Origin: Sarea resinae
Lineage: Eukaryota
Reading direction: 5' to 3'
Assembly (NCBI GenBank): GCA_026026165.1
Contig: JAPEUD010000049.1
Span: 62,001-126,000, forward strand
DNA length: 64,000 nucleotides
A program made the position numbers and the translations under genes. Shown here piece after piece: positions 1-64,000 of this stretch (positions are counted from its first letter, which is position 1; each line of letters opens with the position of its first letter). The notes beneath the pieces were generated by a model, which was given only the letters and a program-made list of their open reading frames with translations, was not told where the DNA came from and did not search any database.

Positions 1-803
1 GTCATCAGGCGCCACATTCGTACAAAAGCCAAAGCCAGAGAGAAAATATGCAATCAAAATGACCTTGGAGCGCCACGACATGCGTGACAGCTTCAGGCTG
101 TCGTGGGTGCCTTCTACATACTATGTAGTAGCTTATCAGCGACCAGGACTGCAGGGACACATCATTCATCGCACGATTGACGAGATAGTCATCAATCAGC
201 CGTTTCTCCTCGTCGCTGCCTGTCCCGGAACGGTTGCTCATGCATGTGCTGAATTCCCGAAGCGCCGGGTCAGGGGGTTGCCCCACAAACTTATCGCAGT
301 CCCTGTCTTGAATTTCCAATCAGCTCTTGCGATGTCTATCTCAGGGGCATCGAAGTAGCTCAATATGTTCATCTATTCCGTCTTTATGCAGCAATTATAT
401 GAGGTTCTTTAATTTGATACCCGGAGGGTCCGCGCGCTTATCTGTTCTGACAGTGGAACAATCATGACCCAGCGGGGCGGGCCGAGCGGACTTCCCGTCT
501 GGGAAAACCTTCTATTTGTATACGCCATCGCCAACATATGCCTTCATGGGTGATGCTTCGCCGTATGGGGGTGGGGCAACAGATGTGAAGTCCAGGGGTG
601 TTGCGTTGCTCAGCCGTGTTTGGGCTTGCAGAATGGTGGCAGTGTTCACAGCGCCTGACGATGGGTGCATTTTTCATGGGTTGTGCTGTCGAAAGGTCAA
701 GGACCTTTATCTCCTTCTGATTTTACTCTTGCCCTTTTTAACTCTTTGCTTCCTATCCTCACAGTTGTTTCTCTCTGTACACCGCGTTAGGACGCCAGTC
801 AAG

Positions 804-3631
804 ATGTCGAGTGTCGCCACATCTGCTGTAACGAGACCCCTTCTTCACAGCGAGGAGACATGTCAGCCCAGGGAATCGCAATCGAGCTCTTATTACCCCG
901 CCCCTGAGACCGCGCCTGTCCAGGATGATGATACGTTATCACAGTCGAGCTTCACTACCTCTGCAGCAGAACCATCGCCTCTTCTCAGCCAGAGCACATT
1001 CCAAACTGAAAGATCGCAGCAGCTTTTGCAAGCTATCCATGAGCTCTCGAGCTCTGGCGTAAGCCACGAAATTGATTTACCCCAAGTAAGTACTTATGGG
1101 AAGAGCGAGGTGGCACAGAAAATAATCGGTAATATCTCAGCTCGTGATCGTAGGCGATCAATCGTCTGGGAAATCTTCACTCTTGCAGAGCCTTACTGAT
1201 ATACCCTTCCCGGTCGCGGAGAGCCTCTGCACTCGATTCGCAACACGTATCATTTCGAGGCGATCCCCCAGTCAAGAAGAAATCACAAAGATCTCAATTC
1301 AAGAGAACGGAGCAGGAGGGATGTTCGATTTCCGCAGGCCGGACGGATACAAAGAGAGATACAAGAATTTCAATCCAGTATGCTCGAACATAACCGGAGA
1401 AGACTTTCGGAGATTTGTTGAGGAGGTAAGTGTAAAGTGCTTTCAAATTCTCGTATCAGTGATTGAAGAGACTAGGCCGCAGAGCTCATGGGTGTACCAA
1501 AACTGGGAGCTTCACCCCAGGCCCCTCCCTCCGCAAAAAAGAACAGCATTTTCCCCCGCACACGCAACTTTTCGAGAGATGTCCTGGTTATCGAAATATC
1601 AGGTCCGGATCGTTCACCTTTTCAGATCGTTGATGTTCCTGGATTGTTCCACACGGCCTTAGGAATGGTGGAGACCACGGATATCGCAGTGGTGACGGAC
1701 ATGGTGTCCCACTTCATGAAAATGGAGCGAAGTATAATCGTGTAAGCCTGCAATCTCTATGGATTGGCTTGACCTGTAACTGACCTCCAAAGCTGTGTAG
1801 CCAACGGAGTGTCCGAACTGGCAAACCAAATAGTTTTCCAGCAGGTCCTGTCAGTAGGACATGATCCCAAAGGGGCCCGCACCGTTAGAGTCATCACGAA
1901 ATGTGATGCTTCCCAACACGTTGACCAGGCAAGTTTTGTCAGACGGCAGAGGCTAGTCAGTTGTCTGATTTCTCCTAGATCATCAGACTTGCGCAAAATG
2001 AAACGAAGCCCCTTTCACACGGCTGGTTCGTCGTTCGCAACCGTACTCCTGCCGAAGTACGCGACGGGATCGGCTCCGACGAACGCCACAAAAGAGAACA
2101 GGCCTTCTTCTCCGAGCAACCATGGATTCAGCTGCCTGAAAACCGCCGGGGCTCGCGTGCCCTCAAACTCTATCTCGCAAATCTCCTGTGCAAGCGTATT
2201 GAGGAAGTTTTCCCGACTCTAGCAAAGGAGATAAAGGAGCGTAAAGAGTCGACCGAGCATCAATTAGCAAAATTAGGGCAATCTCGGAAGAATCCAAGGC
2301 AGAGGCGAACCTTTTTGACATCTTTGTCCCAACAAATACATGCCATCAGTCGGGAAGTGATAGATGGACGCTACGACCAGGTCTTCGACAAGAAAGACTT
2401 GAAGCTGCGAATGCTCGTTCGCCAAGCAAATGACGAATTCTCAGATGAAATGGAGATGGGTCACTACGTGCCGTTCTCGGATATACAGCAGACTGGGCCC
2501 GAACGGCTGAACAATCAAACCAGATTCAATCTTGCAAAGCAGGCTGGTGGAATCAAAGATAATGAGGTACGTGGGACAGCCGCTCTACCTTTCAATGAGT
2601 ACGTCGAGATGGATCCCGATGGCGCAACTCTCTTGTACCAATCCCTCACAACCATGAATGAATGCCAGGGCTCTTCTTTTGAAGAATTGCGGCTGGCTGA
2701 CTATAAGCGTGAGAATACTGATTCACAACAGAGAAGGCCCTTCGGCCAAGCAGCAGCCTCTAGGAAACCCTCAGGCTTTGATCGGCCGGCAACTACCGAA
2801 CCGGCCAATACTGAGACCGAGATATACTACTGGATTCAGGCTGCTATCGAAGATAATCGCGGAACAGAACTTCCCGGAACGCTGAATCCGTACATCTTAC
2901 CTAAATTGTTCAAGGAGCAGTCTAGGTATTGGGGGGAAATCGCAGAAGAACACTTCGGATATGTTTGTAAGCTTACAGAGTCCTATGCAGAGGGCATCCT
3001 GGATCTATCATGCATCGACGAATTTGTCGTCCGACAACTCCGGGGGGTCATCGAGACCGCCAACAAATCCGCCAAAGCGCGAGGCTTGGCCCGTCTTCGG
3101 GAGATCGTGCAAGATGTCGCGTCGAGTACCCTCCAAACGAGCGACCAAACATTCCAGGAAAAGGTCTCCCAGGCACGCCTTCGTCGCTTCGAAGCCGCTC
3201 TTCGCCGCTACAAAGCCCGCACCCCGAAGGTCGCTGTAGGCATGATAGCACTAAACTCTGCCACTGATGTCGAGGTTGACCCCAATGTCGTTCTTCTCAA
3301 TCTTCGCGACACAGAATCAATCTTTCGCGAAATTCACATCTCCAACGAGGAGAATCTCCAGTACGAGATTCACGATACCCTGAAAGCCTACTACGAGCTT
3401 GAGCTCAAGAAGTTCGTTGAAAATATCAACAAGCAGGTGGTCGAGCGCTACCTAGATGATGAGGATGGGCCCGTTCTTTTCTTCTCGCCGGCATATGTCG
3501 GTCTGTTGAATGATGAAGAGGTGAAAGATCTAGCGAAAGAAGACGACGCTGCTGTGGTGGAGCGGGAGAAGGCGGAAGCGTCGTTGGAGAGGCTAGTGAG
3601 GGCCGAGAGAATAGTAGAAGGGTACATCTAA
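804..3631 (+). CDS. Mx-like dynamin-family GTPase (5 exons: 804-1085, 1141-1425, 1476-1741, 1793-1928, 1979-3631)
   Basis: The spliced product has the dynamin G1 LPQLVIVGDQSSGKSS, CTRFAT (G2), IVDVPG (G3), VITKCD (G4), HGWFVVRNR and the stalk RGTELPG motif, and ends with the GED-like YYELELKKFVENINKQVVER. Introns are GT-AG except 1929-1978, which is GC-AG. Confidence 0.9.
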
Positions 3632-4387
3632 TGGGGCGAGGGCTTTGATCTGCGAGACAAGGGTTTGCGAGAGATGGGCGAAGTCTGGAAGTTATACTCG
3701 ATACCGGTACATCGCACCTCCGAGCCAGAAGTAGCAACTTTCAGATGGGTAAAGCCTGATCACTAGCATGTACATTGACGGATTCTCCCACTATCGTTAC
3801 CAATTTCATTCCGTATCGTGCGCGTCAGCCCGCCTGCGAAAGATGGTCGACTTGGTCGGAATGGACCTGTACGACGTAGTGACGGTTTCCTCGTTTTGGA
3901 ATAGGGGAATAGGGGTCGCGTTTCTATCGGAGTAGTTGGTGATCTTCCGTCGCGCGCGCCTCGCTTATACCTATCAGAGATCTGGTCTGATCGGATCGGC
4001 AGCAAGGAAGCGCGGAATGAATGAACAAACACCACCTACGTCATAAGGCACCAACAATCGCCATCCACCTTTTCCATTCATCTTCCCCCGTATCACGTAT
4101 ATCTCCAATCTGCACCTCAGTTACGACGACGACGACTCCATCTTTCAACAAGGCCTCTCGGAGCACTCATTGCATATTTCCTCCCTTTTCATTAGAAACT
4201 AAAGATCGCGAATTGCTTGTCCTGTTCGGCTCCGCAGGCCAGATCGAACTCCTGCTTTTCAGAAGCAAGGGATTATTGTCGACTTCCTGCATCTCCATAA
4301 GCCTCGATTTTCAGCCAGTCAAAGCCCACGAGCAGTACGAGACACCCTGAACCAACACCAAACCCACATCATATTTTACTCATACTC

Positions 4388-6633
4388 ATGGATACCGAAA
4401 GGTCACCAGATAACGATACAACCGCGGCCCCCGCCATGATTCATGCCACCCCAGAGACTGCGCCGACGGAAAGCCATGCACTGGCAACAGTCGAACAAGA
4501 TGAGAAAGGCGTTGCGCAAGAGGCCCATGCTGAGCCGGAAGTGAAGGACTTGGGCTGGAATGCACCTGTTGAGGCGGTCCCAGCTCCTCTAGTTGGCGGT
4601 CTGCCCAACGAAGAGCTCTGGGTGCTGGTCCGGCGATTTAATAAGGTATCTCTTGTTATACTGGCCGTAATCATCCCGTCTAACGAAGCCGCGGCGCTAG
4701 CAAATGTACCATGTCAAGGCACATCCAAAAGCCATCGAAGGCGATCTCGATCTGAACATTGCCGATGAAGAAGAGTTCTCGGCCGATAAGCTACGGAGTA
4801 ATGTCGAAAGACTGTACATGACCGTGGTATGTATGCCCACTGCTTCCGATCGGCATACTCTGATATGACCATAGATTGTCGGACTGGCCGGGTTCGGAAA
4901 ACACATCGCAAGACTACGGTCATGGAGAGAGACGAGACGGACGGCGGCATTTTGTGCGGTAAGGCTGCTTCCATTCTCCTTGAGCGAATTGCTCTGATAG
5001 GTGTTTAGGCATACTATGTTGCCTGGTTTCTCAACCTCTTGATGCCATCATTATTCCTCATGATGATCACTCTTGTCGTATACCCGCCTTCTAGAGAGTT
5101 TCTTTTTCCTCCAGTTCCCCTAGCTTTGGTTGATGCAAGGACCGGCCACGTCAAAAAGCCTTCTGCCGGTGTCCTTGGAAGCACTGATAGCATGACTGGG
5201 GCGCCTGAACAATTTCAAGGAGAAGCTGTGGAGCAAGAGGCAAACAACTTCGTCAATGGTGTGGCGTCGATAGCGTTGAGCAGTGCGACCGGAAAACACC
5301 CCGAGAATAAGGCCGAGGAAGAGGAGGGAGTCGACACGAGCGTGCCTGATCCTACCCAGATTGCGACTCGAGCAGCGGAAGCGCGAAACGCCAGTGGTGG
5401 TGGTGTCCCTACCCCTAAACGTGATAAGACCAAAAAGCCAATGGAAGAGGCTATGTGGGAGAAAGCCAGGCCTGTAATGCATATCATCGGAGGCATTTCA
5501 GATGGCTGGGAACGATTTGGAAAGTGCGAATTTGCTTGCATGAGATGATCGAGTAGCTCAATTGCTAATGGTTCACAGTGCACTTTCCCCGACTGCTCCA
5601 TTTCCTAAAGAGAAGGCTCGCCTCAAACTTGCCGGAGTGCTAGCCCCTGCTTGTTTGGGAGCTCTGCTTGTCACCTCGTCCATGTTCGTCAAAGCAACCA
5701 CATTCCTAATTGGAAGTGCATTTTTTGGTGACCCAGCCATCTCGAGGGGAATTACTTGGCTTGATCACAACTACCCTGACTGGCAAAAGCTTCTGGAGCT
5801 CCGAAAGTAAGCGGAACACCTCTCCTATTTCAGACCAATATTGACTTTGTAACAGCACTCTTCTGAGGGGCGTCCCCACAAACGCTCAGCTTACGATAAC
5901 TCTCCTCCGTATTGGTGAAGCCAATAAAGCTCCTCTCCCCCCTCCACCACGAACAAGAGAAGCACCCCCAACCAAAGCTGCAAGCCAGATCGACGCCGAT
6001 GACATATCTCTTGATGTTTCCCAGGAAGATCTAGACGCCGCCATCCATCCGGATGAAAAGCATCTCGAAGCCGAGAAGAAGGAGGACGAGCAACAAGCCG
6101 CCAAGCCTAAGCACGGCCATCGCATCGTCTCGCTCCTGAAAGGCACCATCAGAACCACCGTCGAGACCACGCTCGGCACGGACCGCTTCAAAGCCAAAGT
6201 CGGCTCCACGACGGCCCGGAACCGTCTCGGCGTCCTTCCCAATCCTAAAACTCCGCTCATCTCTGGCCCCGTCGACTTCAAGGCCCGCCACAAGGGCAAA
6301 AAGGGCCATCTCATCATCAGTACCGCGCTTTCTGATACTCCCACCATCTCGTTCACGCGCGAGGAGCATTCGGCCGACAGTCTGGACCCGGAGGATATGC
6401 GAAGTCCCGTCTTTACCGTGGCCATCAGGGATATCAAAGAGTTGAAGAAGATCGGAGGCCTGGGATGGAAGACGAAGCTCGTTGTGGGCTGGGCCATGGA
6501 TCGGGAAGTCGCGGATGGACTGGAGATCGTGGATGCCGAGGGCAATACCTGGAGACTAACAGCGATACCACTAAGGGAGGAATTATTCAATCGACTGGTT
6601 GCGATGGGCGGACAGAGATGGGAAAGTTGGTGA
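4388..6633 (+). CDS. DUF3292-like conserved fungal membrane protein (multi-exon)
   Basis: Exons joined by GT-AG introns (e.g. 4646-4700, 4827-4874) give DLGW..PAPLVGGLPNEELWVLVRRFNKQMYHVK..DLNIADEEEFSADKLRSNVERLYMTV..HIARLRSWRE, hydrophobic segments, and a C-terminal LKKIGGLGWK..RxELFNRLVAMGGQRWESW. The family was recognised from memory. Confidence 0.75.
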
Positions 6634-7062
6634 TGCGTTACTATTGATTGATGTGTGTGGCTCGCCGCATTTGTCTCAGTTTTGCTCGCCTCCTGCTTTC
6701 TAAGTCATCATCTCGACTTGCCACCACACTTCTCTGCCAACGATCCGCAGCGATAGGAGGCTTTGCCGATGGGTGGAGCTCTTATAACATACATGCACGT
6801 ACACTTAGACGCACGCCCCTGTTTTTTTCACTATGTCACACGTATCATTTATTGGCTTAGAAACACGGTTTACTTTGTTGAGTGTGGCTGATAGAGCTGT
6901 CATTGCTTGTTGGTGCTTGTTGTTCATTTAGCAGTAATGGTAATGTCCATTTCATCAAAGTCTAGGTAGTAGTGAAAGGTGATAAAACAAGAAGGAAAGC
7001 AGAAAACGCAGAATGGCGCTCGCTCGCTCACTCACTTACTCGGCGATGGCAAAAAGGCTTTC

Positions 7063-8781
7063 TTACGCCTCTTCATCCTCACCATCATCGTCTTCGAAGC
7101 CCTCACTATCCCAGTCCTCCTCATCATCGAGATCCTCATCGTTTCTGTCGCCGTCGCCGTCACCGTCAACATCCATGCCCTCGTCCTCCTCATCCCCCTC
7201 CCCACCACCACCACCCCCCCTCTTGCCAGCCATCTTCTTCTTCTTCTCCTCGACCCTCTCCCTCTGGACCCGTCTCCGCTCCTCCCGCTCTCGATTCCGG
7301 ACCTCCCATTTCTCATTCAGCGCCGCGACCTCGGCCTCGCTCTTGGCCACGAACGCGTTCCAGAGCACTTTGCCACCGCACACGCCCTCCTCGACCTTGG
7401 TGAGGCGCAGTTTCAGCCGCGGCCCCAGCTCGTGCAGGTGAATGGCGCGTTTTTCCGTCGCCGGCTGCGCCGCCGTCCCCGTGCCCGCGGTCGCCGCCGC
7501 GGCGGCCGCAGCGGGACCCTCGGCCTGTTGAGATGTGGCGGTCTGCGCCAGTTTCTTCCGATGCAGGATCTTGCGCGCCGAGACGTCCAGGACCTCGACC
7601 TCGGCGTCCGTGTCGTCGGGCTCCGTCTCCGACGCCGACGTGTACGCGCCGTCTTGCTGCGAGAGGAGGTAGTCGGAGATGTCGGGCAGGTGGCTGAGGT
7701 TGGGCAGGGCGCCCTTGGCGGCTTTGGCCTTGGGTTTGGCCTGGGCTTGGTGCGAGAGCGTCGAGGTCGGCTGCAGGCGGCGGATGCGCCGCGATAGGTT
7801 CGTTCGCCGCGTCGTTATGGCGTAATGGCGCAGGTTGATCGTGTAGGCGTCCTCGGAGGCGTTGTTGGTGGAAGAGGAAGAGGAAGGCGGGTCGCGGTTC
7901 AGGAGGAGTACTCGGCGGATCGACGGCAGTGGCGTGGTTTGCGGTGAGATGGGCGGGAAGAGCGATTGGAAGACGGACGTCGTTAGCGATTCGAGATGTT
8001 TTGGCACCGGAGGTTTTGCACCGCTGTCAGTCGCGGGAGGGGAGGTGAAGTTGTTCATTACGAGCTAGACGGGACGAGTCGAGTGTCAGCGAATATATGT
8101 CTGTTTGATTTCTGCAAGTCCAAGTATATATGGGTGTGCATGCGTGCGTGTTTGTGTGTGAAGAGGATATAGAAAGAAAGGGAAGTCGTACGAGTGGTGG
8201 TTTTAAATATTCTTTCCCTCCGCCCTTCGGGTGCTTCAGCGCTTTCTTGACGTCCTTGCAGAGCGAGTATTTCTCGACGCGGAAGTGCAGCGTCGGGCCG
8301 CGGGGAGTCAGCGCCAGGCGCATGTTCGTGTTTCCAGACGTCGAGCGCGAGAAGAGCATGAGGTGCGAGACGCCCAGTGGGCCGGCCATGGTAGTATAAT
8401 CTCTGAGCTTATTCGATTTACGCTCCTGCGACGTAGTGATAGTGATATGTCAGTGCCAGAACGAGCAAACCTGGAAAGCGTGCGATGAGATGCTTCACTA
8501 AGAATCGAGAGACAGAGTTGCTGACGACGACGATGACGATGACAACACGGGGTATAGATAGGGACGGTGTGCCATACCTTTAGTCTGCTCGCTGTATCCG
8601 GCTCCATCATGCTGCGGACGTCCTTGACCAGCTGGCTGACGCTGGGTCCGACCTCGCCTGCTCCAACGCGGATCACCATGCTCTTCGGCGAGCGATTCAT
8701 GGACGCGCTGGTCGAACTGCTGGTCGAGGGCCCATTGCGGGCGCCCACATGGGTACGTTTCTTCGTGCGACGACGCGCCAT
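7063..8781 (-). CDS. SSF1: Brix-domain ribosome biogenesis protein Ssf1/Ssf2 (PPAN), 3 exons
   Basis: Starts MARRRTKKRTHV; contains PKSMVIRVG, MMEPDTASRLKE, GPLGVSHLMLFS, PRGPTLHFRV and the Brix signature LHELGPRLKLRLTKVEEG, with an acidic tail. Confidence 0.92.
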
Positions 8782-8973
8782 GATGGGTGAAAGATCGAGG
8801 AGAGATGGTGGGGGATTGAAGCCCAAGAGATGCGATGTCCACCGTAACAGAATGAGCGACGTTCTGATATTTTCGCGATTGACGTTAGTGTGGTGACCTC
8901 GATTAGATTGGATTAGATTAGATTACGGCTCGATTCGATAACCGACCTTGGCTGAAATTCTTCCTCGAGATGA

Positions 8974-10746
<1,773 letters not shown>

Positions 10747-10806
10747 ATCCAAGGGGGAAGGAAAGGGAGTGCGGGGCATTTTCCCTCGTTTTCGCATATA
10801 TCAAAG

Positions 10807-10807
<1 letters not shown>

Positions 10808-10837
<30 letters not shown>
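10808..10837. repeat. (CAT)n microsatellite
   Basis: Visible just downstream of the RRP3 stop. Confidence 0.85.
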
Positions 10838-11562
10838 TAAAATCATCATTCATATATTCATTGTCATTCATCCATCCACGACTCAGTCTCGCCACCCAGT
10901 CTCACGGAGAAAACGTGGTAGGTGAAAATGAGCTTACGGATCTCTGGTCACTCCTTTTACATGCCCCAATTCCCATCTTCCATCTCTCTTCACTCTTCAC
11001 TCTTCACTCTCCATGGCTGTCCATCCCAATCCGCACTCTCCCCCACTCCCCCACGCCCGAGGACCGAAAAATCAAACAATTCCGAAGAAAAGCGTGACAA
11101 AAGTAGCCGAGGACCAAAGCCGTCACGAAACGCAAGACGAAAACAGAAATAAATAAGAATGAAAAATGGTAGAGAAAAGACGAAGGGGGTGGGAAGTCAG
11201 GTTTAGAGAAGAGAGCCTGCCGGCCCTCCTTTTCGGGTCTGTTTTTCGGGGGGCCATCGGACGCCTTGTTCTGCATTGCACGCATGCATGATGATGGCGA
11301 TGACGTCCATCTACACCCCAACCATGCCATCATCGTCCCCATATTCCCATCTTCCCATCTATGGGCTCATTCCTTCCACCAAGCACCCGAATGCCGACAG
11401 CAAAAGGGAGACAAAGACAATGCCGAACAAAAAAGCAAACAAGCAAAATGCCAAAAGCCAGCGAACCTACCTGAACACACAACCATTACCAAACAGAAAA
11501 AATGCCGTAGAAATACCAATCAAACTTCCTCTCCTCCCCAAACACCGCCATCAACGACGCAC

Positions 11563-13473
11563 CTACGACGCACCAGCAGACTTGACAACGCTAGCAACCT
11601 TCTGGGCCAAATCATCAGCCTCGCCCCGCGTCGCCGCCTCGGCATAAACCCTGACGGCATCTTCGGTGCCACTGGCGCGCGCAAACGACCGTCCGGATTT
11701 GTACTTGCCCACTAGCGCATCGATCTGCTCCTGCGTGCCGACGGGAGACTCGAGTCTCCGCTCTGCATCCACCGCCTTGAAGATGTTGCGATCCGCGACC
11801 TCGATGCGTACGAGGCGGTTAGGGAGGTCCGTGTAGGTCAATTCCCACTCCTTGGGCCCCCACGTCTTGTGTGCGAGAATGACTTCGACGAGCAGCAGAT
11901 CGGAGAGAGCGTCGCCGACGGCTTGGTTGATGAGTTCGGTAAGTGCGGTGAGCGTGTCGAGGGCCGTCTTTTGTGCTGGGGATTGCGGTTCGTAGGTCGC
12001 TAGTGTTCTGAGAGCGTTGGAGGAGAAAATGACGGTGCCATGGCCGTTGGCCTCAAAGTAGACGCCAATGTCGAATTTGGTCGCTGCGTGGTGGAGATGC
12101 TTGACGCCCGTGGCGGTGCAGACGACAGGGAGAGAAAGGGACTTGGTGACGTATTCGGTGGCGGCGCCATTGGCGTAGGCGGTTTGTACGACGCCGATCT
12201 CGAGCTGGTCGGCCAAGCCAGCCTGGCGGGCGAGATCGCCGATGAAGGAGGCAGCAAGAGTTGCGATGCGGTCGCCATCCAGGAGACAGAACCGATTGTC
12301 AGAGTCCACAAAGTAGTAGACGATTCGGTCGGCGTCGCCGTCGAGCGAGGCGCAGCGAGCCATTGGCCGGGCATGGGATGAAGGAGGGGCTCGTTGGTTG
12401 GTCTTGACGAAATCTGCGCCGCACTGGAAGACATGAATACAGGTTCCATTCGTATCCTGATCGACTTACCTGATGGTTCAAAGTCTCAGGTCGGAGCACA
12501 TCATCATTTACGACGTTGATCTCCACGCCACCCTCCGCTGCAGAAGGTAGATACTTGATCAGTTCTCGGAGCTTCCCACCTCCTACGCCATTGGCACAAT
12601 CCACCGTCACGGCACCCTTGGGATGTCGGCCCTGTATCGCTTTCCTAAACGCCTTCGAGAGTTTTTCGTAGTATCCCTTTTCGGTAGGCTCGCCATATTC
12701 GTGTTGTGTATTGATGCAACGGACTGAATAATGCAGTTGGGGCGTCGTGAGGATCTTGTGGTCGTCGTATTCGGTATTCGTAGCTTGAAGAGCATCCACG
12801 AGAGCCGAGACGAGCGATGGACCCGAAGCACGAGTATCACGGGCAAAGATGACCCTGGAAGTCACATCGGGCTTGATTTTCTGATCGGCCTCCAGCTTAT
12901 TGTAAACCTCGAGAAGAGCCTCGTCCGAGGGTGCATTGGCGAGTTGCGTGGCGTAGGCTTCCCAAGACGCCTGCATCACTCCTCGTCAGCTCCGTCTTGT
13001 CGGGAAAGCGCCGAGACGTGGCCTACCTCTAACATTTCGCCCTAGAGAAACCGTCAGCGATTGATGCCCAAACACGTCCAAGGCACGGCATTTGGTACCA
13101 TAGGATCCACAAGCTTGACCCCATTGTCTTCTGGTGGGTTGTGACTGGCTGTGATCATGACTCCGATGGTCTGGCCACCCAACTTTCTCGACCGGAGAGC
13201 GGCCAGGAGCCCTACGCGAAAGACGACCGAATCGAGAAGATTGCTAGACGGGGCAGCGAACAAAGCGATCAGTCATTTGCGCGTGAGAAACGTCGTGGTC
13301 CAGAGCATCTGATGCTTACGCCTTCATGCGGAACTGCAGTCGATCGTTAGCACCCTTGAAGCCAAAGCAGACCAGGTCCCACAACTCACCCCGGCGGTCC
13401 CATATTGAAAGACACGGTCTTCTGGTTTGGGGTGTTTGGCCGAAGCCTGGATGATGCTCTCGGCCGATGCCAT
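11563..13473 (-). CDS. PCM1: Phosphoacetylglucosamine mutase (Agm1/Pcm1), multi-exon with two micro-exons
   Basis: Contains YGTAGFRMKA, the catalytic TASHNP, the metal loop DGDADR, FEANGHG and [15 protein letters not shown]. Confidence 0.95.
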
Positions 13474-13983
13474 GGTGATGGGAGAGAGACGTCAGGAGGA
13501 TGGGCCTCTGGTGGGAGGGGTCCAGTGGGCAGATGGCGGTCGATCGATGCGGGGTCCAAGAGAGCAAGAAGCGCGAGGTTGGCAAGAGTGGAGAGGGAAA
13601 TCAGTGATGTGGTAGAGTACGTGGTTTGAGGCTTTGAGCGGGTAGGCAAAAAGATATATATCTTACGCGGTGGAGCAACGAGGAAGAAGCAGAAGAGTAG
13701 GAGTACTGATAGTATGTAGTACCTGTACCTTACGGGTCGGCAGGGAAGGAGCTGGAGGGACAATCGGCCGTCGCCATCACCATCAAGGAACGATCATCAC
13801 AACATCGTCAGATCGTCGCCAGCGACATGGGGGCCTTGTACTTGACGGCGTCCGCTGTACCGTGCGCTACATGCTGCGCAGTACCGGCATGGCAGCATCG
13901 CCCGTGGACGATCCCCAGAGGTGAAACGTCAAGGTGACTTCCCTACTCCGGAGTATACGGAGTAGGTACTACCCGCAACGTCG

Positions 13984-14026
13984 ACCACCACCACCACCAC
14001 CACCACCACCTCCACCACCTCCACCA
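13984..14026. repeat. (CCA)n microsatellite
   Basis: Visible in the PCM1-PER1 intergenic region. Confidence 0.85.
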
Positions 14027-14635
14027 GACTCCTCATCATGGCACGACCCAGATCCAGTATCAGCCAAGAAAGGGAGTGTAATCATGATATCTCCATCGAC
14101 TTCACTACTCATCCATATCCATCCCCAATTCCACACCTTCTACGGCCTTCTACACCGACCGTGGACATGTCCTTGCCTGCACTCCTCACCCCTCCCTCTC
14201 CCCGCGGAATCCACGACTATCACGTAATCCCTTGCTCGTATTGGTCGATGCCTCGCAGACAGGGCATCGAGCGTCTACTACGTGCCGCATCGACGGGCGT
14301 CAAGGCGGTGAGACGACATGCTACGACTCGAGGACGGTCCATTGTTTGATCGACCATCGTGATCATGCCTTACCGTTGCGCCGTCCCTTTGCGCAAGAGG
14401 CTGGGACGGTCTGTAGATGTACTCGGACTAGATGCGGATGCAAATGCAAATGCGGATGCAAATGAAATGGCCCATGCAAATGCCAACAGAAGTGTCAATG
14501 TAAGAATAAATGTGAACGTTATCGTATCGATTGGTACAATGGTCATTCTCTCGGTCGACCCTCGACCCTCCCTCTCGCTATGCTTATACGAGAATCCGAA
14601 AGCTCAGCCACGATACAGAAATAGAACTCGCCCCG

Positions 14636-15855
14636 TCAGGCCTTGAGGCGCGCGCCCTCAAGATCATCATGCGCATCCTTGACCAGAAAACTATGTGCAA
14701 ACTCGTCAGCCGCAATCAAGCCAGATGGTTCAATGAAAGAAAAATGCTCACCTGTACCACCAGATTGTCGGTCCGACGGTGCCCAAATGCCAGAGACTGT
14801 GTGCATCCAGCATCCCCCCGATGGGAGGGAAGTCCAGGAGCTCCAAACTCATCGCGAGAACAATCCACGCGACGATCAAGCCCGGCCAAGCCGCCCACGT
14901 TCTCTTCATCCGTTGGTATCGCTTGATGCTGAACCAGCTCCATAGCAGATTCTGCACGACGCCTACCACCACATTTGCCGCCATGTTGTACGTGTAGTCC
15001 CAGCTCCACAGTGTGAGATAAGAGACATGTCCAATGTACAGAGCGATGCAGAAAAGCGTCCACAACCGCAAGGTCGCCTGCTTGGAGGGTAGATCGAGCC
15101 GGTATATACGAATTGGCGTGTAGTAAAGCCCATAGAGCACGCTGGCACCGGCGGCAAAATAGTCCAACTTCTCCGTGACATCGAAATCTCGGGTGTGGAA
15201 TATCATGCTGAAGATCCAACTGGCCAGGCCAAAATACCCAAATGCCAGGTAATATTTCCGCAACGGGTAACTCGCAGGTATTGACTGGCGGATCTTGTTC
15301 ATGCCCTGGTCATGGGCAAGGAAGTTGAAGAGGGAAAACAGGACCGAGAACGGTTCCTGCATGCCGAACAGGCGGTGGAAGGGCCATTTCCCATGATATT
15401 GAACGACGGGGTCCTGAATCATGAACCGGTGTTGCCTGTTCTCGGTGACGATGTGTTGGCATGTGTAATCGCATTCCGAGGAGCAAGTCCATAGGAGGAG
15501 CTGCAGATGGAGCGCTACATAGACCCTCCATTAGTCCTGGGAGCCATTGAAGGTTCGAGAAGATTATCTACTCACGCAGAGACGTCTTGCCATCCCCGCA
15601 ATTGACCTCCTCACATGTCTGTGGAGAATAATGAGTTAGGCGACCTCAGATAAGGCTCAAGAACTTGTTCCAACATACTGCAACGCATTCACGAAACTCG
15701 GGGAGCCGATCTCCTATTGAAGCCTGCGTTCTACCCGCAAGCAAGGACAGAATGAGCAGAGATGCAATTGCCAGAGCAGGAAACCCTGCGCGCTCCCGAA
15801 CTATCATCGCGCCGTCGCTCTGTGCGCTCCGTGTACCGTGTGTGCTCTGCCTCAT
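14636..15855 (-). CDS. PER1: Per1/PGAP3 GPI lipid-remodelling protein (start may instead be ~15807)
   Basis: A signal peptide followed by SIGDRLPEFRECV, QYHGKWPF, QEPFSVLFS, FHTRD, EKLDYF, LELLDFPP and DAHSLWH; the last exon ends ..DDLEGARLKA*. Confidence 0.92.
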
Positions 15856-16130
15856 GGCAACACAAGACCCAACTGAGGGAGCTGTACATCCGGACGCGAT
15901 CGGCCTATTACGTAAGCGAGCCGACGCTCAACCCCTGAATCAAGGAGACTTTCTTTGGACTCAGATAAATTATTCTAGTAACTCCTTCTAATTCTTCCGA
16001 AGCAAAGACTCCACATTATGAGAGATAGTCTAATTATGATACGTTTCAGGACGCTGTACAAGGAATGCGGAACGCCTAAAAGACATGCTGTTCATCTAAG
16101 TAATTCGCACTTTCAATCACACATCAAAAC

Positions 16131-19100
16131 TCATCTATCCATCATGGCCGTGAGGGCCTTTCTAACCTCTCCAATCAAGCAATCAGCCTCAAGGAAGTCA
16201 ATAAGACTTGTAGGGCCGAACACGCCTAAGCCGAGTTGGCCATTCTTGACCGCAGCTTCAATGTCCACCGACGGCTATAACGGCACCTTAGCTTTGATGA
16301 ACGAAATGAAATTTGAAGAATCGGGGTTCTTACCACATAGGCTTTATTGACGAGGTTACCCCTCAGTGCTACAGGGACTTGCCACCCCTCTTGGTTTCCG
16401 GGGATCGTGGTTCTATGGCCATCCTTCCAGTCCTGTTCTACTTCTTCGATCTTAACCGCTTCATGTTCTGATTCGTCTCTTGAATCTGGCAGAGTTAAGA
16501 TGTTGATGAAGCAGTCCACCTTTATTCCCGTCCACGATTCAATGTCCCATAGAGACACATTCGAGTGTTCAATGCTGCCTATTTCCTGCAGGTCCTCCTG
16601 TATACTGATAGCAATATCCATAAACGTTCTTTGGAAAGGCCTATGAACTCTCATAGGCACAAGATTGACAGTTGGCGCAAGAAGTACATCCAAACCTTCA
16701 GCACCATGTGACCGATTTGCCAAGTATATCCCAAAAATAACATCTTCGGGTTCGGAACCAGTAGCCCGTTGAAGCATTTGGCCATGAGCAACTGCACATG
16801 CAGCGATGATGAGGGCCTGCATGCTTACGCCCTCTTGTTTTGCCTTTCTCTCCAATCTATCTCCCGTGTCAATGACATTGGGTTGGAAGACTTCAGTTCT
16901 TGTAGTATATGATACGTCTTGTCGGAAGGGCAGTCTCTTTGCTGTTGCTCCCAAATAATTCTTCCAAAACTGCTCCTGCTTTGCCTTGCTCGAATGAGTA
17001 CAATTGAAGGCAACGAAATCAGCAATACTGTCCATGCGGAGGGCATCATCTATATTGTTGCACAATCTTTGGAGTTGGTGAATCATTCTCGGCAGGCTGA
17101 CCCCATCATATAATGCATGGTGAATCTGTAGCTTTATGCGAATATGGTGATTTCTTTGCTGGGCGTAAAGCGTCACTGGTGGGGCGGCGAGATCTGATTT
17201 CTTATTCCTTTTGGTCTCCTCATCATGGTTTTCAGAAACCCAAACAATGTGTTCATTGGAACTTCTAAGTGCGACCTGTATCATAGGAACACGTTCGTCC
17301 TTGGTCGCAATGAAAGTGGTACGCAGTATCGGTAAGTTTTGGACAAGCTTTGTCCAAGCTTTCTCGAGGCTTTCGGGCTCCAGATCACCGATGACACGAT
17401 AATCGAATGTCGGATAGAATAATGTGCCTTCCGAATTCTGCCATGAAGATAACATATAGACCTGTCCGGCGGTAGCAGGCATGACACTTTCCGCATGGAC
17501 CCTCTTGATGCCGACTGTCTCAATTATAGACCATGTATCGAGGCCATCTAGTGTATCTGCGAGCACCTTGTGTGTATCAACGGCTGCAGCAGATGACACA
17601 TCAATTTGTCTGTTGCTGATGATACGAGCCATATTTTCAACAGTAGCGGCTTTTAGCATATCGCTCACGCTAAGTCTCATGGATTGTTTCTTTAGCAATG
17701 CAGATACCTTGATAGCGCTGATCGAGTCAAGTCCAAGGTGGAATAAGGAAGAATGTTTCGAAATTTGGTCTTCTGGGACCATGCCAACCGTAGATAGAAC
17801 CTTGCGAATTTTTTTCTCTGTAGCTGACCATGTTTTGGGTCCTGCCTGTCGCTCTATGTCAGGTGAGGAGCTCTCTGTCCCCAAAGGTGTTTCCTCTTCA
17901 TCTCTGAAAGCTGCCAGTCCGCAAATTGAAATTTGTTGCTCGCTTATATCAAGCACTGGAGATTCCGGAGACTCGATTATCTTGCGGAGCACGTAATCCA
18001 TCTCATGGAGTAGAAGTTCTGTGTTTTCGGCGTCCATTGTGGATGAATCGCAGGCAACTCGCCAGATCAAGGATTCATTAGTAGCCTCCATTTCGGCACA
18101 TACAGGATACTTTGGAATGGTCAGCAACTAAAGATTGATATAGAGAATAGCTTACCTCTACATCCGATAGACCGCCCACAGACTCATATATCAGAGTACC
18201 ATTCGACCCATTTGGTTGTTTCTGATAGATAAATAGCGTATCAAAAAGCTTCCCATCGCGTGCCTTCATCATGGCCTGAGCCTTCCGAAGTGGGAAGTGC
18301 TGATACTGGGATATGTTTGATATGTTTTCTTGCACGTAATGCAGCATTTCTTTCCGCGACCCATGAATAACAGAGCGGATGGCTACGGTATTCATTGTCG
18401 GGAAGAGCAGTAGATTTGACTCTTCACTTTCACGCCCTGATAGAACCGCACCAAAGACAACATCCAGTTGATGAAGGTGACGGGCTAACACGAGAGACCA
18501 GCATGTTTGACCTAGAGCCTGCATAGAGACGCGCTGGGATCGGCAGAAGGATGAGACTTTATCGAGATTGATTAGACTTGTCCTTTCTTTTCGATAGGTT
18601 TGAGATTCCTCATTTTCGACGCAAGAATTTCGCGGGAAAGCCGAGGGTTTAACACCAGCCAAGCTACTACTCCAGAAAGAGGCAGCATCATTACCAGAAG
18701 AATTGAGGATGTTCTCAAGCGTTCCGCGCCAGGATGGGCGGGAAGAGTACAATCCATCATAAGCTTTTCGCACATCGTCATGAAAAAGACTTAGAGACCA
18801 GCCATCATAGAGAGCATGAGAAATAGATAGAATGAGAAACTTTTCATCTGCGACTTCAGCGAAAGTTAATCTGAACGGCGCCATACTAGAGAAATTTTCT
18901 TTGACGTCCTCAGTAATTGTGTCGAACAGGGCTCTAAAGTTATTTCCGCCATCAACCGTATGTGTGGAGATGGCCACGGTTTTTGGCGAGTGTACGAGCT
19001 GAGCATATGTGACGGCTATGCTAGGCTCATCAATCTCAAAGAAAGATGTTCTCAGTATAGGAGAATCTTTGACGACAGCATTCAAAGCCGCTTCTAACTT

Positions 19101-22100
19101 CTTCGTATCGACTGAGGGCAAAATTTTCAGGACGTCATGATTGAAATACCGCTTGAAATCAGATTGTATCATCTCGGCAACCATGGCCTCTTGGAGCGGG
19201 GTGACTGGCAGGACTTCTTGGATCTCCTGAAAATCATCCAATTGTATCAAAGTTGTCTTCAGTCGTTGCTCATAATCATCAAGATCGACTTCCTTTATGT
19301 TTTCGTGGACGACATTGTGTTTTACTGCAACTTGCGCAGTCATATTTGCAACGGTAAGCGTTCGCATTATCTCGCTGACAGAGATATTGATACCGCTTTG
19401 CTTTAGCCTTGACGATAATTTGATAGCGTCGATACTATCAAGACCTAGTTCAAAGATCGAGGAGTCCTCTGTGAGTGTAGCAGGATCTGCACTAGCCAAG
19501 GACGCTATTTCGTTGCGGATTGCAAAAGCATCCTTCGTCCATTGAAATTCGTTTATCGGTGTATTGCTGTGAGCAAAGAGGCCCGCTTCTGAGACCCCAT
19601 TGACGGTGTTTACACTATCTAGCTCTGTTCTGGCATCTTCCGAAATTCGCTGCTCCGGGTGTGCTTGAAGTCGAGAAAGTGCATCTTTGAAGTATTGGAG
19701 GAGCTGTGTGGAGGTTTCCTTGTTAGACACCGAGCCTTGGGAAACGATAGTAAGCCGCAGAGAACCATCGAGCTGGTATACAGCCTCGAAGGAAAGAGGA
19801 TACTAGGGAAGTTAGCGGTCTTCGTCGAGAGCATTACAACATCATCTTACATCGGCTTCGGATGTAGACTCTATTGAGCGCCAGAGAGGCCCTTTTTCAA
19901 TTGGCGCCTCTTCCATTTCCTTTTGGAAAACAAACAAAGTATCGAAAAGTGGCCTATCTGGTGTTCGTCGACACCATTTCATGATGTTTCTTAAAGGAGT
20001 ATGTTGAAACGGCAAAGCTTCCGTGTTGAAATTGTGGCAGAGTTGGACAGCCTCCGTCCAAGTCGAAATAGCATTAACCTTGGGGTGGAAAGGAATTGTG
20101 TTGAAAAGTGGGCCAATAGTGAGATCTGCGTGCTCTATGTCGATTGATCGTCCCGAAACGACTATACCAATCGTCAAATCAGGTATATATTTTTGAAGAA
20201 CGGACATCCAGCAAGCTTGGGCAACAGCTTGATGAGTGACCTTCAACTTTCGTCTGACTGCCTCAAAGGCCCCTGGGTCATTGATTGCCATAGAAACCTC
20301 ACTACTGTCTTTAGACGGTGATGCCACTAGGATAGGCATTTTATGGTTTCCAGATCCATTCAAGTGTCTAGTCCAAAAGCTTTTGGCATCATCCATAGGC
20401 TTGAGCGGTCCGTATGGTAAGACTTGGAGGTAAGAAGGACCATATTCGATATTGGGTGCTTTGTGGTACTCCAGGAGAACTCGATGAAGCATCACTGGCA
20501 AGCTATTTCCGTCATATAACGCGTGAAAAATGTGGAGACACATGACAGTCCGGGTAGGCGCACGAATGATTAGTATCTCAAAAGGCTTACGAATAATATC
20601 TCTGTTTTGCTGCCACCATTTCCGATGGAGAGTTTTCGCAAGTCTCTTGACCTCAAGTTCTTCAGAAGCAGTGCTTTCAGTCCAAGGAAGCTCCAGATGA
20701 TGTAGTGTCACTTGAATATACCCGTCTGTTGTTGGGACGAACAAGGTCCTTAGTATCTGAGCAGCCTTCATGACCGATATCCAGGCCCTTTGCAGTTCCC
20801 GCACTTCGGTTGTGGGCAGCAGCTCAAAGTAGAATGCAGCAAAGTAAAGAGGCTTGGTGCTTTCGAGAGTTCGAGATATTATTCCTTCCTGTAAGGGAGT
20901 ACATGGCGCTATCTCCTCTATGTCGTTGTGAGAAACATGCAGACTTCTGGATACGGACGATCCATATTTGTGTGAAAATGCTGCAAGCTGCTGTTTAATA
21001 GCTCTTATCGAGCTGCCATGGGCGGTGCGGCCTTCCGAGGAGGCCAAGGCTTTTGCGAGCTGGTCAATTGTAGATTTTTGCATGACAAGAGACGTTTGTG
21101 CGTCGCCAAAGCCAGCATCTCTTAGCTTTTTGGAAAAGGCTATGACTGATATCGAATCGAGACCTAATTCGAAAATGGACGAATATCTTGATATATGACG
21201 AGGGTCAATATGAACCAGTTGGGCGAGGATATCGAAGATCCTTCTTTCCTCATCAGAAAAGTCCTCTTCTGCATCCTCTGATTTCGAAAGCTTCTGGAGG
21301 TCTCTAACGGACAGTGTTGAGTAGAGCTCCTTTAGTTGCTTGGCATCTACTTTGTTGTTCGCAGACAAGGGAATGAAATTGACCGGAACGAAATGGGTTG
21401 GAACCATATACCCGGGAAGACTGGCTTGGCATGCTTTTCGAATCGCGGAAGTGAAATCCGCAGTCTCAGGACCAATCAATATTGTAGAGGCTTTAGATTT
21501 GAGCCAGGCATTTTTAGGGACCACAAAAGAAACGAGTTGTTCTTTTTGCTGCTTCGGAAGTTTCAGGACTAGAGAAGTCACTTCATGGACATCCTCAACG
21601 CCCTTCTTTATGACAGCATTGATCTCGCCAATTTCGAGGCGCTGACCCCTTAGCTTGACTTGATCGTCTGCTCGTCCAAGGAAGTCGAAGGTCCCATCAT
21701 GCAGTATTCGAACAAGGTCTCCTGTACGGTAAACACGCTCGCTGGGTTCTATCAGAGGAAACCGTTCCCGGGTGAGGGCGGGTCGGTTGAGATAGCCGCG
21801 CCCTACAAGAGGCCCGGATACGCAAAGCTCCCCCACAGCACCACGAAGTACAGGTGTGGATGAATTTGGCAAGAATACGAATGAACCTACATTGTCAAAC
21901 TGTGGCCCTATATTTGAGGGCTTGCCATTTGCTGGCACCCTCGGGAACATAGTGACGCCAATTGTCGCTTCTGTCGGACCATATCCATTGTAAATCACTC
22001 CTTTAGATCCCCAAACATCGAGAATATCTTGCCGAAGTTGTTCACCCCCTGTTATAAAAACGCCCCTGCAAAGAGACGGTACCTCATCTGGATGCAGAAG

Positions 22101-25100
22101 CCTTGCAAGGCTTGGGGTGAGATCGATATGAGTGATGCCAAGCTGCTGTATGGTCCCAGCAAGGTCTTCAAAGATCAAATCTCGAGGCGCAGAGGAGACA
22201 CAGATTCCAACACTCCAACTCCAATACTGCTCCAGTACACTTACATCGAAGTGGAAGGAAGCGAATTGAAGCCATTTAGATTCTTCGTCCCAGTGCCCCT
22301 TGAAAAGGCGCTGGAACGATAGCATTGCTTGAACGGCATTCTCGTGGGTAATCTCGCAGCCCTTCGGCGTCCCGGTTGTCCCTAATGTTTTTGTTATCGA
22401 ACCTTCAGAGTTCACGCAGGCATTGGAGCTTACCAGAAGTGTATAAGCAATAGCACGTATCGCTAGGGCTGATTGCTCTTGGCAGTGTGATAGATTCAGA
22501 AGGCATCTTCTCTATCGTCTTCTTATCTTCTAGATTTATGACTGGGATCCTCACGTGATCCTGGAGCTCTGATGCCTTTTCGCCAGCTGACAGAATTATC
22601 GATGGTTCAGAGTCTTCGATGATAAAGGATTTGCGGGCAATCGGTGCACCAGGGTCGAGTGCAACATAAGCACAACCAGCTTTCAGAATCCCCAAGATTG
22701 CTAACGATGCTTCTGGACACTTCTCGAAGCATATTGCGACTAAGTCGCCAGGCTTCGCTCCCTTGGTCTGCAAAAGATGAGCAATTTTGTTGCCATCGGC
22801 ATCTAGTTGGTGGTAAGTCCACTGCTGTCTCACTAGCTTGGGCCCATGGAGGCTTGACGCAAATTCGAAAGCGAGCTTTTCGGGAGAGCACCGCGCCTGC
22901 CATTCCACAAATTGATGGAGCAGCTTGACATCAGATGCCAGCATTCGCTCCTTCGGGGGGGTAATTGAAAGGAGTTTAGTGTTGAGCTTGGACATGTCGG
23001 TGCTTTGTGCACTAAGAGAATTTACCGTATCCCAAATCAAGGCATCGAGTTGTCGTAGGATCATCTGAGCTTGTTCTTTCGGAATGAGATCATCCGCAAA
23101 TGTTATTCGGAACTCAAAATGAGTATCCCCGACTGGCTGCAGCTCGATAGAAACAGAAAACTGGTTGAGTTCAGTATCATAAGATGAGTTCTGATTGGAT
23201 AGGAGACCATACATCTACCGTTGCACCTTCATCGATAACCTGCCAGGGTAACTTCCTGGGAGACGCATTGATCGACTTCTGAAAGGCAAATATGGTATCG
23301 AACAATGCCTGATCTGAATGGCCAGTCCAACGCTGTATTTTCGGCAAAGGCGTTGACTGGTGTCTGACAAGAGCCGAGTTGACGCTCATAATCTGTTGAG
23401 CAAACTCTAGATTACTTCCCTGAACATTGCAAGCTAACGGAAGGGTGGCAATGCAGGGAAATGCAACGCTCTCGGCATCTTCACATATTGTTCTTCCAGA
23501 AAGGACTACTGCCGTCAGCAAAAGGTGGGAAAATTAGAAGAAAGATTTACCTGAGCCAAATGTGACGGAATGTTCACCCGTATAAGCCGCCAAGAGGCGA
23601 GCCCACGCCGCTTGGCCGGCTGCTTGCATTGTAATCCCGGCCGTTTTGCATCGGTCTTCGAGGTCACTCCTTGTAGCTGAGCAAACCATCGAGGCGACAT
23701 GATTGGCTTTAGTGTCAACTCGTAGTGGGGTCAGATTAGGAAATCGATTAACAAAGATGTGGTCGTTTTGAGCGTCCCAGAATGCTCTCTCATCATCCTC
23801 CCTGTCCTGTGCGCTGAGGATGGTGGAGATCAAGTAATTGGGTTGAATCGCAGGAAGAATTTTGTCTCCCGAGTAGAAGCCGACGACATCGTCAAGGATG
23901 AGTTGTAGAGAATGGGCATCGTACAAAGCATGGTGAGCGGAGAATTGAAGGTGTGATGTCGAGCCCGTCCGTATTGCCGTCAATCGCCAAGATGGAAGAT
24001 GCAAATTTCTCTGCACGTAATTCGCAGCTCGATTCCGCTCCTCCTGAATGATTGGCGATATATCGGCGTGTTCCACTGATTCAGTCCAAGGTGTTTCTAC
24101 CCGATCCTTGAGATAAGTCAACATAGCAAATGGATATTGCTCATCATTGATCAGGGCGAAACCAGTTCGCAGCATCTCGTGCTTTTTTGTGGCTTCTTTC
24201 CAGGCTTGGTGAAGCTTACGCATATCCGTGCTGGGCGATATCCTCATGACGACGTGGTTGAAGTACTGCTTGCCATTTGAATGAAGGAATTGGGCTATCA
24301 TCCCAGCCTGAACAGCAGTACATGGCCGAACAAATTCGATGTTTTCGGCCGGGAGACTCAGTGACTGGCAGATGGACTGGCAATGCTTGTTGTGGAATGC
24401 TCTAAAATCGAATTCAGTCTGCGTACTGTCTGAGACTTTACGATCAGGAAGTAGTAATCGAGTAAGTTGTCCGATAGTTGGTCGCTTTTGAATTGTTAGC
24501 ACTTGCTCAGGACAATCACTCATTCCTTTACCTTTAAGATATCTGCGGCCGTAACCCTCATATCCTTCTTTCTAAGCTGTGCCGCAATTTGAACAGCACT
24601 GATACTGTCGAGACCGAGCTGATAGATCGTAGTATCACGACCAAAAGCGTCTGCGGTGATCCCAGATAGATTTGATAGGATCCTGCGGAGCTCTGTTTCT
24701 TCCTGAGTCCAGCTGCCTTGGCCGCCCCCGTCAGCATCTTGATCGTTTTGCCTCGCCAGCTCTTCACCTTGCTCTATTTCGTAGAGTTTCCGCAGAGTCA
24801 GCTTGTCAACCTTGCCAGCAGAAGAGAGCGGGATTCGATCAATAATGATGAAGGTTTTCGGAACCATATAAGCAGGCAATCGAGCTGAAGCGGCGGTTCG
24901 AGCATTCCGCTCAATCTCGGGACTCTGGTCTATTTCATTTGCGGGTGTTATCACCAAGAATGATACGATTTGCTCCTTTGACGATGGAGAGTACTTTAGA
25001 ACCTGAGTGGTCACATCTCTTATCCTCGGATCGCCACCTTTCACAGCAATGCTAATTTCATCAAGTTCGACTCGAAGACCGCGGATCTTGATCTGGTCGT

Positions 25101-28100
25101 CAGAACGACCTATGAAGTCGTAATTGCCGTCTGAAAGCTTTCGAACCAAATCACCAGATTTATAGACTCTTTTGGGAAACCTGGTTTCGAGGAAATGCGA
25201 ACGTGTGAGCGCTTCATTTGCGTAGTAGCCCCGAGCAACCTGAGGTCCTCCAATATACAGCTCGCCCAGTCCGAAGATCGGAACAGCAGAACCTTGATCA
25301 CTAGTTTTCACGGTGAACGTGGTGGTAGGAAACGGAGATCCGATAATTGTGGACTTTTTCTGTGATCCCGACGGACGAATTGTGCAGCACATTGCGGCTT
25401 CTATTGAGCTATCAGCCTGAATGAAATAGTCGAAACCCACTAGACCTTACCTGTAGGACCATAAGAATTCAGGCATTTACTGCCCCATCTGTCTGCCAAT
25501 TGCTGTGGCATAGCTTCGCCAATACAATAAAGGCATTCGATCGATGGGACAGATTCTTTAGCAAGAGTCATAGCTACTGTCGGGGTAAGATCAAGCATTG
25601 TTATGTTCAGATCATTGATTGTGGATATTAGATCGTTGATCATTGCCGGCTGGGTCGTAGCACATAAAGCAAATCCAAAGGTCCAAGCCAAGAAACAGTC
25701 GTAATAGCACATATCAAACGTCGTTGCTGCAAATTGAAGCAGGCGAGTATCCTTCTCCCAGGGTAAAATCGACCTAGAACACTCAATGGTTTGCGTTGCA
25801 TTCCGATGCTCTACATTGACAGCTTTGGGCCTGCCAGTCGATCCAGACGTGTATAAGCGGTATGACAGGTTTGCTGACGACAAGCCTTTGATAGATAGGT
25901 CGACTATAGGTAAGTCGCAAAGTGTCGTCAAATCATCGACATTGAAACTTGGTAGGCCAGACCATGACATGTCCATCTCGCTGTTGCATAATATAAAGCG
26001 AGGCCGAAGCTCCTCTAGTATGAACGTGTTTCTGTCGATTGGGGCTGTTGTATCTATCGGTGTAAATGCCGCCCCAGCTTTGAGCACTGCTAATACGCTG
26101 AGATAGAAGTCGGGGCCTTTCGACATGAAAATTGGGACCGGATCGTCCGGTTGGACTCCTTGTCTCACCAGAGCGTGGGCAATGCGATTCGAAAGCTGAT
26201 TCATCTCTTGGAACGTGAAAATTGTTTGTGTCCCCTCCTTAGTCATGAAGCATAGTGCGACAGCTTCCGGCTTGGATCGAGCGTTTTTCTCGAATGCTAA
26301 ATGCACAAGGCTCCCATTCTGGCACTCTAGTACTTCAAAGTCTTCGTTGGAAGTAGACAAAAGGTGATTCCCAATGTGATCAAAATTCCCTGCGGGCGAT
26401 AAAGGGAATTGAAAGATCAAGCTCATCGTTGACTCAAATGATTCGAGTATAATGTCGACATCTAGGGATTTTACGATAGAGCTGCGAATACATAAGTCAA
26501 AGCTAGCTGAAGGTCTTCATGCATGCTCACCTATGACCATGAAGGAAAATTGTAAGACTATCGAGGTCGCGGTTGGGTACCAGCTCCAGGACAATCGGAA
26601 GCTACAACAGATCAGTACGTCAAAGTCGATGCAGAATTTGAATAAAGGTCCGCTTACATCCATTTCACCAATATCCTCTTTGAGGGACCAAATATCTTCG
26701 TTGAGCTGTGTCTCTGGCTGTTGCAGGATAAATAGGGTGTCGAACAAGCGTAGGCCGTCTTGACTGAATTTTTGCTGAATCCTTCGAAGAGGGGTAAGCT
26801 GAAACGGGAGAGAATCACTATTGATTCGTTGAAGGTCTCGGATCAACTGTAGATTTGTCGCCTGGGCAACTTTCACTCTGACCGGCAGGGTATTAAAGCA
26901 TGGTCCGACAATCCTCTCGACGCCATCCATCGGTATCGTTCGGCCGCTGACAACGTTTCCGAAGCACACATCTGTATTTCCGAGATAGGTAGAGAGTAAT
27001 TTGGCCCATGCGGCTTGTCCCAGGCCCAATAGAGAGATTGATAGTCTTTTGCATTCATTCTCCAATGCACTAAGAGAAGACTTTGTGATTCTCTTACCAA
27101 TACTAGTTCCGGTGAGCATCTTCTTGACGGTCGCGGACTCACCTGAAATATCGGGGAAAGAGTTTGGTTCGAAGCCTTCCAAGCTACTTCCCCAAAATTT
27201 GTCTGCTTCTTCGATCTGCAGGTTATCCATAAATGCTAAAAAGCCATCAAATGGCACGACAGGAGGTAGTGGGGCACCAAAGTACGACTCTTCAATTTCC
27301 GAATAGAGGACAGATATCGCCCCCCCGTCATAGAGTGCGTGATGCATAGATATCAATAGCACTATTTCTGAAGGGCCCACGAATGCAGTGAGTGCATATG
27401 GTGGTCGAGATTCCTCTACTTTTTTTGCAGTGCCATTCATTTGATCGCGTACAGCAATCTCAAGGTTGCCGGACGGAACATTTACTGTAGCCCAAGGTAA
27501 GTCACACTGATACAGTACAACTTGAGCAAAAGCATAGCGCGAGTCGTCGGTCGTAACGAAGCACGTTCTCAGGATATCATGCCTCTGGCTCATTGTCGTC
27601 CATGAGTTCTGAAGCCTTTGGACCTCTCCGTGGATTTTTAGGATAGTATGATTGTAGTATCTCGGATTTTCAACTGAATCTGCTGCTGAGAGCATAGCAT
27701 CTTGTAACGGCGTGCAGGGATAAATGGCCTTCACTTCCTGGCCGTTGCGTTCGAAGTCCTTCTTGGTCTGCATAATGAAACCTTCATCAAAGACCCGCTG
27801 CAAGTCTGAACTATGCTGCAATTTAGTCCCTGCTTGATTGCCTCTTTGTGTGATTTCTCGGCATAATGAAGCAACACTCGGATACCGAAGGATCGCCGAC
27901 ACGTCAACTTGAGCGAGGTCCGATTCCCTCAGGTTCCTAGACAAGGATATTGCAGATATAGAGTCTAATCCAAGTCCGAAAAAGGACGTCTGGCGATGGA
28001 TTTCGGCCACGGGGATACCCGTCGTCTTAGCGACTGCATCGGCAATTTGATGCTCCGTCTCCGTCCACTGCTCTTCGCTGTCAGTGGTTCTGTGCTGGGA

Positions 28101-31100
28101 AACCAGATCCATGTAATCACTGCTCAAACTTTCGAATGTAGAAGCGAGCTTCTTTTTGTCAACTTTACTCTGAACAGTTTCGGGCAGTCGCGAAACCGGT
28201 ATTAAAGCCGAAGGCAGCATATAAGCCGGTAGGGATAGTGTAAGCTCATCCCATAGGTCGTTCATCCAGTCAGCTACCGTTCCTTCAGGCGCCAGCACTT
28301 CGTATTCTGCATTAGACAGTCCTTTTGGAACCCAGAAAGAGACCAGTTGCGTGGTTTTGGTCTGAAGCCGGTCAACAGCCAGGCTGATGCAGTCGTGCAC
28401 ATTCGGTGATCGCAGAAGATTGTTGTTTATTTCACCTAGCTCAATTCTCTGGCCCCGAATCTTGATCTGGTCATCTTTCCTACCGACTATGGAAAGAGAT
28501 CCATCAGGTAGTAATCGGCCATAATCTCCTGAGCGATATAAACGTCCAAATTTGGGGTGATCCAGTATCTTTGCGTAATTTAACTCGGGCATATTCATAT
28601 AACCTCGGAACTATGGTAGCATGGTCAATGAGAGAGATTGAAGTACGTCCAAGAACGATGGCATACCACTTGATCGCCACCAAAGCAAAATTCTCCGACT
28701 GCGCCTCGAGGCATCAAAGAAAAGTCATCATCATCATACGCCACAAAGGTTGAAGTGTTTTTGAAAGGTGGTCCGACGTTATTCCTGAAATCGGAAGCGG
28801 TGGTTCTCGGTCGAACAGAACAGATATTTGTCGTTTCCGATGGGCCATAGCCTACATCAATTAGCATCGAGACTTAGATCGAGGGGAATCACAGGGAATC
28901 ACAGGGCATACCATTATATAAACCTTTATCTGCCCAGTCATTAAACACCTTTTCGGTCACTCCCTCTCCAGCTGTGACAAGAAACTTTACAGTGGGGACG
29001 TGAGCTGGGGTCACCAGAGCAGCAACAGTGGGCGTCAAACTCAGATGGGTAATACCCATCGTGCGGATGGCATTCTCGATATCTCGGAATAAAACATCCT
29101 TAGTAGCTGAGCAAAGACATATTCTGCTTTTCCAGGAGAAGAAAATTTCAAAAACGGATACGTCAAATGCTTGTGAGCATGACTGCAAAAGCTTAGAACT
29201 TGAGGTGACAGGATAGATTTCAGCCAGAGCATCTAGGTTACTCAATAGATTTTGCCTTGTCACCATCACACCCTTCGGAATGCCGGTGCTTCCAGATGTA
29301 AACACCGCATACGCAAGGTCCGAAGGTTCCCCTCTGATTGCGGGATTAGTCTCGGGATAAGGGCAAAAGTCCTCTTCGTCAACAGTGATAATGGAAACGG
29401 TAGCCAGGTTTTCAAGAACAGGCCTTGAAGCGGAATGGCCAACACATAATTTGACTTGCGCTTGCGTGATTATCTGACTGATTCTCTCTCGCGGAGTTTC
29501 CGGAGTAATAGGAAGGTAGGCGGCGCCAGTCTTGATAACAGCCAGTATTGTGACATAAAGGTCAATCGACTTTTCCATACATATGCACACCAGTTCATCA
29601 CAGGAGGCCCCTTTCTCTATGAGGTGATGTGCTAGCAGGTTTGAGCGCCGATTCAGATTGCTGTAGGAGATACTGCTGAATACTGCATTGGGGCCATCGA
29701 TGGACTCTGCAAACTCGATAGCAAGCCTGTCGGGGGTCTCTGATGCCGCATCCTCTACAAAATTGTATAGATCGATGTTACTAGTCGAAAATTGAGGCTC
29801 TGGGTTCTCGATCGATAACAGCTCCGGACAGAAACATCGGCCAAAATCCTGGATCGGTAAATCCGTATCTTCTAGGAATCCACAAACAAGCTGATCGATT
29901 TGTTGAAGCAACAAATCAACTTGGGCTTCTGGTAGCAAGGATTTCTGGTAGTTTGCCTTGACGGCAATAGAGTCAACTCCAGGCTCAATTTCAAGTGTGA
30001 GATTGAATTCCAAAAAGTCTGCAGCATCAATTTGCCGAATCAAGCTGGATCCCTCAGTTCCACTCCGCAAAGTCTGCTGCCACACAATTAGAGTGTCGAA
30101 GAGTGACCTTCTTGGGCTGAGACCAAAATCTTTTTTTATGTCGCGAAAGGGAATAGGATATTGATTCAGCGCCTTGCGATTGAGACTGTGAACATACTTC
30201 AGAAGCTCTTTGGTGGAATTGAATTTGGAAATGTCAATGCGAGTCGGGACTGTTGTAATGCATGGGCCAATGATGTCTTCTATTCCACGGACAGGAAAAG
30301 TTCTTCCTGAAGAAATGCTGCCGAAGACAATGTCTGGGGACCCGAGGTAGCAGCTTAGGAGGTATGCAAAGGCTGCTTGAAAGAACGTCTGTGGGCTAAC
30401 ACCGTTTCCTCGTGCAGCTAATTCCAATTTTTGCAATGGTGTTGTCATGTTGCGGCGGAGAGCTTCAATTGAAGCGATAGGCATTAATCTGCCGTGAAAA
30501 TTAGGAAGCTGGCTCGGACTAACTCCTTCCAAATGTTGACGCCAGTAGACCCTAGCGACCTTAATCTCGTCGGAATCTGCGAGGTTCGAGAAGTAATCGA
30601 CAACGCAACGATACTGGGGTCTTGCGATGATATCCTTTCCTCGCAGCAGACACTCAAGGTCAGTCAATATATGCTCTAATGACCAACCATCGTAGAGTGC
30701 ATGATGGATCTGGATCAACAATCTTGATCTGGTATCGAACGTGTGTAGCTGAACTCGCAGAGGTGAAAACAATAGGCTGTGTTCGTTTAATTCGAATCGA
30801 TAGCTGAACTTGGAGGTCTCGCAGAACCGGTGATCAGAAAGATCCTTCCAGATTACTTGAGCATAAGAGTTTGCAGAGCCTTGAACAGCAACAAAGCCAG
30901 TTCTCAATATCGCGTTCTGCTTTGCCAATTGCTTGAAGGCGCACTGAAGCGTTTTGAAATTGACGGGGGAAAGTACTTCTAGTTCAACCCAATTACAGTA
31001 GGCTTGAGGGTTGATTGCTGTTTCTGCCAGCAAGGACGCTTGAATAGGAGTACAAGGACAGACATCTTCAATCTGCAGATGATATATATCTTCAATGGTC

Positions 31101-33557
31101 TTCAGTGCATCTGTCCGCAAAGATGTCGACGCTATTCCGGAATCAGATGTTTGACCATTACAGTCGGTATGTTCTTCCTTGTCTTCCTTGTCTCCCTTGT
31201 AAAGATATCGAATTCTCTCTATTGTATCAGCATTTAGTATATCGACGGTTCCGAGGTCCATGCCCTGTCCACGGAGCTCGGAAGCAAATTGGATGGCACG
31301 TAAAGAATCAAGACCCGCAGCAGCAAGACTAGACGAACGAGAGATTTTCGAGCCAAGTAATTTCTGGGCAACATTGGAAATCGCGTGCTCCGTCTCGTCT
31401 AGAAGGGGTTCTTCGTCATTCGATCCTTGCTCTCTCTGAATTTTGTAGTCAGCCTCGAGCTTCTTAGCATCGACCTTGCCGGAAGAGAGCCGTGGAGCCT
31501 CCTCAAGCAGGACTACATCTCCTGGCACCATGAACCCAGGCAGCCATTTCCTGCACACCTCCAGGATCTGCTTTTGGGTTATCGAGGGCGTTCCTGTGAC
31601 GCAAAACATCACCAGCGTTCCATTAATGACTCTTCCTATTGCAGTATTGATTCCCGGTGTTCTGCAAGCGGCTTGTTCTGCCTCACCCAGCTCTATCCGC
31701 TGGCCTCGAAGCTTCACTTGTCCCGAGGAAATTCTTCCGAGAAATTCGAGACTACCATCGGGGAGTAACCTGGCCTTATCCCCGGTGCGATAGACACGGC
31801 CATATTGTTTGGTCTCTATAAAGGCTTGAGCCGTTTGTTCCGGTCGATTCAGATATTCATTCGCTAGCTGATGGCCGCCGATTGCAAGCTCTCCGATATA
31901 TCCAGCAGGAAGAACCTCTACTTCACTGATGGTGGCGGTTCCGGCATGTGGGGAAACGATCAATGCGGAGACGGTTTCGAGGGGTACGCCGATGATGCCA
32001 ACTTTTGAGTTTGCTGGGAGATGAGTGGCGAGCGTACAATGTATAGCAGCTTCCGTAGGCCCATACATCCCATGGAGAATGGGTATCTGATAGGAAGAGC
32101 CCCCAAATTCATCGACCACTGATCGCGTGAGTTGTTCACCAATAGTCAAGAGGACCTTCAACAATGGCACGTTTTGACGACTCCGTAGCAAACCTCCAGC
32201 AACCGTAGGAGTCAGCTCCGCAGCATCTACTTCGAGACGCCTCATGACCTCTGGCAGATCGCTGAGCAGATTGCTTCGGTCGCACCCAACAAGCGTGCTC
32301 CCTCGAAATAGAGGAAAGAATATCTCAAATACTGATACATCAAAAGTTGGTGCAGCAAATTGAAGAAAGCGATTGAAGTGTGGAATATGGGCGTCATGTG
32401 CCAGTAGAGCCTGTGTTGCCGCTGAGTGTGAGACGCTCACACCTTTTGGTGTCCCGGTTGATCCAGAAGTATACATAACATAAGCCAGTTTGTTTTCGTC
32501 CACGGCGTCGGCCAAGGCATCTGCCTTGGTTGGCATGAGGTCGGCTTCTTCACTGACAAGAACAGTTGGCGGGAAACCATCATTAGAAAATCTGAATTTG
32601 TATTCAGAAGTTGTCAAGACTGCCTTCGCTGCTATGTCTTCTATGATAAACTTCACACGCTCTGTTGGTGCGTCTAAATTGAGAGGGCAGAACGCTGCTC
32701 CAGCTTTAAGGACGGCCAGGATAGCTATGTAGAGTTCAGGAGATTGTGGAATGAGAATCGGAACAACGATCTGACTGCCATCAGGGGCATGCCCTGTTCC
32801 CAAGATGGTATTCTTCAGCCTGAAAGCTAAGGAAGTTGATAAGATGTCAAGCGACTCGTAGGAAAATCTCCGCCGCGCGCCATCTGACTCGAGAAAGTCT
32901 ATTGCGCATGCCTTCGTCCGGCTATGCTTTCCTAACAGCTGATGCAAAAGCTTTGGCCCTTCCAGCAGTTGCGGCCTAGGATTCAGTACTGATAGTGCCA
33001 GACGGTCGTCGATCACTTCGCGAACCAGATCGATCCGATCCCGTAGAGTTTGACGGACGATCCATTCTAGCTGTCTCGCAATCTCTTCGAGATGGCCGCT
33101 AGGTATTATTCCAGAGGTTGAAAGACGACCAGATCCTCCTTCTGATGGACAGTATAGGTGAAGAGCAAGATCAGGGAGATCGGAGAGGTCCTGTGTGGAC
33201 TGTAAGAGAGGTGCCGCAAGAACGGTTGGTTGGGCTGCTTACCCCACTGAAGGAGATTCCCGTCGATCGATCACCCTCAGATGCAGGTTCAGTGGCTTCC
33301 TTGGGACTGAAGTGCTTATTCGGCAGATCAACCTCTACATATTCCGATCCAACACGAAAGATTGGCTTCTCATCGTCGGTGTAGGCATTCAACAGCGACG
33401 CCCAGGAGATGATGAGGATCTCGACAGGGATCTGCGGCTGATCGCAGCGCCACATGCATGATGCAGGTGGTCGTCTCGCAGGAGTGATCGAGGACGACAG
33501 GTCGGGAAATTGGGACGGACATGCACCGGGACCCCCCATTGTTCCGCTGTCGCTCAT
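16131..33557 (-). CDS. sidC: Ferrichrome-family siderophore NRPS (SidC/NPS2 type), A-T-C-A-T-C-A-T-C-A-T-C-T-C-T-C, about 13 short introns
   Basis: Four adenylation domains (YVMYTSGSTGTPKG, YAVFTSGSTGIPKG, YRLYTSGSTGRPKA, YCLYTSGTTGTPKG, each with YGP[T/S]E and Y[R/K][T/S]GD). Six GLDS thiolation motifs (~31305, 27960, 24605, 21155, 19435, 17725) and six HALYDG/HALYDA condensation motifs. The frame is restored across GT-AG introns. Lies next to an ornithine oxygenase gene. Confidence 0.93.
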
Positions 33558-34430
33558 GGAATCAAGTTCGGGGTTCTCTATGGGGCATCTCTGCTCGAGG
33601 CAACGTAGTGGAGGTATCAAGTGTATATGTAGAGTAGGCCTCTGTCGGGTCTGGCTGTGTCGAGGAGGGTAGGAGGGAGGATGCTGGACGGGGTATGGAC
33701 CGTACGGTCTTTAGCATCCATAGTCATGATCCTACGTTATTGATTATGATCTTTGAGGCTATGAGTGGCCAAGCCCGCGAGCTGACACCAAATCAAGTAC
33801 CATGAGAGAGAGCGATTTGTTGATGGCAGTCTTACGAGACGAGACCCCCAGAACAACGGCGGGTTGGATGAGTTGGTGCGAATCGAGGGGCCAGAACCAC
33901 CTCATGGAGGGATGGATCTACTACATAGTAGCTGGAGCGATCGAATTTGTTATGTCATGGCACAGAAGTCGTGGGGGAGGTTGATCGGACCTGTGCCAGA
34001 AGTATTGTGGTGGTAGATAGCTCGATGCGTTGGGTGATCCATCGAGTGTTCCACCGCGACAGGATACCAGAGAGATACCTTGATGTGCATCCATCTCCGG
34101 ATCAGAAGTGATCCACCTGCCCCTACTCATAGTACTTCGCACTCTACTCATCGTAGACACCCAGGGCTCCGTCCATCCAATACCGGAAACAGAGGGAGAT
34201 GGGCAGGATGAGCACGTCCACGACATCTCATGACCTCAATACTCTCTGTTAGGCTCCAAGGCCTCGGCTAGACTGCACCGCTGGGTGCGCAGCAATTCAT
34301 TTGTCACTCTCGTTTCAATGTCACGGCCGATGATGCGGGACCGGCGAAGAAAACACAGCTTGTCTCAATCCAAGACTGGAAGGTCACAGCATCAAGAAAA
34401 CGTCAAGCTCGAATTCGCAGAATGGTCGTG

Positions 34431-34513
34431 CTTGGCCTGCGCTTGGCCGGTGCTTGGCCTATGCTTGGCCTATACTTGTCCTCCATCTGATTACCTAGGT
34501 CGTAGTCCTTGGC
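34431..34513 (-). promoter_or_regulatory. Array of PacC-type GCCAAG sites with 11-bp period
   Basis: CTTGGC (reverse complement GCCAAG) occurs at 34431, 34442, 34453 and 34464, a degenerate CTTGTC at 34475, and CTTGGC again at 34508. It lies in the NRPS/ABC divergent promoter. Confidence 0.6.
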
Positions 34514-34558
34514 TGGGGTGACCGATGCCGGAATATCCCTCGCGAGCGGATCTGATAA
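34485..34558 (+). promoter_or_regulatory. SreA/Urbs1-type iron-repression GATA boxes
   Basis: ATCTGATTA (34485-34493) and a perfect ATCTGATAA (34550-34558) match the ATCWGATAA consensus, between the siderophore NRPS and the ABC transporter. Confidence 0.7.
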
Positions 34559-35252
34559 GTCCCCACAGGAACGGCGGCGGGCCTACTACCTCATTTAGGC
34601 CTTGTTAGCCTCTTGCTAGCCTCCCGCTGTTCTTGATGCGATTCCGCCACTGATGGACCCCTTGCCGGGGCGGATCGGCGGTGCTGGTTCCGCCAGCAGC
34701 TCGATGTTGCACCTCGCCCCATACCATTGGTTCTGACTGAGATCGATTACAAGACGAAATGCCAAATGCAAGGCGCTAGAAACTCGATCATGCTCAACCT
34801 CCACACCGAGTAGAGTAGAGTATGACAGCCTTGCTCGGGCTCAGTTGCGGCCAAGGGCTTGCAGAGACTGCTTGCCGATCCTCTACCCACATTGTCCTCA
34901 CAATATCTTTAGCGCATACTCTGGAGTAGTCTCTTCATTGGCCTTACAGATGACGCGTAGGACCATTTCATGCATTCTTGGCCAAGGACTGCAGCTGGAA
35001 AGCAAAGGCCGTGCAATACCCGTTGCGATGCCTGGTAAAAGCTACTCCTGGAGGAGATCTCGCCGTGTGCATGCAATTTCCAACACCGAGAAAGCTGTAG
35101 AGCAATCGTGAGGCCAGATGGAGATTTGCTCTAGTATTGAATATGCCTTTGTATGCGCTGCCTGACAGAGACTGACAGCGATTGGATCTTCCTCGAGCGG
35201 CGATCAAGAGAAGAGTTCGCCCTGCAGGGTGGCAGCATCCACTTGAACAAGA

Positions 35253-39812
<4,560 letters not shown>

Positions 39813-40565
39813 AAAGCATTTGATATTCCTCTGGCTGTTCATTTGGCACATATTTATATTTCCTTTGTTTATCCGTGTTGCATATAGATTCTACCGTTGG
39901 ACGTGATCAATATCACGGGCAAGTCAAAATCTCTCAAGGTTCAAGTTCTTCAATTAGGCTATCACTCGTGCATGCTTCGTGATCTGCGAATCTCGGATGA
40001 ATGCTCGTCGTGCCCATGTGGAGGACGACAGGAGGGGACGACAGATGGGGTCCTCCATCATACTTTGGCTCACGTCCTGGAGAGCAAGATCTGCGTGCAT
40101 GTTGGAAGTCTCCGTGAATCCTCTGCATCTTAGTTGCATTTACCTCCATCGATCGGCAGTGCTTTGTACCATCCTTTTCGTGCTGGAGGTTTTCCTCTCT
40201 CTCTCGAGTGGCCTCCACTTTGCTTGCGCGTCGTCGTGTCACTCGGCACAGCGGCTCGGTCGAGCCAGACAGTGTCAACATCATGATGATTCATCGACAG
40301 CGACGATCACGGACGGGATCTCTCGTTGCCGAAGAAACCACCTCATCGCCTCGAGTTGGGATTGGGTCCCTATTAGCAAACAGAAATCTGGAGCGCCCTG
40401 GAAGCAGCGGGCGATTCCCCCCCTACGCGTTCACGACGAAAACATCTCACGGCCGCACAACTAGAGTGGAGTGGATGGTTTTCGGACGGACAAGAAATCC
40501 CAACCTTGGCATGCGTCTCGTTCCTGACTCTAGCTTGGTTCTCTGGCTCCTCCGGTATCGCGTCA

Positions 40566-40733
40566 GAGCGGATCAGATAATAACCCGCAAGGTACGTGCG
40601 AGCGCCTTGGTCTTGGCGGGCAGGGGAGAATATGATCTGATTACGAGTTTAGCGCGGCGGTGGTGGAGTGGGGTGGGGAGGGGAGGGGAGGGGTGGAGAC
40701 GAGGTAGGTGCTACATTAGTACCATTATCAGAT
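40566..40733. promoter_or_regulatory. Cluster of SreA-type GATA boxes upstream of sidA
   Basis: ATCAGATAA at 40572-40580, ATCTGATTA at 40635-40643, and TTATCAGAT (= ATCTGATAA on the minus strand) at 40725-40733. Confidence 0.7.
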
Positions 40734-41991
40734 CCTTGGGTGAAAATTCTGATGCGGTGGTTTTCCATGAAGCCGGCCATAGTCATAGTAGGTAACTCCT
40801 GCCATGTACGTCGTCGAGTAGGGCTCAACAGCCGCAGGGAAGAGAGAGGGGTTGGGGGGTTGGGGCTTCATGGTCCGATTCTTCTTCGGGGAAACGTCGC
40901 ATCAACCAGACCGGCGCCTCGTATCTGATGAGCAGATAAGATTACACCGTAGGATCAGTGAGCAGTGCGAGTACTGCGCAGTAGGTAGTAGCGCCGTGCT
41001 ACGGGTACAGAGTACTCCATACCTTGGTAGAGTGCTGTAATGGAATGCTCCAACGCTCCAGTGCTCCAATACCCGCCTTACCCACACCCACACCCACCAT
41101 TCCCCCCCCCAATATCACCCATTTCTCTACCCTACGGAGTACTCACTTTGCCTACTACTCTTAAGGTAGCAACCTCACCCGGGAGTGCGTCAGCTCCCGC
41201 TATACCCCTTCCCCTTTCCCTTCCCTATCCCCTTGCCCTTCCACTATGACGGCTTCAACTTATATCGGATCCGCCCGGGTAGATGGCAAGCCGTGCCTGT
41301 TCGAATCATGGCACTCTGCTTGGCGCTAACTTGGCGACACGTCTGTCGGCCTATTGACCGACTACTCGACTCGCAAGGTGGACTGAGAACGAGGACCAGA
41401 GAGGGAGAGTGATGATGTGAGGGACGGAGAGGGAATCCTTGGTAATGCTTGGTAGAGCTCTCTCTCTCATATGTATCTCATAGCGTGCCCGCCCTCCCAC
41501 GACGAGAAGAAAAACACAATAAATTAAAGTCTGCCAACCATCATCATCATCATCATCATCATCACCATCACCATCACCACGATCATCCTGTCCCGCACCG
41601 CTGCGACTGACTACTACTGACGGGACTGCTGACGGGCACATGTCCCTGCGCTGCTCTGCTGCCCGAGCCCGTTCACTTTCCATCCTGCCTGTATTGCGTC
41701 ATCACAGCGCCGGTAGACGTTAGACGACCACATCGAGCGTGTACGAAGTACCTGACTTATCGTGTGTCTAGAACACCATCGCCCGTTCTCTTGGAAAACG
41801 GATTGTGGTGATTTGACGTGAAAACACCCTTGCGTCCGGCCCTGACCGCGTTCTAGATATTTGGTGAAGGTCACCAGGTAGGCCATCTCTCTTATCAAAG
41901 AATATCGCTACGAATTTTCGAATTTCTCCCTCGACCAATTTTCCTTTGCATGCGGTACAGCGACCGGTGTACGTGGGGCAAGATCCGCTAA

Positions 41992-43727
<1,736 letters not shown>

Positions 43728-44618
43728 TGGCGCATCATCTACCAGCGGTTCTCATTGAAGACAAGGAAATTAGGGAAAGGCAGAAAAAGGGGTGGAGGGT
43801 TGTAGATAGCGCGAGATGGTGGGGAGACGAGACGATGAAAAGTAAAAAGGTGATGGGAATCAATGTGTTCATTCGTCTGCGTCTGCCACCGTTGCCGGCG
43901 TCCCATTGTTTTCTCATTTTCTGGAGGACCGACGGACCGTGGAGCACATACAACCAGCTGCACCGATAGATAGATGGATGCTTCGACGTCTTTTTTGGCT
44001 CTATGTTTTGTTTTGTTTTGTTTTATGTAGAGATGGTCCCCTCGCCCCTCGCCACTCATCCCTCACTCAAGCCTCGACCATCGACCGTCGCCTCTCAACC
44101 CTTGGCCTCTACCTATCTATCTAGTCTCTTCTTTCTCTCTTTCTCTCTCTCCGCGCAAGAAGAAGGGCCAAAAAAAGTCGTATGGATGCGTATATAAAAC
44201 CAACCAACAAACAAACAAACAAATCAATAAACAAAGAGCATAAATAAATATAAACATAGTCGGCCAGCTCTCTCTTCACTTCATGAATAAAGCTCTGTCT
44301 GCTAATGCTAATGCTAAGCAACCTAAGTCTCCTTGGGTTAGGTACGATTTATCAGTTAGCGCTTCATTACTTTGGTTTCTCCTCGAGGGTGAGAAAGGAC
44401 GGAGAGGGGAAGAGGAATACTCTAGATAGACAGATGTAGGGATGGATAGATGGATGAAAAATAGGTAGGTGGATAGATGTAGGCAGGCAGGCAGGCCGAT
44501 CAATCAGGTAAGTAAGAAATAGGAGAACAGGACATCCATCTCCTTGTTCTTCTTTCTCCTTGGACGACCTATCCAAAGAAAATCCTAGGATTTATTAAAG
44601 TCTGATGATTCTACTTTG

Positions 44619-44716
44619 TAGTAAGTAGTAAGTAGTGAGTGCGTGAGTGAGTGAGTGAGTGAGTAGTGAGTAGTGAGTAGTGAGTAGTGAGTGAGTGAGT
44701 GAGTGAGTGAGTGACA
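44619..44716. repeat. Compound microsatellite (GTAAGTA)/(GTGA)n/(GTGAGTA)n/(GACA)n
   Basis: Tandem units are directly visible. Confidence 0.9.
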
Positions 44717-44858
44717 GACAGACAGACAGACAGACATGTGTGAGCTAGGTTACCCTTTTTCATATATTGATATCAGTGTGTATATTTTGCATATATATAC
44801 CTCTAAATCAATAGATATTTTATTTGGTTACTTAGTTGTTAACTTGAGTGCTTGGTAG

Positions 44859-44862
44859 CACA

Positions 44863-44899
<37 letters not shown>
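44859..44899. repeat. (CA)n(GA)n dinucleotide microsatellite
   Basis: cacacaca...gagagaga is directly visible. Confidence 0.9.
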
Positions 44900-45409
44900 G
44901 TTCAGGTGGAAAAGAAAAAGAAGCTTTTGTAGATGGTCTATCTATGGATCTATCTCATGTCATGTCATGTCAGGCTCGTTAAGGAGTCGCTCAGTCAGTC
45001 GGTCATAGCTGGCCGGCTAGCTAGGCCGGTCGGAGAGATAGATAGATCGTGGGCCCCCCGGGGGAGCATGCTGGGTCGGAAATACTAGACTAGTGGGTAG
45101 ATAGGGGGAGAGAGTGAGAGATGGGGGGAGGGGGAGAGGGGGAGAGGAGAGGAGAGGAGATGAAAGGAGATGAAAGGAGATGAAAGAGGGTGTGATGTGA
45201 TGACATGACGAGAGACGAGGACGAGACATGGATGCAAGGAAAACGGAAGACGGAAATGTTGGAAGCAGGAACGTGGGAAGAAAGAGAGATGGATGAGAGA
45301 GATAGACAGAGAGATAGACAGAGACGTCATGACTATGCGGACGGATTCGATTCATTTGGGAAACCCAACCAAACACCTTCACCCCCCCGCGGCTCCACCT
45401 CCAGCTCGA

Positions 45410-46776
<1,367 letters not shown>

Positions 46777-47055
46777 AATGAACAAAGATCCTGGAGTCGA
46801 AAACGAACGGAGCTTGTGACAAGCTCTGTAGGAACAAATTGAGGTCGAAAATTGGTGGTTTGGAAAATTGGGAATCGGGATGCGAGTCGCACGAGCCCGA
46901 CAACACCTTTTTCACGCCTGGAACACTTTTTCGACCGTAGCGAGTCGCGACAGAAAGTAAGCTCAAGGGCCCAACGACCGAACGATAAGAGACTTCACAG
47001 GGTGCCATCCAGGACACAACATATAGTACAATGGCGGCTATATTTAGTATTCAAT

Positions 47056-47128
47056 GGCACCGTGGCCTAATGGTAAGGCGTCGCTTTCCGGTGGCGAAGA
47101 CTTGCGGGTTCGAGTCCCGTCGGTGTCG
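47056..47128 (+). tRNA. tRNA-Arg(CCG), intronless
   Basis: Acceptor GGCACCG/CGGTGTC, D-arm GCCT-AATGGTA-AGGC, anticodon arm TCGCT-TTCCGGT-GGCGA, T-arm GCGGG-TTCGAGT-CCCGT, followed by a T-run (Pol III terminator-like). Confidence 0.95.
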
Positions 47129-47891
47129 AGATCTTTCTTTTTGCAAAACTTCACTTACTATACTCATTTGCTTGGCCGACCTTTTTTTTCACTCAGCTAT
47201 GCTGCTATGCTGAGAGGACGCTTTGATTACAAAGGCGCAACGCACATGCGTGCATCTTCGCATCAAGTCTACTACTTCATCAATTCGAGTTTGTCATTAG
47301 AGAAAGTTACACGATGCCGTCCACATCCCCACGACCTGTGGTTTGTCGTAGGACGGTAGCAGCTCATGCGTCCGGCACGGGGAACACTAGTACCAGAAGT
47401 GGAACAGATACGAAGGTCACGGAGTCACTGATGTCCTTTCAATTCCTCCATTCTTCCATTCCATTCATTCGGTTCCCATGGCCAGTACAAGCACGCACCG
47501 AAGCAATCGGGACGAGCACGCAAATGCCCTACTAATGCCCCACCCATATGAGGAAGGAGAATGATGCGGACAAGAAACAAAAGAAACGAACAGAAGAAAG
47601 AACAACGGAAGACTAATGTCCCGGCATGAGAAACAGAGAAAGATAATGCATCGTTGTGGCTAGCGAAGTCCCGCAGCCCCCCATTTGCCCGTGTTTGACA
47701 AACTCCTTCCATTGTGCATCGCGGAACAAAGACACGAACTGATAGAGAGGAAAATGCCGAAAGTGGGAAGAGGTGAAGAAAAAGGTCAGGTCATGGAGGA
47801 CCGGGAAGAAAGGGGGCCATTGGAAACCGGATGCATGACGCGATACGGCAAGACTATTATGACCTGCCTTCAATGACGCGGCGGAAGAGCC

Positions 47892-50800
47892 TCAGAAGCC
47901 AGATGGCGATGTGAGACCAGGGATAGAGAAAGGCCGCGGTCCACCAAAAGCAGGCATGCTGTTCCCAGGCACAGGGCTTCCGATTTCACCTGGTCCCGGC
48001 CCGAAAGCAGACCGACCACCAAAAGAGCCTCCAGATTCCTCCTCGTACTTGACAAGAACCTGCTCGGGGGACTTTCCATCTTGATCTAGAGTGAAATAAC
48101 CTCCACCGTTTTGAGCATCACCTTCCGTCTCGCAAATATCAAGGACCTCTTTCAGATGCACTGATGGCTCGTTCGCCGGACGTAGTTGGTTCACCCGGTC
48201 GAGAATATTCTGGGCAGTCTGGAAGCCACTCTTATTGGTAGAGGCCAACTGCTTACAGGCGGTGCAAGTCATAAGTCGGATAGATACAGGCCGAGAGGCA
48301 TTCGCGCGGTTAGGCCCACCAATAATCCCGAAAGCGTTGTTATTCGCCCATCCCGAACCTGCAGATCGTTAGACATAGTTAGTCGAAGATGAGAAGGATG
48401 ACAAACCAGGAGCACTTGAAGACGGTGGAGTGCCCGACATATCAGGAGCTCCAAACGGCGTAGGAGGCGCTCCCCATCCCCATTGATTTCTTGGACCGCT
48501 CTGGGCTCCCAGACCGAAGCTGTTCATTTTCGCTGGTGGAGACATTAGCTTCAAGCGATCAGGTAATAGCAAAGATGTGAACTTACAGCCAGAGGGTTCC
48601 GAGAATAACGGGGACGAAGAGAATCCAAGACCGGGCGTTCGATGTGCTCCGGGAGCTGCACTGCCTCGCCGAGTATCTGCGGCATCCCCAGCGAATGGCT
48701 CATCCGTATCGTCTAAGAGAGCACTGCTGCCAAGATGGTTGCTAAGATCATCGACATCAGTCTGCGTCCGACGATTCTCTTCCCCTCGTTGTTGAGGTGC
48801 AACACTAGAGGGACGCTGTATGGGAGTGGGGCGTGCGATAGGTTGCGCTTGTGATGAGGGAGCCGGTATCTCGAAACTGGGCTTCTCGAAAGTTGCGGAT
48901 TGCTGTCTAGAGTGAGAATGCGAGGGCATAGTGTCTCGTGTCATGCCATAATGATTGCCGACGGTCGACGGTCCCATAACGTTGGATATCTGATTGGAAA
49001 TTCCAGGTGGCGGGCCTTCCATGTGGAGGCCACGACCTTGGGACATATTGCGAGCCCCATTGATGCCAGGCGGAGGAGGCATGCCATTAGGATTTGAGTA
49101 CTGACGAAACGGTGGGCCAATGGGACCTTGCTGATGAGGGAAAAGAGGACCATCGTGTCCCATCAGCCCTCGTGTCAGTCCGGCCATCATAGGAGCTTGG
49201 CTCATGGGGAAACCAGCCGAACCAAGCGGTAGCATGTTCGAGAGACCTGGGCCGGGTTGATGCAAACCACCAGGAAGGCCTAAAGACGGCATCGGAGAAA
49301 CGGATTGCGGATGCTGCAGTTGAGATGGTTGATTTGGGGCTTTCCCACCTGGACCTACAGGACCTAGACCGGTTTGTTGAGGCCCAGTTATGCTTGGTGA
49401 TGGCGCCTGACTCGATCCTAGTAGAGCTTGAGGAGTCTTGGGGGAAGAAGCATGGGATCCTTGCTGGGAGGCGCGTCGGGGACGGACAGGTGTTGGTGCT
49501 TTTGGAATCACGGGGGTCGCAACTTGAGGATGAGGAGAAGGAAACGAAGAGGGTGCGGGTTGTAGGCTGGCAGGTAACGGGATTGAAAGCGGTTGCTGAG
49601 ATCGTTTAGAAGCCCCGTGTGTGGCTTGAGAGGTCGAGTGAGAATTTTGCTCTTCCTTCTTGGCTCGATCCTTGGCTTCCTTGGGGGCTTTTGCTCTTGC
49701 TTCCCGCTCTTTGCGTTCCTTATCTTCCCGCTCTTTCCTCTCCTTGACCTCTTTTTCCTTTGCTTCCCGTTCTTCTCTCTCTCTCCGCTTCGCCTCCTCC
49801 CGCTTCTTCTTTTCCCGCTCTTTCTGCTCCCGCTGCTTGCGCTCTGCTTCGGCCTGTCGTTCACGCTCTTCTTGTAGTCTCTTCTGCTTCTCAGCCTCCT
49901 TTCTTTGCCGCTCCTCTTCCAACGCTTTCCGTTCCGCCTCCTTCTTCCGCCGCTGCTCCTCTTTCTTCTGTCTCAGCTCTTCCTGTTTCTTCTCCTCAAT
50001 AGCCCGGAGAGCCGCTTCTTCGGCAGCTTTCTCGGCTTCCTTTCGGGCTTTCTCCTCTTCCTTCGCTTGTTTCTGTTGCCGTTTCTTGTCCTTTCGCTTC
50101 TGGGCTTCGCGAGCCTTCTTCGCCTCTCGTTGAACGTCGAGTCGAGATTCCTCCTCGAGTTCTTCCAGGAGCTTTTGTTGCCTCTCGCGCGCGACCTTTT
50201 CACGATAAGCAGTCAGGACTCGTTGTTCGAACATTCGTGCGGCGAATATCTGGAACATGCGACGACCCTCTTCCATTCGCTGCTCTTCGGTCATGGTGTC
50301 CTAGATAAAAGTTAGCGAGCGTGACTTCTCTTTCTACCGCATATCTAACCATTTCATCGTCATCGAACTCTTCGTCCTCCTCTTGACTATCGTACTCGTC
50401 TTCCTCATCATCGTACTCCTCGTCGTCGGGCAATGGACCATGGTTATGGCCTGCGTGGGAATGCTGCATGCCCATGGATTGGTGCGCCAGTCCAGAGGCG
50501 GCGGCGTATTGGGCTTCCTCTTCTCGCTGCATTCGACGCTCTGCCAGTTGCTCCATCATTTCGATGAACTTTTTCCCATCGTTTTTTAAGAGATCGTCTG
50601 CGACTGTGAGAATTCCACCTGCTTGACCTTAGCCTCAATTCCTCGCTGAATGCCAGATTATCTGGCCAGATTCACTACGACAAACCTTGTACGGTCAGAC
50701 TATTCCCAAAATTGAAGAAATCAGCAGCTGGTCCCCGCGGCTCCTCCGGCTCCTCGTCGCTGTAGTCTTCTTCCTCATCCTCTTCATCACTATACTCCTC

Positions 50801-51787
50801 ATCGTCTCCCTCATCCTCGTCGTCGTCGGCTAATTCTTGTATCCTGCCTCTTGATGATTGCGGTGGATGCATCAGAGGAGGCATCCGATCAGGTGGTAAT
50901 CTTCCCAGAGACGGGCCGAAGCGTCCCGGTGGGGGCATGATCGGTGCTCCGTCTTCGAGTCGGGTTTGTTGGTGATTGGCGTACTGCTCGAGTTCCTCGT
51001 AATAGGCATCATAAAGGACCTCCAACTCTTCTTCGATTGCCGTTCGCTTTCGGCCACAGACCGTGCAGCTGCATGAATGCTTCTGCTGTTCCTTCATCTT
51101 GCGCAGGACGGCTTCCTTTTCGACTTTGACCAAAGAGCGACGATCTTCTTCGCCCAGAGATAACCAAAAGTCCTTGATTCGCTCTCTCTCCTCCTGGGTC
51201 GACGTGTTCCAAATGCGGTCGCGTGAGATGCCATGAGATGGGCGTAAGGCAGAGGTGGATAATGGCGGCGGGGGTGGGGGTGGAAGCGGAGCCTGTGAGG
51301 AGGATGTCGCCGACATGGGGGTTGATGTGGCTCTTGAGTGCGGAGGTGGAAGATCATTCAACGCGTTCTTACCCTTCTTCTTCTTCTTTGACTTCTTTCC
51401 CAAAGCGGGTCTGGACGCGTGTCCATTGGTCTGGTCGGACCCCAGGTCATACGAATTCTGGCGTATCCGTCCTTCCTCGTCCGTGTAGTACATATCCTCG
51501 CCTTCGGCCGGTTCGAACTGATCCAGATCCTCGCCATCGGCATTCGCAAAGTGCGTGCCGGGCCGGGTCGTGCGCGAATGGAATGCGCCATCATCCTGTT
51601 GACTTCCTTGGCGGGACAGACCCTCGGGCATGTCGTCGTGAGCCAGACCTTGCTCTGCGGCTAGCCGAGCAGCTTGCTTCTGGCGCCTCTTCTGCTTCTT
51701 TCGATTGCCCGGTCCGACGACGGCGTTGCCCGCTGTGTTTGCCTGTTCACCATTCACGGCCGTGGGACCTCTCGATCCCTGGGCCAT
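47892..51787 (-). CDS. NST1: Stress response protein Nst1 (5' end uncertain)
   Basis: [83 protein letters not shown] and [20 protein letters not shown], then a long charged coiled coil and LGSSALLDD. Confidence 0.92.
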
Positions 51788-52572
51788 GTTTGCTGTGCCG
51801 CTTCTGTCAGGCTGCACCGCTAGAAGACAGTCGAGCAAGCATCCGCCCGCGTGCAAAAAGCGTCGAGATCAACGGCTGGGTTCCGGGGAGGAGGGGTGTC
51901 AAGATGAAAACACTCCAGCAGATTCGACTGCTCGGTCGTGGTACAACGAGTGACGGTGAAGCCAGAGGATTCGCCCCTCTCGTGGCTGCAGCTCGAGATG
52001 AGGAGGCTGCCAAGGCGAGTACGAGTCCGAGGTCGGGCGTGTTGATGAGGATGCAAGGTACGACGTAGTCGAGATAAAGAGGGTCGGGGTGGATGTACGA
52101 CGGAGGATTCGAGGTTGGGGACTTCGGAGGAAGGAAGAACGGCTTCGGTGGTGTTCGTCAGTCGGGTGCGTGGTGGTGAATGTCGTGGGCATAGGCCTTC
52201 TGACGGGGAGTGCAGGCTGTCAAGGGCTGTCTCTGCTCGTCTCGGTGTCTGTCTTTCTCATCGCTCGGCGGAGGAGTGACTGGAGCGATGAATGAATGAA
52301 TATGGTGGTGAACCTGCCAGCCCTTGCCGAGCCAATCAGCGGGGCGGGATCCGAGTGGCAGGCCTGTCGTTGCTTCCGTGTGAGGCCTGTCGGCCGAGTA
52401 CCAGCCCGGAAGTCGACTGCCGCGGCCATGCGGTGGCGGGGTACTGACATCGAGGTACCACGGTGCCTCGGGGCTTAGTAATCGTGATGGCGGCCGGGAA
52501 AGGGAAGTACGAATACTCTACTCTGAGTACTGCAGCTGAAGACTTCAAGTTCATGATGTCTGCCTGGTGCTC

Positions 52573-52648
52573 TGATGATGAGCTTGATGATGATGAACTT
52601 GATGATGATGAACTTGATGATGATGAACTTGATGATGATGATGATGAT
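52573..52648. repeat. (GATGATGATGAACTT)n minisatellite / (GAT)n
   Basis: About four 15-bp units followed by (GAT)n in the NST1-RHO2 intergenic region. Confidence 0.85.
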
Positions 52649-54040
52649 CACGATGCTGATCCCTCTCCTGAAGTACATTAAATAATTAAATGCCATGGAA
52701 ACTCACTCCTGCACAGCATCCGATCATGATCAATGGCGCTACTCCACTCCATCGCTCGACGTCTCCGTCTCCGTCTGTCGTGCCCCAAACAGCATCCGCT
52801 TCCTATTTGATCGAGGTCCATTGGATCTCCTTGGTGTGACGGACGGGACGAAGCTGAAGGATCATGGACTTGGATGGATCTCTACGTAATTGACCGTCCC
52901 TCGTATTCCGTCGTCGTCAAGTGTCCACGCCCAAAATAAATAAATCGGCTCGTATTCGGTCATCTCGCGCTGCCGCCACAGCCACACAGCCCGCCCACCG
53001 GCGAGCATCCGAATAGGAGTCTATTCCCAAGAGATACGTGCTTCTGCCCTTTTCGACCCCCAAAGTCAATTAGCTTGAAGCCGTTTCATTATGATTATTA
53101 TTATTAGCCATATGGCCCTCCAGATTCTTCTGGACCCGGTTACTCTGCTACCGAGTACACTCACAAGGCGACGGAGGTGCACCCGTTTAGAGTCTCGTGG
53201 TGGCCGCATTCTACTCCCTCTCCGGCGTATGATGCAGCATTTCCTAATCCAACCTAGACGGCGCAGCTCTCCCTCCTCTAAGCCTTCTCAGGCCATTCGC
53301 TACCGTCTTTCCATCAGAATTATTGGCAATAAGATCCATTGATCGAGATACCTCCCAATACGACCGATACGGCATGCTACGTAGTCTACGCCAGATACCT
53401 CCAGCTGCTACCGATCCGCCTAACCCCGACGTGTACCTCAGGGTATTGACATCCAATGCAATCCCGCATCCCGCATCGGTCCTCCAGCTGTCTCCATTCT
53501 CTCTCGACGACGGGAGTAGAAGTACTCGTATACTCAACTCACCCTCTCACCTGGCACCTCGCACCTCGCACCTCGCACCTCCAGTCACTTCCACTCTCAC
53601 TTCCACTTTCACTTGGCATCCATCGTATAAGATCTCGACTAAACCACACAATTCTCCTCCCTCGATCGTATTCTTCCCACAGACGCATTCATCTCACCCC
53701 AAGCCATCACGATTGTTTCACACTCGCTCCGTCTGCTGCCATCATCGTCATCGTCAGCTCATCCACATTCACTCGCATCGCTTGAATTCGGCATTCCCGC
53801 AGTTGCGCTCCTCCAACCTCCAATTCTCGTTCCAGCGGACCCGATCCCGTTCCAATCTTCTCGCCTGCCTCGATTGAAGAACATCGACCTTGACGCGGTT
53901 TGCACCAGGTCCTCGGAAGGCAGGCAAGGCGGAGGGGCCTCATACCGGTCAGAAGGACGGTCGGTTGATTTCCCGAGTGCGGAAGACGAGACGGGACACG
54001 CTCATCGCCAGTTAAGCCCTAGGACAGTTCTGCGGCAAAC

Positions 54041-55245
54041 ATGGCTCAACAGCCAGCTCAGAATGTCATGCGAAGGTACGTTGGGGAGGGAGTCTTGCGT
54101 CTCGTGCCGCAATTCCCCTTGGAACTTTCAAATTGATGTTGTGTCTTGACTGTCATCTGGTGGAGAGCCATTGGCCTGGGCATCCATTCGATTCATGCGC
54201 AGGTGATTTTTACCGTCCTCATTGCCTCTGGACGAAAAAGCTAGCCTGCTTGCTTCATGATCGATTACCCTGTGCCGGCCATGGCAATCTGTCTCCATTC
54301 CGCTTATTGTTTCCCTGTCCGATGGTACCTGCTGTTGTTCTGCCGTTACGTGCATACATACATATGCAATGCATGATTCCCCATGTTCTATTTTGGGCAA
54401 GAAGATTGAATTGTTCCCGTTGCCACCTGCAAAGCCGCATCACAGCCCTGTTTTGGCGACAGCCCGGCAGCTTCTTCAGCCTTTGTCTCACTTCGATTTC
54501 TTCTGAGCGAATTGAATCTTTCAATAACACATGCGCTGACGTTTCCTTGTCCGAGCTAGGAAATTAGTCATTATCGGAGACGGTGCTTGCGGAAAAACAA
54601 GTTTGCTCAGTGTTTTCACGTTAGGGTATTTTCCAACAGTAAGTGATGGGCACGACGTTTCATCGAAAGCACACTAACGGGCCAACTTCAGCATTATGTG
54701 CCCACCGTCTTCGAGAACTACGTCACAGATTGTAGAGTCGATGGCAAGTCGGTGCAGCTGGCATTATGGGATACGGCTGGCCAAGAAGACTACGAACGAC
54801 TCCGACCGTTAGCATACTCGAAAGCACATGTAATCCTCATCGGATTTTCCGTCGATTCCCCCGACTCACTAGACAACGTCAAACACAAGGTTCGACCTCT
54901 TCCTTCGTCTCGGAGTTTTGAATCGTTGTACTAATAACGACGCTCGCTCGACAGTGGGTAGAAGAAGCACAAGAGCGATGCCCAGGCGTGCCCATTATCC
55001 TCGTAGGTCTCAAGAAGGACCTCAGAGAAGACCCGCTCGCGATCGAAGAAATGCGCAAGAAGTCCCTTCACTTCGTCACGACGAAAGATGCAAGCGACTC
55101 CGCTCATGAGATTGGTGCCCGCAAGTATCTCGAATGTTCGTCACTGACGGGTGAGGGAGTCGATGATGTGTTCGAGGCTGCCACGAGGGCTGCCCTGCTT
55201 ACGTTTGAGCGGGGCGAGGGCACTGGCTGCTGTGTTATTTTGTAA
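54041..55245 (+). CDS. RHO2: Rho2 small GTPase; exon 1 54041-54075, 484-nt first intron, then exons from 54560
   Basis: [70 protein letters not shown], and a CCVIL CAAX box. Confidence 0.95.
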
Positions 55246-56504
55246 GATGTCGTATCCGTGCTATGTGATGCGATGATATTCACCTTGGAGAAATGCATTA
55301 CGGAGAAGGATTAGAAGGCGACATACACGCGTTTTGTCCCATTCCACTGGGTAGGATATCTAATCGGTACCCCCTGCTTTCCTATTCATCTTTCCCTTCT
55401 CTTTCCTCCGCTTTCTTTTTACTACCCCTCTTCTGCGCAACTTGACGACCATGATACCGCACTATTCCATGCGATGCAATGCGATACGGTAGGAAAAGCG
55501 AGTTCTGTCTTGGCCTCATCATTCTCCTAGTTGATTGATCCGCCGTCCCTATCATGTTTCTTCTGGTACTTCATCGGGCCTAACTGTCTGCGTATTCTGT
55601 TTTTCCTGGTTCGCGGGACTTGAGCTTTGTTTTGTTCTGCTGCTTTCTTCTAACATCTGGTTCTATACCATCTGTCTTGTCTCTAAGACCCTCGATACAC
55701 ACCCACACTTTGCCGTCGTCTCGTCTCCTCGTTCTCATTCTCTCGTCATCCTACTCCTCTGTTCGAGTTGGGGCAGTAACTCAAGCCCTTCCGAACATTC
55801 TCTTGACCGATTGCTTGACGTCGCTCTCCCAATCCTCGTCCTCGTCTACTCATCTGCTCGTCCCTTCACTACATCTGATCTCCTCATCTCCTCATCTCGG
55901 GTCCATCTCCTTACCCTCTCATACGCCTCCCGCCTTCGAATTCTGCGTGTGTGTGTGCGCGTGCATGTGCATGATAAAAAGGTGTTTTTGTCTTTTGTCC
56001 GTTCGTTCGTTCGTTCGTCCGTTCCTCCATCCTGGAACTCGTGGTCCCTTTCTCTCTGCTGCAACTGTACCCGCGCTGCCTACCAACCGACCAATCAGCT
56101 TACACGATACGCGATTTCCGTGGTTCGTGGGCCGTGGATCTAGATGGAGAATCAATAATGAACATGATACCCCATTGCATCTTATATATATTGTATTGTA
56201 TAGTATTATTATCCTCAGAAAAGATATCGAAAGAGACGAAGAAGGAGGAAGAAAAAGGAGAACATGTAAATGTGCATGTGCATGTGATATGAAGGTCCTC
56301 TTGAATAACATACACCGGATACAAGCTAAGCTATCTGTTGACCCTCTCCTTTGCCCCGTCCATCCACGCATCTACAATTTCCCCCGTCCCATCTCGAGAA
56401 GTCGAACGAAAGCGTACATGCATAGGATACTCCCCCTTCTCTTGCCTTTTTCATCCCATCCCATCCCGTCTCTATCTCCAACCACACCCATCAAGCCACC
56501 AACC

Positions 56505-57202
56505 CTACCTCTCCCACCCGACATTCCACCCGCCCTTTGCCGGCCACTCGGTCTGCACGCGCGCATACTCGACGGGCACCCCGGCATAGATGCCCTTCTT
56601 GGTCATGGCGACGCGGAACAAGCGGCCGCCGTCGCCGGCGCCCGTGCGCAGCTCCTCGCACGCCGCGCTCATGCTGTTGTAGACGCGTTCCAGCTCGGCC
56701 TGCTCGTGGGCGCGCTGCGTCGCCCGGTACAGGTTGTAGGCGCGGTGGATGGTCCAGTGGCGCAGCGAGCGGAGACGCGAGAATCGTAGCGGGCGCGGCG
56801 GGCGCGGGTGTTGGAGGTGGTAGCGGAGGAGTGCTGTTTTTTTTCGGATATTAGTGATCGGGAGAGGTCGAAAGAGGAAGCGGGAGAAGGGGAAGAAGGG
56901 GAAGGAGGAGGAAGAGGGCGGAATGGAGAGAAGGGACTCGTACTGATTCGTGGATCTTTCTTGTCGTTGGGGTGTTTCTTGCGCGCCAGAGCCGGTGACG
57001 ACGTCGAGAATGCTGCTGCTGCTGCTGCGGTTGCTGTGGGGCCTGCGGCTGTCTGTCTTTGCATTGCGGATGCGCTGCTGCGCGGGATGATGGTCGAGGA
57101 CGGTCGAAGACAAGGGAGGAGCGATGAGGAGGCTGGAGACTGATGCGAGAGTGGCAGACGGAATGTCCGTTGTAGGGAATTGAGGATCCGCGTTGGCTGC
57201 AT
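56505..57202 (-). CDS. MRPL28: Mitochondrial large-subunit ribosomal protein (fungal MrpL28/mL40 family), 1 intron
   Basis: Arg/Ser-rich presequence ending FSTSSPALA, then DPRI-TLLRYHL..PRPLRFSRLRSLRHWTIHRA..ELER.YNSM..ACEEL..RLFR.AM..VPVEYARVQTEWP...WN..W. Confidence 0.8.
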
Positions 57203-57787
57203 GTTGAAGGTTTTGTGATGTGTTGCGGCCGGGGGAAGAGGGCGTGTGGAAGAAGGATGGGGGAGAAGGTGATGGTGACCGGAGACAGAGAGACGGAAGC
57301 CGGGACTTGAGGTTAATGAATTGGGCTCCCGTGGTCTAATCGATGGCGGTGATGTCGGTGATGGTTATGGTGATGATGATGATATCTGGAGCTGAAGACT
57401 CGGGATCACGACTTTTTGGGCCTTGGTTTGGAGTGAATTCGGAGGAGAGATTACGGCTGTCGAAGCCATCACTTGCGCATCTACAGATGCTATACTGGCG
57501 GTAGTACCAAGCCGTATTTACCCTTACGAGCTCAGGTTCCATCAGATAAGGAGATAAGGTACGATGCGAAGGGACACGTCTCTAGGGGCTCCCGCTCCGT
57601 ACGTTGTACTATGTATGTCCTCGACGATACAGCTCCAGCTCCAGTTCGGACTTGAACCTCAACTTCAACTTCAACTCCAACGTCAACGTCAACGTCAAAC
57701 GCACACACCACACTCATTCATCCTTTGAACTAAACATTCTCCCTGTCCTCTCCTTTGGTTTTATTTTCCTTTCTTTCGCTTCGATAA

Positions 57788-58869
<1,082 letters not shown>

Positions 58870-59595
58870 AGATTCTGGAGCTTTTTTCTCTTTCGGAAGG
58901 ACATGTCTCTTCCGCATGATTTGTCTCTCTATCTCTCAGCCATGTTCCGTGTGGCATTTTCTATCCCTCGAATGTTTGCTTGACTGCGTACGCAAAGTCT
59001 GGGGGGAAAAGGGGGGACCTCGGTATCTGTCTCTGTCTCTGTCTCTGTATCTATCCATACCTGTAGTTGTATCCGTCTACCTACCCCTTGTCCCCACAAC
59101 TCCTCTTCTGGATCTCTTGCAGCCGAGCTCAGACCCTGGCTCCGCGAACCATGGCCCGTCGTTCCCCATCTATCATCATAGATGGTGATCGGAAGACGCG
59201 ATATAGCTGCGGCAGTTGGCATCAGCGAATCAGCTTTGGTGAACTTGGCAGTCGGACCGCCCTGTCCCAAAGGTTAATCAATTGCCGAGCCTCAGCGGTT
59301 TGGGCGGGGGGGGGGGGGGGGTTTCATGTTCGTTATGCAGCCGCGAATGCACGGTCGGATGATGTTGATAGCTGAGCGTATCGTGGCAGGACAAGTCGTG
59401 AAAGGGGAGCTTGAGGCGCTGATCCTTGTGCCGCTGCTACTGCTACTGCTACTGCTACTGCTACTGCTGCTGCCATTGTTGCTAGGCAGCCTCGTGATGT
59501 CCCGGCACCGGGTCTGATGGGCCTATAGCTTCTATCTGTCCTGGCTCCAGCCGTATGTACCATGTTGAGCACAGACCTTTGGATGCGAGAGAAGC

Positions 59596-59700
59596 GCAAG
59601 GCAAGGTAAGGCAAAATAAGGTAAGGTAAGGTAAGGTAAGGTAAGGTAAGGTAAGGTAAGGTAAGGTAAGGTAAGGTAAGACAAGACAAGGCAAGACAAG
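59596..59700. repeat. (GTAAG)n pentanucleotide microsatellite
   Basis: Twelve perfect units at 59621-59680 with degenerate GCAAG/ACAAG flanks. Confidence 0.92.
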
Positions 59701-60358
59701 CTCACACGAGTTTCCGTAGAGGCCCATTCTTCTGAAATGCCTGGGTCTGGGTCTGGAGCGTATTGTTTTCTTTCGCGTTTCGGCGTTCCTGGGAAGGGTA
59801 GATAGATAGATAAGGTAGATAGATCGATAGATAGATACAGGAGGAGGGATATTGAACCAAATGACTCCTCGGGGTCCTCTCTTCTCTAAGGTACCTACCT
59901 ATCAGTGGCAGGATAGGCTCTCTCAATGGCAGAATAGCAAGGGCAATCACTCGTCAAAACGGCAATGGAACAAGGCGCGTATTTCCTCTTCATGTTAGGA
60001 GGCCTAGGGAGATTCTAGCTTGAGCTATTTACTTGAGTCTGACTTGAATTTCCGTGGACGAGTCCGTCCGTAGATGCCATGCATACGCTTTATATACTCC
60101 CAGGTTGAGTTGAGCTGCTTTCCATCCTCCTTTCGCCACTATAGCCATTTATCGCCACCATCATCATCGCCGTCATCATCATCATCGTCGTCGTCGTCGT
60201 CGTCGTCGTCGTCCAGCCAAAAGAGAAAAAGATTTAGAGAGAAAATGAAAAGCAAAAACTCCATGACGAAGGTATCAAGTCTAGATACATAGATGTCCCG
60301 AAACCCCCGTTGCCGCCCCCGGGTCCCAGTCGAACGCAAGCAAGGACAGAAGCAAAAA

Positions 60359-62074
60359 TCAAGGCCTGACGAGTCTCTTGCTCCGCTTATCGTAGTCCAG
60401 GACTCTCCGCTCGCGATGGCTCTGCGCGACTTTCCACCGGCAGTAGAGTGTGATGGCGTCCTTGAGGACGACGAACAGGCAGCCGCCAACGAGACTGCGG
60501 CCCCATCGGGACTGCAGGAGACCGCGCCGCGACGAGGAGCCGCCCCCGACACCTGCTGCTGCGGCGGTGGCGGCGGCGGCGGCGGCGGCGAGCGAAGGTG
60601 GGGGTGACGAGGTCCATGATTTTGGCAGGCCCAGCTCCAGCAGGAAGCCCATGAGCGCCGAAACGCCCGGGAGGGCCAAGGCGCCGAGCACCGAGTTCGT
60701 GGTGCGGTAGAGGGATTGGATTGTCAGGTCGTCGCGGCGCATTGGGGGCGCCGCCGCTGCTGCTGCTGGGGCCGGGCGGGCGTTTTCGTCTCCAGCCGCG
60801 CCGCGTCGTCGTACGGCCTGCTCGTTCTCCGCTGCTGCTGCTTCTTCTTCGACTTGTTCCTCGTCTTCTTCGCGCACGATCTCGACGTTGATGTCGACAA
60901 GGATGCCAGCTTCGTCGTCGTCGGCTGCCCGGTTGTCGTTTCGATTCCCGATGAGCTCGCCGTCGAGTTCGCGCGCGTTGGGCCGGATCTGCTTCATCCA
61001 CTCGCGCTCCATCTGGCCAAACAGTCGCTCGTAGACGTCGTTGTAGAGGGATTTGATGAACGGCAGCATCGCAAACGACGTCGTTGCGCTCGGCGGCCAT
61101 CGGAGCGCCTCCGTAATGTCGCCCGTCGTGCTCTGCGTCACCCACAGCAGGACCGGGATCATCGGGAGTAGATGATCGGCGATGGAGGTGCGGCTGTAGA
61201 TCAGCACCACGGGCAGAAGGGGCAGACTGAGCCCGAGATGCACATTCCACTCGCGCATGCTCTGCGGACCGGGGATGGGCAGGTGCAGCCCCCTCTGCGC
61301 GAAGAAGAACGAGTCCCAGGTCCGCTCTGCCGGGTCGCCGTACCCGCGCAGGATATATTCGCCGTCCTGCTCGCCGAAGACGAGGTAGATGGCACTGATG
61401 CCGTAGACGAGGCTCCCTGCCCACAGACCACCGCCGATAGCCAGTAGCACGGCGGGGACTTGAAGGCGTTGTGTCGTTTTCTCAATGACGCGCACGATGC
61501 GCTCGACGACGCTTCGGGAGCGCACGACCACAATCTCGGATTTGCATTGCGGGCAGAAGATCTTTTTCGGGACCGTGGTATCGCTGAGGACGCTCGGCTC
61601 TTCCATGTCGGAGAGCCAGTCCAAAAGACAGGATTCGTGGGCCGTCAGCACGCACGGACATGGCGTGCGCCATTCCGACGAGTTTCCTAGCTCGTCAGTT
61701 TCTTCTTCTAGACAGATCCAGCATCTGCGGGGTTCTGAATCTTCAGACCGCGGCTGTGTAGATGTTGAGGGTTGCTGATGTTGCTGCTGTTGCTGCTTCT
61801 GCTTCTGTTTCCCCTCTGAGGGGGTTGCCGGCGCCTCGGATGACGACAAGTCGTTGAGATAGACCCTCTGAGATTCATCCGATCTCGAATACGATGGCGG
61901 TGATTTGGAGGTATTATTATCGGATAGATGGGAGTCTGGCTGCTGTGGTTGTGGTGGCGGCTGTGGCGGCGGAGACGCTGATGTGGACGAGGCCTCTTGG
62001 TCCGAAAGCGGCTGCGGCGGCGGAGGAGGCCTTCGACCTTGCGAAGCCGATGTGCGTGGCGGAATGGATGCCAT
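60359..62074 (-). CDS. RING-CH (C4HC3) membrane E3 ubiquitin ligase, MARCH5-like, single exon
   Basis: CWIC..PCPC..AHESCLLDW..CPQC followed by several hydrophobic segments and a C-terminal RSLVGGCLFVVLKDAITLY..RRVLDY. Confidence 0.8.
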   Translation of the reverse strand: MASIPPRTSASQGRRPPPPPQPLSDQEASSTSASPPPQPPPQPQQPDSHLSDNNTSKSPPSYSRSDESQRVYLNDLSSSEAPATPSEGKQKQKQQQQQHQQPSTSTQPRSEDSEPRRCWICLEEETDELGNSSEWRTPCPCVLTAHESCLLDWLSDMEEPSVLSDTTVPKKIFCPQCKSEIVVVRSRSVVERIVRVIEKTTQRLQVPAVLLAIGGGLWAGSLVYGISAIYLVFGEQDGEYILRGYGDPAERTWDSFFFAQRGLHLPIPGPQSMREWNVHLGLSLPLLPVVLIYSRTSIADHLLPMIPVLLWVTQSTTGDITEALRWPPSATTSFAMLPFIKSLYNDVYERLFGQMEREWMKQIRPNARELDGELIGNRNDNRAADDDEAGILVDINVEIVREEDEEQVEEEAAAAENEQAVRRRGAAGDENARPAPAAAAAAPPMRRDDLTIQSLYRTTNSVLGALALPGVSALMGFLLELGLPKSWTSSPPPSLAAAAAAATAAAAGVGGGSSSRRGLLQSRWGRSLVGGCLFVVLKDAITLYCRWKVAQSHRERRVLDYDKRSKRLVRP

Positions 62075-62445
62075 CACATCAGATGAGTGGAAGACGGCCT
62101 TGTGGGAATTGGAGTTGCTGTCGTTGACGTACTCATCCGAGTCGAGAAGGATTCATGGCATAGCGGAGGGCCATGAACGAACAGCAAGCAGAGAGCAGCC
62201 AGGTGAGTCCGTTGTCTGTTGATCGTCCGATAGATCCATTGGGATGCGCCAGTGATCAGCGACGGCCGAGGCCGAGGGAGGCGGCTATCCGTTTAAGCGA
62301 GGCGAGCCGCCTAATCGATAAGTTCCTCGATCCGGCACGAACGCTGGCAGATCACAGAACAACACCAAAGATGCTGCAGTAAGCAAGAGGCATTCTGCAT
62401 TCTGGTGAATCACTTCAAGTAGCATCAACACCATCATGCCGTCCA

Positions 62446-64000
62446 ATGGAAGCAGCAACACCAACACGATCAACCCGCCCGAGGCCTCGGCAAAAGTATA
62501 CCGATGACCCTTTCGAGGCGCTGGAGATCTTGAGCGATGATTCCCGAGGTCAAGAAGACATACCGCAAGTAGACTCCGAGGAGGATGATGAATTCACGCC
62601 GCAGGCCAATCCTCGAGTCCCCTCCGGTCCCAATCTCCTGGACTCTGAGGATGAAGACGCCGAAGGAGGGACGCCGAGAGCGACTGCATCAGCAGTAAAG
62701 AGGCGACGCTTGGGTACACCCCAAGCTGTCAAAGCCATCGGAACTCCTGGCACTCCTGAGACTCCTTCTCGGGCCGCATCCCATGGCTTTACTGCCCCTC
62801 CAAGCACTAGCCAAAGGTTCTTCAGCCGTGGTGTGCCAGAGCTCGCAAGGCACGCTGGGAAAAAGGACCACTTTACTTCTCTCTTCGGGAGTGGGGCAGA
62901 GGACTTAGCCAGCATCATCTCTGCCAGAGACAAATGGAGCAATGGACCGACACTGCCGCAAAGAGAAAAGGACAAGTATGGCTTTGGTGGTCTCGGCTAT
63001 AGCTTTTTCTACACGGAAGACCAAAGAAAGCAAGAAGCGTCAAAAGGATGGAATTGGTACTATGAACAAGGCGGGAGGCAAGCTTTCGAGGAGGATCAGC
63101 GAATGGAAACCTTGGCTACCGCCGACGGAGAAAAGTATTTGCCACGATCCTCTAACAGTGATCGCAAATTCTTGATGGGGCCCTATGGAAAGCAGCGGAT
63201 GTTCAATCTGCCAGTGAATTCTCACATGGACATCGAAGCCGGCTGGAGACCCGCGAGCCAAGCATGCGATGACGGGGTCGGCAATGGGACAGCAAACGAA
63301 ATCCGGCGGCCCGGTTGGATCCTGAATGTTGGCTGCAAGGTCCAGTGTATGGATTGGGCTCCCAATCAAGGCGGAGAGCTTCAATTCCTAGCAATATCAA
63401 CTTTCGCAACAAAGAAAACAGCCGCTGAAGAAGCCATGCCTGTTCCGGGCCTTGGAGAGCCCGTCGTTGCCCCGGCATTTGCTCCCTCACGTCCATCGAC
63501 CGCCTCGATTCAAATCTGGCGATTCTCATCTTTACCAAATGGGAAGCCATCTATGGATCCAGAACAGTCCCCCAAACTGCAAATGGTCATTTGCACTGAC
63601 TGGGGTGGTGTGAAGCAATTCAGATGGTGTCCTACTCTGAGGGAGACGCGAGAAACTGAGCAAGAGGGTTTCATCAATTTGGGATTACTTGCAGGAGTGT
63701 GGGCAGACGGCAGAGTTCGAGTCCTTGATGTTCGGTGTCCAATTGACCCAGCAGCAGCACCACATTACCGTTAGTCAATTATCTGTGTGCTTTGAGAAAA
63801 TCATACTAAAAAGCTTGTAGTCCATGTCACCAATGTCGCCTTCGAGGCAAGGCCCCCGGACGCCATCTGCACATGCGTCGACTGGATCTCAAGCAGTGAT
63901 TTAGCTGTCGGCTGTGCGAACGGCTTCGTGGCTATCTGGAGCTTCGTCGCACATCTCACTTCGCGGCCCTCCAAACCCGCCTTTTCACCTGTTCCATGGT
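62446..64000 (+). CDS. TFIIIC subunit Tfc6-like WD40 protein (partial, runs off the window; intron 63770-63820)
   Basis: An acidic/low-complexity N-terminus, then GWILNVG..VQCMDWAPNQ, ASIQIW, ICTDWG.VKQFRWCP, LGLLAGVWADGRVRVLD and LAVGCANGFVAIW, which are WD-like blades resembling fungal Tfc6. Confidence 0.7.

Follow-up and report, generated by a model that had tools for sequence, protein, structure and literature searches.

A Nup98-type GLEBS sequence within the stalk of an Mx-like dynamin GTPase from Sarea resinae and lichen-forming fungi

Does a fungal GTPase of the dynamin superfamily carry a piece of a nucleoporin within its stalk, and what might such a piece do there? The question is raised by a gene near the start of a 64,000-nucleotide stretch of Sarea resinae DNA (contig JAPEUD010000049.1 of assembly GCA_026026165.1, positions 62,001 to 126,000 of the forward strand), hereafter the window, in which a first-pass annotation made from the sequence alone had proposed an Mx-like dynamin with an inserted, nucleoporin GLEBS-like motif. 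Mx proteins are the classic antiviral GTPases, and their targeting is still debated. In fungi, the MxF proteins have been described as uncharacterised members of the dynamin superfamily that group with animal Mx proteins and vary in copy number (PNAS 2025, PMC11789081), and the word 'nucleoporin' is absent from the main text of that paper. No description of a GLEBS- or GLFG-bearing dynamin was found in the literature searched, as judged by title and abstract.

The spliced translation of the five-exon model of the gene (804-3631, Table 1) equals a deposited 873-aa product, P0005, which is named for a Sarea resinae MAG. Pfam recognised Dynamin_N (E 3.2e-17, 63.5 bits, cut-off 27) and Dynamin_M (E 5.9e-26) in the window protein, and GED weakly, at 15 bits where the cut-off is 21.4; no match to a PH domain or another membrane-binding insert was obtained with Pfam at E<=10. 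The GTPase motifs (P-loop, DxxG and TKxD) are intact, with the G3 motif DVPG and the G4 motif TKCD placed downstream of the P-loop, in exons 3 and 4, by the ORF translations and alignment A1. The predicted model is helical up to the C terminus, is consistent with a stalk and a bundle-signalling element, and its alignments with full-length MxB, MxA, dynamin and Drp1 cover about 810 columns (E 6e-19 to 1e-15). A Foldseek search placed MxB at the top with dynamin, MxA and Drp1 close behind, the scores all lying within 1e-19 to 1e-17, and all four PDB sequence matches of the protein were to human MxA. The gene encodes an Mx-like dynamin GTPase, composed of a G domain, bundle-signalling helices and a four-helix stalk without a PH domain, and the identification of the host protein in the first-pass annotation is thereby borne out. 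The protein is probably of the MxF type. Its closest relative is 48% identical (alignment A1). A G domain and stalk without a PH domain are shared with the vertebrate Mx proteins, MxB/MX2 above all, whereas identity to Mx in the fold alignments is low (13-15%) and the fungal protein is not known to have an antiviral role. The neighbouring genes encode a DUF3292 protein, a Brix protein, a DEAD-box helicase, a phosphoacetylglucosamine mutase and a siderophore-type NRPS cluster, and give no functional hint for the dynamin gene.

Table 1. Positions of the dynamin gene, its introns and the parts of its stalk insert, counted from the first nucleotide of the window
Feature	Position	Strand	Details
Mx-like dynamin-superfamily GTPase gene	804..3631	+	five exons, product 873 aa
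Exons	804-1085, 1141-1425, 1476-1741, 1793-1928, 1979-3628	+	stop codon 3629-3631
Intron 1	1086..1140	+	55 nt, GTAAGT..CAG
Intron 2	1426-1475	+	GTAAGT..TAG
Intron 3	1742-1792	+	GTAAGC..AAG
Intron 4	1929-1978	+	GCAAGT..TAG, GC-AG intron
P-loop GDQSSGKSS, GTPase domain	1153..1179	+	read from ORF translations and alignment A1
Stalk insert, residues 490-603	2477..2818	+	absent in Aspergillus-type relatives (alignment A1); low model confidence
Formal in-frame intron candidate	2567..2731	+	GTACGT...CTGAT...CAG, 165 nt, phase 0; would excise exactly the GLEBS
Nup98-type GLEBS (predicted Gle2/Rae1-binding sequence), residues 522-565	2573..2704	+	sequence and profile matches, conserved columns
E558-E559	2681..2686	+	aligned with Nup98 E201/E202 (Nup116 E154/E155)
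Short S/T/P/A-rich tail	2732..2818	+	one FG (PFGQ, 2741-2746) and SGF; corresponds, in reduced form, to the FG-repeat tails seen in relatives
RGTELPG	2858..2878	+	aligned with human MxA YRGRELPG, chain residues 440-447 of 3zys_B

The insert breaks into the first stalk helix about 12 residues upstream of the RGTELPG loop, which we take to be the L2 loop of Mx and dynamin stalks. The aligned stretch of RGTELPG and MxA is insignificant by itself (-1.5 bits) and serves for register only; the G, E, L and G of the loop are invariant in the relatives' alignments A1 and A3. The 342 nucleotides of the insert can be read without a stop in the frame of both flanks, and the AF2 model assigns a pLDDT below 50 to residues 493-532 and 538-601. 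The GLEBS segment lies between MEMGHYVPF and EIYYWIQAAIEDNRGTELPG; nucleotides 2573-2704 of the forward strand, read in the frame of the last exon (1979-3628), encode GTAALPFNEYVEMDPDGATLLYQSLTTMNECQGSSFEELRLADY, in which the motif reads GTAALPF...YQSLTTM...SFEELRLADY. The segment is followed by RRPFGQ, by SGF and then by NRGTELPG.

The relationship of this segment to Nup98 was examined at several levels of sensitivity. The 125-aa insert matched a single Pfam profile, PF21240 (Nup98_GLEBS), at E 5.9e-4 and 20.3 bits and over no more than positions 19-39 of the 39 in the profile; longer queries scored 17.3-17.9 bits, and 3 of the 15 relatives scanned matched the profile at E<=0.01. All of the insert's scores lie below the curated cut-off of 27 bits, and the significant HMM match that the first-pass annotation had put forward as a check was thus missed at that threshold, although the threshold also rejects a genuine ascomycete Nup98-type protein with an autopeptidase domain, which scored 24.8 bits as a control. 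When the insert was compared with the PDB using phmmer (E<=10), all seven matches were to Nup98 (E 0.08-0.8), and BLASTP against P0217, a Nup98-type nucleoporin of Aureobasidium, returned 45.4 bits, a pairwise E of 2e-10 and 38% identity over 101 residues, in an alignment spanning the entire GLEBS. A profile built from nine dynamin inserts matched Nup98 GLEBS chains in eight of eight PDB matches (best E 4.2e-7, 33 bits), and hhalign aligned a dynamin-insert profile with a profile of 14 nucleoporin GLEBS sequences over 56 columns with 99.5% probability (E 8.9e-23). Of 47 nucleoporin-like proteins, 38 have a GLEBS that the nine-insert profile also detects; its four highest-scoring matches (57.6-59.4 bits) are two named Aureobasidium proteins and two near-identical proteins. 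The GLEBS and FG stretch of the dynamin P0004, searched against 5.8 billion proteins, retrieved two dynamins (P0004 itself and P0036) and 47 other proteins, 38 of which contain the Nup98-96 autopeptidase domain (PF04096). In the Pfam scan, neither the window protein nor any of the 15 relatives showed this pore-anchoring domain. Judged by these comparisons, the resemblance between the insert and the Nup98 GLEBS is homology and not chance, and the sequence evidence supports the view that the insert is a captured GLEBS of the Nup98 type in which the Rae1-contacting glutamates are retained, in line with the reading of an inserted Nup98-type peptide in the stalk from which the analysis set out. Bub1 and Mad3 (BubR1) possess a short GLEBS of the same motif class, which likewise binds a Rae1-like WD40 propeller, Bub3, through paired glutamates, and Bub3-GLEBS complexes exist in the PDB. 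A GLEBS of the Bub3 type was rejected, since none of the eight PDB matches of the insert profile (E<=10) was to Bub1 or Mad3.

Over its full length (about 50 residues) the dynamin GLEBS is like that of Nup98, Nup116 and Nup145N (SonB), with the pattern GTxxxPF ... QSI[TS]xM..Y...SFEELRLxDY, the Rae1/Gle2-contacting glutamates included. Conservation of EELRLxDY in orthologues had been set beforehand as a test, and in 47 dynamin carriers the residues occur at frequencies of 0.98 (E), 1.00 (E), 1.00 (R), 0.98 (L), 0.87 (D) and 0.81 (Y); the paired glutamates stand at 1.00 and 1.00 in 38 nucleoporins. Columns conserved in dynamins and nucleoporins alike are T12, P16, F17, Q34, S35, I36, S46, F47, E48, E49, L50, R51, D54 and Y55. 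At three conserved columns the window protein differs from the consensus of its family, with L for I36, C for Y42 and R for Q57; the residues that are most strongly conserved in the GLEBS (T, P, F, Q, S, M, S-F-E-E-L-R-L, D and Y) are all retained. The methionine of the motif, invariant in the 38 nucleoporins, is present in the window protein and in only 36% of the dynamin carriers, and the 'AG[NR]K' that follows DY in nucleoporins is replaced by 'xQ' in the carriers; affinity or partner may therefore have shifted.

In most of the relatives, GLFG-type FG repeats come after the GLEBS, and sometimes before it. The FG tails of the carriers hold 166 FG in 4277 aa, a density of 3.88 per 100 aa, whereas these proteins have 0.18 per 100 aa outside their tails. 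The FG occur most often as GLFG, in tails that are rich in S, G, T and P and low in charge. GLFG-rich, low-charge repeats adjoin the GLEBS in these dynamins as they do in Nup98, Nup116 and Nup145N. Genuine Nup98 domains are about twice as dense in FG (7.96 per 100 aa) and carry less charge (D+E 0.5% and K+R 1.6%, compared with 4.0% and 6.4% in the dynamin tails). The Pfam Nucleoporin_FG profile matches several members, below its 32.2-bit cut-off in those shown. Tail length varies from 0 to 427 aa within the clade; at least three FG occur in 23 of 42 tails and none or one in 10 of 42, the family median being three per tail. The tail of the window protein has a single FG, and the earlier description of the motif as flanked by FG repeats is therefore weak for this protein and strong for its family.

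The GLEBS motif was found in 42 of the best 150 relatives among 1.84 billion cluster representatives, and 38 of these 42 lie outside the training set of the profile. When the insert was left out of the tree of dynamin relatives, one well-supported clade of 53 proteins took in 44 of the 45 carriers. The GLEBS is absent from nine of these 53 and is therefore dispensable for the core function of the protein; the module takes the forms GLEBS with FG, FG only, disordered only and no insert. The named carriers are lichen-forming fungi and Sarea only. The relatives from Aspergillus, Trizodia and Caeruleum lack the insert (alignment A1), and the insert-free relatives include 'dynamin family' proteins of Aspergillus. 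Our results show that the module is homologous to the nucleoporin GLEBS, conserved and restricted to one clade of proteins from lichen-forming fungi and Sarea.

The GLEBS-coding segment 2567-2731 could be removed as an in-frame intron (exitron), either always or in one isoform, since GTACGT at a codon boundary, a branch-like CTGAT/CTGAC site and CAG delimit a 165-nt in-frame candidate exactly around the GLEBS. Yet the gene model that yields the deposited 873-aa product has the GLEBS within an exon, and the GLEBS residues are conserved at the protein level in 47 proteins. The GC content of the segment (49.1%) is nearer to that of the exon (50-52%) than to that of the four real introns (34.7-46.9%), and those introns measure 50-55 nt against the 165 nt of the candidate. 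An equivalent candidate was found in none of the four other loci checked. Moreover, 13 metagenome loci bear the GLEBS, and 12 of them have it inside one uninterrupted ORF of 551-639 codons; at the thirteenth (L001) the ORF has 373 codons, with stop codons just upstream. With its exon-like GC, conserved residues and want of an equivalent in the other four loci, we judged excision to be highly improbable, and the splice-like signals at 2567-2731 are probably there by chance.

The GLEBS, together with the FG repeats of relatives, suggests a GTPase that is tethered to the nuclear pore or imitates it, and we lean somewhat towards the former, a GLEBS-bearing Mx-like GTPase that is held by Gle2 and the FG network at nuclear pores or close to them. 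The module would have been copied from a fungal nucleoporin of the Nup98/Nup116/Nup145N group into the first stalk helix, just ahead of the RGxELPG loop; in the window protein it consists of the GLEBS hairpin sequence of about 45 residues. Judging from MxA and dynamin structures, this position presumably corresponds to the stalk end distal to the G domain. At that end of the stalk, loop L4 of Mx and the PH domain of dynamin meet their targets. In Nup98, the paired glutamates are reported to form salt bridges with R216 and R172 of Rae1 (PMC3783196), and the GLEBS of the fungal dynamins may bind the WD40 propeller of Gle2/Rae1 by the same conserved glutamate-arginine bridges that serve Nup98 and Nup116. 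Where a protein has FG repeats, these would join FG-FG and transport-receptor interactions, and through the two kinds of contact together a stalk oligomer that self-assembles and is driven by GTP would be held at Gle2 and the FG network. The window protein is GLEBS-only, with one FG, and the Gle2 tether is therefore its main predicted activity.

What such an oligomer would be used for can be read in different ways. It is conceivable, if doubtful, that the GTPase acts away from the pore and that its oligomers display a Nup98-like bait of GLFG repeats and Gle2-loaded GLEBS, the clade then consisting of self-contained pore mimics in which a ring-forming scaffold with a Gle2-binding hairpin and GLFG bait captures capsids or viral factors. 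The bait would attract LTR-retrotransposon or virus capsids for which GLFG nucleoporins are a docking site, or viral proteins directed against Rae1-Nup98, before these get to the pore, and GTP-driven assembly would then trap or break what had been captured. By analogy, this would be a cis-encoded version of human MX2, which recruits FG nucleoporins. In yeast, the FG region of Nup116 is reported to bind Ty3 Gag3 in vitro, and Ty3 mobility to be lower upon truncation of NUP116 (PMC5918913, citing Beliakova-Bethell 2009); the copy number of fungal MxF genes is described as strongly variable, which its authors liken to the gain and loss of Mx genes in animals (PMC11789081). The high variability of the module within the clade, in tail length as in form, and the co-occurrence of two carrier paralogues in the same metagenome assemblies point the same way. 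However, the GLEBS is strongly conserved rather than diversifying, the window protein is almost devoid of FG bait, and the gene has no link to viruses or transposons here, its neighbours being housekeeping genes and the siderophore-type cluster.

The strong conservation of the core motif would suit a cellular task, for which the module would bring a mechanochemical GTPase to the pores, be it the remodelling of pores or nuclear envelope or the control of the mRNA and pre-60S export that depends on Gle2, for example through competition with Nup98 for Gle2. The same module is reported to anchor Gle2 at the nuclear pore, and the GLEBS over-expressed in HeLa cells to mislocalise Rae1 and block the export of poly(A) RNA (PMC3783196). 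Against such a task, named carriers confined to lichen-forming fungi and Sarea, with several losses in the clade, are unusual for a core pore function, and the nearest Aspergillus relatives have no insert; we regard it as unlikely. Somewhat less likely still is that the module of the window protein is an inherited but inert, decaying remnant with no remaining role but that of a flexible linker. The poverty of its tail in FG relative to the family median, its three departures from the consensus and the complete loss of the GLEBS in nine clade members are what a remnant might show, but all of the most conserved GLEBS residues are intact, and the insert is open and in frame with both flanks.

Set beside the known systems, the fungal dynamins differ from Nup98, Nup116 and Nup145N in lacking the autopeptidase domain and in having a dynamin stalk as host, and from MX2 in the way that the nucleoporin element is obtained. 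Human MX2 is described as working near pores with FG nucleoporins, which it gathers into pore-like condensates and recruits in trans via a disordered N-terminal region, whereas the fungal module is provided in cis, inside the stalk. A nucleoporin part is thus fused directly into an Mx-like stalk and has been kept in dozens of lineages, which offers a natural minimal system in which to ask if pore mimicry or tethering is an ancient Mx strategy, and the fungal MxF proteins gain a concrete, testable partner (predicted to be Gle2) and location. If true, imitation of the pore would amount to an independent, cis-encoded invention of an MX2-like pore-decoy strategy, and to an example of an 'integrated decoy' outside the NLR proteins. 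Domain databases miss the dynamin GLEBS at their curated thresholds, and its occurrence in these GTPases marks the GLEBS as a portable module beyond nucleoporins and spindle-checkpoint kinases.

The five-exon dynamin gene of the window encodes P0005, an 873-aa protein that is identical to its spliced product and that the protein collection attributes to a metagenome-assembled genome of Sarea resinae (Sareomycetes, Pezizomycotina), and the GLEBS-like stretch (Gle2/Rae1-binding sequence of Nup98-type nucleoporins) lies inside its long last exon. The fourth intron is of the GC-AG type (GCAAGT...TAG) and is needed to reproduce the deposited protein. Pfam detects Dynamin_N (E 3.2e-17) and Dynamin_M (E 5.9e-26), and the P-loop GDQSSGKSS, DVPG and TKCD are all readable in the translation. 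Modelled with AlphaFold2 on an alignment of 11 sequences (mean pLDDT 69.2), the protein has full-length MxB as its top fold match (5uot, E 6e-19), with dynamin, MxA and Drp1 close behind, and human MxA supplied the only PDB chains matched by sequence with the last exon (4/4). The first-pass annotation's name, Mx-like dynamin, is therefore a fair one, and the protein likely belongs among the fungal Mx-like (MxF) proteins described in PMC11789081.

Features of the window around and beyond the dynamin gene
Feature	Position	Strand
Dynamin gene, exon 1	804-1085	+
Dynamin gene, exon 2	1141-1425	+
Dynamin gene, exon 3	1476-1741	+
Dynamin gene, exon 4	1793-1928	+
Fourth intron	1929-1978	
Dynamin gene, exon 5	1979-3628	+
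Dynamin gene, stop codon	3629-3631	+
GLEBS-like stretch	2573-2704	
Candidate in-frame intron	2567-2731	
DUF3292 gene	4301-6633	+
NRPS	16226-33238	-
ABC transporter and L-ornithine N5-monooxygenase	37050-39380 and 41992-42996	+

The peptide read earlier from the nucleotides is reproduced on translation as GTAALPFNEYVEMDPDGATLLYQSLTTMNECQGSSFEELRLADY, followed by KRENTDSQQRRPFGQAAASRKPSGFDRP... and later by EIYYWIQAAIEDNRGTELPG. Alignment with 14 relatives places it within an insertion (residues ~490-603) relative to Aspergillus, Trizodia and Caeruleum proteins, which splits the first stalk helix between model helices 466-482 and 604-615. The insert lies 12 residues ahead of RGTELPG (617-623), which aligns to YRGRELPG of MxA (chain residues 440-447) in a stretch insignificant by itself. 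We take this loop to be L2, at the stalk end distant from the G domain and near loop L4 and the PH domain in MxA and dynamin structures. Over the insert pLDDT is below 50, and the model's hints of a beta-hairpin (529-534, 540-545) and then a helix (557-570) are not to be leaned on. P0003, a 970-aa relative from Sarcosagium campestre, contains another long insertion farther along the stalk, rich in S/T/P and with repeats of the SLFG type (columns ~1050-1235 of the alignment of the window protein and its relatives), at the position of the window protein's low-confidence loop 741-755, which we would guess to be the Mx L4 equivalent.

The sole Pfam match of the insert is PF21240 (Nup98_GLEBS; E 5.9e-4), confined to the C-terminal half of the model, and its 20.3 bits are under the cut-off of 27, so that the significant match to the family model asked for in the first reading was not obtained. 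A real nucleoporin with autopeptidase and FG domains (P0217) itself reaches only 24.8 bits, so for fungal sequences a score short of this threshold carries little weight. All seven PDB sequences matched by the insert in phmmer (E<=10) are Nup98; the insert alone is a sub-threshold yet specific GLEBS match. A profile of nine dynamin inserts likewise retrieved Nup98 GLEBS or Nup98 in 8/8 PDB matches at E<=10 (best E 4.2e-7), and an xEEx[RK]L motif stands at the same place in 11/31 first-round relatives. When the GLEBS and FG stretch of P0004, a Stereocaulon relative (residues 497-640), was searched against 5.8 billion proteins at E<=0.01, with scores partly due to low-complexity FG repeats, 49 proteins matched. 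Besides P0004 itself the only dynamin among them was P0036; of the remaining 47, 38 contain the Nup98-96 autopeptidase domain. Among these 47, 38 proved to have a genuine GLEBS when scanned with the nine-insert profile, whose four highest scores (57.6-59.4 bits) belong to a pair of named Aureobasidium Nup98-type proteins and to two near-identical unnamed ones. One of the four, P0217, aligns with the window insert over the entire motif in BLASTP (45.4 bits, pairwise E 2e-10), sharing GT..PF..E.D...YQS.T.M....SFEELRLADY, and profile-profile comparison of the nine inserts with 14 nucleoporin GLEBS sequences gave 99.5% probability (E 8.9e-23, 56 columns). Judged by these comparisons the likeness is homology, and the proposal of a captured Nup98-type GLEBS is upheld.

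Comparison of 47 dynamin carriers of the motif with 38 nucleoporins found both sets conserved at the same GLEBS columns, including the EELRLxDY residues singled out by the first-pass annotation. Columns E48/E49 correspond to Nup98 E201/E202 and Nup116 E154/E155, which form conserved salt bridges to Rae1 R216/R172 and Gle2 R168/R212, according to PMC3783196. The sets differ at a methionine that is invariant in nucleoporin GLEBS but kept by 36% of dynamin carriers, and after DY, where nucleoporins have AG[NR]K and dynamins xQ (Q 0.85). The window protein is off consensus with L at I36, C at Y42 and R at Q57.

Conservation of GLEBS residues in dynamin carriers and nucleoporins (fraction of sequences)
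Residue	Dynamin carriers	Nucleoporins
T12	0.68	0.71
F17	0.72	0.82 (F/Y)
Q34	0.85	0.84
I36	0.83	0.89
S46	1.00	0.97
F47	0.70	0.95
E48	0.98	1.00
E49	1.00	1.00
R51	1.00	1.00
D54	0.87	0.97
Y55	0.81	0.97

The GLEBS-bearing dynamins form a family, of which the window protein is no isolated case. Searched with a profile built from 11 insert-bearing proteins, 1.84 billion cluster representatives gave 11,335 matches at E<=1e-3, of which 2,527 reach E<=1e-30; the nine-insert profile (domain E<1e-3) found the motif in 42 of the best 150 representatives (32 in the top 50, nine in ranks 51-100, one in 101-150), 38 of them from outside the profile-building set. Representatives are mostly metagenome ORFs, and the minority of carriers with names come from Sarea, Sarcosagium, Stereocaulon, cf. 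Caloplaca, Polycauliona, Blastenia, Teloschistes and Letrouitia; inserts of Squamulea and Lignoscripta are FG-rich without GLEBS, and a degenerate form is seen in proteins of Geoglossum and Trichoglossum. In a FastTree phylogeny on 430 columns without the insert (123 of 175 rows kept at >=60% of columns filled, 52 dropped), the window protein falls in a clade of 53 rows (local support 98) with 44 carriers, against one carrier among the 70 rows outside it. The carrier label requires at least nine changes on the tree (shuffled mean 36.8; 0/500 shuffles as low). Because the tree is unrooted and of a quick kind, one gain of GLEBS with several losses would be only the simplest reading, the order of events not being demonstrated.

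FG repeats accompany the motif in the family. Tails between GLEBS and the helix before RGxELPG hold 166 FG in 4277 aa in the 42 carriers (3.88 per 100 aa, versus 0.18 in the remainder of the same proteins), most commonly as GLFG (24 cases), then GGFG, SSFG and SLFG; they consist of S 19.4%, G 12.2%, T 10.5% and P 9.6%, with D+E at 4.0% against 14.8% in the stalk. Real Nup98-type proteins, in contrast, have 7.96 FG per 100 aa and an even lower charge. Tail length varies from 0 to 427 aa (median 77); 23/42 tails have at least three FG and 10/42 have none or one. The window protein, with PFGQ alone, is in the latter group, so that the FG flanking noted at first is strong in the family but weak in this protein. 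GLEBS is encoded in 13/80 related metagenome loci, within one uninterrupted ORF of 551-639 codons in 12 of them, which confirms the arrangement in DNA; one locus type has GLFG repeats on either side, as in Nup98, and two carrier paralogues occur within the same assemblies. The thirteenth locus (L001, 5550-5800) keeps only the C-terminal half (QSISSSERYKNQSHEELRLSDYLQ) in an ORF of 373 codons, with in-frame stop codons just upstream that reflect either an intron or a decaying copy.

In a search of largely open-access literature, neither GLEBS nor GLFG turned up as a module of any described dynamin or Mx protein, an absence that is not proof, and the word nucleoporin is absent from the main text of PMC11789081. 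Among the dynamin relatives, PF21240 is missing from the precomputed Pfam annotations and PF13634 is listed for one protein only. Mx-like dynamins and the Nup98 GLEBS and GLFG module are each known; their combination appears undescribed.

On balance we lean towards a module that retains its nucleoporin function, with A. nidulans SonA-SonB as precedent: homology and conservation suggest that GLEBS would bind Gle2/Rae1, FG repeats, where present, may contact the FG network and transport receptors, and the oligomerising GTPase would thereby be tethered at or near nuclear pores. A pore decoy encoded in cis and acting on retroelements or viruses is a possible though less probable elaboration, suggested by analogy with reports that MX2 condensates mimic pores and that the Nup116 FG region binds Ty3 Gag3 (PMC5918913); it is consistent with the gain and loss of modules and with the range of lengths within the clade.

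Ranking below both the pore tether and the decoy, a housekeeping function at the pore or in export seems unlikely, and an inert remnant, in the window protein specifically, a little more so. Least likely is removal of GLEBS by splicing: an in-frame GTACGT...CAG candidate brackets it exactly, but this is three times the length of the gene's real introns, is exon-like in GC and lacks a counterpart in 4/4 other loci.

P0167, a Coccidioides posadasii 'dynamin GTPase' and more distant paralogue, has a post-GED tail of ~275 aa (residues 637-912), S/T/P-rich with several FG dipeptides, ending in a GLEBS-like C-terminal half (...YFYSITSLLTNNSFEELRLADYALE; 16.3 bits with the insert profile); by sequence it looks like a second, C-terminal route of joining FG and GLEBS to a dynamin. 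P0210 of Lophiotrema nucula (1293 aa) has a GLEBS-like motif between FG repeats (residues 696-730) and matches only Nucleoporin_FG in Pfam, with no Nup98-96 autopeptidase domain found; the alternatives are an unusual nucleoporin and a further GLEBS carrier.

Among its neighbours in the window, the dynamin gene has no defence-type context. Next to it on the downstream side is a DUF3292 gene with several exons, seen as three ORF pieces (E 6.5e-20 to 8.8e-99); farther on come a gene with a Brix domain and one for a DEAD-box helicase. Elsewhere, a multi-module NRPS, with adenylation, thiolation and condensation domains over several ORF pieces, forms a hydroxamate-siderophore-type gene cluster with the ABC transporter and L-ornithine N5-monooxygenase.
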